Position numbers and translations under genes: made by a program. Below, piece after piece: positions 1 to 64,000 of a stretch of DNA of 64,000 nt. The stretch is from the NCBI GenBank assembly GCA_029880545.1, contig JAOUOD010000003.1, positions 79,222 to 143,221 of the forward strand. Direction: 5' to 3'. Origin of the DNA: Gammaproteobacteria bacterium (GTDB lineage: Bacteria > Pseudomonadota > Gammaproteobacteria > Acidiferrobacterales > SZUA-150). Each line of letters begins with the position of its first letter. Position 1 is the stretch's first letter. The notes beneath the pieces were generated by a model. That model was not told the DNA's origin, searched no databases, and saw only the letters and a list, made by a program, of their open reading frames with translations.

Positions 1-266
1 ATCAAGCTGGTACTGGAGCCACCCGGACCCTGTATCGGTGACGTATTGGGACTCTGGCTGGCGCCCGGTGTCTGGCTGGGGTTGTTAAAGTATTCCGAGA
101 TAGCGCCTTTTTGTTCTTTGGTAGTGGAGCCCATGAGCCAAAGCAGTAAAAAGAATGCCATCATTGCCGTAGCAAAATCGGCGAAGGCCACCTTCCAGGC
201 ACCGCCATGGTGGCCATGACCGCCGACGATCTTCTTTATGATTATCGGTTGAGTTTTATCCTGCAT
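1..266 (-). CDS. motB: Flagellar motor stator protein MotB, N-terminal part (gene runs off the left window edge)
   Basis: Hand translation of the minus strand from the ATG at 266 gives MQDKTQPIIIKKIVGGHGHHGGAWKVAFADFATAMMAFFLLLWLMGSTTKEQKGAISEYFNNP... This is the conserved MotB N-terminus with its single TM helix. It starts 12 nt after the motA stop on the same strand. It is absent from the ORF track because no stop lies inside the window. Confidence 0.8.
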   Translation of the reverse strand, partial: MQDKTQPIIIKKIVGGHGHHGGAWKVAFADFATAMMAFFLLLWLMGSTTKEQKGAISEYFNNPSQTPGASQSPNTSPIQGPGGSSTSL

Positions 267-277
267 GTCCCTGTGAC

Positions 278-1129
278 CTATTTGTTCTTGATGTGCTCTT
301 CCAGCTCCTTGAAGCCCGGACGATCACTGGCATACATGGCCTTGCGACCAAACTCGATGGCGACTTGTGGTGTATAGCCGTTAAGCGACGCCATAATGAC
401 TGTCTTGATCACTTCAAAGAATTTGCCTTCGGCGGCCGCCATGTTTTTTATCGATGTCGCCATCGGGCCGACGAAGCCATAGGCAATCAGGATGCCCAGG
501 AACGTGCCCACCAGGGCCGCCGCCACGTGATGACCGATGACTTCCGGTGGCCCGCCCAGTGAGCCCATGGTGATAACAATACCCAGTACCGCGGCCACAA
601 TACCAAAACCAGGCAGGGCATCGGCCACACTTTGCAAGGCATCGCCCGGCGCCTCAGCTTCATGGTGATGGGTTTGCAGCTCCAGGTCCATCAGTGCTTC
701 CATTTCAAACGGGTTCATGCTGCCGCTTACCACCAGGCGAAAATAATCGGCAATAAACTCAACAGCGTGATGATTTTTCTGGATCTTGGGATACTTGTTG
801 AATAGTTCACTGCTGTCCGGTTCTTCAATATCGTTTTCAATCGCCATCATGCCTTCCTTGCGCGCCTTGTTGAGAATGTCAAAAAGCAATGACAGCAGGT
901 CGAGATATATAGACTTGTTATAAGGCGAACCTTTCAGCAGCGCCGGGATGGATTTGAATACTGCTTTAAGGGTTTTACTTGGGTTGGATACGACGAAGGC
1001 ACCAAAGGCGGCACCACCGATAATAATAAGTTCGTAGGGTTGCCACAGTGCCATTAATTCGCCGTGGGAAAGCACGTACCCGCCCGCCACCGAGCCAAGA
1101 ACGATCAAGAAACCGACTATCAGGAGCAT
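278..1129 (-). CDS. motA: Flagellar motor stator protein MotA (proton channel)
   Basis: 283-aa four-TM protein. It has the typical MotA/TolQ/ExbB C-terminal channel region (ALPGFGIVAAVLGIVITMGSLGG...ALVGTFLGILIAYGFVGP). motB follows immediately downstream. Confidence 0.9.
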   Translation of the reverse strand: MLLIVGFLIVLGSVAGGYVLSHGELMALWQPYELIIIGGAAFGAFVVSNPSKTLKAVFKSIPALLKGSPYNKSIYLDLLSLLFDILNKARKEGMMAIENDIEEPDSSELFNKYPKIQKNHHAVEFIADYFRLVVSGSMNPFEMEALMDLELQTHHHEAEAPGDALQSVADALPGFGIVAAVLGIVITMGSLGGPPEVIGHHVAAALVGTFLGILIAYGFVGPMATSIKNMAAAEGKFFEVIKTVIMASLNGYTPQVAIEFGRKAMYASDRPGFKELEEHIKNK

Positions 1130-1177
1130 ATCTGGTCTTCCATGAGTGTTGCGATTGAACTGTAGTACTGTCTCCAG

Positions 1178-1205
1178 CTATCGGCCCGCTGGTTCAATGT
1201 CTTTA
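1178..1205 (-). promoter_or_regulatory. Candidate sigma-28 (FliA) promoter for motAB
   Basis: The minus strand reads TAAAG-acattgaaccagcgg-GCCGATAG about 50 nt upstream of the motA ATG. The E. coli FliA consensus, from memory, is TAAAGTTT-N11-GCCGATAA. The spacing here is one nt longer than consensus. Confidence 0.4.
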
Positions 1206-1311
1206 CCGTAGTGTTTTAGCGGTATTTTCACCTACAAAAGCTGCTCGATTTAAAGTTTTTTGCTTTCGGCACCGAATTAGAGGCATTGAAAAACAATCTC
1301 TGAGAGGAAGC

Positions 1312-2739
1312 ATGAGCGCCCAGCTTGTGGTGTCACTGGAAGACGTGATCAGCAAACCGCTGCCCATCCTGGCCTGCAGTGTCGACGATTTGGCTGCGTT
1401 GAAGACTGAAGGGGATGATGTTTCCTGGGCGCGACTCAGTCATATCCTGTTGCGCGATCCTGGTCTGGTTGCGCATGCGCTCAAGCTGGCAAACCAGAGC
1501 AATAACAGCCTGCGTGCCGAGGTCACCACGGCAGAGCGGGCGGCAATGATGATGGGAATGGATAACCTGTTTCGCTTGCCGACGCGAATCGCCACGGCCG
1601 AGAAGGAGTTGCATGGCGAAGCCTTGAACGGGTATCGCCGGGCAGTAAGCCGGGCCTATCACGCCGCCAGCCAGGCTTGGGACTGGGGACACTTGCGAAT
1701 GGACCTGCATCCCGAAGAGCTGTTTATTGCCGGCTTGTTACATGAGTTGGGCGAGATGGCGTTGTGGGTGCAGGCGCCGGACAAAATGAAACAACTTGCC
1801 GATTTGCGCACGCATAACCAGATGCCCGTCGATGAAGCGGAATACCTGGTGCTTGGTAACAGTATCGAGCATTACTCGCGTGCCATGATGGAGAAATGGC
1901 ACATGCCGACCCTGGCAGCACAGAGCCTGCGCCCGGAAAATGCCCGGGATCAGCGCGCCCTGGGTATTATGCTGGCGGCGAAACTGGCGCGCGCCACCGA
2001 AAGAGGATGGTTTAACAGGGAGGTCGATGAAACCATTGATCATGTGGCTGACTACCTGGGGCTGCCTTTTGATGACATGGCAGCGCGAGTGCAGAAAACC
2101 GCCGTGGCAGTGGCCCGTGAAGCCGGTGTTTACGGTGTTCCGCCAGCGGCTGCATTGCTGCCACTCATACCTGAGCCGGACCAGCGCGAATCTCTGGAAA
2201 GCGGATCATCCGGCGCTTATTGCCTGACTCCCCAGGCCGAATCTTTCCAGGCGATCGTGCGGGAGCTGGAAAACGGCATGTCATCCATGAGCCTGAGCGA
2301 TATTATGCGCAAAGTGATGCATGGATTGCATGAAGGCGTAGGTTTTAACCGCGCCGTGTTTGCCATGTTGTCTCATGATCGCCGTGAACTGAAAGCGCGA
2401 TTCATGATCGGGTCTGACAGTGACCCCATATTCAACCGGTTTCATATTTTCCTGGGTACACCGCACCTGTTTACCCAGATTATGAAAAAGCCCCAGGGCC
2501 TGCGGTACGGGTCACATAACCAGGAAAAGTTCGGCGGCCTGATTCCGAGGCCCATCCGGGACCTGATAGGCGTAAACTCGTTTTGCGCCATGTCGCTGTT
2601 TGTCAGCGGCAAACCGGTAGGCATGCTGTACGCAGACCGTCGAAGCACTGATGCTGACATTGATGAAATGAGTTACAAGCGTTTTCGTTACCTGTGCCAG
2701 CTCGCCAGCAAGGCGCTGACCGTCGCCAGCAGCAGGTAG
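1312..2739 (+). CDS. HDOD-domain signalling protein with a C-terminal GAF-like domain
   Basis: 475 aa. The N-terminal half has HDOD-like features (LLRDPGLVAHALKLANQ..., GLLHELGEMALWV). The C-terminal about 170 aa (MHGLHEGVGFNRAVFAML...GKPVGMLYADR) resemble a GAF fold. Both assignments are by motif recall only. Confidence 0.7.
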   Translation: MSAQLVVSLEDVISKPLPILACSVDDLAALKTEGDDVSWARLSHILLRDPGLVAHALKLANQSNNSLRAEVTTAERAAMMMGMDNLFRLPTRIATAEKELHGEALNGYRRAVSRAYHAASQAWDWGHLRMDLHPEELFIAGLLHELGEMALWVQAPDKMKQLADLRTHNQMPVDEAEYLVLGNSIEHYSRAMMEKWHMPTLAAQSLRPENARDQRALGIMLAAKLARATERGWFNREVDETIDHVADYLGLPFDDMAARVQKTAVAVAREAGVYGVPPAAALLPLIPEPDQRESLESGSSGAYCLTPQAESFQAIVRELENGMSSMSLSDIMRKVMHGLHEGVGFNRAVFAMLSHDRRELKARFMIGSDSDPIFNRFHIFLGTPHLFTQIMKKPQGLRYGSHNQEKFGGLIPRPIRDLIGVNSFCAMSLFVSGKPVGMLYADRRSTDADIDEMSYKRFRYLCQLASKALTVASSR

Positions 2740-2776
2740 CTGGCAACTTAAATCATGACCGGCTATAGTTCCGGCC

Positions 2777-3931
2777 ATGAATAAATCCGACCAGAATTTT
2801 CTTTTCTCGCTGCTATCCCAGCCGACGGCCCCGTTCAGGGAGCAGTTTGTCAGTGCCGTGGCACGTGATTTCCTGGACCGTTACCACTTGCCATACTTTC
2901 TTGATCCGGCAGGTAATATTGTCATCGGCGTCAACTCGGTTGCCGGGTACAAAAAGCTGCTGAAAGACGCAACGGACGAACCGGTGCGGATGTTTATGGC
3001 GCACATGGATCACCCGGGTTATCACGGGGTAAAGTGGATCGATGACCGCAGGCTGAAGGTGAAATGGCATGGCGGTACACCAACCCGCCATGTAGCCGGT
3101 GCGGAAGTGTATTGTGCCGGTAACGACGGCCGTATCGGTAGCGGGCGCCTGGCCGGGGTCACCCTGGTCAAGGGTGGATGGGCCATGGACAGTGCCGAGA
3201 TAGTATTCAAACAACCGCTTTCCCCGAGACCGCCAGCAACAGAATTGTTCGGTTCATTCCGGTTTCGCAAACCGGTGTGGCTGCAGGGGAAGCGTATTTA
3301 TACGAATGCAGCCGATGATCTTGCCGGAGTATTTACCGTGCTGCGCCTGGCGCGCAAGTTGTCACGCCTTAAAGGCAGCGCGCCATTCATTGGATTATTG
3401 ACACGGGGCGAGGAAGTCGGATTTGTTGGTGCCATCAATCATTTCGAGCTGGGCTGGTTTGAGCGCTACCGGAACAAGTTATTGTGCGTCAGTCTCGAGG
3501 CATCGCGAACCTTGCCCGGAGCAGTGGTAGGCAAGGGACCTATTGTTCGTCTTGGTGATCGCCGGACCGTGTTCAACGCCGATGCGTTGAAGGTGGCGAC
3601 AGACGTGGCTGAAAAACTGCTGCCGAATCGGTACCAGAAGCGGATTATGGACGGCGGCGCCTGCGAAGCTACGGCGGCAACCATTTATGGCCTGACTACA
3701 ATCGGTATTACCGTGCCGCTTGGCAATTATCATAACCAGGGGTTTGAGGGCGGGCCGGATTGTCGTGGCAAGGCCGGCCCCGCGCCCGAGTTTATTCATA
3801 TTGATGATCTTGAATCCGAACTGCTGCTTTGTGCCGGCTTGATGCGCCGCGGCCTGCCCTGGCTGCAACCGTGGCAGAAGCAGAAGAAATCGCTGTTACG
3901 TAATGCCGCAAGATACAGGCGACTGGCCTGA
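2777..3931 (+). CDS. M42/M28-type metallopeptidase-family hydrolase
   Basis: 384 aa. Metal-ligand-like motifs are FMAHMDHPGY, AADDLAGV and TRGEEVGFVGA, in the order seen in M42 (FrvX-like) aminopeptidases. Confidence 0.65.
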   Translation: MNKSDQNFLFSLLSQPTAPFREQFVSAVARDFLDRYHLPYFLDPAGNIVIGVNSVAGYKKLLKDATDEPVRMFMAHMDHPGYHGVKWIDDRRLKVKWHGGTPTRHVAGAEVYCAGNDGRIGSGRLAGVTLVKGGWAMDSAEIVFKQPLSPRPPATELFGSFRFRKPVWLQGKRIYTNAADDLAGVFTVLRLARKLSRLKGSAPFIGLLTRGEEVGFVGAINHFELGWFERYRNKLLCVSLEASRTLPGAVVGKGPIVRLGDRRTVFNADALKVATDVAEKLLPNRYQKRIMDGGACEATAATIYGLTTIGITVPLGNYHNQGFEGGPDCRGKAGPAPEFIHIDDLESELLLCAGLMRRGLPWLQPWQKQKKSLLRNAARYRRLA

Positions 3932-3942
3932 ATCCCGTGGTC

Positions 3943-5934
3943 TCATGACTGCACGGGCATTGTGATTTTCGGCCACGTGAAATGGAAGCACGTGCCTTTG
4001 CCGGGTTCCGAGTTCAGCCATATCTTTCCTTTTTGATCAGCAATGATCTTTTTGACAACGGCCAGGCCGATTCCAGTACTTTCAATTTCATCTCTTGAAT
4101 GCAGTGTCTGGAAGATACCGAATATCACTTCGTGATATTGCGGATCTATGCCCGGGCCGTCATCGCAGACAACAAACTCGTACTCCGAATCCCGGTCATG
4201 CACATTTATTTCAATGGTGCCGTTATCCTTGTCGTGATACTTGATGGCGTTACTGATCAGGTTGGAGAATACCTGGGCGAGAGGTGTACGGGCACAGTCA
4301 AAACTGGGCATGTGCGGGCTGATTTTGATTGTAAAGCGGTCATCGACGCCAAGCATATCCATGATGCCATGGATCATGTCAGAAGTATCTGTTGGTGACA
4401 GCTCCGCGCTGATGCGCCCGGCACGCGAGTATTGCAGAATGCCGTTAATCAAATCCTCCATGCGTATCACCCGGCTACGCAACAGTTTCAGGTGCTCCTT
4501 GATTTCCGGGTTCTCAATTTCGCCCAGGTCTTCTTCAATCCACGTTGACAGATTTGAGATGGCGCGCAATGGTGCCTTGAGATCATGCGAGGCAACATAG
4601 GCAAAATTATCCAGCTCGGTGTTCTTGTTCTTCAGGGCGTCAGCATAATTAGCCAGTTCTGCAGCGGTGCGGGCGAGTTGTGATTCATATTGCTGCTGCT
4701 GTGTAATGTCGCGCAGGGTGTAGACATAGACCGTATGATGTTCGGAAGCCAGTTTTTGCGCGTGAATGCTGAGCTGAACCTTGCTGCCGTCAGCATGGTG
4801 GCCCAGGACTTCGGCAAGACCTGCCTGCGTAAATCGCTCGATAGCCCCTTGTTCACGCAAATCGGGAATCAGCGCAGATATGGATTTGTTGACAACAGAT
4901 TCCGGTGAATATCCCAGGATCATTTCTATTGACCGGTTGCTCTGTATGATGATGCCATAGTTGTCGGTGATGATAATCATGTCGAAGACCGAGTTGACTA
5001 CGCCGTCGAGAAAGTTCCGGTTCTCTTTCAGCTTCGATTCGATACGAGCTTGGTCCTCCAGTTTTTGTATCAGCAAGGATTTTTGTGACATCAGCACGTC
5101 TTCGCGGGCAACCAGCACATCCATCAGGCGATTGAAGGCCAGCGCAATGGTTTTTGCCTCGCGTGGCCCTGAAATCGGCGCGCGCAGGTGATTCCATTTC
5201 AGTTTCTGGGCTTCTTCCATAATATCCGATATGTCGCTAACCGGTTTTACAAGTGTACCAAGAAGCATGTTAATAGTTATCAGCATCGCGATCCCGAGTA
5301 TGCTGATGATCAGTACTGTCCCGGCGATGATTGTGTGCCTTGCGTTGTTGACGGTCGAATTGTCAATGACTATGTAGGCATAGCCGACAATTTCCCGACC
5401 GGTATTCCTGGAGACGGAGTGCAGGTCATTGACCTCGGTCTTCAGAATAGGCGCTATAAAATGCCAGCCTGATACGGTTTCATGAATCAGGCTGGAGCGT
5501 ACCGAGTCGATTCTTTTTGCCTGCCTGAACCAGGCGTTGCGATCCAGTACTTCCTTTCGTTCACCGAGGCTGAATATTTCGGTGCCCCGGGCGTCATAAA
5601 TGGCAGTTTCGTTGACTCCCGGAAAACCCAGCACGGTTTGCATGCTGACGCGAGCCTGTTCGGTATCATTGTAAAGTACCGAAAACAGGCTTTGTTCGGC
5701 CAGCCCGGCGACAATGCTGAGACCGGTTTCGATATATTGCTCCTTCATGGAGCTGGCGGCCATGGTGCCAATCAGTACGGAACTGACAAGGGATATCAGT
5801 AATATGCAAGCACCGATTGCCAGCGTCATGCGCTGGCGGATGGTGTAGGAGCGTTCCCGGTTTTTTGTCTTTGTGCGACCGGGGTCGGCGACCGGGTGAA
5901 TTGACTCCGTAAAGGGTTGTGCTCGTTGTGCCAA
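3943..5934 (-). CDS. Membrane sensor histidine kinase (periplasmic sensor, HAMP, PAS, HisKA, HATPase_c)
   Basis: 663 aa with two TM segments. PAS-like region: NRNFLDGVVNSVFDMIIITD... H-box: FAYVASHDLKAPLRAI. N/G boxes: NLISNAIKY, DDGPGID, GTGIGLAVVKKI. No response regulator is adjacent. Confidence 0.85.
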   Translation of the reverse strand: MAQRAQPFTESIHPVADPGRTKTKNRERSYTIRQRMTLAIGACILLISLVSSVLIGTMAASSMKEQYIETGLSIVAGLAEQSLFSVLYNDTEQARVSMQTVLGFPGVNETAIYDARGTEIFSLGERKEVLDRNAWFRQAKRIDSVRSSLIHETVSGWHFIAPILKTEVNDLHSVSRNTGREIVGYAYIVIDNSTVNNARHTIIAGTVLIISILGIAMLITINMLLGTLVKPVSDISDIMEEAQKLKWNHLRAPISGPREAKTIALAFNRLMDVLVAREDVLMSQKSLLIQKLEDQARIESKLKENRNFLDGVVNSVFDMIIITDNYGIIIQSNRSIEMILGYSPESVVNKSISALIPDLREQGAIERFTQAGLAEVLGHHADGSKVQLSIHAQKLASEHHTVYVYTLRDITQQQQYESQLARTAAELANYADALKNKNTELDNFAYVASHDLKAPLRAISNLSTWIEEDLGEIENPEIKEHLKLLRSRVIRMEDLINGILQYSRAGRISAELSPTDTSDMIHGIMDMLGVDDRFTIKISPHMPSFDCARTPLAQVFSNLISNAIKYHDKDNGTIEINVHDRDSEYEFVVCDDGPGIDPQYHEVIFGIFQTLHSRDEIESTGIGLAVVKKIIADQKGKIWLNSEPGKGTCFHFTWPKITMPVQS

Positions 5935-6085
5935 TGCTTGCCCTTGAAGAAGGTTATTCAGGAAAGTGTAGTCAAGTTCAGGCAGGAAACTAAAGTATTT
6001 TTAGTAGGCTAATAGGCCCGATCAAACAATGTTTACAATGTTGTTACCCGGATCGCGGCGGCTCACAGGTTCCGGCACGAGCAGA

Positions 6086-6259
6086 TCAGTTGGACCGATC
6101 CTTCGCTGCATTCTCGGGGGAGTCATCATCCATCAGTATGCGGTGGGCCGGCCCTTCGAGGTCATCAAACTGGCCACTCCGGGCCGCCCAGACAAAAATT
6201 CCGATAATCACGGCGACCAGGATCACGGCGACAGGGATAAGCAGGTAGATTATTTCCAC
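6086..6259 (-). CDS. ccoS: cbb3 oxidase maturation protein CcoS/FixS (57 aa)
   Basis: Too short for the ORF track. Hand translation from the GTG at 6259 gives VEIIYLLIPVAVILVAVIIGIFVWAARSGQFDDLEGPAHRILMDDDSPENAAKDRSN, with the CcoS hallmark SGQFDDLEGPAxRIL. It lies 24 nt downstream of the ccoI stop. Confidence 0.8.
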   Translation of the reverse strand: MEIIYLLIPVAVILVAVIIGIFVWAARSGQFDDLEGPAHRILMDDDSPENAAKDRSN

Positions 6260-6282
6260 AACAGGGTCTCAATAGTAGGAAT

Positions 6283-8745
6283 TCAGTTTGCCCGGGATGT
6301 CCGCCTGCTGAGGCGCATGGCGTTTGCCGTGACAATCAGCGAGCTTAAGGACATGCCGATGGCAGCCATCCACGGCGCCAGCAGGCCCGCAGCTGCCAGG
6401 GGCAGCGCCAGCAGATTGTAGCCGATTGCCCAGGCAAAGTTCTGTCTGATTATGCCCAGGGTTTTCGTGGCAAGCTCATGGGCATCGACCAGGTGGGACA
6501 GCTGTTGCGACAACAGCACCATATCGGCGCTGGCCTGGGCCAGCTGGGTGCCACCTCCCATGGCGATGGAAACGTCGGCCGCCGCGAGCACCGGCGCATC
6601 GTTGATACCGTCACCAATCATGGCGACGATGGCGCCGCCGTCCTGTAATTGCTTTACCGCGGCCAGCTTGTCCTCAGGTCGCATGGTGGCCCGAACGTCG
6701 TCAATGCCGACTTCCCGGGCCATGTAGCTGGCGGCAGCAAATTGATCACCAGTCATCAGAACCGGTGTCTTACCGAGCTGTCGAAGCCTGCTAATTGTCT
6801 GGCGCGCATCGGGTCGCAACCTGTCGCCAAGATCAAAGGCGGCCATCAGCTCGAATTGGCTGGCCAGAAAGACGGTTGTGCAAGGCTCGTCTGGGCCCGG
6901 CACGTCGACCGCGAGCCCCGTTTTCGCGGCGATAAACCCTGGTGTGCCAAGGTAGTATCGATTCCGGTCGATCAGGCCGGTTACGCCAGCGCCGGGTTCG
7001 TTGGCGATGTCGTCAGCAATGACGCCGTGGTGAGAATTATGACTGGACGCGGCGTGACGCAAGGCCACGGCGATAGGGTGTTCCGATGCCGATTCCAGTG
7101 CAGCTGCCAGGGCAAGGCATTGATCGGCTTCGTATCCACCGGTGGTACGAGTGCGCAACCAGTGCATTTGACCGACAGTGAGAGTACCGGTCTTGTCGAA
7201 TACAAAATGGGTTGCCTTGCTCAGGATCTCCAGGCTGTGGCCGCGAGTGGTAAGCAGCCCGAGCCGGGTCAGGTGCCCGGTTGCCGCGGTAATGGCGGTG
7301 GGTGTTGCCAGTGACAAGGCGCAGGGACAGGTTACCACCAGCACCGCGATGGTGATGGCGAGCCAATCGCCTGAGCCTTGTTGCCACCACCAGGCAGCCA
7401 CGGCGGCGCTGATCAGCAGGATGACGCCAACAAAGTGACTGGCCACGCGATCAGCGAGACGGGCAAGGCGGGGCTTTTCGGTTTGTGCGCGATCGAGCAG
7501 CCTGAGCATGTTGGACAGCACGGTGTCATCACCCACCCGGTTGACCCGGATACGCAGCGGGCTGTCACGATTAATGGTGCCGCCGATAACATCGTCGCCC
7601 GGCTGCTTGATGACGGGCAGGCTCTCGCCTGTCAGCAGTGACTCATCGACCGATGACTGCCCTGACACAATGCAGCCATCAGCGGCGATGGTTTCGCCTG
7701 GAATCACCAGGATGATATCGTTCTTGACCAGTTCGATAGCGGCTACTTCTTCCGGGCTGTCGTTTTCGCCAAGGCGCATGGCCATGGCTGGTGTCAGTTG
7801 TACCAATGCATCCGTGGCTTCGGCTGCCTGCTTGCGCGATGCCAGCTCGAAATAGCGCGCCGCCAGCAGCAGGAATACGAACATCACTACCGAGTCAAAG
7901 TAGACGTGTCCGACTTGTTGCCAGGTGTTCCATGCGGACGCGAGAAACGCAATGCTGATGCCCAGGGTGACTGGCACGTCCATGCCCATTTGGCCAAGGC
8001 GCAGATCGCGCCAGGCACCCTGGTAGAAGGGTCTGGCTGAATAGATCAGGACCGGCGTGGTCAGCAGCAGGCTGATCCATTGCATAAAGCTGCGGAACAT
8101 TGGCTCAATGCCGAACCAGTCTCCACCGTAAAGGGAAATAGCGAGCGCCATGACCTGCATGCCCAGAACCCCGGCCGTGCCGAGCCTGATAAGGTATGAG
8201 CGCCGCTCTTTTTCCAGCAAGGCCTGTTGGCGATTGGGGTCATAGGGGTGGGCGCGGTAACCAATATGGCTGATAGCGGACAGAATCTCGCTCAGCTTGA
8301 TGCGCTCATTGTCCCAGCGGACCCGGGCGCGACGCGTGGCGTAATTGATATGCATTGACAGGACGCCGGGCAGCTTGGCGACGTGGTGTTCGCTTAGCCA
8401 TACACAAGCGGCGCAGGTCATTCCTTCCAGGATCAGGGAAGCTTCCCGAACCGGGCCGTCAGCGGCCTGAATAAAGGTTTTCTGGATATTTTCGTTGTCG
8501 TAGACCCGGGTCTGGCGCAGAAAATCCGGAACCGGCTCGGCAGCGGTGACCGCAGAATCGGTTCGAAAACGGTAGTAGTCCTGTAGACCGCTGTCGACAA
8601 TGGTGCGGGCAACGGCCTGGCAGCCGGGGCAGCACATGTTTCGGTCAATATTGTCGATTGTGACGGGAAATCTCAGCCCTGGCGCAATGGGTTCACTACA
8701 GTGAAAACAGACCGGGTTATCGGGATTGGAGTGGTGATGGTTCAT
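6283..8745 (-). CDS. ccoI: Copper-translocating P1B-type ATPase CcoI/FixI
   Basis: 820 aa. It has an N-terminal Cys-rich metal-binding region ([24 protein letters not shown]), the CPC transmembrane motif ([11 protein letters not shown]), the phosphorylation site FDKTGTLT, and GDGINDAP. ccoS follows it. Confidence 0.9.
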
Positions 8746-8839
8746 GGCGCTGAAGTCAAACAGGAATCATTCGATAGTACCAGAGTCGTGTTCATCAAAA
8801 GTGAATTCGGTGTTGGCGTACCTGGAATTGGAAAAGTTC

Positions 8840-8853
8840 TTGATTCAGGTCAA
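8840..8853. promoter_or_regulatory. FNR/Anr-type box in the ccoI / yohC-like-ccoN divergent region
   Basis: TTGATtcagGTCAA matches the FNR consensus TTGAT-N4-ATCAA at 9 of 10 positions. It is about 95 nt upstream of the ccoI ATG and about 230 nt upstream of the yohC-like gene that precedes ccoN. Confidence 0.45.
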
Positions 8854-9080
8854 AAAACGACGAGTTTGATTGGTTAGAATCTGTGTTCCTTTTGCGAATT
8901 ACGATATACTTAAGAAATTAATAATATACTAATTTGCTCAGGATAAGCCAGGAATACCAAAGATGGAGGGAGTGTGGGTTGTTTGTAATACCTCTCCCGA
9001 CCATAATCCAAGTGTAGTCGCGTAGAGATTCCATTATTTAACACAAACACTTAGCTGCCTAGAAACGGGGAGATTTATTT

Positions 9081-9680
9081 ATGCTGCAACATGTTTGGGG
9101 ATTATTTGCACATCCGGAAGAAGAGTGGAAAGACATCCGGAAAGAGGACTGTTCAATCGGGCGTTGCTATTGTTCTCATGTTTTGACGCTGGCGGCCATT
9201 CCGCCAATCGCCGGTTTTATTGGTACTACGCAAATCGGTTGGCGCATCGGTGGTGGTGAAATTACTACGCTCAGCACAAACAGCGCCTTGAGCATCTCCA
9301 TTCTGTACTTTATTACCATCCTTGTCGGAATTTTTTCCATCGGCAAGGCCATCCACTGGATGGGCAAAACCTACGGCGCCAACGCCGAGTTACCCCGCGC
9401 TATTGGCCTGGCCGCCTACACGGCGACCCCGTTATTCATGGTCGGCCTGATGGGGCTCTATCCTATCCTTTGGTTAAACCTGATTATTGGTCTGCCGGCC
9501 CTGGCCTACACTGTTTATCTTCTCTATCTTGGTGTGCCCATCATGATGGATATCTCCCAGGAGCGCGGTTTCCTGTTTTCCAGCGCCGTGTTGGCAGTCG
9601 GCCTGATTGGCCTGGTAGCAATGATGGCGGCCACCGTCATTCTCTGGGATGTCGGCGCCGGACCACGGTTCCTGGGCTAG
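9081..9680 (+). CDS. Yip1-family inner-membrane protein (E. coli YohC-like)
   Basis: 199 aa with five predicted TM helices. The N-terminus MLQHVWGLFAHPEEEWKDIRKE...IGTTQIGW closely resembles my recollection of YohC (MSHVWGLFSHPDRE...IGTTQIGW). Only 50 nt separate it from ccoN. Confidence 0.65.
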   Translation: MLQHVWGLFAHPEEEWKDIRKEDCSIGRCYCSHVLTLAAIPPIAGFIGTTQIGWRIGGGEITTLSTNSALSISILYFITILVGIFSIGKAIHWMGKTYGANAELPRAIGLAAYTATPLFMVGLMGLYPILWLNLIIGLPALAYTVYLLYLGVPIMMDISQERGFLFSSAVLAVGLIGLVAMMAATVILWDVGAGPRFLG

Positions 9681-9730
9681 CACAGTTTTACCTATTTCGT
9701 TTTAACACTTAACCAATAATCGGGGGGCAT

Positions 9731-11146
9731 ATGGCCACTCAAGATACCTACAACTATAGCGTCGTAAGACAGTTTGCAATAATGACTGTTATATGGGGCA
9801 TCGTTGGCATGGCCGTGGGCGTGTTTATCGCTGCGCAGATGGCATGGCCGTTTTTAAACTTTGATATTCCATGGCTGACTTTCAGCCGCCTGCGTCCGCT
9901 GCATACCAATGCAGTAATTTTTGCTTTTGGCGGATCAGCCCTGTTTGCGACATCTTATTATGTAGTGCAGCGTACCTGTCATGCCCGTTTGTTTGGCGGC
10001 AACCTGGCAGCATTCACGTTCTGGGGCTGGCAGCTGATTATCGTGCTGGCAGCGGTTACCCTGCCCCTGGGTTACACCACATCCAAGGAATACGCTGAGC
10101 TGGAATGGCCAATTGATATCCTGATTGCCGTGGTCTGGGTGTGTTATGCCATTGTATTCTTTGGCACGGTAGCCAGGCGCAAGACCCCGCATATCTATGT
10201 CGCCAACTGGTTCTTCGGCGCATTCATTATTACTGTTGCCATACTGCACATATTCAACAGTGCTGCGCTGCCCGTGAACATGATGAAGTCCTACTCTGCC
10301 TACGCGGGTGTACAGGATGCGATGATTCAGTGGTGGTACGGTCACAATGCCGTAGGCTTCTTCCTGACCGCCGGCTTCCTGGGCATGATGTATTACTTTA
10401 TTCCCAAGCAGGCGGAGCGCCCGGTGTATTCTTACCGTCTTTCGGTGGTGCACTTCTGGGCCCTGATCTTTACCTATATCTGGGCCGGTCCGCATCACCT
10501 GCATTACACCGCGTTGCCGGACTGGACCCAGTCCCTGGGTATGGTGTTGTCGCTGATCCTGTTGGCTCCCAGCTGGGGTGGCATGATCAACGGTATCATG
10601 ACCTTGTCCGGTGCCTGGGAAAAACTGCGTACGGACCCGATCTTGCGATTCCTGATTGTGTCCGTGTCCTTCTACGGCATGTCGACCTTTGAAGGTCCGA
10701 TGATGTCCATCAAGACCGTTAATGCGCTGTCCCACTTTACTGACTGGACTATCGGTCACGTACATTCCGGTGCTCTCGGCTGGGTAGCAATGATCTCCAT
10801 GGGTTCAATGTACTACCTGATCCCGCGCCTGTTCGGTGTAAAGATCTACAGCCTGAAGCTGGTCGAAGTTCATTTCTGGCTGGCTACTATCGGTATCGTG
10901 CTGTACATCACTTCCATGTGGGTATCCGGCGTGATGCAGGGCCTGATGTGGCGCGCAGTAAATGCAGACGGCACGCTGACCTACAGCTTTGTTGAAAGCG
11001 TGCAGGCCATGCATCCGTACTACATCATCCGTTTCCTCGGTGGCGCGTTGTTCCTGCTGGGCGCAGTTGTCATGGCATACAACGTCTGGCGTACCATTGA
11101 AAAAGGCAAGCCGGTCGAAGCACCGATTCCGGCTCCGGCACACTAA
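9731..11146 (+). CDS. ccoN: cbb3-type cytochrome c oxidase subunit I
   Basis: 471-aa polytopic haem-copper oxidase subunit ([43 protein letters not shown]). Confidence 0.97.
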
Positions 11147-11158
11147 GGAGATCGAGTC

Positions 11159-11773
11159 ATGGCACAAGGTCACGAGAAAATTGAAAAAAACCTGGGTCTG
11201 ATGATCATCCTGGTTATCCTGGTAATCAGTGTTGGCGGCCTGGTCCAGATTGTTCCGCTGTTTTTCCAGCACTCAACTACAACCCCGGTCAAGGGTCTGA
11301 AGCCTTACGAGGCGTTAAGTCTTGCCGGTCGCGATATCTATGTTCGTGAAGGTTGTTACGTATGTCACTCACAAATGATCCGCCCGTTCCGTGCAGAAAC
11401 CGAACGTTATGGTCATTACTCTGTCGCCGGCGAGTTTGTTTACGATCGCCCGTTCCAGTGGGGTTCCAAGCGTACCGGTCCTGATCTGCATCGCGTCGGT
11501 GGTCGCTACTCCGATGACTGGCACCGCATTCACCTGATCAACCCGCGTGAAGTGGTCCCTGAATCGATTATGCCGGGTTACCCGTGGCTGGATACCACGC
11601 CGGTTGATGCCAGCGATATCAGCAAGAAGATGGAAGTATTGCGTACGCTGGGTCACCCGTATTCCGATGAAGAGATTGCCGCAGCTCCCAAGGCCCTGGA
11701 AGGCAAGACCGAACTGGATGCGCTAATTGCATACCTGCAGGGCCTCGGTACGGCTATCAAGGCAAGGAGATAA
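11159..11773 (+). CDS. ccoO: cbb3-type cytochrome c oxidase subunit II (monohaem)
   Basis: 204 aa with an N-terminal TM anchor and the haem c motif CYVCHSQ. It follows ccoN. Confidence 0.95.
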
Positions 11774-11775
11774 TT

Positions 11776-11928
11776 ATGGATATGAACCTGATCCATTCTA
11801 TCTGGACTGTCGCCGTGCTGGTGATCTTTGTCGGCATTGTTATCTGGGCCTGGAGCGGATTTAACAAGCAGTCATTTGACGAGGCTGCCAATATCCCGTT
11901 CGACGATGATGACAATATCAATAGCTAA
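11776..11928 (+). CDS. ccoQ: cbb3-type cytochrome c oxidase subunit CcoQ (50 aa)
   Basis: Not in the ORF track. Hand translation gives MDMNLIHSIWTVAVLVIFVGIVIWAWSGFNKQSFDEAANIPFDDDDNINS. It has one TM helix plus the conserved KxSFDEAAxxPF tail of CcoQ/FixQ. The ATG is 2 nt after the ccoO stop. Confidence 0.75.
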   Translation: MDMNLIHSIWTVAVLVIFVGIVIWAWSGFNKQSFDEAANIPFDDDDNINS

Positions 11929-11946
11929 GAATCGGGGAGAATAACG

Positions 11947-12855
11947 ATGGCTGATTTTGTAAGCGAATTCTGGAGCTGGTTTATCATTGTCCCCACTGTT
12001 GGCGGCATTGTTGCCATGTTCTGGATCAACATGTGGCTCAACGCCAAGCCGGGTGAACTGGATGGCAAGCCCATGTCCCACAAGTGGGATGAAGACCTGG
12101 TGGAACTGAACAACCCGCTGCCCAAGTGGTGGCAGAACCTGTTCTATGCCACCCTGGTATTCAGTTGTATTTACCTGGTGCTGTACCCGGGACTGGGCAG
12201 TTTTGAGGGCATCCTGAAAACCACCAATGTAAAACGTTACAACCAGGAAATGGCTGACGCCGAAAAGACCTATGGCCCGCTCTATGAAGGCTACCTGGCG
12301 CAGGATATTCGTGCGCTGGCAGCCAATGGCGAAGCGATGAAAACTGCGCGTCGCCTGTTTATGAACTATTGCACGGTTTGCCATGGCTCTGATGCCGGTG
12401 GCGCACCGGGTTTCCCGAACCTCCGTGATACGGACTGGCTGTATGGTGGCGAGCCCGACATGATCAAGGCTTCCATTATGCATGGCCGCCAAGGCAGCAT
12501 GCCGGCATGGGAAGCCGCACTGGGTCGCGAAGGCGTTCTGCAGGTGTCTGAATATGTATTGAGCCTCAGCGGTCGCCGCGTAAATGCCAATGCCGCTGAG
12601 TTGGGTAAAGTAAAGTACCAGCAGATGTGCGTGGCTTGTCACGGCGGCGATGGCAAGGGTAACCCGGCCATGGGAGCACCCGACCTGACTGACAATATCT
12701 GGTTGTATGGCGGATCACAGAAGACCGTTATGCAAAGTATTGCCGCGGGTCGATCAGGCAAGATGCCGGCACACAAGGAGTTCCTTGGCGAAGCCAAGTC
12801 TCACTTGCTGGCAGCTTATGTCTACAGCCTGTCTGCGGCCAATATTGATCGATAG
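11947..12855 (+). CDS. ccoP: cbb3-type cytochrome c oxidase subunit III (dihaem)
   Basis: 302 aa with an N-terminal TM helix and two CxxCH motifs (CTVCHG, CVACHG). Confidence 0.95.
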   Translation: MADFVSEFWSWFIIVPTVGGIVAMFWINMWLNAKPGELDGKPMSHKWDEDLVELNNPLPKWWQNLFYATLVFSCIYLVLYPGLGSFEGILKTTNVKRYNQEMADAEKTYGPLYEGYLAQDIRALAANGEAMKTARRLFMNYCTVCHGSDAGGAPGFPNLRDTDWLYGGEPDMIKASIMHGRQGSMPAWEAALGREGVLQVSEYVLSLSGRRVNANAAELGKVKYQQMCVACHGGDGKGNPAMGAPDLTDNIWLYGGSQKTVMQSIAAGRSGKMPAHKEFLGEAKSHLLAAYVYSLSAANIDR

Positions 12856-12866
12856 TCTGGCCTGAT

Positions 12867-12895
12867 CACGGCCCGGTTTTTCGTGCCGGGCCGTG
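12867..12895 (+). other. Perfect 10-bp stem-loop 12 nt after ccoP
   Basis: CACGGCCCGG-tttttcgtg-CCGGGCCGTG. No U-run follows, so it is more likely an mRNA-stabilising or partial-termination element than a classical terminator. Confidence 0.4.
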
Positions 12896-12953
12896 GTGCG
12901 CCACGGCAGCTTGTGGCAAACTGGTCGGGATCAAAATACGGAGCCTGACATTC

Positions 12954-13223
12954 ATGACCGATAGCCAGCAGGAAACCCCCCGGATTCAGCGTATTATCGC
13001 CATTTTATGGCCTTCTTTCCTGACGGCGGGGCTGGCAACAGGCCTGTTTTTCACCGCATTTGATCCCAATGTACTATTGATGGATACACCGTTTGCCGAG
13101 CTGAGCCGGTTGGGAGCCTATACTATTGGTTTCTTTCTGTTCTGGGCGCTGACGATGACCTCATGCCTGCTGACCTGTTACTTCCAGCGACCGTGTGTAT
13201 TCGGGGACCAGCTCGACTCCTGA
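12954..13223 (+). CDS. Small two-TM membrane protein of unknown function, between ccoP and ccoG
   Basis: 89 aa with two clear hydrophobic helices (IIAILWPSFLTAGLATGLFFTAF; AYTIGFFLFWALTMTSCLLTCYF). It is on the same strand as the cco genes. I recognise no family. Confidence 0.45.
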   Translation: MTDSQQETPRIQRIIAILWPSFLTAGLATGLFFTAFDPNVLLMDTPFAELSRLGAYTIGFFLFWALTMTSCLLTCYFQRPCVFGDQLDS

Positions 13224-13266
13224 TTTATTGCGATTTGCCCGTTAGTAGTTTAGCCGTGCCGGCAAC

Positions 13267-14715
13267 ATGCCCGGCATCGATAGTGAATTGGTGTTCAAGG
13301 ATTACCCGCGTATGAGTGGCAATCAAAGCCAGCCGGCCGACATTTCCGAGTCGCTTTACCAGAAGCAGAAAAAAATCTATCCGCGCCAGGTAAGTGGCCT
13401 GTTTGCCATGTGGCGAACTATAGCCGCGGTAACGCTGCTGGGTATTTATTATGGTGTACCATGGCTGCAATGGGGCGATCGCCAGGCCGTTTTGCTCGAT
13501 CTGCCGGAACGTAAATTCTATATATTCGGCATGACATTCTGGCCCCAGGATTTCTTCTGGTTCGCCATGATCCTGGCAATCGCCGCGTTCACGCTGTTTT
13601 TTTTCACCACCCTGGCCGGCCGCCTGTGGTGCGGTTATGCCTGTCCCCAGACGGTTTGGACCGAGGCATTTTTGTGGATTGAGCGCAAGATCGAAGGTGA
13701 CCGTTCAAAGCAGATGAAGCTGGACAAGAGTCCGTGGAACCTGCAAAAGATCCGGATCAAGGCTGCCAAGCACTTTGTCTGGATCGTGTTCGCCGCCTAT
13801 ACCGGCGTCACCTTTGTCGGTTATTTCACCCCCATAACCGGCATGTGGGGCAAGATCACCGCTTTTGAACTGGGACCGTGGGAAACCTTCTGGGTGTTTT
13901 TTTACAGTTTCGCCACCTGGGGCAATGCCGGTTTCATGCGTGAGCAGGTATGCATGTTTATGTGTCCGTACGCGCGCTTTCAGAGCGCCATGTTCGACAA
14001 GGACACGCTGGTGATTTCCTATGACAAGGCCCGTGGCGAACCGCGTGGATCGCGCAAACGCGGCAGTGATTACAAGGAAAAAGGCCTGGGAGACTGTATC
14101 GACTGCACCATGTGCGTCCAGGTTTGCCCGACCGGAATTGATATTCGCCGCGGTCTCCAGGCCAATTGTATCGCCTGTGCTGCCTGCATCGATGTATGTG
14201 ACGATGTTATGGACAAGGTCGGTTACAGCAAGGGACTGATTCGTTACACCACCGAAAATGCGTTGGAAGGCAAGCCGGTACACATCCTGCGACCGCGCGT
14301 GTTTGTCTACGCCAGCCTGTTGATTGCCATCATGTCCGGTGTGGTTTGGGGTATCAGCACGCGCATTCCGCTGGAGCTGGACGTCATTCGTGACCGCAAC
14401 ACCCTGTATCGCGAAACCATGGAAGGATTGATTGAAAATGTCTATACGCTGAAGATTCTCAATATGGATGAAGTCGAGCACGAGTATGATCTTGCCGTGT
14501 CCGGCATCGAGGGCATGAAAATGACGCTGACCCGCGACCGGATTCTGATCCCGGCAGGCGAGGTGGCAGAATTGCCGTTGTGGCTTCGTGTTGACCCGTA
14601 TGACCTGAAAAAACGCAGCACCATGATCAAGTTCCACCTGACCGCCAGGGATAATCCCAGGCTGACCGCGGTTGAGGAAGGTCGCTTCCTTGGCCCGACG
14701 AATTCCGGAAGATAG
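13267..14715 (+). CDS. ccoG: cbb3 oxidase accessory ferredoxin-like membrane protein CcoG/FixG
   Basis: 482 aa. It has the conserved N-terminus (LYQKQKKIYPRQVSGLFAMWR), TM helices and two 4Fe-4S motifs (CGYACPQ..., CIDCTMCVQVCPTGIDIR, CIACAACIDVCD). The true start may be the ATG at 13312 (MSGNQ...). Confidence 0.9.
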   Translation: MPGIDSELVFKDYPRMSGNQSQPADISESLYQKQKKIYPRQVSGLFAMWRTIAAVTLLGIYYGVPWLQWGDRQAVLLDLPERKFYIFGMTFWPQDFFWFAMILAIAAFTLFFFTTLAGRLWCGYACPQTVWTEAFLWIERKIEGDRSKQMKLDKSPWNLQKIRIKAAKHFVWIVFAAYTGVTFVGYFTPITGMWGKITAFELGPWETFWVFFYSFATWGNAGFMREQVCMFMCPYARFQSAMFDKDTLVISYDKARGEPRGSRKRGSDYKEKGLGDCIDCTMCVQVCPTGIDIRRGLQANCIACAACIDVCDDVMDKVGYSKGLIRYTTENALEGKPVHILRPRVFVYASLLIAIMSGVVWGISTRIPLELDVIRDRNTLYRETMEGLIENVYTLKILNMDEVEHEYDLAVSGIEGMKMTLTRDRILIPAGEVAELPLWLRVDPYDLKKRSTMIKFHLTARDNPRLTAVEEGRFLGPTNSGR

Positions 14716-14724
14716 GTTCAAATT

Positions 14725-15231
14725 ATGATAAAGAACGACTCTGCACCCTGGCATCGCAATCCGTATGTCTGGATGATTATCGCCATCCCCATGTCAGCCG
14801 TGGTGTTTGGTATCTATATGATTACCGTGGCTATCAAGACGAATGACGGCCTGGTGGTAGATGACTATTACAAGAAGGGCAAGGAAATCAACCTGGTGCT
14901 GGATCGCGACGTTCGCGCGACCGAACTGGGTCTCAGTGCAGAAATCGTCCTGGACATGGAAAAGCAGCTGGTTCGGGTGAGGTTGGGCGGTCGGCAATTG
15001 CCCGGTGCCAATGAAACCGTGTCGCTCAACTTCCTCAATGCCACCCGTGCAGGAATGGACCGGAAAATGCTGCTGTCGCCGGCGCCTGGAGGTGAGCTGG
15101 TTGGGCAATTGTTGCCGCTTGAGGAAGGCGTCTGGAATATTGAGCTGGGTAGCAGGAGTTGGCGCCTGACCGGTCGATACAAGACGCCCGGTGACTCACA
15201 AATCCAGCTGCTGGCGGAGCGACAACAGTAA
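14725..15231 (+). CDS. ccoH: FixH/CcoH-family cbb3 assembly protein
   Basis: 168 aa. It has the N-terminal motif PWHRNPYVWMIIAIPMSAVVFGIYMITVAI followed by DDYYKKGKEIN, typical of FixH. It follows ccoG. Confidence 0.8.
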   Translation: MIKNDSAPWHRNPYVWMIIAIPMSAVVFGIYMITVAIKTNDGLVVDDYYKKGKEINLVLDRDVRATELGLSAEIVLDMEKQLVRVRLGGRQLPGANETVSLNFLNATRAGMDRKMLLSPAPGGELVGQLLPLEEGVWNIELGSRSWRLTGRYKTPGDSQIQLLAERQQ

Positions 15232-15265
15232 CCGGTTTTGCGCCAGTCCGCCGGCCATGAAACAG

Positions 15266-15292
15266 AAAGCCCCGTAAACGGGGCTTTTTTGT
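15266..15292. terminator. Bidirectional rho-independent terminator between ccoH and the convergent Cys-rich gene
   Basis: AGCCCCG-taaa-CGGGGCT followed by TTTTTTGTGTT on the plus strand. The minus strand also has a T-rich tail (TTTCTGTTT). Confidence 0.75.
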
Positions 15293-15327
15293 GTTCAATT
15301 CCCGCTTGGGACGATACCGCGTCAGAA

Positions 15328-15522
15328 TCATGAAGTGGCGCAGCTCATATCCTGGCCGCAGCACATGGGCGATTTGATTTTACCGTGACCATTCGGGCAC
15401 TTTGAAATCTGCACCTTTGCCCCGTCTTCAAGGGTAAGCGAGTCATTCTCCAGGGGCGCGTCGCATTTTGCGCAGCTGGCGTTGACGGACATGCCGCAAA
15501 CTTTGCATTCATAGGTTGCCAT
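15328..15522 (-). CDS. Small Cys-rich (9 Cys in 64 aa) zinc-ribbon-like protein
   Basis: MATYECKVCGMSVNASCAKCDAPL...KCPNGHGKIKSPMCCGQDMSC. Two CxxC knuckles sit at the N-terminus and a second Cys/His cluster at the C-terminus. A GGAGA Shine-Dalgarno lies upstream (caaggagacactATG). Confidence 0.6.
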   Translation of the reverse strand: MATYECKVCGMSVNASCAKCDAPLENDSLTLEDGAKVQISKCPNGHGKIKSPMCCGQDMSCATS

Positions 15523-15844
15523 AGTGTCTCCTTGGTGATGATGGTTGTGCCTGACTGCTTTATCAGGAACGTCTTGCCCGAACTTCGCGCCGGCCTTTCA
15601 ATGTAACGCATGTCCGGACCAGGATAAACATTAACCTGTCATGGGAAATGGCCGGATTAGGAAAGACGGCGCTCAGATCGCCGTCGGCGCCTGCAGGTTT
15701 TCCCGGGATGGCTTGAATCCGCGCTTGATTGCCTTGCTGTGTATCGCCGGTATCTCCAGGAGTTTTGACAGGATCCGGTACTTCAGGCTGTTGGGCCAAG
15801 TGTGCCATCTCTGGCCGACAAGGGTGTGCCCGTTTTCAGCTGCT

Positions 15845-16388
15845 GTCAACGCCAGGCCGTCACATCAATAAAGTCGCCCTCAAAAAACTCGATATCCGGT
15901 TGCCGGTTTTCCTGGATCGAAACCGTGCAGCCGGTGAACCGGGCATCGATATAACCATAAACAGCAATATTGATGCGGCCCCGGCGCTGTAATCGGCCGA
16001 CCATTGCTCGTCCGGGGTTCCCGGCGTTGTCGCCACCAGCGTTCGTTGCCGCTTAATTCGTGAAGCATTTCGCGATAACCCGAGTCGAGATCAGTGCCTA
16101 CGACCGCTTCATACAGCGAGCTGAAAAGATAGGTGTGATCCATCACAACGTTTCCCGATTGGTGCATTGAGCATTCTGGAAGTGTTCGCGCACATCTGTC
16201 GCGCAGGCAATTTGATGTTGTAGTGCTTCGATATGGTGCGTGAAGCCCTGCAGTGCACTGCCGCTGTGCGTGACCGTGCGGGAGGTGTGTTGGCGGGTTA
16301 CTGTAACTGATTGATATGCATCATTTTCTGATACTGGCACGGTGATTGCAATTTTGAAAAATAAATAAAACCGGGAACGCCGTATCAA
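15845..16388 (-). pseudogene. Possible degraded gene: protein-like fragments in three minus-strand frames
   Basis: Fragment 1: 16143-16388 (...SALQGFTHHIEALQHQIACATDVREHFQNAQ). Fragment 2: 15880-16167 (MDHTYLFSSLYEAVVGTDLDSGYREMLHELSGNERWW...). Fragment 3: an unlisted 52-aa ORF at 15845-16003 (MVGRLQRRGRINIAVYGYIDARFTGCTVSIQENRQPDIEFFEGDFIDVTAWR). The three follow one another but in different frames. I recognise no family. Confidence 0.25.
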
Positions 16389-16499
16389 AACGAGCTTGCC
16401 GGGCCGGGGAACTGTTTCCGGGCATTGAAGGCAGTTTTTAATTGAAAAATAAGTGATGCCGGTTTTCCCGACGGCAAGGGAAGTTAAGGAAGTCAGAGT

Positions 16500-18938
16500 A
16501 TGAAGAAAGAAAAACTGGTGTTAATCGGTAACGGCATGGCCGGCGTGCGAACGCTGGAAGAACTGGTAAAACTTGCGCCGGATCAATACGACATAACGGT
16601 AATCGGTGATGAGCCGCATACCAACTACAACCGAATCATGCTTTCCCCGGTACTCGCTGGCGACAAAGCCTTTGACGATATCATCTTGAATGACGCCAAC
16701 TGGTACAGCGAAAACAATATCAGCCTGGTATCCGGTGATGCTGCGACCACTGTTAACCGCGTTACCCGAACCGTTATTACCCGCAGCGGTCTTGAAGCGC
16801 CTTACGATAGATTGTTAATCGCAACCGGCGCAAGGCCGTTCATTATCCCGGTGCCCGGACATGACAAGAAGGGGGTGATAGGTTTTCGTAACATCGCTGA
16901 TGTTGAATACATGTTGTTATCTGCCAGATCATCGGGACATGCCATAGTCATCGGTGGCGGGCTTTTGGGTCTCGAAGCGGCAAACGGGCTTCTGAAATGT
17001 GGCATGCGGGTAACGGTGGTTCACCTTATGGGCAGCCTGATGGAACGCCAGCTTGATGAGCCGGCCGCAAGCCTGCTGAAGACGTCGCTGGAAGGTCGCG
17101 GCCTCGAATTCAAAATGGAGGCGCAAACCGCAGAGATCATCGGCAGCGATCATGTAGAAGGCATACGATTTTCTGACGGCTGCGAAGTCAAGGCTGATCT
17201 AGTGGTAATGGCTGCGGGTATTCGACCCAACTTTGAGATTGCCGAAGCCGCGGGAATTCACTGCGAGAAAGGCATTGTTGTGAACGATACCATGCAGACC
17301 TTTGACCCGCGTATTTATGCGGTGGGTGAATGCGTGCAGCATCGAGGAACGTGTTACGGCCTGGTTGCGCCGCTTTTTGAACAGGCTAGGGTAGCCGCCA
17401 ATCACCTGGCCAATATCGGTATCTCGCGTTATGAAGGCTCCATTACCTCGACGAAGCTCAAGGTGACAGGAATCGAATTGTTCTCGGCTGGTCAATTCAA
17501 CGAGGCTGATGGCGATGAAACCCTTGTGTTTAAGGATGAGGCATCAGGCATATACAAAAAGCTGGTATTGCGTGACAACCGCATAAAAGGAACCGTCATG
17601 TACGGCGATACCCTGGACGCCAGCTGGTATTTCCAGATGATGCGAGAGATGACGGATGTCGCCGCTTTCCGCCGAACTATCCTGTTCGGCCAGCATGATC
17701 TGGGTGATGCCGGCCACGGTGATGCCGCACGCATCGCACTGCTTGGTCCTGAGGCAGAGATCTGTGGATGCAATGGTGTCTGCAAGGGAGATATTGTTGA
17801 TGCCATTGTCAAAAAAGGATTGTTCACGCTTGAAGAAGTGCGTGCCCATACCAAGGCATCAAGTTCGTGTGGATCGTGCACTGGCCTGGTGGAGTCAATC
17901 CTGGCCAGTACTGTTGGCGAGGGCTACAGCGCGACGCCAGGCAAAAAACCCATGTGCGCGTGCACGGAGCATAGTCACGACGAGGTTATTGCCTCGATCA
18001 GGAATTACAACCTGAAGAGCATGAACGCAGTTCGACATTTCTTTGAGTGGAAAACTCCTGATGGCTGCGCCAGTTGCCGGCCGGCCCTGAATTATTACCT
18101 GTTGGCCGCCTGGCCTGGTGAATATGCAGATGATGCGCAGTCACGTTTCATTAACGAGCGTGCACACGGCAATATCCAGAAAGACGGAACCTATTCTGTT
18201 GTGCCAAGAATGTTTGGTGGATTGTGCACGCCGTCGGACTTGCGTGCCATTGCTGATGCCTGTGACAAGTACATGGTACCGGAAATGAAAGTCACCGGTG
18301 GCCAGCGTATCGACTTGTTCGGCGTAAGGAAAGAAGACCTGCCGGCAATGTGGAAGGACCTGTCCGATGCCGGCCTGGTTTCGGGTCACGCCTATGGCAA
18401 GGCAATGCGAACGGTCAAAACCTGCGCTGGCAGCAACTGGTGTCGATTTGGTACCCAGAATTCGACTGGTCTCGGTGTAAAGCTCGAGAAGCTGACTTGG
18501 GGCTCGTGGATGCCGCACAAGTTCAAGCTGGCGGTATCCGGGTGTCCGCGCAACTGTGCCGAGGCTACGATCAAGGACTTTGGTGTGGTCTGTGTTGATT
18601 CCGGGTACGAGCTTCACGTCGGCGGCAACGGCGGCATCAAGGTGCGCGTCACTGACCTGTTGTGCAAGGTTGAGAACGAGGATCAGGTGCTCGAATACTG
18701 TGCTGCCTTTGTTCAGAAATACCGCGAGGAGGCCCGCTACCTGGAGCGTACCGCGCCCTGGATCGAGCGTGTCGGACTGGAGCATATCAAGGACGCATTG
18801 TTTGACGAGGATCAGCGCCGGGAGCTGGCTGCGCGGTTTGTGGAGTCACAGAAATATTCCCAGGTTGATCCATGGAAACAGCGCGCAGATGGAGCTGCGG
18901 CGCATGAATTTAACAAGATCGAAATCAGTGCAGCCTGA
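16500..18938 (+). CDS. nirB: NAD(P)H-dependent assimilatory nitrite reductase, large subunit
   Basis: 812 aa. It has an FAD/NAD Rossmann N-terminus (LVLIGNGMAGVRTLEEL), a BFD-like 2Fe-2S region (CGCNGVCKGDI...CGSCTG) and the sirohaem/4Fe-4S motif (TCAGSNWCRFG...SGCPRNCAEA). Confidence 0.95.
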   Translation: MKKEKLVLIGNGMAGVRTLEELVKLAPDQYDITVIGDEPHTNYNRIMLSPVLAGDKAFDDIILNDANWYSENNISLVSGDAATTVNRVTRTVITRSGLEAPYDRLLIATGARPFIIPVPGHDKKGVIGFRNIADVEYMLLSARSSGHAIVIGGGLLGLEAANGLLKCGMRVTVVHLMGSLMERQLDEPAASLLKTSLEGRGLEFKMEAQTAEIIGSDHVEGIRFSDGCEVKADLVVMAAGIRPNFEIAEAAGIHCEKGIVVNDTMQTFDPRIYAVGECVQHRGTCYGLVAPLFEQARVAANHLANIGISRYEGSITSTKLKVTGIELFSAGQFNEADGDETLVFKDEASGIYKKLVLRDNRIKGTVMYGDTLDASWYFQMMREMTDVAAFRRTILFGQHDLGDAGHGDAARIALLGPEAEICGCNGVCKGDIVDAIVKKGLFTLEEVRAHTKASSSCGSCTGLVESILASTVGEGYSATPGKKPMCACTEHSHDEVIASIRNYNLKSMNAVRHFFEWKTPDGCASCRPALNYYLLAAWPGEYADDAQSRFINERAHGNIQKDGTYSVVPRMFGGLCTPSDLRAIADACDKYMVPEMKVTGGQRIDLFGVRKEDLPAMWKDLSDAGLVSGHAYGKAMRTVKTCAGSNWCRFGTQNSTGLGVKLEKLTWGSWMPHKFKLAVSGCPRNCAEATIKDFGVVCVDSGYELHVGGNGGIKVRVTDLLCKVENEDQVLEYCAAFVQKYREEARYLERTAPWIERVGLEHIKDALFDEDQRRELAARFVESQKYSQVDPWKQRADGAAAHEFNKIEISAA

Positions 18939-18968
18939 TCGATATGCGAAGAAAACGAGGTGTTGAAG

Positions 18969-19298
18969 ATGAAGAACTGGATAGATATTGCCGCGCTGGA
19001 CGATATTCCAAAGCTGGGCGCACGCGTGGTGAAAACGGATACCGTTGATATCGCTGTATTCCGTACTGCCGCGGACGTCGTGTTTGCGCTCAAGGATGAA
19101 TGTCCTCACCGAAAGGGTCCGTTGTCACAGGGTATCGTTCATGGCAATACAGTGACCTGTCCGTTGCATAACTGGAAGATAGACCTGGGTAGTGGTGAGG
19201 CAAAGGGGCCAGATGAGGGCTGTACCCACACCTACCCGGTACGCGTAGAGAATGGAAGGATCTTCCTTGGAGCGGAATTGCATGGGGAGGCGGTTTGA
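18969..19298 (+). CDS. nirD: Nitrite reductase small subunit (Rieske-like)
   Basis: MKNWIDIAALDDIPKLGARVVKT...CPHRKGPLSQGIVHG..VTCPLHNWKI. The ORF track starts at the GTG at 18960. The ATG at 18969 sits 8 nt after GAGG and is preferred. Confidence 0.9.
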   Translation: MKNWIDIAALDDIPKLGARVVKTDTVDIAVFRTAADVVFALKDECPHRKGPLSQGIVHGNTVTCPLHNWKIDLGSGEAKGPDEGCTHTYPVRVENGRIFLGAELHGEAV

Positions 19299-19376
19299 CC
19301 AAAACATGTTTGTCGTTGTCTGTATTTTTGTCATGTTTATCGGAAATCATTTAACTGGATTGAAAAGGGATTAGTT

Positions 19377-20198
19377 ATGTCTTATCTGGAACCTAGCGAA
19401 TTTGTAAGCAAGATGGTGGATCAGGGTGAATCAAAAGTATACATGTCAACAAGGGATACTCTGATTCGCGCGTTTATGGCGGGAGCCATACTTGGCCTTG
19501 CCGCCGTGTTCGCCATTACCGTCGCGACAAAAACAGGGTCTCCCCTGGTTGGCGCGATACTTTTCCCGGTCGGGTTTATCATGCTGTACCTTATGAAGTT
19601 TGACCTGCTTACCGGCGTATTCACACTTGTGCCGTTAGCGTTAATAGACAAGCGCCCCGGGGTTACCTTCGGCCAGGTGATGCGAAACTGGGGACTTGTT
19701 TTTGTCGGCAACTTTGCCGGCGCGTTGGCAACGGCTTTCATGATGTCTTTCATCCTGACATACGGATACAGTACCGATGGCGGGGCGCTTGCCGAAAAAG
19801 TGGCAAAGATTGGCGAATCGCGAACCCTGGGTTATATGACTCACGGCGTCGATGGCTGGCTGACCATTTTTATTAGAGGCATGTTATGTAACTGGATGGT
19901 CTCCATGGGGGTTGTCGGCGCGATGATTTCCACTTCTGCCAGCGGCAAGATGATGGCCATGTGGATGCCGGTAATGCTGTTCTTCTTTATGGGTTTTGAG
20001 CATTCAATCGTGAACATGTTCCTGTTCCCGTTCTCCATGATCATGGGTGGGAATTTCACATTCACTGAATACATTCTGTGGAACGAGTTGCCGACCGCGC
20101 TGGGCAACCTGGTTGGTGGTTTCCTGCTCGTGGGATTGCCGTTGTACTACACCCATGTTCGTACCAGCCCTGATCGTGTGCTGAAACGGGCGGCCTGA
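19377..20198 (+). CDS. nirC: Formate/nitrite transporter (FNT) family channel, NirC-like by context
   Basis: 273-aa six-TM protein with FNT signatures (LLTGVFTLVP, GNFAGA, CNWMVSMGV, FEHSIVNMF). It lies directly downstream of nirBD. Confidence 0.85.
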   Translation: MSYLEPSEFVSKMVDQGESKVYMSTRDTLIRAFMAGAILGLAAVFAITVATKTGSPLVGAILFPVGFIMLYLMKFDLLTGVFTLVPLALIDKRPGVTFGQVMRNWGLVFVGNFAGALATAFMMSFILTYGYSTDGGALAEKVAKIGESRTLGYMTHGVDGWLTIFIRGMLCNWMVSMGVVGAMISTSASGKMMAMWMPVMLFFFMGFEHSIVNMFLFPFSMIMGGNFTFTEYILWNELPTALGNLVGGFLLVGLPLYYTHVRTSPDRVLKRAA

Positions 20199-20213
20199 TC
20201 AATACAGGAAGAT

Positions 20214-20238
20214 GCCAACCCCGGGTTGCGGGGTTGGC
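20214..20238 (+). other. Perfect 10-bp intercistronic stem-loop between the FNT gene and the kinase gene
   Basis: GCCAACCCCG-ggttg-CGGGGTTGGC with no U-tract after it. It lies inside the 5' extension of the tracked ORF, which argues for the ATG at 20248 as the real start. Confidence 0.5.
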
Positions 20239-20247
20239 AACCAAACC

Positions 20248-21969
20248 ATGTCCGCATCACTGAAAATTGCTGTTGGCCAGTATTCTGACAAGGGCCGAAA
20301 GCCGGTAAACCAGGATTTCCATGGTGTTACCATACCGGCGGAACCGTTGCTGGCGGCGAAGGGTATTGGTATTGCCATAGCCGATGGTATCAGCAGCAGT
20401 GAAGTCAGCCAGGAGGCAAGCCAGACCGCGGTGAAGGGATTTTTTGCGGATTATTACAGTACGCCGGAGTCCTGGTCCGTGAAATCGTCGGCACAGCGGG
20501 TGTTGTTTGCAACGAACTCCTGGCTTTATTCGCAGACGCGGAACGGACCGTATCGGTACGATATCAACCGTGGATATGTCTGCACATTCAGCGCATTGGT
20601 ATTCAAGTCCAGGGCGGTGCATGTCTTTCATATCGGCGATGCGCGGATCTACCGGGTTAGTAACAATCGCCTCGAACCACTGACAGATGACCACCGCCTG
20701 CAGGTATCCCCGGAGCAAAGTTATTTGTCCAGGGCGCTGGGTATGCGCGATCGTGTTGATATAGACTATTCGTCACTGGATGTTGAGACCGGGGATACAT
20801 TTATCCTGGCGACGGACGGGGTGTATGAATATGTTTCCGAATCGTTTGTTATTGAACAATTGCGGTGTCGGCCGGACAACCTCGACCTGGCTGCGCGACA
20901 GATAGCAGAAGAGGCGCTGCGAAAAGGCAGCAAGGATAACCTGACCATACAGGTTGCGCGCGTTGATCAATTGCCTGACCCGGGAATTAATGAACTTCAC
21001 AAGCAGGTGTCAGCGCAACCGTTTGCCCCGGAACTTCGACCGAGGATGCAGTTTGATGGCTACGAAATTGCGCGCGAGCTGCACAGCAATCACCGCAGCC
21101 ATGTATACCTGGCGACGGACACGGAAACCGGGGAGCGGGTCGCGCTCAAAGTGCCTTCCGTGAGCCTGAGAGCCGATCCATTCTTTCTCGAGAGTTTCCT
21201 GATGGAAGAGTGGGTTGCCCGGCGTGTTGAAAATGCCCATGTGCTGAAGCCGTGCAAGCTTACGAGAAAACGAAACTACTTGTACAGTGTAACCGAGTAT
21301 ATAGAAGGCTGTACGCTGGCACAGTGGATGAGGGACAATCCACAACCTGATGTGGAGCTGGTCAGGGGTATTGTCGAACAGATTGTACGTGGACTACAGG
21401 CGCTGCACAGGCAGGAAATGCTGCACCAGGATCTGCGCCCGGACAATATTATGATCGACCGCTCCGGTACCGTAAAATTAATTGATTTCGGATCAGTGCG
21501 GGTTGCCGGCGTTGCGGAAATCGCCATGACAACGGAGCGGCAACATATACTTGGTACTGCCCAGTACACGGCGCCGGAATATTTCCTGGGAGAGCCGGGT
21601 ACGTTCCGGTCGGACCTGTTCTCCCTTGGCGTAATTGCCTACCAGATGCTGTCAGGCCGGTTACCCTATGGTGCGGCGGTGGCCAGGGCTGCCAGCCGTA
21701 CGGCGCAACGCAAGCTGGCGTATCAGCCCATAGCAGGCGCAGACCACGGCATACCCGCCTGGATAGACGGCGCACTACGCAAGGCGGTCAGTATCGATCC
21801 CCTGACCCGGCATGATGTGCTGTCGGAGTTTGTACATGATTTGCGTCACCCCAATCCCCGATACCTGAGACAGGAACGCGCGCCGTTACTGGAACGAAAC
21901 CCGGTGTTGTTCTGGCAGGGTGTGTCTTTGTGCCTTGCCTTGATGGTTATCTACCAGGTTGTTTCATGA
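20248..21969 (+). CDS. Bifunctional PP2C-type phosphatase / Hanks-type Ser/Thr protein kinase with a C-terminal TM anchor
   Basis: N-terminal PP2C region: GIAIADGISSS...HIGDARIY...ILATDGVYE...DNLTIQVARV. C-terminal kinase region: VALKVP, HQDLRPDNIMI, DFGSV, YTAPE. A terminal hydrophobic helix follows (VLFWQGVSLCLALMVIYQVV). Confidence 0.85.
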   Translation: MSASLKIAVGQYSDKGRKPVNQDFHGVTIPAEPLLAAKGIGIAIADGISSSEVSQEASQTAVKGFFADYYSTPESWSVKSSAQRVLFATNSWLYSQTRNGPYRYDINRGYVCTFSALVFKSRAVHVFHIGDARIYRVSNNRLEPLTDDHRLQVSPEQSYLSRALGMRDRVDIDYSSLDVETGDTFILATDGVYEYVSESFVIEQLRCRPDNLDLAARQIAEEALRKGSKDNLTIQVARVDQLPDPGINELHKQVSAQPFAPELRPRMQFDGYEIARELHSNHRSHVYLATDTETGERVALKVPSVSLRADPFFLESFLMEEWVARRVENAHVLKPCKLTRKRNYLYSVTEYIEGCTLAQWMRDNPQPDVELVRGIVEQIVRGLQALHRQEMLHQDLRPDNIMIDRSGTVKLIDFGSVRVAGVAEIAMTTERQHILGTAQYTAPEYFLGEPGTFRSDLFSLGVIAYQMLSGRLPYGAAVARAASRTAQRKLAYQPIAGADHGIPAWIDGALRKAVSIDPLTRHDVLSEFVHDLRHPNPRYLRQERAPLLERNPVLFWQGVSLCLALMVIYQVVS

Positions 21970-22012
21970 TGGCTTGCGTTTAATGCAACCGAAAGTTGTG
22001 GCGTTCCCGTTC

Positions 22013-23740
22013 TTACCTGGTCAATTGCAACCTGTTATTGCGATCCAGTCTTCCATGGTACCGGTAGTTGACGGGGTTCGATAACTCAACCTCGTTTCGA
22101 CCGGTCTGCTGATTAATATTGTGAAGGTCCGTATGATCACCAAGAATTGTGCCATGATGATCGGTGATACGATGATCAAGTACGGGAGATACCGTTTTTT
22201 GCTTCTCAACGTAAGCGATAATTTCCTGGGGGCCTATCTTTCCGGTTTTTCTAACATCAATGGCGTCGGGGCTGTTTCTGAAAAACATATTGAATTCCGC
22301 CAATGAATATTGCCTGGCGTCATGGATGATTTCTGTCCCGACTTTCATGGAAACAATGCGTTCCGGGTGCGGCCTGCCAAAATCAACGGCGATTTCGATA
22401 CCCGAGAAGCGCCACATGTAACCACCGATTTGTTGCAGGGGATCTGCGGATATGACGTTATCTATGGCGTCCTCAAACATTCGCCTCAGATCAGCACCGG
22501 TAAAACTCATGAGATATACTGGTGATTCTGTCGGTACAAGGTTATAGATATCCTCCACGGTAATGTTTCCCGGAAGTACGGATGCGCCGTATCGACCGGG
22601 TTGGGCGATACTGACATCCTGCATTGTGCGGGCGCGCAAGGCATCGGTGATCAGGTTGTCCGCCGTACTTTGCCAGGTGCCGCTTCGATAGAGCAGCGTC
22701 GTGGTTTCGGCGATCACGCGCTGGAGTTCCTTCTCGTAGGGTTCGCGTATCGCATGAATCATTCCTGCTATTTCCGGGTCTTCCCGTACAGAGTCGGCCA
22801 GGACAGGGAACAGGGTCTGGTGGAACGCCGTTACGCGTTTGTCGCGCACTTCCAGGTCAAGTTGTCCCAGGTATTTTCCGTGGGAGCCGCTTTGCACAAT
22901 GATAACACTTCGATTTGACCTGCTGTTGAATACCAGGGTCGGCTTGTATAGCGTGTCGTGTGTGTGAGCACCGACAATGACATCAATGCCAGCCACCAGT
23001 TCAGCGTACCTGGTATCGGCCTTCCAGCCCATATGGGACAGCATAATCACGATGTCAACATCTTCGTCGTTGCGCAACCTGTCTATGTCATCCTGGATCT
23101 CGCTGACACGCAGCCCGAAACTCCACTGGGGGTGGTCGGTAACCCTGGCCATCCAGTGATAGGTCATGCCGATGATCCCGACTTTCAGGCCGTTGACAGT
23201 GCGAACGACGTAGGGCGATGTATTGGGGATAGCCGCTCGCTCACCCCAGTGCTGGTCGTAGATGTTGGCTATCAAAATCGGGAAGTTGGCAGCCGAATGC
23301 AGGCGGTGGATGGTTTCTTCATTGTAAAAGAAATCCACGTTGCCAGGAACCATGGCGTCGTAGCCCATGGCGTTCATCACCTCCACGACCGGGGTACCGG
23401 CAAGTCGAACTGGTATAACCGTGCCATGCCAGGTATCACCGCTGTCTACAAGCAGCGTCCTGTCCGGAAACTGTTTTCGCTGGCGTTTTACCAGCGTCGC
23501 GATGTGGGCAAATCCGCCGGCGCGTCCCTGGGTCCTGGCGCGATCGACAAACAGGTTATCACCTTCTTCCCGGTGGTACAGGGGGCTCAGGTAGCCATGG
23601 GTATCGTTTGTCCAGAGAATGCGTAGATGGGGTTCCGGTATCATGTGTGTGCAGGCAACTTGACCAAGAGTGGTCAGCCCAAGTATGAGAATACGCAGCG
23701 ATTTATCATCCAAGGAAAATTTCATGAATATTGGCACCAT
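22013..23740 (-). CDS. Exported UshA-like metallophosphoesterase / 5'-nucleotidase-family protein (non-canonical active site)
   Basis: 575 aa with an N-terminal hydrophobic signal-like segment. Calcineurin-fold motifs are WTNDTHGYL, DSGDTWHGT, GYDAMVPGNVDFF, LSHMG and GAHTHD, followed by a 5'-nucleotidase C-terminal-type domain. The GNHEF motif is GNVDF here. Confidence 0.85.
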   Translation of the reverse strand: MVPIFMKFSLDDKSLRILILGLTTLGQVACTHMIPEPHLRILWTNDTHGYLSPLYHREEGDNLFVDRARTQGRAGGFAHIATLVKRQRKQFPDRTLLVDSGDTWHGTVIPVRLAGTPVVEVMNAMGYDAMVPGNVDFFYNEETIHRLHSAANFPILIANIYDQHWGERAAIPNTSPYVVRTVNGLKVGIIGMTYHWMARVTDHPQWSFGLRVSEIQDDIDRLRNDEDVDIVIMLSHMGWKADTRYAELVAGIDVIVGAHTHDTLYKPTLVFNSRSNRSVIIVQSGSHGKYLGQLDLEVRDKRVTAFHQTLFPVLADSVREDPEIAGMIHAIREPYEKELQRVIAETTTLLYRSGTWQSTADNLITDALRARTMQDVSIAQPGRYGASVLPGNITVEDIYNLVPTESPVYLMSFTGADLRRMFEDAIDNVISADPLQQIGGYMWRFSGIEIAVDFGRPHPERIVSMKVGTEIIHDARQYSLAEFNMFFRNSPDAIDVRKTGKIGPQEIIAYVEKQKTVSPVLDHRITDHHGTILGDHTDLHNINQQTGRNEVELSNPVNYRYHGRLDRNNRLQLTR

Positions 23741-23880
23741 ATTTCACGCCACAATAATTCCAGTGCGCGGCGGAAAACTGTCGATAACTCGTGTTGTTAT
23801 ACAGTAAAAAAATTACACAGGAGCGGCAGATTGGCGTGGTGCTGCTCCTGTGCGAAGAACATGAAGCAAGCCAATAACAC

Positions 23881-24315
23881 TCAGGGATGAACCAGCATGT
23901 AACCCTGGCTTGATAGTTCAAGCATACGGATTACGCCGCCTTCAACAACCTGAACGTTGTCATTAAGTACGGGCTTCTTTCCCGTTTTCTTTGCCATCTT
24001 CCTGATGGTCTTGTCGCATGCACTTATTGTGACCCCGCTTGTTTTCAGGCTTTGCACCCGTTCGGCGTTGGCGTTGTCCTTGAGTGCGAGCTTCAGACCG
24101 GGACCGAAGGCAACGATTTCTACATCAATTTTGTCCATGCCATAGTGTTTTTTAAGGTTGCTGGCAATGTTGAGCACCATAGCCTGTTTCTCGGGGCTGC
24201 CATCGCTTATCTGTAGCATGACCTTGTTTGTTGCCGAGAACGCCGGTGAGCCGAACATAGCCATTACTGAGAACAGCATGATAGCTTTCGTGATTGTTTT
24301 CATGGTCATCTCCAT
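23881..24315 (-). CDS. Exported DsrE/DsrF-like family protein (COG1416-like)
   Basis: 144 aa with a signal peptide (AIMLFSVMAMFGSPAFSA). The DsrE-fold pattern is VMLQISDGSPEK...VEIVAFGPGLKL...ISACDKTIRKM with a single conserved Cys. The start is ambiguous among ATGs at 24315, 24309 and 24303. Confidence 0.65.
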   Translation of the reverse strand: MEMTMKTITKAIMLFSVMAMFGSPAFSATNKVMLQISDGSPEKQAMVLNIASNLKKHYGMDKIDVEIVAFGPGLKLALKDNANAERVQSLKTSGVTISACDKTIRKMAKKTGKKPVLNDNVQVVEGGVIRMLELSSQGYMLVHP

Positions 24316-24397
24316 ACTCCTTGTTGATTTGTCGTAAAAAACACGGTGAACGTCGCACTAAATATCTCCAAAATTCCTGTCGGGCACATTACCGGAA

Positions 24398-24982
24398 TCA
24401 CGGTTTTTGCCGGTTCTGCTTGCCGGGGATGATGACGCAGCGCTGTGCGGCATGTTTTGTATGTACCTGTTTATCTGGATGGGCACCGGCAGGTGTAACG
24501 GCAGCCCGAAGCAGGTTAATGAGATCAGGTCGTTCTTCGGCCGTAGCGCGCATTAACGCGGAGCAGCCGCTGTAATCAAGGCTGTAAATATTGGCGCCGG
24601 CGGACAGTAGTGCCTGGAGAATATCCCTGGGTGCCGTCAACGCCAGGTGCAGCGGCGTCGTGCCCGCGTTGTCGGCAATATTTGGCGACGCCCCGGCTGC
24701 GAGTAATGCCTGGATTGCGTTGGCATTCTGGTTGCGCACAGCATAAAGCAGCGCGGTACGGCCATGGATATCCCGTTGATTGATAAATTCCAGGCGCACC
24801 TGGCTGGCAGGCGCGTCCCGGGAAAGCAATGTCCTGAGCCGCTCGGTATCATTGCTTTGTGCCGCGGCATGCAAGGGGTAGGTATCGATCCTTTTTGCCG
24901 GGGCGGACGGAGATGCGGAGAAAATCAACACGGACAGCGCCAGCGTAACGATTAACTCCGGGTTTCGGTTGCGCGGTGTCAT
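24398..24982 (-). CDS. Exported ankyrin-repeat protein
   Basis: Start trimmed to the internal ATG at 24982 (MTPRNRNPELIVTLALSVLIFSASPSAPA, a signal peptide). Then come 3-4 ankyrin repeats (HGRTALLYAVRNQNANAIQALLAAGASPNIADNAGTTPLHLAL...). Confidence 0.8.
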   Translation of the reverse strand: MTPRNRNPELIVTLALSVLIFSASPSAPAKRIDTYPLHAAAQSNDTERLRTLLSRDAPASQVRLEFINQRDIHGRTALLYAVRNQNANAIQALLAAGASPNIADNAGTTPLHLALTAPRDILQALLSAGANIYSLDYSGCSALMRATAEERPDLINLLRAAVTPAGAHPDKQVHTKHAAQRCVIIPGKQNRQKP

Positions 24983-25181
24983 GGTGTGGCTCCCTGTGCC
25001 GATCCTTGCAATGGCCAAAGTCTGGCAACACGACGTCGGAATATCCCCGCGAAAGGCCGACGGGAACACAACGAAAAACAAACGGGAAAATTAATACTTA
25101 AAAACAGGAGCTTGTGTCAGCGCAATTCATACGCTGAACCGGAAGCAGTCTCCATGGGCGCGCCCAGGATGGTGAAGCAGG

Positions 25182-26852
25182 TCAGTCGGGAACCCCGGCC
25201 TCGCGCAGGTCCGACAGCAGCCGCTGGACGATATCGGGGCGCGAAAAAGGCAGGTTGTCGGAGATCGCGCGCAGGTTGATACCCGGGGTCAGCAGAACCA
25301 GTTCGGAGACAATCCAGCGGGAATCATCGAGCCTGTGCTGGTGCAAGTAGGACGACGCCAGCAGGATCTTGATCATGTAATGGTTGGGATTCCTGGAGTG
25401 CGCGGTTTCCAGTACCTCTACTGCCTTGTCATATTTTTTCTGCGTGTAATAGGCGATGGCATAGGCAACCAGGTATTCAAAAGAATAGTGGGGATTGAGG
25501 CTGATCGCCTTGTCGTTCAACCTGATCGCTTCCGCTGCCTGGCCGCGATGGCTCTTGATTAATGCCAGCAAACCGTAGCCATCGGCGTAGTTCGGAGCAA
25601 TTTCTATGGATGTTGTCGCCGCCAGTTCGGCTTCATGAAATTCCCGTCGCGCAAGGTGCGCAAAGCCCAGGGCCCAGTGCGTCTGTGGTGTTGAATCATC
25701 CAGCTCAACGGCTTTCCTTGCCAGGATTAACGCGCGGTCGAGTGTTTCCATCGGTGTATCTGTCCAGCCATGGCGGTACCGGGCAACCAGGGCCACGGAA
25801 AGTGCTCCGTGGGCCCGGCCATAACCCGGATCCAGCTCAAGCGCCTTATAGTAGGCATCAATGGCCTGTTCAGTTGATTCGGCAGTCAGGATCTTGTACT
25901 GGCGCTGCCCCTCCATAAAATGGTCGTAAGCCGCCAGGTTGGCGGTGGATTTCCGGGCGAGGCGCTGTTTTTCCTTGCGCGTGAGTTTTACTGCCAGTGC
26001 GCTGACAATATTTCTTGTTACGTTATCCTGAACCGAAAAATACTCGTCTATCTTGCGGTCGTATCGCTCGGCCCACATGTTGAAACCGGTAGAAGTATCG
26101 ATAAGCTGGGCGTTGATCCGCAAATTTCCGCCTTGCTTTTGTATACTGCCCTTTAGAACAAAGCGTACGTTCAGATCCGCGCCCACGCTTTTTGGCAGTA
26201 CCATCTCATCCTTGTAGCGGAACGCGGTGTTGTTACCCAGTACCCTCAGGTTGGCCATGCGTGACAGGTCAGTGATTATGTCCTCGGTAATGCCGTCGGC
26301 AAGCGCCTCACCTTTCGGGTCATTGTTCAGGCTGACAAACGGAAGAACAATAATAGAGGGCACGTTTGACTCGGAATGGGTACCCGTTGTTCCGAACCAG
26401 GACAAGGTCAACGCCAGTCCTGCCGCCAGGGCGATGCCGAGAAGGGCAGGTGTCATTGATACCCGGATTTTGTACCAGGCCGTGGGTTCGCGTATGGATG
26501 GACCCGATCGGCTTTCGCGCTGAAGATCCATTTGCACGGGGGCGATGAGCTGGTAGCCTTTCTTGGGAACGGTGACAATATATTGAGGCTGTCTGGCATT
26601 ATCCTGGAGCGCTTTCCTCAGCTTGATAACAGTGTTGGTGACAGCATCGTATCCTATCAGGGCGCCATGCCAGACATCGTGCTCAAGGGTTTCGCGTGAT
26701 ATCACTGATCCGGGATTGCCGGCGAGATACACCAGTACTTCCATGGCCTTGGGTTCCAGTCGTTCCGTGATCCCGTTCCGTGTTACCAGGCCTTCGGCAG
26801 GCGAAACGTCCCAGTCCCCGATCCGGAATACGTTGTTTATACTGTTATTCAT
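25182..26852 (-). CDS. Membrane-anchored winged-helix (OmpR/CadC-type) transcriptional regulator with TolB-like and TPR domains
   Basis: 556 aa. The N-terminal DNA-binding domain has RLEPKAMEVLVYLAGNPGSVISRETL...TVPKKGYQL. One TM helix follows (ALLGIALAAGLALTLSWF), then a region IVLPFVSLNNDPKGEALADGITEDIITDLSR, then several TPR repeats. Confidence 0.8.
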   Translation of the reverse strand: MNNSINNVFRIGDWDVSPAEGLVTRNGITERLEPKAMEVLVYLAGNPGSVISRETLEHDVWHGALIGYDAVTNTVIKLRKALQDNARQPQYIVTVPKKGYQLIAPVQMDLQRESRSGPSIREPTAWYKIRVSMTPALLGIALAAGLALTLSWFGTTGTHSESNVPSIIVLPFVSLNNDPKGEALADGITEDIITDLSRMANLRVLGNNTAFRYKDEMVLPKSVGADLNVRFVLKGSIQKQGGNLRINAQLIDTSTGFNMWAERYDRKIDEYFSVQDNVTRNIVSALAVKLTRKEKQRLARKSTANLAAYDHFMEGQRQYKILTAESTEQAIDAYYKALELDPGYGRAHGALSVALVARYRHGWTDTPMETLDRALILARKAVELDDSTPQTHWALGFAHLARREFHEAELAATTSIEIAPNYADGYGLLALIKSHRGQAAEAIRLNDKAISLNPHYSFEYLVAYAIAYYTQKKYDKAVEVLETAHSRNPNHYMIKILLASSYLHQHRLDDSRWIVSELVLLTPGINLRAISDNLPFSRPDIVQRLLSDLREAGVPD

Positions 26853-27243
26853 GACTGTCCACCATCCCGACTGACTCTGTAGTCAGTAATCGCTTGATAT
26901 ATTCTGTCCTGATGAAGCAGGTACGATTTTCACGGTATGAGTAGGTTAATGAACTAACCCTTATTAGTTGGTACCATTATTTGATAATTATAGTACCATA
27001 CTTTTCACAGCATGTTTTATTCCGGAAACGTCATGTTTCATGGCGTTTTTTCATTTATCGTACTGCCAGGTTGCTCTGGTGCAGAAGGAATCGACAGGAC
27101 ACCGGTTCGTTAGACAGCAGCGCTGAATGGTGTGCGCAGAATGCCGAGCAGGATATCAGTGTGCGCTTGACGGAGCCCGGTTGCCTGGCATGTCCGCATA
27201 ATTATGGCACAATGACAGTGCGGCCAACATTGGAGGATAGGCC

Positions 27244-28293
27244 ATGAAATCAGTTATCAAAGCCATATCGGCTGTAATCGTTGTAAGTGTATTCGCTATA
27301 TCCGGATCATTGTCGGCGGCTGGTTTCAAAGACGGCGAAATAAAGCGGATTCATTACCCGCAGTGGTTTGTCAATGACCCGTTCTATGATCTGCAGGGTG
27401 CCACAGCGCAGGCGCAGGCATCCGGAAAACACGGAATCATGGTGCTGTTTACCACGCAGGGGTGTTCATATTGCAGTGTATTTATCAAGGTAAGCCTGGG
27501 GAACCCGGAAATCGCCGCCGAGGTTAAAAAGCACTTTGTGCCCGTGGGCATGGAAATTTTTGATGACGTCGATATGATCAGCCCGGCAGGAAATTCCTTG
27601 CCTATCAAAACCTGGGCCGGGGAGCAAGGCGTAGAGTTTTCGCCGACACTGCTGTTTTTTGATGATCAAGGGGAGCGTGCATTGCGGGTAATCGGTTACC
27701 AGTCTCCCGAGCGGTTCAGGGCGATCATGAAATACGTCACGCAGAAGCGGTATGCGAAAGAAACACTGGCGCAATATTTTGCAGCCCAGGCAAAACCAAA
27801 GCCGGCTGCTGCTGGTGCAGAGCTGAAACATGACCCGATGTTCATCAGCCCGCCCTACAACCTGGACGACCGGAAGAAAATTGAACTGCCCCTTATGATC
27901 CTGCTTGAGGAGCCCGGCTGCGATCAATGTGACAACTTCCACGATACCGTGCTGGCTGACGAGGAGGTTCGTGGCAGGCTTTCGCGGTTCGAAGTTGCCA
28001 GGCTGAATGTAACTGATGACCACTCTGTCGTGGTGACGCCGGAAGGCAGGAAAACCACCGCTGCAAAGTGGTACAAACAAACCGGTTTCAGCCGGGTACC
28101 GGCACTGCTGTTTTATAACGAGATCAACCGGGAGGTTTTGAGCACGGACGCCCTGGTCCAGAAAAACCGAATGCTTAACGCCGTGGATTTTGTTCTTCAG
28201 CGTGCCTATGAAAAGAACTGGACATACCAGATGTTCGCCAGGTCGCAATCACTGGAGCGGGCAAGGAAGCGTGCCGAGGGGCAGAACAAATGA
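27244..28293 (+). CDS. Exported protein with two thioredoxin-fold domains, each carrying a CxxC motif
   Basis: 349 aa with a signal peptide (AVIVVSVFAISGSLSAAG). Domain 1: VLFTTQGCSYCSVF. Domain 2: ILLEEPGCDQCDNFH. Both have the Trx-like context, including the cis-Pro-type S/VP(T/A)LLF motif. Confidence 0.7.
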   Translation: MKSVIKAISAVIVVSVFAISGSLSAAGFKDGEIKRIHYPQWFVNDPFYDLQGATAQAQASGKHGIMVLFTTQGCSYCSVFIKVSLGNPEIAAEVKKHFVPVGMEIFDDVDMISPAGNSLPIKTWAGEQGVEFSPTLLFFDDQGERALRVIGYQSPERFRAIMKYVTQKRYAKETLAQYFAAQAKPKPAAAGAELKHDPMFISPPYNLDDRKKIELPLMILLEEPGCDQCDNFHDTVLADEEVRGRLSRFEVARLNVTDDHSVVVTPEGRKTTAAKWYKQTGFSRVPALLFYNEINREVLSTDALVQKNRMLNAVDFVLQRAYEKNWTYQMFARSQSLERARKRAEGQNK

Positions 28294-28521
28294 TCGATTA
28301 ATGCAAGGGAACCGGCCGCGCAAAAAGGAATTTACTTTGAATCCCGACGCCGGAACCGGGAACCAGGAAACGACGGCACAAGTTCTGTCAAACAGGAATG
28401 ATGTGGCTGAACCTGTTCGATTTCCTGTTGGATGTGTTAAATATTTAAAGTTGGTATCAGGGCCTGTCCCTGGCCAATACTCCAGGTCAAGGAAAAGCGG
28501 TGGCTCCTGGCCTGAAGACAA

Positions 28522-30057
28522 TCAGCCAATCTTGCTCTGGTTCCCGATTCTGTTGGTGCCAGGCAACTCTATCCAGAAGGTGCTGCCTTGGCCCGGCATG
28601 CTGATAACGCCGATTTTTCCGTCCATCAATTCCACCAGGCTTTTGGAGATTACCAGGCCAATGCCTGCGCCTTCTACATTCACCGTGGGATTTAACCGGT
28701 GAAACGGTGAAAACAGGCTTTCAACCTGTGTATCGGTCATGCCTTCACCGTCGTCGGTAACGGATATTCTCAGGGTGTCGGGGGCAGTGAATTCTTGGGT
28801 AATGCGGACTTCTCCACCATCCCTGTTGTACTTGACAGCGTTGGACAACAGGTTGATCAGTACCTGTTTCAACCGGGAGAAGTCAGCCAGGACCTGGCAT
28901 TGATGGCCGTTGGTGTTATCGACCACTGTGATGTGTCGGTGGTTCGCAAGTTGCCGTATTAACGGGAGACAGTCATCGATTATTTCGCCGACCGAAACCG
29001 GCTCCAGGAATACCTCCATTTTTCCGGATTCGATCTTGCCCAGATCCAGAATTTCATTAATTAGAAAAAGCAGATGATGTCCGGCCTTTAAAATCTCGTC
29101 GAGATTTTCCTGTTGCCCTTCATCGAGTCGGCCTTCTTCCAGGCCCAGGACCTGGGCAAAACCCAGTATTGCGTTCAGCGGTGTGCGTAATTCGTGGCTC
29201 ATTCGGGACAGGAATTCGGATTTTACCTGGCTTGCCCTAACAGCCTCGTTTTTAGCAGCTTCCAGTTCCCGGGTCCTCTCGGCGACCCGATGTTCAAGCA
29301 TCAGGTTGTGTGTCTCCAATAACTCCTGTTGTTGCTTTATTTGGCCGGAAGCCCAGTTGAGGGAGTTCATCAGTGCGCTAAGTTCCGAGGTTGTGCTGTG
29401 CAGGGTAATCGTGTTGCCCCGCCCTTGTGGCAGGTTTGCCGAGAAATCAGTCAAGACCGCTAGAGAGGCCAGCCGTAACCTGAGAAAAAAAATCGTGGTC
29501 AAGGATGTGACTAATAGTATTGATACTCCAATTGCGAGAATTTCCAGAATTATCTGGTATTTGAATGATTGTATATTGTCGTCGCCGGAGGTGATAGACA
29601 TCCAGGCCACTATTTGCCCGGAAAAGGAGACCGGCACGCGGACTAACAGGCTGCCGTCCGACGTGTAATTTGCATGCTCGGTGTCAAAATCCGGGTCGGC
29701 GATTCCGTAGCGATACGTGGGAATCATGTTCCCGTCTTTTGATGCCTCCAGCTCGATTAGAACCAGGCCGCGGGGACTGAAAATTGTTATGAGATCGATT
29801 TCGTCAAGACCGCCAAGCGCAGACAATTGCTGTTCGACAACAACGTAATTGTTCTCGTAGACATCAAGATTGATAATCGTGGCGATACTCCTTGCCAATC
29901 CGGTTATTCGGACTGTTTTGGACGCCTCCGTATTTCGTACTTGCCGGTTATAGTCAATAAAGCCAATAACAACTATAGCGATCGTATAGGTCGCTATAAA
30001 TATTAGTGTCAATTGTGTGCCAAGAGTGTACTTGCTCAGCTGATGATTCAAGGACAT
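28522..30057 (-). CDS. Membrane sensor histidine kinase (no receiver domain)
   Basis: Start trimmed to the ATG at 30057 (MSLNHQLSKYTLGTQLTLIFIATY...), 1 nt after the upstream gene's stop. H-box: SHELRTPLNAILGF. ATPase boxes: LLSNAVKY, DDGEGM, GAGIGLVISKSLVELM. Confidence 0.85.
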   Translation of the reverse strand: MSLNHQLSKYTLGTQLTLIFIATYTIAIVVIGFIDYNRQVRNTEASKTVRITGLARSIATIINLDVYENNYVVVEQQLSALGGLDEIDLITIFSPRGLVLIELEASKDGNMIPTYRYGIADPDFDTEHANYTSDGSLLVRVPVSFSGQIVAWMSITSGDDNIQSFKYQIILEILAIGVSILLVTSLTTIFFLRLRLASLAVLTDFSANLPQGRGNTITLHSTTSELSALMNSLNWASGQIKQQQELLETHNLMLEHRVAERTRELEAAKNEAVRASQVKSEFLSRMSHELRTPLNAILGFAQVLGLEEGRLDEGQQENLDEILKAGHHLLFLINEILDLGKIESGKMEVFLEPVSVGEIIDDCLPLIRQLANHRHITVVDNTNGHQCQVLADFSRLKQVLINLLSNAVKYNRDGGEVRITQEFTAPDTLRISVTDDGEGMTDTQVESLFSPFHRLNPTVNVEGAGIGLVISKSLVELMDGKIGVISMPGQGSTFWIELPGTNRIGNQSKIG

Positions 30058-30058
30058 A

Positions 30059-30877
30059 TCAATCAATGAGATCCTTGTACATATTTCGCACCAATGGCTC
30101 GATTTTCCTGTAATCCCGATTGTAGTCGGCGACAACCGGCTTCTGCAGCTTGATAGTTTTGAGAAGCTGTTTCCCGTTGTCACTTTTTTCCATGTTCAGG
30201 ATGGCATTCTGAATTGTACGACGTATTTTTTCAGGTACCCCGGGATGTACCATAATGGGATGTGACTTCATGCCAGGTGTGACATATATGGTTTTCAGTT
30301 GATCCCTGAGCCTGACCTGTTCGCTCTCCAGTGTCCTTTTAATCCCGCCACCAGCGGATGCAGTTCCGATTAATACAGCGCGATAGGTATTGTCATGAGA
30401 GGCTGTATATACAGGGTTATAGGAAATCCCGAAGTCGGACTTGATTATAGATTGTATATACAGGGATGCCGCGAACGCATTTTTGTCAGGAAACGCGATG
30501 GTTTTTCCGGCGAGTTGCCTGATATCGGTAATACCGCTGTCTTTTTTAACGACGACTATTCCCTCGAGGAGCTTTCGCCCGCTTCGAATTATCGGTATAT
30601 AGCCGTGCCTGATGTGTCCGACGACCCCGTACCCGGGATTGCCATAATAAAAATCGACGGCACCATGCCGAATATCTCTTTCAAAGTCATTTCGTTCCGT
30701 GTACACACGAAGTGAAATCGCAACACCGGTGCTTTCGGAAAGTTTTTGGACAAACGGCGTCCACTGTTGCGACGTAATCCGCGCGGCCAACTGGGGTGCC
30801 CGCGCAAATACCAGCTCTTCCTTGGCGGAAACTGTAAAAGCGGATATTAATAGACTGAGAATAACCAGAATTTTCAT
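30059..30877 (-). CDS. PhnD-like (phosphate/phosphonate ABC-type) periplasmic substrate-binding protein
   Basis: 272 aa with a signal peptide. The PhnD-family pattern is LVFARAPQLAARITSQQWTPFVQKLSESTG...AVDFYYGNP...KTIAFPDKNAFAASLY. No ABC permease or ATPase genes are adjacent. It is followed directly by the histidine kinase. Confidence 0.75.
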   Translation of the reverse strand: MKILVILSLLISAFTVSAKEELVFARAPQLAARITSQQWTPFVQKLSESTGVAISLRVYTERNDFERDIRHGAVDFYYGNPGYGVVGHIRHGYIPIIRSGRKLLEGIVVVKKDSGITDIRQLAGKTIAFPDKNAFAASLYIQSIIKSDFGISYNPVYTASHDNTYRAVLIGTASAGGGIKRTLESEQVRLRDQLKTIYVTPGMKSHPIMVHPGVPEKIRRTIQNAILNMEKSDNGKQLLKTIKLQKPVVADYNRDYRKIEPLVRNMYKDLID

Positions 30878-31498
30878 TTTTGATTTCCTGCGCCATCAGG
30901 CAGAACCGGGTAAAGAAACGGACTTTTATCAAATATTAATCATATATAGTGTATTTTTGCACAAAGATAAAAACCCGGCACTTAAGAAATGCGTTAACTA
31001 TTGTGAATATATAGGTTTTAAAAAATGTGGAGATAGCCACCACCGTGAACCGAAGGACCGCCGCCATGTTGTATGGAATACGACAATTCACATTATAGAT
31101 GGCAGATTGAATATATGGATCTACTGATAAAAAGCTGGTATGCACAAGCGCAACCAAAATACCGGCATTTTAGTCATTCAATAACAATCGGGTGACGGAG
31201 ACGCCGGAAGCGAAGAACCAGGAAGGGAGTTCGTGGTAATACAGTTTTGTGTTTGACCGGTCTGGGTGGTTCTTTCGGGCTGCAAGAAGCACCTGTTGTC
31301 CGGAGCCAGTGATAATGAAACCGGGCGGAAGGCGCTTGTAGCCAGAACCTCGAGCAATAGCCTCAAGCGTGTCGCCGGATTTGTCCATGTGTCCAATGGA
31401 GAATCTCGCACAGAGACAAAAATGACACCGGCTCATAAGCCGGATCGGGAATTGTCATGTCTCGATTTTCATTACGGGCGGGGACAGTCATTATATTG

Positions 31499-31885
31499 CT
31501 ACAACTTGTCTGGTTTGGCGGAAAATCCCTTGTTGTCCTTGCCTATAAGGTTGCACAAAATATTGCCAGGTTGGCGAACATTAGCGGTGTTTCTGTTACC
31601 GACCACGTTGCAGGCAGTAATTGAAACACCCGTGCCAAGGTTCAGCGTGTTGTCAGAACCAGTCACATTAAACGCGCTGATACTGGCGTCAATGTTTATG
31701 GTATTGCGGGAGCCGACAATATTCACAGCATCAATGTTGCTGTCGGCAAGGGTTATTGTCTGGCCTGACACGATCAGGTTTCGGGTATTGTCAGCAACTG
31801 AAGATGATGATGTGGTGGAGGTAAAGTGGTAGATCACCGCAGAAAGTGCAATCGCGACGGCCGCGATAGACAGTATTTTGATCAT
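31499..31885 (-). CDS. DUF3060-like secreted/membrane-anchored repeat protein
   Basis: Start trimmed to the ATG at 31885, with GGAGA upstream. An N-terminal hydrophobic anchor (MIKILSIAAVAIALSAVIY) is followed by reiterated G-x-x-N-T-(I/L/A)-N-(I/L/V) units (GSRNTINI, GSDNTLNL, GNRNTANV). Confidence 0.6.
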   Translation of the reverse strand: MIKILSIAAVAIALSAVIYHFTSTTSSSSVADNTRNLIVSGQTITLADSNIDAVNIVGSRNTINIDASISAFNVTGSDNTLNLGTGVSITACNVVGNRNTANVRQPGNILCNLIGKDNKGFSAKPDKL

Positions 31886-32128
31886 ATGTAATTCTCCGAA
31901 AACCGTGATCGATTCAGCCTCGACAAGCCGTGGTGACGACTGCTGATTATGACACTTACTTTGAGTGTACGGGTTTAAAGGATCGCAATATAGGCTGTCA
32001 AACCAGAAGCAACCCCAGGGTCGGACTCCATTATCTGCTTTGGGTTGCCTCCTTGTGAACGGCATTAAGAATAGTGGAATTAGATAATTATAACAGCAAT
32101 GTTAGCATGGTTTGAATATTGGCATTAA

Positions 32129-32320
32129 TTGCTCTCTGATCTTCCTCACCATTTCGGACACGGTTATTTACAAAACCTGCAATTAGCTGCCACCCGATCA
32201 AAACGACACAAACGTGTGGTAATACAACGAGAGCAGCTACAGCCCGAAGCCAATCATCTGAACCGGGCCTTCAAGGCCCAACAGCCCAACCAGAAATGGG
32301 TCAGCGACATAACCTTCATT
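32129..32320 (+). mobile_element. Remnant of an IS3-family transposase (OrfB) gene, truncated on both sides
   Basis: The translation ...LQLAATRSKRHKRVVIQREQLQPEANHLNRAFKAQQPNQKWVSDITFI matches the conserved IS3 OrfB segment (..NLLNRxFxAxxPNxxWVxDITYI). That segment precedes the DDE (rve) core, and the core itself is missing. No start codon and no inverted repeats were seen. Confidence 0.6.
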
Positions 32321-32390
32321 TTAATCTATGACAACTGCCTACAATTTAATTCCTAAGTGCCAAGTTATTTAGCAAAAAAATAAACCCAGG

Positions 32391-32927
32391 TCAGTCGGTT
32401 TCTCTCCAGGCCTTTACTACAAACTTATATCTACCGCTTACTTGTACAGACTCCATATAGTCGGTGGGCGCAGGCGGTATGGGCCCGATATAATCATGCT
32501 TTGTGACCTGGATCGATTTTCCTGAGGTTGTAGCATTTCTCTGTACTACTAAAGAGATTTCATCAGTCTCTGATACATCCCAGAATGAAGGCCCAATGGA
32601 GAACAGCCACAATTCAAAATGGGAGTCCTCGCCATCCGGTCCGGGTACAAGAGGAAACAATCCAATTATTCCTTCTTCGATTGTTATGGTGTACGTTCCA
32701 GACCATACGCTATTGTCCCATGCCGTATAAGTGAAACCGTACGTGCCTGGTTCAACAGAATATTGCTCCTGCAGTATAATGGTAGGCGGAATAGATGGAT
32801 TGTTATCACTATAGCTTACCGGCGGTGCGACCCAGAAGAATGCGAGAAAGGCATCACCATCCTTTCCATCCTGGCAACCTGCCAACATTATGCCAATCAA
32901 CGCGACGACAACTAGCGATTTCTTCAT
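32391..32927 (-). CDS. Lipoprotein of unknown function
   Basis: Start trimmed to the ATG at 32927, with GGAGA upstream. Lipobox: MKKSLVVVALIGIMLAGC. The mature part is beta-rich (YGFTYTAWDNSVWSGTYTITIEEG). I recognise no family. Confidence 0.6.
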   Translation of the reverse strand: MKKSLVVVALIGIMLAGCQDGKDGDAFLAFFWVAPPVSYSDNNPSIPPTIILQEQYSVEPGTYGFTYTAWDNSVWSGTYTITIEEGIIGLFPLVPGPDGEDSHFELWLFSIGPSFWDVSETDEISLVVQRNATTSGKSIQVTKHDYIGPIPPAPTDYMESVQVSGRYKFVVKAWRETD

Positions 32928-33255
32928 ACGATGTCTCCGTAAAAGAGTCAGACTTTGGTGACTATATAAAATCATACTATAATAATGTTCATTCCTTTGC
33001 GATCAAAAATCCTATCTCGAAAAACCTTCCCGTTTGTCCTCGCCCGACCCAAGACCCGGATCAGCCAGAAAGCGGGGCAGCTTGTTCGAGCCCGAGTCGC
33101 GTATTTTGCGACCGGCGAGTTCCCCTAGAACCTCCTTCGGCGTTTCATTAGGGGCTTCCTGAACCAGCCCTGCTGGTTCTGGTGCTGACCGCGCTTTATC
33201 TGGCTGATGGGGCGAAGGGGAGGGTGTTTTGGACAGCCGGGTGTCCTTTCTTTTC

Positions 33256-33289
33256 GCCCCTTTTCTTTGGACAAGCAAAGAAAAGGGGC
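33256..33289. other. Perfect 14-bp stem hairpin in an ORF-free region
   Basis: GCCCCTTTTCTTTG-gacaag-CAAAGAAAAGGGGC. A second hairpin lies at 33365-33384 (ATTCCCC-tttcca-GGGGAAT). Two copies of the palindromic octamer GATTAATC sit at 33401-33408 and 33455-33462. Confidence 0.6.
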
Positions 33290-33470
33290 CTGCCGTTTGG
33301 GCGCGGAAGCCCATTATTAGCAGTTAAAAGACCGCCGGAGGCGGGCCAAATAATAATTTCCTGGATTCCCCTTTCCAGGGGAATGACGGGGAGTGAGACG
33401 GATTAATCAGGGGTCAGAGCTGCCATCTGCTCTGCAGCTGTCAGGTCTTACCCCGATTAATCGTAGAAAA

Positions 33471-33500
33471 AAGACAAAAAAATCCCCGGCAGGGCCGGGG
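33471..33500 (-). terminator. Rho-independent terminator after the YkgJ-like gene
   Basis: The minus strand reads CCCCGGC-cct-GCCGGGG followed by ATTTTTTTGTCTTTTTT. It is about 65 nt downstream of the stop at 33567. Confidence 0.75.
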
Positions 33501-33566
33501 TGTTTCAAATTCTCTAACCACAACGGGTATTTAGTTATTAGTATCCTTGCTAACGCGGCAGTAGCC

Positions 33567-34466
33567 TCAGCGGTTTTCGCGTTCGGCCTTGGCGCGCTGG
33601 GCCGCGGCCTCCGCTTCCAGGCGTGCCAATTCGCGGGTTTCTTCGGCGCGTTTTTTCAGGTGCGCTTCGCGGGCTTCGTGGGCGTTTTCTTTCTCATTGA
33701 TGGTTTTTTCGCCGTAAAGCACTTGTCTCAGGAAGCGGACGCCGAAATCCAGCACAGCGACCTTGTCGGTCTTGAGTTGTTCGATCAGCTCCGGCTCCAG
33801 CTCGAATGAGCCCAGGAACTGGTCGCTGAGCACGAATTCCTGAAACTGGTCCACATTATAGCTGGCCATGAAGAATAGCTGCAGGCTTTGTTTGGACGGG
33901 GTGCCAATCGATGGTCCGGCTGATTTTTTCTTTAAAATCAACTGTCTCCAGCCACGTGTGTGCTCGTCGTAGACGTCAACCCCCTGTTCTGCGCGGTATT
34001 CGCCGACGCTCAGGGGGCGGTCTTCCTGGTGGCCCAGGCAGTGCTCCTCAGACACCAGGGCGTAGCTCTGCTCGTCGGTGGCAGCGTCCTTGTGCTTGAT
34101 GGACAAGAGGCCCAGCGGGTAGTAGCGGCAGGCTGTAGGGCGATTCTCGTAGACGGAGCAGCCTTCTTCGGTCATGAACTGGCAGGCGGTACCGCCGTCG
34201 ACGGGCCGGAATTTGACCCCGGGCATGCCCTGGGCGTCCATTTCGAAGGGAATGGTGTACTTGGGCAGGAATTCTGCCGAGCTCATTCCCAGGTGTTGCT
34301 GCAGCCGCAGGATGTCGTAGGGCGCCAGCGTGATATCGATGTTTTTGCAGCAGGCATTGAAGCAGGCAATGTCCTTGTGACAGCGAAAGCTCAGGCGGCT
34401 GTCGTCGGTCAGCATATTGGGCACGACCGGGCTCTGGTTGGGAGGATTCAGGTTATTGTCGCTCAT
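33567..34466 (-). CDS. YkgJ-family (UPF0153, CxxCxxCC) Cys-cluster protein with a charged coiled-coil tail
   Basis: 299 aa. Signature motifs are CHKDIACFNACCKNIDITLAPYDILRL and ACQFMTEEGCSVYENRPTACRYYP. The C-terminal about 45 aa are Glu/Arg/Ala/Lys-rich (HLKKRAEETRELARLEAEAAAQRAKAERENR). Confidence 0.8.
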   Translation of the reverse strand: MSDNNLNPPNQSPVVPNMLTDDSRLSFRCHKDIACFNACCKNIDITLAPYDILRLQQHLGMSSAEFLPKYTIPFEMDAQGMPGVKFRPVDGGTACQFMTEEGCSVYENRPTACRYYPLGLLSIKHKDAATDEQSYALVSEEHCLGHQEDRPLSVGEYRAEQGVDVYDEHTRGWRQLILKKKSAGPSIGTPSKQSLQLFFMASYNVDQFQEFVLSDQFLGSFELEPELIEQLKTDKVAVLDFGVRFLRQVLYGEKTINEKENAHEAREAHLKKRAEETRELARLEAEAAAQRAKAERENR

Positions 34467-34531
34467 AGTGAGTTCCTACTGCTGATAATTGGTACTGGGA
34501 AATCAATAACTTACAGGACTTCCGGTAGAGG

Positions 34532-34564
34532 AAAAAAAAGTCCGGGTACCGAAGTACCCGGACT
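34532..34564 (-). terminator. Strong rho-independent terminator directly after aprA
   Basis: The minus strand reads AGTCCGGGTAC-ttcg-GTACCCGGACT followed by TTTTTTTT. It is about 40 nt after the aprA stop. Confidence 0.85.
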
Positions 34565-34604
34565 CTTTCGTCTATATGGGGTTAAAACTTCACCCCACAA
34601 GCCC

Positions 34605-36587
34605 TTACTTGAACAGCTTGGACTTGTCGACCAGATCCACGTGAGCACGCTTGAAGCATGTCCACTTGTGGGTGTTGCGGTCGTAAATAGAGTTCACAAA
34701 GCACTTCCAGTTTTCTTCGTCCACGAAGTTCTTGTCGGTACGGTAGTAGAAACCGGGGTACCGAGACTCTTCACGGAACTGGATGTGTTTCATGTGAGCT
34801 TCCGCGGTCAGGATGCGGTGATAGTTTTCCCAGGCACGCAGCAGTTCATGCAGGTCCTTGGCACGCATCTTGGCGGCGTCTTCCTTCAGCATTTCCAGCT
34901 TTTCTTCAGCCACTGCGAGCATATGCTCGTTAGTGTTGTAGTAAGTGGCAACGCCGGCTACATATTCGTCCATGATCTTCTGCAGACGGAACTGCAGCAT
35001 CTTTGGAGTGATGTAGTGGGGGTTAACGTCGATCGCGGTGGTGTAGTCCTTGAACTCCAGGAAGGTCTTGACCGGCTGGTAAACTTCTTCAACCAACTGC
35101 TCGGTAGAACGTTCCAGCTCAGGCTTCCAGTCCTTGTTGTCCATGCAGAACTTGACCATGGCCTTGGCAGCCAGGCGGCCTTCAGCGTGAGAACCTGAAG
35201 AGAACTTGTGACCAGAGGCGCCAACGCCGTCACCAGCGGTGAACAGACCCTTAATGGTGGTCATGGAGCGGTAGCCCCAGTTCCAGCCCTTCGGCAGGTG
35301 ATCAGGAACACCGGCTTCAGACTCGTCGGTAGGAGCACCGACGTCAGTTGGGCCAGATACCCAGATACCGCAGCAACCGGAGTGAGAGCCCAGCAGGTAA
35401 GGTTCGGTAGGCATCAATTCTGAGTTCTTCTTCTCAGGTTCAATGTTTTCACCAACCCAGATACCACACTGACCAACGCACATGTCCAGGAAGTCTTCCC
35501 AGGCTTCAGCTTCAAGGTGCTTAACTTCGCGAGGAGAAAGGGTTTCTTTCAGGTTCGCAAGGGCGGTAACGGTGTCCATGTAGATAGGACCACGACCTTC
35601 CTTCATTTCCTTGAGCATCAGGTGGTTACGCAGACAAGAAGCAGGAACAGCAGCCTGACCATACGGAGGATAGTCGTTCAGCATTTCCTTGTTGCGATCC
35701 ATGTACACTTCGCCGAAAGCGTTAGTGGCCTTGGCCTTGAACAGCAGGAACCATGCACCAACCGGACCGTAACCGTCCTTGAAACGGGCAGGTACGAAGC
35801 GGTTTTCCATCATGGTCAGTTCTGCTCCGGCCTGTGCGGCCATGGCATAGGTAGAACCTGCGTTCCATACCGGGTACCACGCACGACCCTGGCCTTCACC
35901 CACTGAACGCGGACGGAACAGGTTTACGCAACCACCGGCTGCCAGCAGGCAAGCCTTGAACTTGTAGACAAATACCTTGTGCTCACGAACTGAGAAACCG
36001 ACGGCACCGGCGATGCGGCTCGGGTCGTTCTTGTCGTTGATCAGTTCTACGATGAAAACACGTTCCTGGATGTTGTCCACGCCCAGTGCCTTCTTCGCAG
36101 CTTCGGCTACGATCCACTTGTAGGATTCACCGTTGATCATGATCTGCCACTTACCGGAGCGTACGGGCTTGCCGCCGTCCTTCAGGGGAGTCATGCCCTT
36201 GGAACCGTCGTGACGCTCACCGTTCTCGTCGGTCTTCCAGATTGGCAGACCCCACTCTTCGAACAGGTGTACAGATTCGTCAACGTGGCGGCCCAGGTCA
36301 TAAGCCAGGTCATCACGGGTGATACCCATCAGGTCGTTGGATACCATGCGGGCATAGTCCGCAGGATCCTGCTCGGAACCGATGTAGGTGTTGATAGCAG
36401 ACAGACCCTGTGCAACCGCGCCAGAGCGATCCATAGCAGCCTTGTCTACCAGTTTGATTTTAAGGTCAGTGCCTTCTGCCCAGCGCATGATTTCAAATGC
36501 AGCGCCACAGCAGGCCATGCCTCCGCCGATAAGAAGAATGTCTACTTCTTCTTCGACGATTTCAGGATTACCAAATTCTCCTGCCAT
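34605..36587 (-). CDS. aprA: Adenylylsulfate (APS) reductase, alpha (FAD) subunit
   Basis: 660 aa. The N-terminal FAD-binding fold is VDILLIGGGMACCGAAFE. The sequence is AprA-like throughout (WQIMINGESYK, GSHSGCCGIWVSGP, TAGDGVGASGHKFSSGSHAEGR). It is preceded by aprB. Confidence 0.97.
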   Translation of the reverse strand: MAGEFGNPEIVEEEVDILLIGGGMACCGAAFEIMRWAEGTDLKIKLVDKAAMDRSGAVAQGLSAINTYIGSEQDPADYARMVSNDLMGITRDDLAYDLGRHVDESVHLFEEWGLPIWKTDENGERHDGSKGMTPLKDGGKPVRSGKWQIMINGESYKWIVAEAAKKALGVDNIQERVFIVELINDKNDPSRIAGAVGFSVREHKVFVYKFKACLLAAGGCVNLFRPRSVGEGQGRAWYPVWNAGSTYAMAAQAGAELTMMENRFVPARFKDGYGPVGAWFLLFKAKATNAFGEVYMDRNKEMLNDYPPYGQAAVPASCLRNHLMLKEMKEGRGPIYMDTVTALANLKETLSPREVKHLEAEAWEDFLDMCVGQCGIWVGENIEPEKKNSELMPTEPYLLGSHSGCCGIWVSGPTDVGAPTDESEAGVPDHLPKGWNWGYRSMTTIKGLFTAGDGVGASGHKFSSGSHAEGRLAAKAMVKFCMDNKDWKPELERSTEQLVEEVYQPVKTFLEFKDYTTAIDVNPHYITPKMLQFRLQKIMDEYVAGVATYYNTNEHMLAVAEEKLEMLKEDAAKMRAKDLHELLRAWENYHRILTAEAHMKHIQFREESRYPGFYYRTDKNFVDEENWKCFVNSIYDRNTHKWTCFKRAHVDLVDKSKLFK

Positions 36588-36620
36588 TTTCTTTTCCTCT
36601 CTTAAGCTAAAAGTTCAGGC

Positions 36621-37088
36621 TTACTTGCGGATCAGTTCGGCTGGATCGCCAGCGCGGTAACCGTTCTCGTTGTTGAAGAAGCCAGGCTCGTCGATCTTGG
36701 CCATGTCGGCAGCAGGCTTGCCTGCATAAGGATCGATGGAGCCTTCAGCAGTCGTACGGATCGGGAACTTGAAGCGCTTCAAGGTACCGTTGCGGAACTT
36801 GATGGTCCACATGATGGAGTCAGTACCGCGCAGAGGCTGTACGGAACCACCCAGGGGAACGATATCCGCATAGTGACGGGCTTCGATTGCGTTCTGAGGA
36901 CAAATCTTCACGCAGCTGTAGCATTCCCAGCACTGTTCCGGTTCCTGGTTGTAGGACTTCATGGCGTGGCCGGTTTCAGAGCCATCCTTGTCCAGTTTCA
37001 TGAGATCGTGCGGGCAGATGTACATGCAAGCGGTCTTGTCCTGACCCTTACATCCGTCGCATTTCTCGGTTCTAACAAAAGTAGGCAT
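36621..37088 (-). CDS. aprB: Adenylylsulfate reductase, beta (2x[4Fe-4S]) subunit
   Basis: 155 aa: MPTFVRTEKCDGCKGQDKTACMYICPHDLMKLD...CWECYSCVKICPQNAI. The C-terminal tail is typical of AprB. GGAGGG lies upstream. Confidence 0.95.
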   Translation of the reverse strand: MPTFVRTEKCDGCKGQDKTACMYICPHDLMKLDKDGSETGHAMKSYNQEPEQCWECYSCVKICPQNAIEARHYADIVPLGGSVQPLRGTDSIMWTIKFRNGTLKRFKFPIRTTAEGSIDPYAGKPAADMAKIDEPGFFNNENGYRAGDPAELIRK

Positions 37089-37123
37089 ATCAGCCCTCCG
37101 TTTTATTTTCAGTTTTCAACGTT

Positions 37124-37143
37124 GAAAAATGGGGGTCTCCCCC
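37124..37143 (-). terminator. Terminator-like hairpin (possible attenuator) between sat and aprB
   Basis: The minus strand reads GGGGG-aga-CCCCC followed by ATTTTTC. The stem is short, so termination is probably partial. Confidence 0.45.
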
Positions 37144-37229
37144 AAATTGCATTTCTGCAATGCTTTCTGCCTGGCCGACCCCGGCTAGTGCTAGCCCGGG
37201 TCGGCTGGACAAAACCTGTAGCCGGAAGA

Positions 37230-38447
37230 TTACTTGGCGGAGTGGCCTTTCAGCTCCACTTTCACCTTGTCTTCTTCCTTGATGCTGCCGTAGTACGCGC
37301 GCAGGATGGTCAGCACTTCCGGGCGTGAGAACTTGTCAGAGACTTCCCCGCCTTCGGACAGGGCATGACGCAGCTTGGTGCCGGATAGCAGGATGCGGTC
37401 TTCTGCGCTGTGTGGGCAGGTCTTCATGGAAGCCATGCCGTCACACTTGTTGCACCAGAAGGTCCAGTCGATCTTGAGCGGCTGGGTTTCCAGGGCATCT
37501 TTCGGAATCTCGTCAAAAATGTGGTGCGCGTCGAACGGGCCATAGTAGTCGCCGACACCGGCGTGGTCACGACCAACGATCTGGTGTGAACAGCCATAGT
37601 TTTGGCGGAACAGGGCATGTATCAGGGCTTCACGTGGACCGGCGTAACGCATGTCCAGCGGGTAGCCGGCCTGGATGACGGTGTTCGGAGCGAAATACTT
37701 GTCGATCAGGGTACCGATGGCGTTGGAACGCACGTCAGCCGGGATATCCCCAGGCTTCAGCTTGCCCAGCAGTGAGTGGATCAGAACGCCGTCCATGGTT
37801 TCGATGGCGATCTTGGCCAGGTATTCGTGTGAGCGGTGCATCGGGTTGCGGGTCTGGAACGCGGCAACGGTTGTCCAGCCACGTTTTTCGAATTCGGCGC
37901 GGGTCTGCATCGGTGTCATGAACTGGTCGCCGTACTGTTCCGGGAAACCGCCCAGGGACAGGACCTTGATCGGGCCGGCCAGGTTCACGTCGCCCTGTTC
38001 CATGACCATTTTTACGCCAGGATGATCCATTTCGGTGGTCTTGTAGACCATCATGCATTCGTGGGCTTTGTCGATGCTGTATTTTTCGGTGATGGTCATG
38101 GTGGCCATGATGGCACCGGTTTCACCGTCGACCAGGGCGATGTCGTCGCCGTCGTTCAGGCCGTTTGCATTGTCGGAATCAGTGGAGAGGGTAATCGGGA
38201 TGGGCCAGAACAGGCCGTTTGCCATTTTGTAGCCGTCGCAGACGCCTTGCCAGTCGGCGTGGGTCATGAAGCCTTCCAGCGGGGTGAAACCGCCGATACC
38301 CATCATGATGACGTCGCCGGTTTCGCGGGAACTCATTTTGACCTGTTTCAGGCCCTTGGCGCGCTCCAGTTCTGCCTTGGCAGCATCACCTTCCAGCAAC
38401 AGTGGCTTGAGTTCGCCGCCACCATGTGGCTTAACCAACTTGGACAT
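37230..38447 (-). CDS. sat: Sulfate adenylyltransferase (ATP sulfurylase), dissimilatory-type homo-oligomeric form
   Basis: 405 aa with the conserved motifs [14 protein letters not shown] and [10 protein letters not shown]. It lies upstream of aprBA. Confidence 0.95.
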
Positions 38448-38729
38448 CGTTTTAACCCCTTCCTAATATATTGTTCGAAATGTCTTGAGGCGCGAAACTT
38501 TAAAGCCAAAATAGGGGCAACACTAATTAGTATTACTGCGGTTGCGTATAAGTGTTCTTTATTTTGGAAAACTTGGCCTAATGCGCCAAAATGCGGCTGG
38601 TTGAGCCGGGAACGTTACTTGAAAAACCACTTAAAAAACAGCGAGTTACTAAATTTTTCGAGGTCTTAAGCTCGAAACGCCGAGCATCTTAACGCAGTTT
38701 CCCGGGGCGGGAAAGCACAAAGGAATTTT

Positions 38730-38960
38730 ATGAGTATTTCAGTCAGGTTTTTTGCCAGCGTCCGAGAGCGGGTGGGGCGCAGCGAGGCGAATGTTGAGGT
38801 TCAGGGGGCAATACCTGTCACCGTTCTTTGGGATAAAGTAACCGGCATGACCCGGCCACCCAAGTTGCTGGTTGCCATCAACCAAGAGTACGTGGATTGG
38901 GAGGCAGTGGCCAGTGACGGCGACGAAGTCGGGTTCTTCCCGCCGGTCACCGGCGGTTAA
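38730..38960 (+). CDS. moaD: Molybdopterin synthase sulfur-carrier subunit
   Basis: 76 aa with a ubiquitin-like ThiS/MoaD pattern, ending in FFPPVTGG (C-terminal Gly-Gly). Confidence 0.85.
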   Translation: MSISVRFFASVRERVGRSEANVEVQGAIPVTVLWDKVTGMTRPPKLLVAINQEYVDWEAVASDGDEVGFFPPVTGG

Positions 38961-38996
38961 TCCTGAACAGGAATCACACATCACAATGAACCGGTT

Positions 38997-39470
38997 GTGC
39001 AGCTCATGGCCGATGTTCCGGCAGGAGAAATAATGGAAGTACGGGTGCAAGAGCGGGCCCTGGATCCGTGGCAGGAAGTCCAGGCATACCAGTCCCAACA
39101 TGCAGAATTATTGGGTAAATTTGGTGCGACCACGATCTTTGTCGGCACCATGCGCGACTTTAACCAGGGCAAGGATGTCACCGAAATGCGCCTTGAGCAT
39201 TACCCCGGCATGACCGAATCGCACCTGCAGAAAGTGACCAGTGAAGCCCTGGAAAAATGGGACGTGCTGGACGTGCTGGTGATTCACCGGGTCGGCTTGA
39301 TGCGGCAGGGCGACCCCATCGTCCTGGTCGCGGCCTGGTCCGCCCACCGCGCCGATGCCTTCGCCGCCTGTCGTTATGTCATCGATGAGCTGAAAACCCG
39401 TGCACCGTTCTGGAAGCAGGAGTCCATTCCCGGGGGTGAAACCCGGTGGGTGGAGCCCGAGCAAGAGTAG
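38997..39470 (+). CDS. moaE: Molybdopterin synthase catalytic subunit
   Basis: MoaE pattern: VRVQERALDPWQEV...GATTIFVGTMRDFNQGKDV..LEHYPGMTE...IHRVG.L..GD.IVLVA..SAHR..AF.AC....D.LK...PFWK. The start is uncertain among 38997, 39006 and 39033. Confidence 0.85.
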   Translation: MQLMADVPAGEIMEVRVQERALDPWQEVQAYQSQHAELLGKFGATTIFVGTMRDFNQGKDVTEMRLEHYPGMTESHLQKVTSEALEKWDVLDVLVIHRVGLMRQGDPIVLVAAWSAHRADAFAACRYVIDELKTRAPFWKQESIPGGETRWVEPEQE

Positions 39471-39492
39471 CGCGGGCATTAACCGGGGATGA

Positions 39493-40152
39493 TCATTGCT
39501 GCGGTGCAGATGGCGCCGGGTCGGCGGATTTTTCCGGTGCAGTGAGCTTCTCGGCTGCGGCCTGGCTGGCCTTGATCTCCCTGTACCGAACCAGTTCCTT
39601 GTTGTAGTGGGCCTCAATGTCTTTTTGTTCGACGCGCTTGGCGTCGATGGCGCCCTTGACGCGGTTGATCTGGCTTCGGGTGTGCTCCAGGCTGTCTTCT
39701 TCAACCTTTTGTTTTTGTTGCCGTTCCAGGGTCTTTTCCAGTGTCGTCAAGGTTTCCTTGTTGGCGGTGATGGAGTGTTCGACCTGGGCGATTTTCCGAT
39801 CTCGAACGTAGATGATGTCTTTTTCATGACCATAGATTGAGAGCAGCAGGGCGTCTTGCCGGGCCTGTTCGGCCTCGGCTTTTTTGCGTTCTTCATCACG
39901 CTTTTGCTGTTCTTCAAGTACTTTCAGTTCCTCGACTGTTGGTGGTGCAGCGACTTCCCCGGTCTTGGTGCCATCGGTATTCATTTCAATGATCTTGGAC
40001 TTGGCACAGGCTGCGGCCGCCCGGTCGCCGTAGTGCCACATCCCGTCCTCATCCTGGCATTTCTTGATCTTGGTGGCGCCCGCTTGACCTGCGAGAAGAA
40101 GCGATCCAAGCAATAACGTCAGCGTTAGGTTTTTCATGAGTGTTTTGTCCAT
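39493..40152 (-). CDS. DUF4124-domain periplasmic protein with a long coiled coil
   Basis: 219 aa. A signal peptide is followed by the DUF4124-like motif KCQDEDGMWHYGD, then a Glu/Lys/Gln-rich helical region. Confidence 0.6.
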   Translation of the reverse strand: MDKTLMKNLTLTLLLGSLLLAGQAGATKIKKCQDEDGMWHYGDRAAAACAKSKIIEMNTDGTKTGEVAAPPTVEELKVLEEQQKRDEERKKAEAEQARQDALLLSIYGHEKDIIYVRDRKIAQVEHSITANKETLTTLEKTLERQQKQKVEEDSLEHTRSQINRVKGAIDAKRVEQKDIEAHYNKELVRYREIKASQAAAEKLTAPEKSADPAPSAPQQ

Positions 40153-40219
40153 AAGGCGTAATTATTTTCCAAAATAGTTAACCAGCAGGGATAATGTCAA
40201 CATATTAGCATCGGATTGG

Positions 40220-40981
40220 GTGATTTTGAGCGATATTTTTCAGTATTTGGCGCTGTTCGTTGTCTCGCTGGTGGCCAACGCGTTTTCCGCCTTTGCCGGT
40301 GGCGGTGCCGGCCTGTTGCAGTTTCCGGTGTTGATTTTCCTCGGCCTGAATTTTGGTGTGGCCTTGGCCACGCACAAGATTGCCAGCGTTGCGCTTGGTC
40401 TGGGCGCGACCATTCGTCACTGGCGTGAAGGCAGCCTGGAGCGGAACATGGCCGTGTTCATCCTGGCCTGCGGTCTCCCCGGCGTGGTCCTGGGCGCGAC
40501 CTACATTCTTGATGTGCCGGACCAATGGGCGCGATTGAGCCTCGGCGTGCTGACTATCGGGCTTGGTGTTTACTCCTACATAAACAGTGAGTTGGGTCTA
40601 GAGCATCGGCCCAGCAATCGCAACCAGCGCGGCTACATGGTTGGCGGTCTTGGCCTGTTCCTGATCGGCGTATTGAATGGATCGCTGACATCGGGCACCG
40701 GGCTGTTTTGCACGTTGTGGCTGGTACGCTGGTTTGGTCTCGATTATCGTCGCGCCGTCGCTTACACGTTGGTATTGGTCGGTATTTTCTGGAATGGAAC
40801 CGGCGCCATCACCCTGACCTTGCTCGGCGAAGTAAAGTGGGACTGGCTGCCCGCATTGTTGCTGGGTTCGGTAATTGGTGGCTACCTCGGAGCACACTGG
40901 TCTATCGCCAAGGGTAACCGCTGGATTAAGCGTGTTTTCGAAGTGGTAACCGTCCTGGTGGGTTTGAAACTGGTATTTTAG
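40220..40981 (+). CDS. TauE/SafE-family (DUF81) anion exporter, putative sulfite/organosulfonate exporter
   Basis: 253 aa with about 8 TM helices and the two-fold internal repeat typical of TauE/SafE (GGGAGLLQFPVLIFLG ... GLFLIGVLNGSLTSGTGLF). Confidence 0.75.
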   Translation: MILSDIFQYLALFVVSLVANAFSAFAGGGAGLLQFPVLIFLGLNFGVALATHKIASVALGLGATIRHWREGSLERNMAVFILACGLPGVVLGATYILDVPDQWARLSLGVLTIGLGVYSYINSELGLEHRPSNRNQRGYMVGGLGLFLIGVLNGSLTSGTGLFCTLWLVRWFGLDYRRAVAYTLVLVGIFWNGTGAITLTLLGEVKWDWLPALLLGSVIGGYLGAHWSIAKGNRWIKRVFEVVTVLVGLKLVF

Positions 40982-41115
40982 TATGCAAATTGTGAACGCT
41001 ATCATGCAAAACTTTGGCTAAAGGCGTATTATTGTCGCTTATGAACCCGAGTAATACGGGTAAAAAGGGAAATGGGGAACCGGAAAGCAAGGCAACCGGA
41101 AACAGGAGGTGCAAG

Positions 41116-41493
41116 ATGCATCGCAGAACACTGGATTCAATACAAACCGTACCCGTCACGATCCAGCGTGATCGAATAGTCAAGGGCGATATTCGCGGCG
41201 AATGCAGCTACGTGATCCACGGTCGTGTTGTCGGTGATTCAGACCTGGATGGCGCAATTATGATTGCCGAGTCCGCGTTTTGGCTGGGCAACATCAATGC
41301 CGAAATGGTTGTTGTCAAAGGCAGGGTCAAAGGCAATATAGTTGCCAATAGCAAGATTGAGTTACGCCCTGGTTCGCAAGTAATGGGAAGCTTGTCGGCA
41401 CCGTTTATTACTATCGCCGAGGGCGCCAACCTGGTGGGCGATATTGACGAAGTCAGTATGGTCACGCATTACACTGAAAGCCGTACCCATTAG
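41116..41493 (+). CDS. Bactofilin (DUF583) polymer-forming cytoskeletal protein
   Basis: Start trimmed to the ATG at 41116 (AGGAGG 6 nt upstream). The beta-helix repeats are typical of bactofilins: IVKGDIRGECSYVIHGRVVGD...GNINAEMVVVKGRVKGNIVANSKIELRPGSQVMGSLSAPFITIAEGANLVGDI. Confidence 0.75.
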   Translation: MHRRTLDSIQTVPVTIQRDRIVKGDIRGECSYVIHGRVVGDSDLDGAIMIAESAFWLGNINAEMVVVKGRVKGNIVANSKIELRPGSQVMGSLSAPFITIAEGANLVGDIDEVSMVTHYTESRTH

Positions 41494-41570
41494 CTGATCA
41501 AGTAGATTGTGGTGGTTCTGGCCGAAAACGCGCGCCGCCATAGCAATTTGCGGCAGGGCAAAAAAGATAA

Positions 41571-42212
41571 CTAGCCGCCATACTCCTGGCGGTATTCACG
41601 AATGGCGGCGAGGTGTTCTTCTTGCCCGCCTTTTTGTTCCAGGTAGGTTTCCAGTGTCTTGAGGCTGACAATGTTGGCCACCTGGATATTGAACTTCTCT
41701 TCGACTTCCTTGACGGCTGCCAGCTTGCCGGCGCCGCGCTCCTGCCGATCCAGGGCAATGACCACGCCGGCCACCCTGGCGTCCATACCGCGAATGACAT
41801 TGACCGCCTCGCCAATGGACAGGCCGGCAGAAATCACATCATCGATGATCATGACGCGACCTTCGAGTGGCGCACCAACAATAATGCCGCCCTCGGCATG
41901 CTGCTTGGCTTCCTTGCGATTGAAAGCAAACGGCACATCGCGATCGTGGTTGTTGGCCAGGGCAATGGCCGTGGCCGCCGCCAGCGGAATACCCTTGTAG
42001 GCTGGGCCATAGAGCATGTCGAACTCAATGCCGGAATCCAGTATGGCAGCCGCGTAGTACTCGCCAATGCGTGCCAGCATGGCGCCGGTATTGAACAGGC
42101 CTGCATTAAAAAAATACGGGCTAAGGCGACCGGATTTCAGCGTGAATTGGCCGAAGCGGATGACGTCGTGGCCAATGGCGAAGTCGAGAAATTCTTTTTC
42201 GTAGTCTTGCAT
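41571..42212 (-). CDS. pyrE: Orotate phosphoribosyltransferase
   Basis: 213 aa: FGQFTLKSGRLSPYFFNAGLF, the PRPP-binding motif VMIIDDVISAGLS, and overall PyrE-like length. Confidence 0.95.
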   Translation of the reverse strand: MQDYEKEFLDFAIGHDVIRFGQFTLKSGRLSPYFFNAGLFNTGAMLARIGEYYAAAILDSGIEFDMLYGPAYKGIPLAAATAIALANNHDRDVPFAFNRKEAKQHAEGGIIVGAPLEGRVMIIDDVISAGLSIGEAVNVIRGMDARVAGVVIALDRQERGAGKLAAVKEVEEKFNIQVANIVSLKTLETYLEQKGGQEEHLAAIREYRQEYGG

Positions 42213-42380
42213 GGGAGTGGAGCATACCGGAAATGGCTAACGGGAGACCAGTATGATTTACCGATACAGGTTTCAGGGTTGACGCCGGGATGCCGGGTTA
42301 TTGGGTCTGCCGGGATGAATTCCGGCAAAGAAAAAGGCGGGCCACGGCCCGCCTTGCTGAAGATCTGTATATAAAGAGAA

Positions 42381-45300
42381 TCAGTTTGTCAGGTTGATAT
42401 ATATCCGATTGGGCTGGGCGCCGCTGTTTCCTTCCAGCAAGTCGAGATCGCCATCGCCATCCAGGTCACCGAGCCCGGTGGCATATGTGGCGCTTACTCC
42501 CAGTGCCTGGCCGCTGTCGGTAAAGTTACCGCTGCCGTCATTAAGGTATACCCGGTTTGCGGAAAATCGGTTGCCAGCCACTATGTCCAAATCGCCATCA
42601 CCGTCTACATCTCCGAGTGATACGGTCAAGGTGGAGTTTGCGCCCAGGGCCTGGCCGCTGTCGGTAAAGGTGCCGGTACCGTCATTAAGGTATATCCTGT
42701 TTGCTTCACCTGAGGAGTTTCCGGCAACCAGGTCCAGGTCGCCATCACTGTCCAAATCACCAAGCTCGACCGAATAGGTGGTGCTCGCTCCCAGGGCCTG
42801 GCCGCTGTCGGTAAAGGTGCCGGTACCGTCATTAAGGTATACCCGGTTGGCTTGACCGAGGTTGCCTGTCACGAGATCGAGATCGAGATCCCCGTCAACG
42901 TCGCCAAGAGTAACGGATGCCGTGGCGTTTGTTCCCAATGTCTGGCCGCTGTCAGTGAAGTTGCCCTGACCGTCATTAATCCAGACGAGGTTGGCTTGGC
43001 CATCGTTGCCTGTCACCAGGTCTGGATCGCCGTCGCCATCAACATCCCCAAGAGCGATGTCAAAGGTCTTGCTTGTTCCCAGTGACTGGCCGTTGTCAAA
43101 GAACCCTCCGCTGCCATCGCCCAGCAATACACGGTTGCCTTGGAGCCAGTTGCCTTCCACCAGGTCCAGGGTGCCATTGAAGTCGAGATCGGCAAGCGCA
43201 ATCGCATGTGTCTGGTTGCTACCCAAAGATGCGCCAAGACTGAAGTTGCCCAGGCCATCGTTGAGATAGACACCGTTGGCCTGATTCCAGTTTCCGGTTA
43301 CGAAGTCAAGATCGCCGTCGCCATCGACATCGCCGAGGCTGACAGAGTAGGTCTCGCTTGTCCCCATTGCCTGGCTGCCGTCGGTGAAGAAGCCGTTGCC
43401 GTTATTGATGAATACCTGGTTTGCCTGGTTGTAGTCAGCTGATACCACGTCGAGATCTCCATCACCGTCTATATCGACCACTATAGCCGAGAAGGTATCA
43501 TTTGCCCCGAGTGCCTGACCGCTGTCGGTGAAGTTTCCTGCTCCATCATTGAAATAAATGCGGTTAGCTTGACCCCAATTGCCTTCGGTCAAATCAAGAT
43601 CACCGTCTGCATCCAGGTCAGCGAGAACAACCGACCTGGAGTTGTTGCTGCCCAGCGATTGACCGCTATCGGTGAATGTGCCGGTTCCGTCATTGATGTA
43701 GAGACGATTGGTCAGTGTGGAGTTCCCTGTGACCAGGTCAAGGTCACCGTCTGAATCTACGTCGCCAAGACTGACGGCGGTGGTATTGTTGGTTCCCAGG
43801 GATTGACCACTGTCGGTAAAGGTGCCAGTTCCGTCATTAATGTAAACGCGGTTGCCCTGGTTATTGAAGTTCGCTGATACGAGGTCGAGATCCCCGTCTC
43901 CATCAATATCCCCGACCACTATCGCGTAGGTGTTATTTGATCCCAGTGCCTGTCCACTGTCAGTAAAAGTGCCGGTGCCGTCGTTGAAATACACCCGGTT
44001 AGCTTGACCATTATTTGCTGTTAGCAAGTCCAGGTCGCCATCACTATCAACATCGGCCAGAATAACATCCTGGGTGCCGTGAATTACACCCAGTGCCTGT
44101 CCACTGTCAGTAAAAGTGCCGGTGCCGTCGTTGAAATACACCCGATTTGGCAAGCCGTTGATGGCCACAGCCATATCCAGATCCCCATCGCCGTCCACAT
44201 CACCCAATTCAATATCCAGGGTATTGTCGGCACTTAATGACTGCCCGCTGTCTATGTAGCTGCCTCTGCCATCATTAAGAAGAACCGCGTCAGCCTGTCC
44301 AAGCCTGCTTTCTATCAGGTCAGGATTTCCATCACCGTCGACATCACCAAATGTCAGAGAAGTCGAGGCGTATGTACCCGCCATCGGGTTATGAAATATG
44401 CCCGCTAAATGATCCCGGGTGATGACACAGACAACCGTGACATTGGTAATATTGCTGTTGCTGATGGTGCCGGTGCCATTGGCGATGGCGCAGGACTGCT
44501 TGGGCCAGGCCGGTTGCGTCAGCACGGAAACATCAAACGTGCTGCCATCGGCTATATCGGTAGCAAAGGTAAATGCGCCATTGGCGGATACGGTCAGGTC
44601 ATCACCAGCGTTATTCTGCAAGATCACGCGGTTACCCGGTTCCAGGCCAGTGATAGCACCACCAAGCGTGAAATTATTGACACAAGCCACTGCGACATTT
44701 GTCACATTGGATCCGCTTACCGTGCCGCTGCCGTTGGTCACCGTACAAGTCTGATTCGGTGCGGTTGGTTGAGTCAGTACTGTAACATTGTAGCTGCCAC
44801 CGTCAGTGACGGCAGTTGGCAGGGTAAAGTTGCCATTAGCCGCGACGGTTAAATCGTCTCCGCCATTGTTTTGCAACACCACGTTGTTGCCCGTAGCCAG
44901 TCCCGATACGGTACCACCAATCATGTAAGTAGTGGTGATACAGGTAATTGTGATATCGGTAACATCGGCACCACTGATCGTGCCGGTGCCATTGGTAACT
45001 GCGCAGGCCTGGTTCGGTGTAGTCGGTTGAGTCAGTACCGTTACATCATAAGCGCTGCCATCAGGAACTGCAGCCGCGAACTGGAAAGCGCCGTTGGCAG
45101 ACACAGTGACAGCAACAACGCCGTTATTTTCCAGTACAACAGTATTGCCTGTTGCCAACCCGCTTACCGTGCCGCCGATAGTGTAGGTAGTGGTCACGCA
45201 ACTGACTGTAACGGTGATATCAAAGTTAATGATGGTGCCGCTGCCATTGCTGACCGTGCATACCTGGTTCGGGGTGGTCGGTTGTGTAAGTACCGTCACG

Positions 45301-46313
45301 GCATAGGTGTCGCCAGAGACGAGAGCTGTGGCGAAGGCGTGCGTGCCATCAGTATTCACCGTCAGGTTGTCGCCACTGTTGTTCTGTAGCACCACGCTGT
45401 TCCCGGCAGCCAGGCCGCTGACGATGCTGCTCACGGTGTAAGTGTTGGTCACACAGTTCACGGCAATGCTGGTGATATCGGCACCACTGATCGTGCCGGT
45501 GCCATTGGCCACTGTACAGGTCTGCCCAAAGGGCTGGACCAGTATGGTAACGTCATAACTTGTTCCATCGGCAACTGGCGTGCCGAACTGGAAGGCGCCA
45601 TCGGCAAACACCGTCCAGCTGTCTCCACCGTTGTTTTGTAATACTACGGTATTGCCTGTTGCCAACCCGCTTACCGTGCCGCCGATAGTGTAGGTAGTGG
45701 TCACGCAACTGACTGTAACGGTGATATCAAAGTTAATGATGGTGCCGCTGCCATTGCTGACCGTGCATACCTGGTTCGGGGTGGTCGGTTGTGTAAGTAC
45801 CGTCACGGCATAGGTGTCGCCAGAGACGAGAGCTGTGGCGAAGGCGTGCGTGCCATCAGTATTCACCGTCAGGTTGTCGCCACTGTTGTTCTGTAGCACC
45901 ACGCTGTTCCCGGCAGCCAGGCCGCTGACGATGCTGCTCACGGTGTAAGTGTTGGTCACACAGTTCACGGCAATGCTGGTGATATCGGCACCACTGATCG
46001 TGCCGGTGCCATTGGCCACTGTACAGGTCTGCCCAAAGGGCTGGACCAGTATGGTAACGTCATAACTTGTTCCATCGGCAACTGGCGTGCCGAACTGGAA
46101 GGCGCCATCGGCAAACACCGTCCAGCTGTCTCCACCGTTGTTTTGTAATACTACGGTATTGCCTGTTGCCAACCCGCTTACCGTGCCGCCGATAGTGTAG
46201 GTAGCCGGTAGTACCGGCGCGCCACCACCGCCACCACCGCCACCACAGCCGGCAAGCCAGGCAACAAGTGAAATGAAGAGTGTGGTTTTCAGAACGGCGG
46301 CAACGATGCGCAC
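42381..46313 (-). CDS. Giant surface lipoprotein: 7 Ig-like/beta-sandwich repeats plus 14 FG-GAP/VCBS (integrin-alpha-type) repeats
   Basis: 1310 aa. The lipobox LVAWLAGC is followed by a run of 8 Gly. Seven repeats of about 85 aa start T(Y/F)T(I/V/L)GG(T/A)(V/I)(S/T)GL. Then come 14 units of about 48 aa of the form RVY(F/L/I)NDGTGTFTDSGQALG....LGDVDGDGDLDLV, each with a Ca-binding-type DxDxDGxxD loop. Confidence 0.85.
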   Translation of the reverse strand: MRIVAAVLKTTLFISLVAWLAGCGGGGGGGGAPVLPATYTIGGTVSGLATGNTVVLQNNGGDSWTVFADGAFQFGTPVADGTSYDVTILVQPFGQTCTVANGTGTISGADITSIAVNCVTNTYTVSSIVSGLAAGNSVVLQNNSGDNLTVNTDGTHAFATALVSGDTYAVTVLTQPTTPNQVCTVSNGSGTIINFDITVTVSCVTTTYTIGGTVSGLATGNTVVLQNNGGDSWTVFADGAFQFGTPVADGTSYDVTILVQPFGQTCTVANGTGTISGADITSIAVNCVTNTYTVSSIVSGLAAGNSVVLQNNSGDNLTVNTDGTHAFATALVSGDTYAVTVLTQPTTPNQVCTVSNGSGTIINFDITVTVSCVTTTYTIGGTVSGLATGNTVVLENNGVVAVTVSANGAFQFAAAVPDGSAYDVTVLTQPTTPNQACAVTNGTGTISGADVTDITITCITTTYMIGGTVSGLATGNNVVLQNNGGDDLTVAANGNFTLPTAVTDGGSYNVTVLTQPTAPNQTCTVTNGSGTVSGSNVTNVAVACVNNFTLGGAITGLEPGNRVILQNNAGDDLTVSANGAFTFATDIADGSTFDVSVLTQPAWPKQSCAIANGTGTISNSNITNVTVVCVITRDHLAGIFHNPMAGTYASTSLTFGDVDGDGNPDLIESRLGQADAVLLNDGRGSYIDSGQSLSADNTLDIELGDVDGDGDLDMAVAINGLPNRVYFNDGTGTFTDSGQALGVIHGTQDVILADVDSDGDLDLLTANNGQANRVYFNDGTGTFTDSGQALGSNNTYAIVVGDIDGDGDLDLVSANFNNQGNRVYINDGTGTFTDSGQSLGTNNTTAVSLGDVDSDGDLDLVTGNSTLTNRLYINDGTGTFTDSGQSLGSNNSRSVVLADLDADGDLDLTEGNWGQANRIYFNDGAGNFTDSGQALGANDTFSAIVVDIDGDGDLDVVSADYNQANQVFINNGNGFFTDGSQAMGTSETYSVSLGDVDGDGDLDFVTGNWNQANGVYLNDGLGNFSLGASLGSNQTHAIALADLDFNGTLDLVEGNWLQGNRVLLGDGSGGFFDNGQSLGTSKTFDIALGDVDGDGDPDLVTGNDGQANLVWINDGQGNFTDSGQTLGTNATASVTLGDVDGDLDLDLVTGNLGQANRVYLNDGTGTFTDSGQALGASTTYSVELGDLDSDGDLDLVAGNSSGEANRIYLNDGTGTFTDSGQALGANSTLTVSLGDVDGDGDLDIVAGNRFSANRVYLNDGSGNFTDSGQALGVSATYATGLGDLDGDGDLDLLEGNSGAQPNRIYINLTN
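45142..46204. repeat. Perfect in-frame tandem duplication: 2.1 copies of a 507-bp unit (169 aa, two Ig-like repeats)
   Basis: Comparing lines at an offset of 507 nt (45142-45697 against 45649-46204) showed no mismatch in any segment checked. Protein residues 38-206 and 207-375 are identical. Confidence 0.9.
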
Positions 46314-46692
46314 TAGGGTTCCCCTTTCGCGGTATTATTGGGTTGGCCACAAATAAAACGCCGGGCAGGAAAACCTGCCTGGCAGTATGACTCGTTTAAT
46401 TGTCGCCAAGCCCCGATTGGGGAAACTGCAATAAATATTATTATTCTGAAGGCCTGTTGATACCACAGGGTATTTGCTGCACAGGCACATGCTCGAACTA
46501 GGATAGCCAAAGTCGCCGGGCGCGGCAACCCGGGTTTTTGTTTCAGGCAGAAGAGCGGGATTTTTCCCGCGTGAGAGATCTGTGCAGCAGCAAGGGTCAG
46601 GCCGAGCATGGCCACGAAACTGCTCTTCAATGTGGTCTGCTGGTGAGTGCGTAGCGCTATAATTCATGCTTGTTTTCTAGTACCTTCGCCCC

Positions 46693-47475
46693 ATGAGAGT
46701 GATATCAGCAAATTTGAACGGCATCCGGGCGGCCCATAAGAAGGGCTTTTTTCAGTGGCTGGCACGGCAGAAGGCCGACGTGGTCTGCATCCAGGAGACC
46801 AAGGCCCAGGTGCACCAGTTGACTGCCGAGATGCTGGAGCCGAAGGGGTTTTACGGCTATTTCCACGACGCCGAGAAGAAGGGCTACAGTGGTGTCGCTA
46901 TTTACAGCAAACTGCAGCCGGATAATGTGCGCATTGGCCTGGAGTTGCCGGAATGGGATGCCGAGGGGCGTTACATCCAGGTGGATTTTGGCGAGCTGAG
47001 CATTGCCTCAATCTATGTGCCATCCGGTTCCAGCGGTGATGTGCGGCAGGAAGCCAAGTTTCGTTTTATGGATGAGTTCACCCCGGTCATGCAAGACATG
47101 AAGGCCAGCGGTCGTGAATTCATTCTTTGCGGCGACTGGAACATTGTTCATAAAGAGATCGATATCAGGAACTGGAAAAGCAACCAGAAGAACTCGGGTT
47201 GCTTGCCGGAAGAACGCGCCTGGCTGACAAAGTTGTTTGATGAGATGGGCTGGGTGGACGTGTTTCGTGTCGTCAACCGGAAACCGGACCAGTATACCTG
47301 GTGGTCCAACCGTGGTAATGCCCGGGCCAATAATGTGGGGTGGCGCATTGATTACCATATCGCCACGCCCGGTATTGCCAAAAAGGCAACAAAGGATCGC
47401 ATCTACAAAGACAACTGGTTCTCCGATCATGCGCCGCTGATTATTGATTACGACTACGACCTGGAAGGAAACTGA
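46693..47475 (+). CDS. xthA: Exodeoxyribonuclease III (AP endonuclease)
   Basis: 260 aa: MRVISANLNGIRAA...DVVCIQETK...WWSNRGNARANNVGWRIDY...SDHAPL. The ExoIII/EEP-fold motifs are in order. Confidence 0.92.
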   Translation: MRVISANLNGIRAAHKKGFFQWLARQKADVVCIQETKAQVHQLTAEMLEPKGFYGYFHDAEKKGYSGVAIYSKLQPDNVRIGLELPEWDAEGRYIQVDFGELSIASIYVPSGSSGDVRQEAKFRFMDEFTPVMQDMKASGREFILCGDWNIVHKEIDIRNWKSNQKNSGCLPEERAWLTKLFDEMGWVDVFRVVNRKPDQYTWWSNRGNARANNVGWRIDYHIATPGIAKKATKDRIYKDNWFSDHAPLIIDYDYDLEGN

Positions 47476-48822
47476 TTGACGGCGACAGTATCCAGTTGGC
47501 GGGAGGCGCTGTCGGTTTATACCCGGCCACGCGTTGTTGGCATGTTCTTTCTTGGTTTTGTGGCCGGGCTGCCGTTTCCCCTTGTATTTACAACGCTGTC
47601 TACCTGGCTGCGTGATGTGGGCGTTGAGCGCAGCACGATCGGCTTCTTCGCCTGGATAGGCATCAGCTATTCCATCAAGGTGTTCTGGTCACCGGTAGTG
47701 GACCGGGTACCGATCCCGTTTTTCACGCGCGTGATGGGCAAGCGCCGGTCATGGATGTTACTGGCGCAGCTGTTCATTATTCTTGGCTTGACCGGCATGG
47801 CATTGACCAACCCGACGCAGCATATCGTAACCATGGCGTTGTTTGCCTTGCTGGTGGCGTTTGCTTCGGCCACCCAGGACGTGGCCATTGATGCTTATCG
47901 TATCGAGGCGGTAGAAGCAGAGTACCAGGGCGCCATGGCGGCCATGTACCAGAGTGGCTGGCGCGTGGCCGCCGCGTTGGTTGGTGGCGCAGGCGCCTTG
48001 TATATTGCGGAATATGCGTCGTGGCAGAGCAGTTACCTGGTTATGGCTGCCAGCATCATAGTGGGTATTGTTACTGTGTTGGTTATTCGCGAGCCTGAAC
48101 ACAAGGTCGGTTCAAACATGGCCGCCGACGAGCAGCGTGTTATTGATTACCTTGAGCGGGCGGCGCATGTGCCGGGTGTTATTCGCAGGCCGGTTGCCTG
48201 GTTCATCGGTGCTGTTGTATGCCCGTTTACCGATTTTTTCAAACGTAACGGGAAATGGGCGCTGACCATTTTGCTGTTTATTGGCATTTATCGCATCAGT
48301 GACATTGTGCTGGCCAACATGGCTTACCCGTTTTATATCGACATGGGCTACAGCAAGCCGGAGATTGCCAATATTGCCAAGTTGTTCGGCTTTGCCATGG
48401 CGGTGGGCGGCGCCTTTGTCGGTGGTGCGCTGGTAGTGCGTTACGGCATCATGCGCATACTGTTGCTGGGCGCGATACTGGTGGCAATTACCAACCTGTT
48501 TTATGCGCAACTGGCAGTCATGGATAAAAGTCTCGCCGGCCTTGCCTTTGTCATCAGTGCCGATAATTTTTCCGGTGGCCTTGCCGGGTCGGCATTCATC
48601 GCCTACCTGTCGCGCCTGACCAACTCGGCGTATACAGCAACCCAGTACGCGCTGTTCAGTTCCCTGATGACGCTTGGACCAAAGTTTGTCTCGGGATTCT
48701 CCGGGGTGATTGTTGATGGCTTTGGCTATGTCAGCTTCTTTGTCTACGCGGCAGTCATGGGCATCCCGGCGATACTGATGGTGACGGTGCTGGCCAAAAA
48801 CGAGTCCCCTGACGGTCGCTGA
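47476..48822 (+). CDS. ampG: AmpG-family MFS permease (muropeptide/anhydromuropeptide transporter)
   Basis: 448 aa with 12-14 TM helices. The AmpG-like N-terminus is YTRPRVVGMFFLGFVAGLPFPLVFTTLSTWLRDVGV...WSPVVDR..IP. The TTG start abuts the xthA stop. Confidence 0.8.
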   Translation: MTATVSSWREALSVYTRPRVVGMFFLGFVAGLPFPLVFTTLSTWLRDVGVERSTIGFFAWIGISYSIKVFWSPVVDRVPIPFFTRVMGKRRSWMLLAQLFIILGLTGMALTNPTQHIVTMALFALLVAFASATQDVAIDAYRIEAVEAEYQGAMAAMYQSGWRVAAALVGGAGALYIAEYASWQSSYLVMAASIIVGIVTVLVIREPEHKVGSNMAADEQRVIDYLERAAHVPGVIRRPVAWFIGAVVCPFTDFFKRNGKWALTILLFIGIYRISDIVLANMAYPFYIDMGYSKPEIANIAKLFGFAMAVGGAFVGGALVVRYGIMRILLLGAILVAITNLFYAQLAVMDKSLAGLAFVISADNFSGGLAGSAFIAYLSRLTNSAYTATQYALFSSLMTLGPKFVSGFSGVIVDGFGYVSFFVYAAVMGIPAILMVTVLAKNESPDGR

Positions 48823-49017
48823 AAAGAAAGTCATCGTATTTTCAAACAAGTACTTGTGGATGAAACTTGAGGTAAATACTGCCCGGCTTGCAGGCGTTTG
48901 CTATTGCTCGTATATTGACCCGCATAAATACATTATAAAAACCTGATATGGCAGCGCTACCATAAATAAAGATATCGCTAATGCTGCCTGTTTTTATCGC
49001 TAGCGAGGGAGCATGGC

Positions 49018-49692
49018 GTGACCGAATCTGCAGTAATCAGTTCGGGGTTTCCCGAACAGTATTCCCGTATCAATGATCCTGTCTGGAAGCAAGTCTCTGC
49101 TTCGGCGCGACCCTATTTTATTCCGGCCGGAACCGTGATTAATGCCGGCGATGGAAACAGTCCCGGTTTTATGGTGCTGTCTGCCGGAGCGGTCAGGGTA
49201 ATGGCAACATCGGAAGAGGGGCGTGAAATCCTGTTGTACAGAATCAGGCCGGGTGATGTCTGTGTGCTGGCATTGGCCGAGTTGATTGACCAACGGCCTG
49301 GCGGTATCAAGGCGATAATCGAGCAGGATGTATCGGCCATCAGTATGTCCCACGAGCAGTTTCAATACGCGTTTTCAGGATCTAATGATTTCAGAAACAT
49401 CATGTTGTTGACTATTGCCAGGCGTCTTAACGAGATGACCACCCTGATCAAGGATCTTGCCTTTGAGCGGCTGGATCGACGTATTGCCCGCACATTGCTG
49501 GAAAAGGTGGAAGAAACCGGATCAACCGTTCTGCAACTTACACACCAGGACCTGGCCCACCATCTTGGTTCAACGCGCGAAGTCATTAGCCGAATTCTGA
49601 AGGAGCACGAGAAAGTCTGCGGCTGCATTCGCATGGGTCGCGGCATTATTGAAATCGTTGATCTCGACGCTATTCGCGCGGTCGCTGAATAA
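49018..49692 (+). CDS. Crp/Fnr-family transcriptional regulator (no FNR-type N-terminal Cys cluster)
   Basis: 224 aa with a cNMP-binding-like beta-roll (GREILLYRIRPGDVCVLA) and a C-terminal HTH (LTHQDLAHHLGSTREVISRILKEHEK) containing the RE..SR recognition motif. GTG start. Confidence 0.85.
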   Translation: MTESAVISSGFPEQYSRINDPVWKQVSASARPYFIPAGTVINAGDGNSPGFMVLSAGAVRVMATSEEGREILLYRIRPGDVCVLALAELIDQRPGGIKAIIEQDVSAISMSHEQFQYAFSGSNDFRNIMLLTIARRLNEMTTLIKDLAFERLDRRIARTLLEKVEETGSTVLQLTHQDLAHHLGSTREVISRILKEHEKVCGCIRMGRGIIEIVDLDAIRAVAE

Positions 49693-49734
49693 CGCCAACA
49701 ATCTCCCTTTCCTCATAAAACCCTGCTTTTTTAG

Positions 49735-49773
49735 TGTAACCAAAATCACACAAGCTTAGTGATTATCGTTACA
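49735..49773. promoter_or_regulatory. Two adjacent CRP-type palindromes upstream of the cupredoxin gene pair
   Basis: Site 1, 49735-49750: TGTAA-ccaaaa-TCACA. Site 2, 49758-49773: AGTGA-ttatcg-TTACA. Both approximate TGTGA-N6-TCACA, and their centres are 23 bp apart. They lie 45-80 nt after the Crp-family gene and about 225-260 nt before the first cupredoxin gene. Confidence 0.45.
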
Positions 49774-49995
49774 GACAAGAACCTTGGCTGATCGCTAATC
49801 TCATTCCCGCATCAACCAGACCTATACGCATATAAGACAATCAGACCGGTTGTGGTTGGCGCCGCCCGTGATCCACGGGTGATAACTATAAAACCAAAGG
49901 GATTTGCGGCTGTACGACTTGATCACGTGCAGCCCTTGGGGTCGGGAAAACACGGTTTGTAACCTTCACTAGAGTGTATTGAGGAGATCAATCAT

Positions 49996-50931
49996 ATGAA
50001 ACGGCGCGAATTTCTCCGTAACGGGGCCGCGGGCGCTGCAGCATTCAGCATGTCTGGCATGACCACGCTATTGCCACGCAAGGCGAACGCTGCAGTAACA
50101 GTCAATCTCACGGCCGAGGGCGCAACCCGGACACTGGTAGACGGGACATCGGTATTTGTCTGGCGTTTCCGTGACAACAATGGCACGGGACCGGGTGCGT
50201 TGACGTCCGGCCTTGTTGTGCAGGAAGGCCAGGCTGTTACGGTCAATGTCAGCAATGCACTGGATCGCAATATCAATTTTGTCATCCCGGGAGTGCTGGA
50301 AGGCACCAGTTCAGTATCGCCGGGAAGCTCCCGCAGCTACAGCTTCACGGCGCCGGCGGCGGGAAGTTATTTTTATACCGACAGTCGCAACGGCGAAATC
50401 GGTCGTGCCATGGGTCTTGCCGGGCCGATGGTGGTGATGCCGTCCGATGGCAGCCAACGACTGTATCGCGGCGGCCCGTCTTTTGATCGCCAATACACGC
50501 TGGTGCTCAACGAGTTGGATGATCGCCTGAATGCCGCAGTTGCGGCCGGTGGCAGCTACAACATGGCCAACTACGAGCCCAATTACTTTTTCGTCAATGG
50601 CATGAGTTACCCCGATACATCCGCCGATGCGGATACGGTGGTTTCCATGCGAACCGGTGATGATGTGGCAATTCGTTTCATTAATGTCGGTGCCATTACC
50701 AATCCAATGCATTTCCATGGTTACCACGTGAACATCGCTACACGCAACCGTGTGCCCGATACGCTTATGGGCGAGAAGGACACGGTGCTGGTGAACGTGG
50801 GCGAGTGCGTTGATGTGATGTTGCCGGTAAAGCAGAACGGCAAGTATCCATTGCACACGCACTATGTCCCCGGGGTGACTGCTGATGGCACGTATGCCAA
50901 CGGCGCATTGATCATTATGTCGGCTGCCTGA
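49996..50931 (+). CDS. Tat-exported two-cupredoxin-domain protein with only L1/L2-type multicopper-oxidase His pairs
   Basis: 311 aa with a twin-arginine signal (MKRREFLRNGAAGAAAFS...RKANA). The C-terminal domain has NPMHFHGYH and YPLHTHY. There is no HCH Cys, and the N-terminal domain has no His pairs (NINFVIPG where HxHG would be expected). Confidence 0.8.
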   Translation: MKRREFLRNGAAGAAAFSMSGMTTLLPRKANAAVTVNLTAEGATRTLVDGTSVFVWRFRDNNGTGPGALTSGLVVQEGQAVTVNVSNALDRNINFVIPGVLEGTSSVSPGSSRSYSFTAPAAGSYFYTDSRNGEIGRAMGLAGPMVVMPSDGSQRLYRGGPSFDRQYTLVLNELDDRLNAAVAAGGSYNMANYEPNYFFVNGMSYPDTSADADTVVSMRTGDDVAIRFINVGAITNPMHFHGYHVNIATRNRVPDTLMGEKDTVLVNVGECVDVMLPVKQNGKYPLHTHYVPGVTADGTYANGALIIMSAA

Positions 50932-50963
50932 GGCGGTCGAACTGAACGTATTGGAGGTTTGTT

Positions 50964-51974
50964 ATGTTTAGCTATTTAAATTCTGTTCCCATGGGACGTA
51001 TGGGTGGCGGTGGTGGCGGAGGCGGTGGTGGCGCCGGCTCAACCGGCGGTGGCCGCACGTTTACATTTCTTGGTCCCAATAATGCCACGGTCGGCGTCAA
51101 TATGAATGGTTCGGCAACCATGGCTGATGGCAGGACAATCAGCACCTGGTATTTTGGCAGTGGTTTTAACGGTGATCGCACCGTGCCAAGCCCGGTCATC
51201 GAAGGTGTCCAGGGCCAGACTGTAAACGTCACGCTTAATTCCATGATGGAGCATACCATTCACTTGCATGGTCTCGATGTGAACCAGGCCAATGACGGCG
51301 TACCGGCGACCTCTGGATCGGTTGGTATGGGACAGGCGCTGGGTACATCTTATACCTATACATTCACTGCACCCCATGCCGGTACCTATATGTACCACTG
51401 TCATGTGGATACGGTGCTGCATTTTGAAATGGGCATGTACGGTACTGTTATCATTCGCCCGAGTGATGGCTCAACCAACAAGGCATGGAATAACGGACCG
51501 ACGTTTGACAAGGAGTACATCTGGCACCTGCATACCTTCGACAGCACCTGGCACGGTGGTGGCGGTATGGGTGGTGGCGGTATGGGTGGTGGCATGGCTA
51601 CCGGCGCACCGACTGCGCGTCATCGCCCGGATTACTTCATGATTAACGGACGCGATGGGGGCAATACGCTGAACGATACGACAACAGCCATACGTGCTGC
51701 TGCCGGCAAGAAGGTGCTGATTCGTGCAACCGGTGTCGGATACCAGCCGGCCGTGGTTCGCCTCGGCGGCCTGGCATTTGATGTCATCGCCTCTGACGGC
51801 CGGCCCTTGCCGAACCCGATACGAACAACGTCACAGTTAATTGCCCCGGGTGAGCGTTATGATCTGCTCCTGACCATGCCCAGTAGCGGCACGCGCACCG
51901 CGACCGTGGACTATTACGATATTCGTCGAGGCGGAATCCTCGGTAGCGCATCAACCAGTATTACCGTGGGCTGA
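50964..51974 (+). CDS. Signal-less two-cupredoxin-domain protein with only L3/L4-type (type-1 Cu plus His pairs) multicopper-oxidase motifs
   Basis: 336 aa with GGAGG upstream. The N-terminus is MFSYLNSVPMGRM plus a run of 10 Gly. The N-terminal domain has HTIHLHG and YHCHVDTVLHFEMGM. The C-terminal domain has no copper-ligand motifs. A Gly/Met-rich linker HGGGGMGGGGMGGGM joins them. Confidence 0.8.
   Translation: MFSYLNSVPMGRMGGGGGGGGGGAGSTGGGRTFTFLGPNNATVGVNMNGSATMADGRTISTWYFGSGFNGDRTVPSPVIEGVQGQTVNVTLNSMMEHTIHLHGLDVNQANDGVPATSGSVGMGQALGTSYTYTFTAPHAGTYMYHCHVDTVLHFEMGMYGTVIIRPSDGSTNKAWNNGPTFDKEYIWHLHTFDSTWHGGGGMGGGGMGGGMATGAPTARHRPDYFMINGRDGGNTLNDTTTAIRAAAGKKVLIRATGVGYQPAVVRLGGLAFDVIASDGRPLPNPIRTTSQLIAPGERYDLLLTMPSSGTRTATVDYYDIRRGGILGSASTSITVG
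51555..51596 (+). repeat. In-frame 15-bp direct repeat (GGTGGTGGCGGTATG x2 plus a 12-bp partial copy) encoding (GGGGM)n
   Basis: Read directly: ggtggtggcggtatg ggtggtggcggtatg ggtggtggcatg. A separate run of 10 Gly codons lies at 51003-51032. Confidence 0.85.
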
Positions 51975-52013
51975 TCACGGATTGCACGATGTGCGCTTCG
52001 AGGGCGTACGGAA

Positions 52014-52044
52014 AAGGCCGGGGTGACCCGGCCTTATTCTTTGG
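52014..52044. terminator. Hairpin terminator between the cupredoxin operon and convergent metW
   Basis: AAGGCCGGG-gtga-CCCGGCCTT followed by ATTCTTTGG. An A-rich run (GAAAA) on the other side could serve the minus strand. Confidence 0.6.
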
Positions 52045-52059
52045 TAAATGCGGCGACTG

Positions 52060-52668
52060 TTATTTTTTCCGGAAACGATACAGCGCCACTTCGCCCAGCA
52101 GGTTTGGCAATATTTTTAAACCAAAACTGCCGCGGTGACTGTGATCCACGGCCTGGCGTTCCAGTATGCGAAAGCCCAGCCGGTCACAAAGCCGTTCAAA
52201 GTCGCTGAGCGTGCACAAGTGGATATTGGGCGTGTTGTACCACTCGTTGGGCAGGGATCGCGTTACCGGCATGTGGCCACCGAATACCAGGTTCAGCCGT
52301 GACTTCCAGTGACCGAAGTTGGGAAAGGTGACAATGCCTTCATTGCCAACGCGCATCATTTCCTTGAGCAGCAAGTCAGGCCGATGCATGGCCTGCAGCG
52401 TCATGGACAGGATGACATGGTCAAACGAGTCTTCATCGAACTCCGCCAGGCCAAGGTTAAGATCCATCTGGATAATATTGATGCCATGACTGATGCATTG
52501 CACCACGTCGCTGTCGGCGATATCGACACCATAACCGTTCACACCCTTGGTTTGCAGCAAGTGGTGCATGAGCGTGCCATCACCACAGCCGAGATCCAGT
52601 ACCCGGCTTTCCGGCTTGATCCAGTCGGCAATGATCGCCAGGTCAGGTCGTTGGGCAAGCAGGTTCAT
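52060..52668 (-). CDS. metW: Methionine biosynthesis protein MetW (SAM-methyltransferase-fold)
   Basis: 202 aa: [16 protein letters not shown]. It overlaps the metX stop by 4 nt, as in other metXW operons. Confidence 0.9.
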
Positions 52669-53828
52669 TGTGCTGCTCCCTTCGCGGATTCCCTGGCGAC
52701 GCGTTTCATGTAGGCATCAAATACGGCCACGTATTGCGGAATCTTCATCAGGAAAGCGTCATGCCCGTGTATGGCATCCACCTCGGCATAGCTGACATTA
52801 AGATCGTTGTCATGAACGGCCTTGACGATCTCTCGGGAACGCGACGGCGCGAAGCGCCAGTCACTGCTGAAGGAAACAACCAGAAAGTCGGCCCTGGCGG
52901 TGGACAGGGCGCGAGTGAGATCGCCATCGCATGTCGCCGCCGGGTCAAAGTAATCCAGCACCTTGGTCATCAGCAGGTAAGTATTGGCATCGAAGCGACC
53001 AACAAAGCTGTCGGCCTGGTAGCGCAGATAGCTTTCTACCTGGAACTCGACATCGAAGTCGAAGTCGATCTTGCCGTCGCGCAGGTCGCGACCAAACTTC
53101 TCGCGCATCATGTCGTCAGAAAGGTAGGTAATATGGCCAAGCATGCGGGCAATGCGCAGGCCGCGTGCGGGTTCGGTACCCTGCTCGCTGTAGCGGCCGT
53201 CATGAAAATCGGGATCGGTACGAATCGCCTGGCGCGCGACTTCGTTGAAGGCAATATTCTGTGCGGTCAGTTTTGGTGCTGATGCTACAACCACGGCATG
53301 ACGCAGGCGATCAGGATAATCAATAGCCCATTGCAGTACCTGCATGCCGCCGAGACTGCCACCGATTACCGCGGCCCATTGTTCGATACCCAGCAGATCG
53401 GCAAGCCTTGCCTGGCTTTCGACCCAGTCTTTCACTGTAACAATGGGGAAGTCCGGTCCAAAAGGTTTGCCGGTTTTCGGGTTAATGCTTGATGGCCCGC
53501 TGGAGCCTGCACAGCCGCCAAGATTGTTGAGCCCGACGACGAAGAAGTTGTTGGTATCAATGGGTTTGCCCGGGCCAACGAAGTTTTCCCACCAGCCGGG
53601 CTTCTTGTCTTCAGTGGAATGATAACCGGCGACGTGGTGATCGCTGCTGAGCGCATGACAAATCAGGACGGCATTGGTTTTGTCGGTGTTGAGTTGGCCA
53701 TAGGTTTCATAGACCAGGTCATAGCCGTCAAGCACACCGCCACTGACCAGTTGCAATGGTTCGATGAAAGTGGCGGTCTTGGGTGTTACCAATCCGACTG
53801 AGTCGGCGGGAATGGTTTCCGGCATCAA
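52665..53828 (-). CDS. metX: Homoserine O-acyltransferase MetX (acetyl- or succinyl-transferring)
   Basis: 387-aa alpha/beta hydrolase with MetX hallmarks ([16 protein letters not shown], the nucleophile elbow [14 protein letters not shown], and HGHDAFL). Confidence 0.92.
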
Positions 53829-53952
53829 CGGGCTCGTCCAGTCAGGTGTATTACCGTTTACAATGGCCGGAGTTAACCACGCGGACAGATAGCTGTAAAC
53901 CGCGAACCCGGGGCTGGCTGGCGCACTCCCGGCTACCAGGTAGCCGGGGCAT

Positions 53953-55932
53953 TCAGCTCAGATGTTCCGGTTTGCTGAGGAAAACGTGCTGGTTGATCTT
54001 GTCCCGAATATAGGCGGTAGTTCGTTGCTGGGACTCCAGGTCGACCCGGGTTTCTTCCAGCTCGGCAATGCTTTCATCCAGCGAGCCTTGCTGCACGGAA
54101 ATCTGGCGCAGGTTCTGGGTGCGCTGGTCGATCATTTCCTTGTGCTCCTGGATCTGGGCAATAACCGGGTCCATGATGGATTTGTACCAGACTTTTACGT
54201 CATCGTTACACTGGCTGAACGTGTTGCGCGCGTGACTGACCATGCTGATGAAGAACCGCTTGATCACAAAATGCTGTTCCATCATCACCATAATGGTGCT
54301 GTTTCGGAATGCCTCGGCTTCACGGTAAAGCCGGGAAAGCTCATTGAGATATGGCCGAAGCGAGAAGTTTTGTGACTTCAGCTTGGCCAGGCCATGCTCG
54401 ACCTGGAAGCTGTTGTAAATACCCTCTACTACTTCCTTGATGGCGTGGGCCTGCTTGTTCACTTCCTGCATGGTTTCGACGGCGCCATCAAAAAAGGTTT
54501 TCATGCCGATTTTCAGGCCGTGGGTTGTCCAGGATTCGTGCATATCCTTTCGGGTCTGGGATATGAGCCGGTCGAATGCCTTGAGACTGAGCGGTTGCGC
54601 CAGTACCCGCATCTGTTCTTTCAGCTTGACCTGGGCCTTGTTGAAGTTCGCGATTTTCTTGTCGTAGGCTCGTTGTTCTTCGCGCGCCTCTTCGATCATC
54701 TCCTGGATCGTGTGCTGGTTCTTGCCGCGCAGGCCTTTTAATTCCTGCAGTTGGTCGTTGATGGAAGAGAGTCGGTTGGCAACCATGGACGAAGTGTTTT
54801 CCACCATACTGCCGACCTGGTGCACAATCTTGTCGTGTACCAGGGCCTGCTTGTAGGGGATGATTTCCCTGGTGAGCTTGTGCTCCAGTTCACGCAGTCC
54901 ACTTTGGCCGAGCAGGTTGCTGTCACCCTTGATTTTGCCAATCAGTCCCTTGAGCGCAGATACCGGGAATACCTGGCTCTTGGTAATGCCCAGTGCCTGG
55001 GCGGTTTCCTGCATTTGCCTGGAAATGGTTGCCTGGACAACCGCATCACCGCGCAGTTCATCCCAGAGCGTATCGACCTTGTTCAGTACGACGATGCGCC
55101 GGGTTTCGTTGCCATCGGTCGCCGGTTTGACATAGCTGTTCCAGATTTCAAGGTCAGACTTGGTTACGCCCTGGTCTGCCGACAGTACAAACAATACCGC
55201 GTGCGCATTGGGCAGCATGTTCAGAGTAAGCTCCGGTTCCGAACCCAGCGAGTTCAGGCCCGGCGTATCCAGTACGACCAGCCCTTTTTGCAGTAACGGG
55301 TGCGGATAGTTGACGATTGCATGGCGCCAAACAGGGATTTCCACCATGCCGCCCTGGACCGTCTGGGCCATCATGGTGTCTTCCGGGTTGTATAGATCCA
55401 GCTTCTGCGCTTCCTGGATTGTGACTTTCTTGTTCCTGATGATTTCCTTGAAGGTTTCCGCCATTTTGGCTGAATCATTAACCGGTAATGGAATTCGCGT
55501 CCACTGGGTTGGTGAGCGCTTGTATTCGGCAATGGTATGGTTGCCTTCGCGGGTTTCAATGGGCAGCAGCATGATGCACGGCGGCAACTTGTCTGTATGC
55601 AGCAGTTCGGTCGGGCACATGGTGGTGCGACCGGCGTCAGTTGGCAGCAGTCTTTCCTTGTAATCGGCGAAAAAAATGGAATTGATCAACTCGGTTTTGC
55701 CGCGGGAAAACTCGCCGACGATGGCGATAGTGAAATTGTCTGATTTAAGTCCCTGGATAATTTCGTAAGTGGGCAAATCGGCGATACCACGGCTTTGGCC
55801 GTGGCGCTCAAGAAAATCCTGGTAGTCGGAGAGTGCGGTGAGCAGCCCCTCACGCCAGACATGATAATCATCAAGTTGTGCGCTGAGCGTATCGGCAATC
55901 GCGTTGCCGGTGACCTGGACAACATTTTCCAT
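53953..55932 (-). CDS. Bacterial dynamin-like GTPase (BDLP family)
   Basis: 659 aa. G1: [15 protein letters not shown]3: [10 protein letters not shown]4: VVLNKVD. A long helical stalk/paddle region of about 350 aa follows. Confidence 0.85.
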
Positions 55933-56473
55933 GTGTTTCAGACCTCGATAATTCTCGCACCGAACCGTATGTACTGTGGCATCGCCGGTGTCTCGTTTTC
56001 TGTGCGTCTAGTTAATCAGTTGTCAGATTTGGCCGGGCAGTGTGTAGGTGATCCAGCCAATATCGTGTCCCTGAGGTATTTTCCTCATACCTATAATAGT
56101 GTAGGGAAAGCGTTTATCGGCGCAAGGCCAGAAATCCTGTATTTATGTCCGTTTGACCGATGAACGGTTAGCCCACATCTCCGAAATCTGTCGCCAACAT
56201 GCCAATCAATTGTGAATCCGTGGTTGGCCACGGGTTGGGGAACAGGGTTTACTGGCTGCAAGATACTGTTTATAAAAATAAAGCCGAGTTCCAGGCGCGT
56301 GCACCCTGTCGCAGGATTGGTGTCCTGGGTTTCAGCAACGGCGCTCATGGCGTCAACGTAGCCGGGGAGCCGGGAAAATTACGTCTGGCGGCTGATACGA
56401 ATGTTTACACAGTTGCCCGGGGCTCATGGACGCATTCCATATTTCCGGGCCCAGTACGGTAATTGCTGATGCG

Positions 56474-57031
56474 TTACACGCCAACCACTTTGCTCAGGAT
56501 TTTCAGAGCCGTGAATAGCAGGAAAATTACCAGTATTGGCGAGAAATCAATTCCACCCATGGGTGGAATCAGGCGCCTCGCCGGGCGCATCAGGGGGTCA
56601 CTGATGCTGGCGCTTAGTCGGGCGACCGGGTTCTGGTATGCCGCATGAGGATTGATCCAGCTGATGACAATACTGATAAATATGGAGCCGATCAGGATAT
56701 AGATTGCCAATTGGATCAGCTGCGCCACGGCAATGATCGCCAGAATGGCGATGCCGGCCCGGGTATTGGTAATCAGGAAAAGAATGCCCAACTCGACCGA
56801 TTTGAGAATCAGCATCAGCGCGACAGAGGCCATATCAATGCCCCATAACCCGGGAATCAGACGCCGCATCGGGTTCAGGACTGGTGCTGTCATTTTGACA
56901 ATGCCTTGGGAAATGGGATTATAAAAGTCTGCGCGAACAATCTGCAGGATCAATCGCAACATCACAACGAAGATGTAGATACCAAACACTAGCTGAATGA
57001 ATTCCGCCAGAATTTCTGTGCCCAGGCTCAT
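56474..57031 (-). CDS. yggT: YggT-family integral membrane protein
   Basis: Start trimmed to the ATG at 57031, which overlaps the proC stop (ATGA). Two YGGT-type repeats are present (PISQGIVKMTAPVLNPMRRLIP...; PVARLSASISDPLMRPARRLIPPMGGIDFSPIL). Confidence 0.8.
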   Translation of the reverse strand: MSLGTEILAEFIQLVFGIYIFVVMLRLILQIVRADFYNPISQGIVKMTAPVLNPMRRLIPGLWGIDMASVALMLILKSVELGILFLITNTRAGIAILAIIAVAQLIQLAIYILIGSIFISIVISWINPHAAYQNPVARLSASISDPLMRPARRLIPPMGGIDFSPILVIFLLFTALKILSKVVGV

Positions 57032-57870
57032 TTGTCGTTTCCTCCGAACATTTGTGCCAGTTCCCTGGCCCGCCCGATGGCGGCATCGATGGCGCGTTGA
57101 CAAATATCGCGTAACCCGGCTTCCTCAAACGTGTTGATAGCCTGCTCGGTAGTGCCGCCGGGCGAGGTAACACGTCGTCGCAGTTGGGCCGGGTCTTCGT
57201 CGCTTTCCAGGGCCATTTTGGCCGCGCCCAGCGCGGTTTCCACTGCCAGCAAGCGTGCGTCGTTGCTGTCCAGGCCTCGGGCAACCGCAGCGTTTTCCAG
57301 GGCCTCTATCATCAGGAAGAAATATGCCGGTCCGCTGCCGGAAAGGGCCGTGATTACGTCCAGTTTCGCCTCGCTGTCGACCCATACGGTCACGCCACAG
57401 GCACGCATGAGGGATTCGGCAAAGTTTCGGTCGTCAGCGCTGGTGCCCGGGCTGGCATACAGGCCGGTCGCGCCCGAACCGATCAATGCCGGGGTGTTGG
57501 GCATGGTCCGAACCATGTTGAGCCCGCCACCGAGCCAGGACTGAATATCCTCGACCAGGATGCCGGCGACAACAGAAATAACCAGGGGCTTGCGCTGCTG
57601 AACCGCGGATGCCAGTGGCTGCAACACGGATTTGAGCAGTTGTGGCTTCACCGCCAGTACCAGTACGTCGCAATGACTGATCAGCTCTGAATTGTCCGCA
57701 ATACATGTCGTACCCAGTAGTGACGCGGTGGATGTTCGCTGATCATCATTGGGGTCGGACAAAATCAACCGCGCTGTTGGCCAGCCATTGTCAATCAGCC
57801 CCTTGGCGAGGCTGCGGGCCATGTTGCCGGCACCGATAAATCCAATCTTTCGCGTATCCATGATTCCCAA
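57028..57870 (-). CDS. proC: Pyrroline-5-carboxylate reductase
   Basis: 280 aa: IGFIGAGNMARSLAKGL..., VRTMPNTPALIG, and the C-terminal SPGGTTEQAI. Confidence 0.92.
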   Translation of the reverse strand: MGIMDTRKIGFIGAGNMARSLAKGLIDNGWPTARLILSDPNDDQRTSTASLLGTTCIADNSELISHCDVLVLAVKPQLLKSVLQPLASAVQQRKPLVISVVAGILVEDIQSWLGGGLNMVRTMPNTPALIGSGATGLYASPGTSADDRNFAESLMRACGVTVWVDSEAKLDVITALSGSGPAYFFLMIEALENAAVARGLDSNDARLLAVETALGAAKMALESDEDPAQLRRRVTSPGGTTEQAINTFEEAGLRDICQRAIDAAIGRARELAQMFGGNDK

Positions 57871-58127
57871 CCATTGATAGTGTCATTATGCCCGGATTCG
57901 GACCCGAGTTGTGACAAGTGTACCGCTATCCCGGGGCATGTACCAAAACGGACAGGCGGCACAGAATCCTGACTATCTAGCTGGATATCCCCGCACGGAC
58001 CCCTTGTTTGTCCGGGCTTGATAGTTATACTAAAACCAAGAATTCAAACAACCAAACGCACCGGCTGCCGATTTTCCACTTTTGTGGCGACAGGGTGGCC
58101 GGCACTGTAACCACATCTGGAGAGAGT

Positions 58128-59204
58128 ATGGATATTGCCGAGTTGCTGGCATTCGCCTTCAAGCAGGGTTCCTCGGATATTCACTTGTCGGCCGGGTTGC
58201 CGCCAATGATTCGGGTCGACGGCGAAATCAAGCGAATCAATGTTGATCCGCTGGATGATCGCACCGTTCATAACATGGTTTACGATATTATGAACGACAA
58301 GCAGCAGAAGGATTTTGAGGAATTCCTGGAGTGTGACTTCTCCTTCGAGATTCCCAATATTTCACGGTTTCGCGTCAATGCCTTCAACCAGAATCGTGGT
58401 CCCGGCGCCGTATTTCGTGTGATTCCGTCCAAGATCCTGTCACTGGAGCAGCTTAATGCTCCGCAGATCTTCAAGAAGATTTCCGAGCAGCCGCGCGGCA
58501 TTGTCCTGGTGACCGGGCCAACCGGCTCCGGCAAGTCAACGACGCTGGCGGCAATGGTCAATCATATCAACGAGACCAAGCACGAGCATATCCTGACCAT
58601 CGAGGACCCCATTGAGTTTGTACACCAGAGCAAGAACTGCCTGGTCAACCAGCGTGAAGTCCATCGTGATACCCTGGGGTTCGACAACGCCCTGCGTTCG
58701 GCGTTGCGACAGGACCCTGACATTATCCTGGTCGGTGAAATGCGTGACCTGGAAACCATTTCGCTGGCGCTGTCCGCAGCGGAAACTGGCCACCTGGTAT
58801 TTGGTACACTGCACACCAGTTCTGCCGCTAAAACCGTTGACCGTATCATCGACGTATTCCCGGCAGCGGAAAAAGACATGGTCCGGGCAATGTTGTCGGA
58901 ATCACTGCGCGCAGTTATTTCACAAACGCTGCTGAAAAAGATCGGTGGCGGCCGTGTCGCCGCGCACGAGATCATGATTGGTACGCCTGCGATTCGAAAC
59001 CTGATTCGCGAAGGCAAGGTGGCACAGATGTATTCGTCCATCCAGACCGGTCAGAAGGAAGGCATGCAAACGCTTGACCAGAACCTGCAAGGCCTGGTTC
59101 AGGCGCGCCAGGTGGATGTTAACGAAGCCAGGCTGAAGGCTGCCAACAAGGACAACTTCATGGGTGGTGGCGGTGGTCCGGCCAAGTTTGGTTCCGGCGG
59201 CTAG
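58128..59204 (+). CDS. pilT: Type IV pilus retraction ATPase PilT
   Basis: Start trimmed to the ATG at 58128 (MDIAELLAFAFKQGSSDIHLSAG). Walker A: GPTGSGKST. The Asp box, Walker B and His box are in order (ILVGEMRD, GHLVFGTLHT), with AIRNLIREGK. It has an unusual Gly-rich C-terminal tail (MGGGGGPAKFGSGG). Confidence 0.92.
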   Translation: MDIAELLAFAFKQGSSDIHLSAGLPPMIRVDGEIKRINVDPLDDRTVHNMVYDIMNDKQQKDFEEFLECDFSFEIPNISRFRVNAFNQNRGPGAVFRVIPSKILSLEQLNAPQIFKKISEQPRGIVLVTGPTGSGKSTTLAAMVNHINETKHEHILTIEDPIEFVHQSKNCLVNQREVHRDTLGFDNALRSALRQDPDIILVGEMRDLETISLALSAAETGHLVFGTLHTSSAAKTVDRIIDVFPAAEKDMVRAMLSESLRAVISQTLLKKIGGGRVAAHEIMIGTPAIRNLIREGKVAQMYSSIQTGQKEGMQTLDQNLQGLVQARQVDVNEARLKAANKDNFMGGGGGPAKFGSGG

Positions 59205-59234
59205 GAATTGGATACGGAATAACCAGGGGCAGGC

Positions 59235-60350
59235 ATGGTATTTACTGATTTACTCAAACTGATGAAACACAAAAAGGCTTCGGACCTTTTTGTAACGGCA
59301 GGCGTTCCGCCTTCAATCAAGGTGGATGGCAAGATTATGCCGGTTACCAAGCAGGCGCTGACGCCGGAGCAGTCCCGTGCCATGGCCTACGGCATCATGA
59401 ATGAAGAGCAGCGTCGCCAGTTCGAGGCCGATAGCGAATGTAATTTTGCCATTTCGCCCAAGGAGATAGGCCGTTTTCGTGTCAACGTATTCATGCAACA
59501 GCGCCAGGTAGGCATGGTGTTGCGTACCATTGAAACCGACATCCCGAGGTTTGATGACCTGAACCTGCCCAAGGTGCTGGCGGATATCTCGCTGACCAAG
59601 CGCGGGCTGGTTATTTTTGTCGGTGGCACCGGTTCCGGTAAATCCACGTCACTGGCGGCGATGATCGGCTACCGAAACGAATACAGCTACGGCCATATCA
59701 TCACCATCGAAGATCCTATTGAGTACGTTCACGAACACAAGAACTGCATTGTTACCCAGCGTGAAGTGGGTGTGGATACCGAATCATTTGGTGCCGCACT
59801 GAAAAACACCCTGCGCCAGGCACCGGACGTAATCCTGATCGGTGAAATTCGTGCCCGTGAAACCATGGAATACGCGGTGCAGTTTGCCGAAACCGGTCAC
59901 TTGTGCCTGGCAACCCTGCATGCCAACTCTGCCAACCAGGCGCTTGATCGCATTATCAACTTCTTCCCGGAAGAGCGGCGCCAGCAATTGTTGATGGACC
60001 TGTCGCTGAACCTGAAGGCGGTTATCTCGCAGCGCCTGATCCCGCTGAAGCAGGGCAAGGGTCGGGTACCGGCGGTTGAGGTCATGATTAATACGCCGCT
60101 GATTGCCGACCTGATTATGGACGGCAGCATTCATGAGCTGAAAGAGCTTATGTCGAAATCCGGCGAGGCCGGTATGCAGACATTTGACCAGTCGCTGTTC
60201 AACCTGTTTGAGGCTGATCTTATTTCCTATGACGAAGCCCTGCGCAATGCCGATTCAGTCAACGATATCCGGTTGCGTATCAAGCTTGAAGGCAAGGATG
60301 CGAAAACCAGGGAGCTTGGGGAGTCAATGGAGAATCTTTCCATTAGCTAG
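59235..60350 (+). CDS. pilU: Type IV pilus ATPase PilU (PilT paralogue)
   Basis: 371 aa: ASDLFVTAGVPPSIKVDG, GGTGSGKST, ILIGEIRARETMEYA, GHLCLATLHAN. It is immediately downstream of pilT. Confidence 0.9.
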   Translation: MVFTDLLKLMKHKKASDLFVTAGVPPSIKVDGKIMPVTKQALTPEQSRAMAYGIMNEEQRRQFEADSECNFAISPKEIGRFRVNVFMQQRQVGMVLRTIETDIPRFDDLNLPKVLADISLTKRGLVIFVGGTGSGKSTSLAAMIGYRNEYSYGHIITIEDPIEYVHEHKNCIVTQREVGVDTESFGAALKNTLRQAPDVILIGEIRARETMEYAVQFAETGHLCLATLHANSANQALDRIINFFPEERRQQLLMDLSLNLKAVISQRLIPLKQGKGRVPAVEVMINTPLIADLIMDGSIHELKELMSKSGEAGMQTFDQSLFNLFEADLISYDEALRNADSVNDIRLRIKLEGKDAKTRELGESMENLSIS

Positions 60351-60449
60351 TATTTTGCACCGTGATTTCAGGCCGCAGTATAGACGATACCTGCTGCAGG
60401 TGAGCGGACTGAATTTTCGACAGAACTGAAGAAACCACGAAAGAAACGC

Positions 60450-61046
60450 ATGCGCTGTATACCTATCAATGAATTAAGGAACAATGGATTGCCGGAACGC
60501 TTGCCGGCACAAACCCGTATGGGCGTCTGGAAGCGCAGCACCGGGTTCGAGGTGATCCTGCCTTATAGTCTTGGCTTTGTGTCCTGGTTGATCATGTACC
60601 TGGGCCTGGTGGCGCTGGTTGCCGGAGCAGTAGCTATTGCCTATTATTTTCCGGGCACTGGTGTCGGGCAGCGACTCGTATTGTACTGTGTACTGGCACT
60701 GATGATCCTGATCTACATTTTCTTTATGGCGCACCGCCGGAAGATGGTCAATCACACCAAGATACGTATCGATATGACACCGCTGCGATTGACGGTAACG
60801 CGCGTCAGTCCTGCAGGTGTGAGCAAGCGATTGAACGAGTTGCCGGTGCGCGAAATTGAGGAAATCTGTATTGATGTTGCCAAGGGTATCAAGATCAATG
60901 GCCAGATCGAGGATTTGAGTTACGGTTTCTGGGTGGGTGCCGGGTTGTCGGCGGAAGACCTGCATTATCTGGCCTGTGTTATCGGCCAGGTGACCAAGCT
61001 GACCATGCAGGATGCCAACCCACTGGAAACATTCGAACTGCGGTGA
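60450..61046 (+). CDS. Hypothetical two-TM membrane protein
   Basis: 198 aa with two adjacent hydrophobic helices (FVSWLIMYLGLVALVAGAVAIAYYF; LVLYCVLALMILIYIFFMA). I recognise no family. Confidence 0.45.
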   Translation: MRCIPINELRNNGLPERLPAQTRMGVWKRSTGFEVILPYSLGFVSWLIMYLGLVALVAGAVAIAYYFPGTGVGQRLVLYCVLALMILIYIFFMAHRRKMVNHTKIRIDMTPLRLTVTRVSPAGVSKRLNELPVREIEEICIDVAKGIKINGQIEDLSYGFWVGAGLSAEDLHYLACVIGQVTKLTMQDANPLETFELR

Positions 61047-61068
61047 GCCCCGTTGTCGGCGTGACGAA

Positions 61069-61896
61069 TCAGGGCTGTTGAACTACCCACATTTCAACTT
61101 CCAGCTCTTCGACATCATCTCGCTTGATTTCGTAGGAAAACAGGCCGCCTGGCGAGTTCTTCCCGACTACCAGCTTGTCTCCAGCCATGGCCAGTAGTGT
61201 GCCCTCGCGGGGCTGACCGGTTTTCAGGGTAATCCGTACCTTGGCATCAACATGGTTCCCGGCCTCGCGCAGCGGCGTTTTTACCCAGGCCAGTTCCTTG
61301 ACCACGCGCGTGCTCCTGCGACGTTCTTCCCATTGCTTGTTCCATCGTTCGCGAGCTCGCTGGTGAGATTCGCGCGAAGCTTTTTCGGCTTCCTCCTGGG
61401 ATTGCCGCGTGACCGCCTGCTGCTCCTTTTCGAGTCGTCGGGCATGTTCCTGTTCAGCTGCCGTGTCCCTGGGCTGGTAGGGCCTTCCGTCTAGCATCGC
61501 TTTTGTCATTCGGGTCAGCTCGGCTACATACTGCTCCCTGGTTTCCAGCGCTTCAAGATTACTGGTCAGGGTGGCGAGCGGCTGCTGGCCCGGCAACAGT
61601 GACAGGGCACTGGTAATCACAATGCTGCCTGCAATGATATTCAGCGCCAGCGCCAGCCAGGCCTGTCTGAAATTCATAATGGCAAAAACGACAGGAACCA
61701 GCACGATTAGCACCGAAGTGGGCGCACGCCATGGATTGTCCAAGAATGTATAAATATAGATTACCGTGCCAAGCAATGGGGCCAGCAGGCAGCCAACGCC
61801 CCACCAGGCATGCTTTCTGAACGCCATTATCAGCAACCAGGCGCCACTCATTGCGCCGAGCAGCAGACCGAGTATGAGCCCGATGCTTGTATCCAA
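61069..61896 (-). CDS. Hypothetical membrane protein with a charged coiled-coil linker and a small C-terminal beta domain
   Basis: 275 aa with about 4 N-terminal TM helices, an Glu/Arg/Gln-rich segment (EQEHARRLEKEQQAVTRQSQEEAEKASRESHQRARERW) and a C-terminal region KVRITLKTGQPREGTLLAMAGDKLVVGK. I recognise no family. Confidence 0.5.
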   Translation of the reverse strand: MDTSIGLILGLLLGAMSGAWLLIMAFRKHAWWGVGCLLAPLLGTVIYIYTFLDNPWRAPTSVLIVLVPVVFAIMNFRQAWLALALNIIAGSIVITSALSLLPGQQPLATLTSNLEALETREQYVAELTRMTKAMLDGRPYQPRDTAAEQEHARRLEKEQQAVTRQSQEEAEKASRESHQRARERWNKQWEERRRSTRVVKELAWVKTPLREAGNHVDAKVRITLKTGQPREGTLLAMAGDKLVVGKNSPGGLFSYEIKRDDVEELEVEMWVVQQP

Positions 61897-62058
61897 TCGA
61901 ATTGTCTCCAGGTTGGTCTGGTTATGCCTTTGATTATAGGCATATTAGTTCGTAGAATTTAAGTTTCGATTGTACCCGTGTTTCGGATTTTACAACGCGC
62001 CAGGCGGGAATCTCTGCTAACATCGGGCCTGGTCTGCAATTCAATTCGGAGATTAATC

Positions 62059-62340
62059 ATGGCAAAAGCCCGCGCCAGGCACATCCTGGTAGACAATGAA
62101 GCCAAATGTAATGAACTCAAGGCCGAAATTGAGGCCGGCGCCGATTTTGGTGATGTAGCGAAGGCCTATTCGAGCTGTCCTTCGGGTCGCCAGGGCGGTG
62201 ACCTGGGCGAATTTTCGCCGGGTCAAATGGTGAAAGAATTCAATGATGTCGTATTTTCTGCTGAAGTGGGCAAAGTGCACGGCCCGGTGCAGACACAGTT
62301 CGGCTATCACCTGATCGAGATTACCAGTCGTACCGATTAG
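62059..62340 (+). CDS. ppiC: Parvulin-type peptidyl-prolyl cis-trans isomerase C
   Basis: Start trimmed to the ATG at 62059. The 93-aa product is MAKARARHILVDNEAKCNELKAEIEAGADFGDVAKAYSSCPSGRQGGDLGEFSPGQMVKEFNDVVF...GYHLIEI, a near-textbook PpiC. Confidence 0.9.
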   Translation: MAKARARHILVDNEAKCNELKAEIEAGADFGDVAKAYSSCPSGRQGGDLGEFSPGQMVKEFNDVVFSAEVGKVHGPVQTQFGYHLIEITSRTD

Positions 62341-62366
62341 TCCTCCCGGCATATTCTGCTGACGGG

Positions 62367-63653
62367 TCAGTCGTCGTTGTATTCGTAAACGACTTGTCCG
62401 CCCACCAGGGTGCGGACGACTCGACCCGTAAAGTTCCAGCCAATAAACGGACTGTTCTGGCCGCGACTGACAAAATCTTCGTGGCCCAGGGTCCAGTTTG
62501 TGTCGGGATTGATAATGCATATATCCGCAGTGGAGCCTGGCCCGAGGTGGCCGCTGTCGATCCCGATGATTGAAGCGGGATGATGGGTCAGGCGGGCGAT
62601 AGCCTCTGGCAGGGTCAAAATGCCGTCATCGACCAGTCTCAGGGTGAGGGGCAGCAGCGTTTCCAGTCCTGATATGCCTGGCTCCGAATCACTGAACGGC
62701 GCCAGCTTGGCATCGGCTTCGTGAGGCTGGTGGTCGGAACAAACCGCCGATATCACGTTATCTTTCAGGGCTGCGCATAATGCTTCCCGGTCACGTTGTG
62801 AGCGTAACGGCGGCCACACGTGGCACTGGGTGTTGAAGAAGCCGATATCATGCTCAGTCAGGTGCAGGTGGTGGGCGCTGACGTCGGCGGTGACGCGCAA
62901 GCCACGGGCCTGTGCTTCAGCGATCATGTCTACTGCCCGGGCGCTGGAGATCTGGCTGAAGTGGGCGCGTACCCCGGTTTGCTCGATCAGCGCCAGGTCG
63001 CGTCCGACGGCTGCTGTTTCGGCGGCCTCGGGAATTCCTGGCAAACCCAGGCGCGTGGCCACTTCACCTTCGTGGGCGCAGCCATCCTTGCTTAGCCAGG
63101 GATCAAAAGAATTAAAAAATACGGTCAGGTCGAAACTGGTGGCATATTCCAGGGCCCGGCGAAGCACCAGCGTGTTGGTGACAGGATTGAGGCAATTACT
63201 CAGTGCCACGCAGCCAGCTTCATCAAGAGCCTCCATGTCGGAGAGCATCTCGCCATCCAGGTTGCGCGTCAGCGCGCCAATGGGGTGAATGAATGCCATG
63301 CCATAGCGCCAGGCGCGTTGCTGGATCATTTGCGCCATCGCAGGCGTATCAATAACCGGCACGGTGTCAGGCGGACAACAGAAAGTGGTTACGCCACCCG
63401 CCACGGCGGCACGGGTTTCCGATTCGATCGTGGCCTTGTACTCAAGACCCGGTTCGCGTGGCCGTGCTTTCAGGTCAATCAGGCCGGGGCAAACAACCTT
63501 GCCGCTGGCATCGATAACCTGTTGTTCGTGAAAATCTTCCGGTTTGTCGCCGACGGCAGCGACAAAGCCTTCGTCATCAATATAAATGTCGGTGATCGCA
63601 TCAAGGTCATGCGCCGGATCAATGACACGACCACCCCGGATAACAAGGCTCAT
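62367..63653 (-). CDS. pyrC: Dihydroorotase-like protein, probably the non-catalytic PyrC' partner of aspartate carbamoyltransferase
   Basis: 428-aa amidohydrolase fold. The first metal-binding motif PGxIDxHVHxRxPG reads [14 protein letters not shown], so the HxH is missing. Its start overlaps the pyrB stop by 4 nt, as in Pseudomonas pyrB-pyrC'. Confidence 0.8.
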
Positions 63654-64000
63654 GACTCACCCCCGGTGCTGCGAACATTGGGGCGGTTGCCCTGACCTTG
63701 GCCACCCATAATCAGCGCCATGACCGCCATGCGCACGGCAATACCGTTGGTGACTTGCGGCAGGATGACTGAACGGTCGCTGTCAGCGACCTTGGAATCG
63801 ATTTCCAGCCCACGGTTCATCGGACCCGGGTGCATGACTATGGCATCGCTCTTGGCCATGGCCAGCTTTTCTTCGGTCAGGCCGTAGAGATTGAAATATT
63901 CCTGTTCGCTGGGGATGAGTGCGCCCTGCATGCGTTCCCGCTGCAGTCGCAGCATGACCACGACGTCAACATCATCCAGTCCGGCATACATATCGTAATG
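63650..64000 (-). CDS. pyrB: Aspartate carbamoyltransferase catalytic subunit, C-terminal part (gene continues beyond the right edge)
   Basis: The translation ...[13 protein letters not shown]...[60 protein letters not shown] shows the conserved HPGP..RG.EI motif of ATCase. Confidence 0.9.

What the first reader, a model, noticed from the sequence alone, without database searches (positions are those of the whole stretch)
22013..28293. Regulator-linked cluster of exported proteins: ankyrin repeats, DsrE-like, UshA-like phosphoesterase, and a divergent double-thioredoxin protein
Seen: four consecutive minus-strand genes are separated by gaps of 199, 82 and 140 nt. They encode a membrane-anchored wHTH/TolB-like/TPR regulator (25182-26852), an ankyrin-repeat protein (24398-24982), a DsrE-like protein (23881-24315) and a UshA-like protein (22013-23740). 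A two-domain CxxC thioredoxin-fold protein (27244-28293) is transcribed divergently from the regulator. Every non-regulator member has an N-terminal signal-like segment, so the whole set should act outside the cytoplasm.

Established: DsrE-fold proteins are typically cytoplasmic sulfur-relay components. SoxB, the periplasmic thiosulfohydrolase, belongs to the same dinuclear metallophosphoesterase/5'-nucleotidase superfamily as UshA. Periplasmic ankyrin proteins are uncommon in bacteria.

Inference: in an organism that also has sat-aprBA, this may be an uncharacterised periplasmic module. It could handle sulfur compounds or sulfonucleotides (AMP/APS) and be tied to redox chemistry, under a one-component transmembrane regulator. 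Co-function of the genes is not proven by the sequence.
Basis: partly seen in the sequence, partly recalled or inferred. Interest (0 to 1): 0.55.

Follow-up and report, generated by a model that had tools for sequence, protein, structure and literature searches.

The report
Regulator-linked SoxB-like periplasmic sulfur module
The gene cluster is real, and its supposed nucleotidase is in fact a divergent relative of the sulfur-oxidation enzyme SoxB; in many uncultured sulfur bacteria this enzyme travels with its own membrane regulator and small exported cysteine proteins instead of the usual SoxYZ carrier, which points to an undescribed variant of periplasmic sulfur chemistry.

Summary
All five ORFs exist at the stated coordinates with the stated domains. 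The 'UshA-like' label is wrong in kind. The 570-aa protein lies on the SoxB branch of the 5'-nucleotidase superfamily (SoxB HMM 374 bits against UshA 120). It keeps all seven metal ligands but lacks the nucleotidase His-Asp dyad and the aromatic base clamp, as SoxB does. It is not canonical SoxB either: it scores below the 550-bit cutoff, has G-N-V-D instead of H-W-E-F, uses a Sec or lipoprotein signal instead of Tat, and has no soxYZ nearby. Its two nearest sister groups sit between soxY and soxZ.

Among 51 other loci of this tight gammaproteobacterial clade, 14 of the 18 with enough flank carry the CadC-like regulator, and all 14 also carry a secreted DsrE-like, double-thioredoxin or unknown 351-aa gene. 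A conserved cis-element with four 11-bp-phased repeats (window 25049-25087) precedes the operon. In another locus the same element also precedes a DsrE-like gene. The ankyrin gene occurs only here. The DsrE-like and thioredoxin proteins are portable parts that also occur in other contexts.

Best reading: a regulated periplasmic sulfonate-releasing hydrolase module that works on thiol-bound sulfur. The nucleotide/APS idea is disfavoured. This is a new variant of a known kind.

The parts
22013..23740 (-). SoxB-related dinuclear metallohydrolase, the catalytic core of the module. PGAP start is 23725 (570 aa). It has motif III G-N-V-D and a His-rich C-terminal extension of about 50 aa.
   Evidence: TIGR04486 SoxB 373.7 bits (cutoff 550) against UshA 119.8. 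Best PDB sequence match is Thermus SoxB, E 7e-44. All seven metal ligands are invariant. Model pLDDT is 90.3. It falls in the non-nucleotidase branch with 92-100% bootstrap.
23881..24315 (-). Secreted DsrE-fold protein of the MTH1491/COG1416 type with a single invariant Cys (ISACDKTIRK). It is a candidate thiol carrier or sulfurtransferase.
   Evidence: PF02635 24.8 bits. PDB 1l1s E 3e-5. Model pLDDT 91.4, TM 0.90 to 1l1s, and it also hits DsrEFH 2hy5. The Cys is invariant in 8 orthologs and in 35 homologs. A DsrE-like gene is adjacent to the SoxB-like gene in 11 other loci.
24398..24982 (-). Secreted ankyrin-repeat protein, the first gene after the cis-element. It is specific to this locus and may be a helper protein.
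   Evidence: Ank_2/Ank/Ank_4 hits. Signal with APA|K cleavage site. Absent from 51 related loci. GC3 of 0.63 matches its neighbours. AnkB-KatB is a precedent.
25036..25106 (-). Conserved cis-element upstream of the ank-dsrE-like-soxB-like genes. It contains four TYYCG[TC] units at an 11-bp period (25049-25087) and is the putative operator of the regulator.
   Evidence: It is the only such site in 64 kb, with 0.00 expected in shuffles. It aligns without gaps to the regulator-proximal block of five other loci, with 24 invariant columns. A profile built from the block finds one extra, untrained copy upstream of a DsrE-like gene in L005, E 4e-10.
25182..26852 (-). CadC/ToxR-type one-component membrane regulator: cytoplasmic winged helix, one TM helix (129-147), and a periplasmic TolB-N-like + TPR domain. 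It contains no cysteine.
   Evidence: Trans_reg_C 55 bits, TPR families, and CadC model 144 bits on residues 6-113 only. TM helix. Orthologs of 33-56% identity lie next to the SoxB-like gene in 20 other loci, including 14 of the 18 with at least 2.5 kb of upstream sequence.
27244..28293 (+). Secreted two-domain thioredoxin-fold protein (GCSYC and GCDQC), divergent from the regulator. It is a likely periplasmic reductase recruited to the module.
   Evidence: Two Thioredoxin_2 domains. The best PDB match, 4fyb, shares the GCSYC motif. Both CxxC motifs and both cis-Pro motifs are invariant in 6 orthologs. It is adjacent to the SoxB-like gene in 9 other loci and is duplicated in L008. Four of four sampled homologs elsewhere are unlinked to the module.

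Best explanation
The region is a conserved, regulator-controlled periplasmic module built around a divergent SoxB-family hydrolase, not a nucleotidase.

Shown:
- The enzyme has an intact dinuclear metal site.
- Like SoxB, it has lost the His-Asp acid/base dyad and the aromatic base clamp that nucleotidases need.
- It is exported by Sec, often as a lipoprotein.
- It is genomically coupled to a CadC/ToxR-type membrane regulator and a conserved repeat operator.
- It is accompanied by exported proteins with invariant reactive cysteines: a DsrE-fold protein and/or a double thioredoxin.
- Its nearest sister enzymes are encoded between soxY and soxZ.

Inferred:
- The enzyme hydrolytically releases sulfate from a sulfonate group attached to sulfane or thiol sulfur (R-S-SO3- or R-S-S-SO3-). 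A thiolate or persulfide is a good leaving group, so no general acid is needed.
- The substrate is either a cysteine adduct on the DsrE-like protein, which would then play the part that SoxYZ plays for SoxB, or a small polythionate such as tetrathionate or trithionate.
- The double thioredoxin keeps the carrier cysteine reduced or resolves dead-end adducts.
- The regulator's periplasmic TPR domain senses the substrate or a partner protein and switches on the operon through the phased repeats.
- The ankyrin protein is a lineage-specific helper.
For: Enzyme identity:
- SoxB HMM 374 bits against UshA 120. Thermus SoxB is the best solved relative.
- Motif III is G-N-V-[DE] in 70 of 71 members, against G-N-H-E-F-D in CD73 and H-W-E-[FW] in SoxB.
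- On 150 unbiased representatives, N-H proteins have the catalytic D/N in 97 of 105 and an aromatic clamp residue in 99 of 105. All non-N-H proteins, including this family, lack both.
- The non-nucleotidase branch has 92-100% bootstrap support.

Sulfur context:
- The deep N-V clade and the nearest N-W representative lie in SoxY - SoxB-like - SoxZ - cytochrome c operons (YNCE beta-propeller in both; DUF302 and YeeE in the deep N-V clade).
- sat-aprBA-TauE lies 6 kb away in the window, and apr or sat lies within 10 kb in three other organisms.

Module:
- The regulator is present in 14 of 18 well-flanked loci, always together with a DsrE-like, Trx2 or u351 gene.
- L130, the closest relative, has the same Reg -> DsrE-like -> SoxB-like order.
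- The cis-element is shared across loci and also precedes a separate DsrE-like gene in L005.
- The cysteines are invariant.

Precedents:
- Stand-alone SoxB-like proteins are needed for tetrathionate turnover in E. flavus (PMC7608252).
- SoxB hydrolyses trithionate in vitro (PMC5336275).
- DsrE3A forms Cys-thiosulfonates with tetrathionate (PMC4175335 abstract).
- A periplasmic DsrE-like gene lies in a sox operon (PMC9371685).
Against: - There are no activity or expression data. The chemistry is inferred from homology and context only.
- The family fails the SoxB equivalog cutoff, and its place within the non-nucleotidase branch is unresolved (support at or below 42%).
- The DsrE-like and Trx2 proteins are not exclusive partners. 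The window's DsrE-like copy is closer (53%) to copies in an ECF-sigma/porin cassette than to copies beside other SoxB-like genes (34-39%). Trx2 homologs are mostly housekeeping.
- Four well-flanked loci have the enzyme alone (L001, L009, L025, L121).
- Fold comparison does not separate SoxB from closed-form nucleotidases (TM 0.80 against 0.73-0.76).
- The MTH1491-type DsrE subfamily has no demonstrated sulfur-transfer activity.
- Binding of the regulator to the repeats is not shown.
Confidence: 0.55

Rival explanations
1. The enzyme is an alternative SoxB isoenzyme that still works on the ordinary SoxYZ carrier encoded elsewhere in the genome. The DsrE-like and thioredoxin proteins would only be maintenance factors, like SoxS/SoxW, and the regulator would simply provide condition-specific expression.
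For: The sister clades are encoded between soxY and soxZ. The metal site is intact. The thioredoxin partners resemble the accessory role of periplasmic thioredoxins in Sox systems (my own knowledge of SoxS/SoxW, not tested here). Some loci have the enzyme with no partner.
Against: No soxYZ lies within 7-10 kb in any of the 51 gamma-clade loci, nor anywhere in the 64-kb window. The change from Tat to Sec or lipoprotein export, the loss of the roughly 21-aa SoxB-type insertion after the YHRE motif, and the new C-terminal extension all argue for altered partner recognition. Whether soxYZ exists elsewhere in these genomes could not be checked.
Confidence: 0.2
2. The module repairs or detoxifies the envelope rather than conserving energy. 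Sulfite produced by the nearby rDsr/Apr/Sat pathway and exported by TauE attacks periplasmic disulfides and forms S-sulfocysteine. The hydrolase and the thioredoxins would then remove these adducts under control of an envelope-sensing regulator.
For: The module lies near aprBA, sat and TauE in the window and in three other organisms. Partnership with general periplasmic thiol-redox proteins and a ToxR/CadC-type envelope sensor fits a stress response.
Against: [quoted passage not shown] The linkage to apr/sat is loose (4 organisms). The sister clades are in energy-metabolism-type Sox operons.
Confidence: 0.12
3. The enzyme is an ordinary periplasmic 5'-nucleotidase or phosphoesterase of the UshA type that scavenges nucleotides, APS/PAPS or polyphosphate. 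The neighbouring genes would be unrelated.
For: Pfam assigns Metallophos + 5_nucleotid_C. PGAP names it 'bifunctional metallophosphatase/5'-nucleotidase'. The fold is as close to closed CD73 as to SoxB. A PhnD-like binding protein and a porin-linked DsrE-like cassette hint at anion handling.
Against: The catalytic His is Val and the Asp is Phe. The CD73 clamp Phe aligns with Thr. 'GGIR' is replaced by the SoxB-like R-Y-G. The UshA model scores 120 bits against a 600 cutoff. The PhnD/kinase genes are never syntenic. The regulator and partner genes are conserved neighbours.
Confidence: 0.06
4. The genes are merely adjacent and there is no functional module.
For: Promoter and terminator scans are uninformative. 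Gaps of 82-199 nt allow separate promoters. The ankyrin gene is unique to this locus. The DsrE-like and Trx2 families occur in other contexts.
Against: The regulator is adjacent in 14 of 18 well-flanked loci across several families and in several gene orders. The same cis-element occurs in six loci and upstream of two different target genes in L005. Trx2 is duplicated around the enzyme in L008.
Confidence: 0.05

Closest known systems
SoxB thiosulfohydrolase (TIGR04486; Thermus thermophilus structures 2WDC-2WDF, 4UWQ)
   Same: It has the same two-domain fold (TM 0.80) and is the best HMM and PDB sequence match. The dinuclear metal site is complete. The nucleotidase His-Asp dyad and aromatic clamp are both lost. 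It shares the P-[LI]-Y-H-R-E and R-[YWF]-G motifs, and it is periplasmic. The sister clades are encoded with soxY and soxZ.
   Different: It scores 374 bits against a 550 cutoff. Motif III is G-N-V-[DE], so the Asn ligand is kept, whereas SoxB has H-W-E-F with a His ligand. Export is by Sec or as a lipoprotein, not by Tat. It lacks an insertion of about 21 aa after YHRE and gains a His-rich C-terminal extension of about 50 aa. No soxYZ or soxAX is nearby. It has its own CadC-like regulator. It falls outside the 89%-supported canonical SoxB subclade.
Stand-alone SoxB-like proteins of Erythrobacter flavus 21-3 (TsdA/SoxB tetrathionate route; PMC7608252)
   Same: These are also annotated 'bifunctional metallophosphatase/5'-nucleotidase' with a SoxB-type domain, they act without SoxYZ, and they are proposed to release sulfate from tetrathionate.
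   Different: E. flavus pairs them with TsdA and SdoA/B, not with a CadC-like regulator, a DsrE-like protein or a double thioredoxin. No tsdA was seen in this window.
UshA / CD73 5'-nucleotidases
   Same: They share the Pfam domains (Metallophos + 5_nucleotid_C), the overall fold, the Asn metal ligand, and Sec-type export.
   Different: The catalytic His becomes Val and the Asp becomes Phe. The base-stacking Phe becomes Thr. The phosphate-binding GGIR becomes G-R-Y-G. The UshA model scores 120 bits against a 600 cutoff.
DsrE/TusD-family sulfurtransferases; MTH1491/ST0148 (COG1416) subfamily; 'periplasmic DsrE-like sulfurtransferase' in the sox operon of Methylovirgula thiovorans HY1 (PMC9371685)
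   Same: It has the DsrE fold (TM 0.90 to MTH1491 and a hit to DsrEFH). A single invariant Cys sits at a strand-to-helix junction. A periplasmic DsrE-like gene next to Sox genes has already been noted in HY1 and occurs in L021.
   Different: It is a single secreted gene, not a cytoplasmic DsrEFH heterohexamer. No biochemical function is known for the MTH1491 subfamily. Its closest homologs sit in an ECF-sigma/porin cassette or stand alone.
CadC/ToxR-type one-component transmembrane regulators
   Same: It has an N-terminal OmpR-type winged helix, a single TM helix and a periplasmic sensor domain. Phased direct repeats lie upstream of the target genes.
   Different: The periplasmic domain is TolB-N-like + TPR, not the CadC sensor domain. 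It has no periplasmic cysteines. The signal is unknown.
AnkB of Pseudomonas aeruginosa (katB-ankB)
   Same: It is a small exported ankyrin-repeat protein encoded in an operon with an enzyme whose activity it supports.
   Different: It has a different partner enzyme. Here it occurs in one locus only, and no functional data exist.

Membership tests
SoxB thiosulfohydrolase (TIGR04486 equivalog) | Score at or above the curated equivalog cutoff (550 bits) | tested here: not met
   The window protein scores 373.7 bits and aligns only from model position 104 onward. Deep-clade relatives score 448-451 and Chloroflexota H-W-E-F proteins 478-481.
SoxB thiosulfohydrolase (TIGR04486 equivalog) | Complete dinuclear metal-ligand set | tested here: met
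   D41, H43, D97, N129, H231, H254 and H256 are invariant in 71 sequences. In canonical SoxB the fourth ligand is His rather than Asn.
SoxB thiosulfohydrolase (TIGR04486 equivalog) | Motif III H-W-E-[FW] (His ligand followed by Trp) | tested here: not met
   The motif is G-N-V-[DE]-[FMLY] in 70 of 71 members. Thermus SoxB has S-H-W-E-W, and 17 canonical representatives have H-W.
SoxB thiosulfohydrolase (TIGR04486 equivalog) | Twin-arginine (Tat) export signal | tested here: not met
   None of 71 members has an RR motif, and at least 20 have lipoboxes. Most canonical H-W representatives have an RR motif.
SoxB thiosulfohydrolase (TIGR04486 equivalog) | Encoded with soxYZ (and soxAX) | tested here: not met
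   There is no SoxY or SoxZ in the window or in the conserved neighbour gene sets of the gamma-clade loci examined (partner tally). This feature is met only in the sister clades.
SoxB thiosulfohydrolase (TIGR04486 equivalog) | Phylogenetic placement inside the canonical SoxB clade | tested here: not met
   The family is inside the 92%-supported non-nucleotidase branch but outside the 89%-supported H-W SoxB subclade.
SoxB thiosulfohydrolase (TIGR04486 equivalog) | Hydrolysis of carrier-bound thiosulfonate to sulfate | not testable with these tools
   This needs enzymology.
UshA/CD73-type 5'-nucleotidase | Metallophos + 5_nucleotid_C domain pair | tested here: met
   PF00149 scores 37.8 bits and PF02872 68.3 bits.
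UshA/CD73-type 5'-nucleotidase | Catalytic His-Asp dyad in G-N-H-E-F-D | tested here: not met
   The family has V130 and F133 at these positions. In 105 N-H representatives the second position is D or N in 97.
UshA/CD73-type 5'-nucleotidase | Aromatic residues clamping the nucleobase | tested here: not met
   The first clamp position is Thr, while it is aromatic in 99 of 105 N-H representatives. The second clamp residue lies outside the reliable alignment and was not assessed.
UshA/CD73-type 5'-nucleotidase | UshA equivalog score (NF007109, 600 bits) | tested here: not met
   It scores 119.8 bits.
DsrE/DsrF/DsrH (TusBCD) superfamily | Pfam PF02635 at or above the gathering score, and the DsrE fold | tested here: met
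   PF02635 scores 24.8 bits against 22.7. The model has pLDDT 91.4, TM 0.90 and rmsd 1.6 A to MTH1491, and also hits 2qs7, 3pnx and DsrEFH 2hy5.
DsrE/DsrF/DsrH (TusBCD) superfamily | Conserved active-site cysteine equivalent to DsrE/TusD Cys78 | tested here: inconclusive
   A single Cys is invariant in 35 homologs and 8 orthologs and sits at a strand-to-helix junction. It aligns with the Cys of MTH1491 and ST0148. Residue-level equivalence to DsrE Cys78 was not checked.
DsrE/DsrF/DsrH (TusBCD) superfamily | Cytoplasmic heterohexamer encoded by adjacent dsrE, dsrF and dsrH genes | tested here: not met
   It is a single gene with a Sec signal (AFS|A), and no DsrF or DsrH neighbours are present.
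CadC/ToxR-type transmembrane regulator | N-terminal OmpR-type winged helix plus a single TM helix with a periplasmic C-terminus | tested here: met
   Trans_reg_C scores 55.3 bits on residues 31-102. The CadC model matches residues 6-113. The TM helix is at 129-147.
CadC/ToxR-type transmembrane regulator | CadC-type periplasmic sensor domain | tested here: not met
   The CadC model scores 143.8 bits against a 400 cutoff, with its best match on the N-terminal DNA-binding part (residues 6-113). The periplasmic part is TPR plus a weak TolB-N/FlgO-like stretch.
Periplasmic thioredoxin-fold reductases (Thioredoxin_2; CSYC-type chain 4fyb) | Thioredoxin fold with CxxC and cis-Pro motifs, exported | tested here: met
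   There are two Thioredoxin_2 stretches. GCSYC/SPT and GCx[EQ]C/[VM]PA are invariant. The signal cleavage site is LSA|A. 4fyb shares GCSYC.
Ankyrin-repeat proteins | Ank repeat Pfam models above their cutoffs | tested here: met
   Ank_2 scores 67.9 bits, Ank 62.5 and Ank_4 60.6.

The most novel reading that the evidence does not exclude
In these gammaproteobacteria a secreted DsrE-fold protein (or, in other lineages, a double thioredoxin) has replaced SoxYZ as the covalent cysteine carrier for a SoxB-type hydrolase. That would make a second, Sox-independent, carrier-based periplasmic pathway for thiosulfate or polythionate sulfur, with its own transmembrane regulator. It could also be the missing route that moves sulfane sulfur off the periplasmic oxidation machinery.
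Probability: 0.25. Interest if true: 0.8.

Novelty: new variant of a known kind. Interest (0 to 1): 0.55.

Why it matters
SoxB is the standard marker gene for bacterial thiosulfate oxidation. This clade is auto-annotated either as 'SoxB' (JGI) or as '5'-nucleotidase' (PGAP), and neither name fits. It is abundant in metagenomes of uncultured sulfur-oxidising Gammaproteobacteria: more than 100 clusters at 90% identity, and 51 further loci recovered here.

If it hydrolyses thiol-bound or free polythionate sulfonate without SoxYZ, three things follow:
- Metagenomic sulfur-cycle inventories based on soxB homology would need to be reinterpreted.
- There would be a candidate neutral-pH route for tetrathionate or polythionate turnover.
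- The uncharacterised MTH1491-type DsrE proteins would get a first testable role as periplasmic sulfur carriers.

The defined operator-regulator pair also makes the system experimentally tractable.

Tried and rejected
1. A selenium link, suggested by weak NCBIfam hits to 'UshA-like', 'Trx' and 'DsrE-like (seleno)protein' families. Two papers describe no neighbourhood joining these families, so this was dropped.
2. Sigma-70 promoter and terminator scans of 21800-28700. Counts were at or below the shuffled expectation, so they are uninformative about operon structure.
3. An Rfam scan of the same region, including the 391-bp Reg|Trx2 gap, found nothing.
4. Fold search as a discriminator. SoxB (TM 0.79-0.80) and closed nucleotidases (0.73-0.76) are too close to separate.
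5. A strict three-site phased YCGT pattern across loci. It was found only in the window and in L005. The conserved block had to be shown by alignment and a profile instead. Arch-A loci carry a different repeat that the profile does not capture.
6. The first tree placed the deep clade with canonical SoxB at 76%. With broader sampling the internal order is unresolved, so I do not rely on it.
7. The assumption that the DsrE-like and Trx2 proteins are dedicated partners was rejected by their own neighbourhoods.
8. The PP2C-kinase, histidine kinase, PhnD-like and FNT neighbours as module members. None is syntenic elsewhere.
9. The ankyrin gene as a recent foreign insertion. Its composition is native.
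10. The Sauve et al. 2009 SoxB structure paper was not in the library, so active-site comparisons rest on alignments.

Full report
OBSERVATION

PGAP calls the same genes in the public record of this Gammaproteobacteria MAG (MDH5632235, MDH5632237, MDH5632238). PGAP starts the first gene 15 nt further in, at 23725, giving 570 aa. The gaps of 199, 82 and 140 nt are correct.

Pfam and NCBIfam confirm the domain calls:
- 22013-23740: Metallophos + 5_nucleotid_C.
- 23881-24315: DsrE. The score is borderline (24.8 bits against 22.7), but the fold was later confirmed.
- 24398-24982: ankyrin repeats.
- 25182-26852: Trans_reg_C + TPR.
- 27244-28293: two Thioredoxin_2 domains.

A hydropathy and (-3,-1) script gives textbook Sec signals for the DsrE-like, ankyrin and thioredoxin proteins. 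It finds one TM helix (129-147) in the regulator. The hydrolase's own N-terminus is weaker. However, 68 of 71 family members have a hydrophobic presequence, at least 20 have a canonical lipobox, and none has a twin-arginine motif. sat-aprBA and a TauE exporter lie 6-12 kb away.

WHAT THE 'UshA-LIKE' PROTEIN IS

Its best NCBIfam model is SoxB thiosulfohydrolase (373.7 bits, E 1e-111), far above UshA (119.8 bits). Its best solved relative by sequence is Thermus SoxB, at E 7e-44 against 7e-32 for CD73.

All seven metal ligands are invariant in 71 homologs. The nucleotidase motif G-N-H-E-F-D reads G-N-V-D-F-F here. The catalytic His and its Asp partner are therefore gone, as they are in SoxB (S-H-W-E-W in 2WDC). 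The CD73 base-stacking Phe aligns with Thr. The phosphate-binding GGIR is replaced by the SoxB-like G-R-Y-G.

I checked this on an unbiased sample. A profile search of 1.84 billion representatives returned 150 proteins, and I aligned them to the profile and read the diagnostic columns.
- N-H proteins (105): 97 have D/N at the dyad position, 99 have an aromatic clamp residue, and 1 has a Tat signal.
- H-W proteins (17, plus 2 H-F): these are canonical SoxB, with R-W-G or R-F-G and mostly Tat signals.
- N-W proteins (17): a heterogeneous group.
- N-V proteins: only this family and a deeper clade.

Trees put all the non-N-H proteins in one branch, with 100% bootstrap on the small sample and 92% on the broad sample. 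Canonical SoxB forms an 89% subclade that excludes this family. The order among the subgroups is unresolved.

The gammaproteobacterial family is tight. It collapses to a single full-length 50%-identity cluster that scores 1009 bits, and the next hit scores 498.

The family also differs from SoxB in three other ways:
- It uses Sec or lipoprotein export rather than Tat.
- It lacks an insertion of about 21 aa after the shared P-[LI]-Y-H-R-E motif.
- It has a His-rich C-terminal extension of about 50 aa that is confidently folded in the model (pLDDT 90.3 overall).

SISTER CLADES ARE REAL SOX ENZYMES

The deeper N-V clade comes from Nitrospirota, Nitrospinota and other MAGs, at 42-48% identity. There the gene sits in an operon with a SoxY that ends in GGC, a YNCE beta-propeller lipoprotein, SoxZ, DUF302, a cytochrome c and a YeeE-type transporter. 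L021 also has a secreted DsrE-like gene. The nearest outside representative (P0285, N-W type) has the same arrangement: YNCE, SoxY, enzyme, SoxZ, cytochrome c. The lineage from which the window's enzyme derives therefore works with SoxYZ.

THE MODULE IS CONSERVED, BUT NOT AS WRITTEN

I collected 51 further distinct loci of the gamma clade from species-representative genomes and from metagenomes. I searched them with the window's proteins and with partner variants.

Counts across the 51 loci:
- Regulator: 20
- DsrE-like: 11
- Double thioredoxin: 9
- Small secreted EF-hand protein: 7
- Small secreted 88-aa protein: 6
- 351-aa protein with no Pfam hit: 3
- Ankyrin: 0

Of the 18 loci with at least 2.5 kb upstream, 14 have the regulator, and the same 14 also have a DsrE-like, thioredoxin or 351-aa gene. 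The four exceptions are L001, L009, L025 and L121.

Several gene orders occur:
- Regulator divergent from DsrE-like, EF-hand and enzyme.
- Regulator divergent from the small ORF, thioredoxin and enzyme.
- Regulator downstream of the enzyme.
- In L130, the window's closest relative (73% identity): regulator, DsrE-like and enzyme on one strand as in the window, but without the ankyrin gene.

The window is unusual in having both a DsrE-like gene and the thioredoxin, plus the ankyrin gene.

Seen from the partners' side, the linkage is not exclusive. The closest homologs of the window's DsrE-like protein (53-54% identity) lie in a cassette made of an ECF sigma factor, a gene of about 250 aa, the DsrE-like gene and a Porin_O_P-like gene. 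In Acidiferrobacter the gene stands alone. Four of four sampled thioredoxin homologs are unlinked to the module, and two of them share a DegP-NIF3-L31 housekeeping context. The two cysteine proteins are therefore portable periplasmic parts that have been recruited repeatedly.

A SHARED CIS-ELEMENT

The 199-nt gap between the regulator and the ankyrin gene contains TCCCGTttgttTTTCGTtgtgtTCCCGTcggccTTTCGC at 25049-25087 on the minus strand. This is four half-sites at an 11-bp period. It is the only such site in 64 kb, against 0.00 expected in shuffles.

The surrounding 70 nt align without gaps to the regulator-proximal block of L005, L007, L008, L013 and L039, with 24 invariant columns. A profile of that block was searched against 1.3 Mb of loci. 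It found the training copies and exactly one extra copy, at E 4e-10. That copy lies about 100 bp upstream of a separate, divergent, secreted DsrE-like gene on the far side of the regulator in L005.

This is independent evidence that the hydrolase operon and a DsrE-like gene belong to one regulon. It also places the ankyrin gene downstream of the operator in the window. No copy precedes the window's thioredoxin gene, which keeps only its divergent pairing with the regulator. Binding by the regulator is inferred, not shown.

THE PARTNER PROTEINS

The DsrE-like model (pLDDT 91.4) superposes on MTH1491 with TM 0.90 and rmsd 1.6 A. It also hits ST0148, SSO1126, a putative DsrE sulfurtransferase and DsrEFH. 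Its single Cys is invariant and lies at a strand-to-helix junction in the motif [AV]-C-x-x-T-[MI]-x-K.

Both thioredoxin domains keep their CxxC and cis-Pro motifs. The first domain has the unusual CSYC also present in chain 4fyb.

The regulator has no cysteine, so it is not itself a thiol sensor.

The ankyrin gene is compositionally native. It has a functional precedent in AnkB, a periplasmic ankyrin protein needed for the activity of catalase KatB.

MECHANISM

Shown:
- A metal-competent hydrolase of SoxB descent that has lost the nucleotidase machinery.
- Export to the periplasm.
- Conserved coupling to a membrane regulator and an operator.
- Conserved reactive cysteines in the accompanying proteins.
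- A genome background of sulfur oxidation.

Inferred:
- The enzyme hydrolyses a sulfonate from sulfane or thiol sulfur. The leaving group needs no general acid, which matches the His-to-Val change.
- The substrate is either a Cys adduct on the DsrE-like protein, which would then be a functional stand-in for SoxYZ, or a free polythionate.
- The thioredoxin regenerates the thiol.

Precedents:
- Stand-alone SoxB-like proteins are required downstream of TsdA in E. flavus (PMC7608252).
- SoxB acts on trithionate in vitro (PMC5336275).
- DsrE3A forms thiosulfonates with tetrathionate (PMC4175335 abstract).
- A periplasmic DsrE-like gene lies in the sox operon of M. thiovorans (PMC9371685).

I put 0.55 on this reading. 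The rivals are:
- An isoenzyme that still uses a distant SoxYZ: 0.2.
- A repair system for sulfite damage: 0.12.
- An ordinary nucleotidase: 0.06.
- Chance adjacency: 0.05.

NOVELTY AND VERDICT

Nothing in the searchable literature describes this clade or its regulator and partner set. Public annotation calls it either SoxB or a 5'-nucleotidase. It is a new variant of a known kind: a SoxB-related enzyme with changed active-site motif, export route, partners and regulation.

Its interpretation is partly supported. The sulfur-module idea and the regulator link hold. The UshA label, the nucleotide and APS suggestion, and the inclusion of the ankyrin gene in a conserved set do not. Interest is 0.55.

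Noticed in passing
L024:470-6992; also L021, L022, L023 and L132:1032-5718: A non-canonical Sox-type operon occurs in Nitrospirota, Nitrospinota and other MAGs. It runs SoxY (Tat signal, ends GGC), YNCE beta-propeller lipoprotein, SoxB-like (N-V or N-W motif, below the SoxB cutoff), SoxZ, DUF302, cytochrome c and a YeeE transporter. L022 also has a DsbH/DUF255 thioredoxin.
   Followed up: partly
L087:5428-8948 and L088:5399-8972: A conserved cassette runs ECF sigma factor, a gene of about 250 aa with no Pfam hit, then divergently a secreted DsrE-like protein and a protein of about 490 aa with a faint Porin_O_P hit. It holds the closest homologs of the window's DsrE-like protein.
   Followed up: partly
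window 28522-30877 (-): A HisKA/HATPase sensor kinase ORF overlaps the upstream PhnD-like periplasmic binding protein gene by 125 nt when read from its GTG start. The true start is probably further in. No response regulator is adjacent. This pair is not syntenic with the module elsewhere.
   Followed up: no
window 20212-21969 (+): A single polypeptide fuses a PP2C phosphatase with a Ser/Thr kinase and has a C-terminal TM helix. It is convergent with the SoxB-like gene, with 43 nt between the stop codons. It is not conserved next to the module.
   Followed up: no
window 33567-34466 (-): A 299-aa protein with a CxxCxxCC (PF03692) domain lies directly downstream of aprA, where a membrane anchor or electron partner of APS reductase might be expected. 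L003 has an unrelated 282-aa protein with no Pfam hit next to aprB.
   Followed up: no
window 22013-23740 (-), residues about 515-570 of the product: A His-rich C-terminal extension (DHRITDHHGTILGDHTDLH...) is specific to the gamma clade and confidently folded in the model. It could help load metal into an enzyme that is exported unfolded by Sec. Secreted EF-hand proteins accompany the enzyme in 7 loci.
   Followed up: partly
L005:7901-8956; L097:2758-3735; L115:5133-6110: A secreted 351-aa protein with no Pfam hit takes the place of the DsrE-like or thioredoxin gene between the regulator and the SoxB-like gene in three loci.
   Followed up: no
L008:8864-9907 and L008:11709-12767: Two paralogs of the double-thioredoxin protein flank the SoxB-like gene in one MAG. 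Another MAG (JANOTM01; L018, L019) has two paralogs of the SoxB-like enzyme itself.
   Followed up: no
L130:1395-1425 and window about 25030-25050 (-): Just 3' of the phased repeats, the window has GGGGATATTCCGAC. The closest relative has GGGAATATTACCG in its Reg-to-DsrE gap. This is a near-palindromic motif that may be a second operator element.
   Followed up: no
window 9731-15231, 16500-20198, 42381-46313 and 49996-51974: The genomic context includes a cbb3 oxidase cluster (ccoNOP, ccoG, ccoH, and the P-type ATPase at 6283-8745), nirBD with a formate/nitrite transporter, a 1310-aa FG-GAP repeat protein, and two tandem multicopper-oxidase-like genes.
   Followed up: no
representatives (for example P0305, P0313, P0353, P0374): A diverse 'N-W' group (17 of 150 representatives), plus a small 'N-R' group, also lacks the nucleotidase dyad and clamp but is not canonical SoxB. 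These are uncharacterised relatives that current annotation probably lumps with 5'-nucleotidases.
   Followed up: partly
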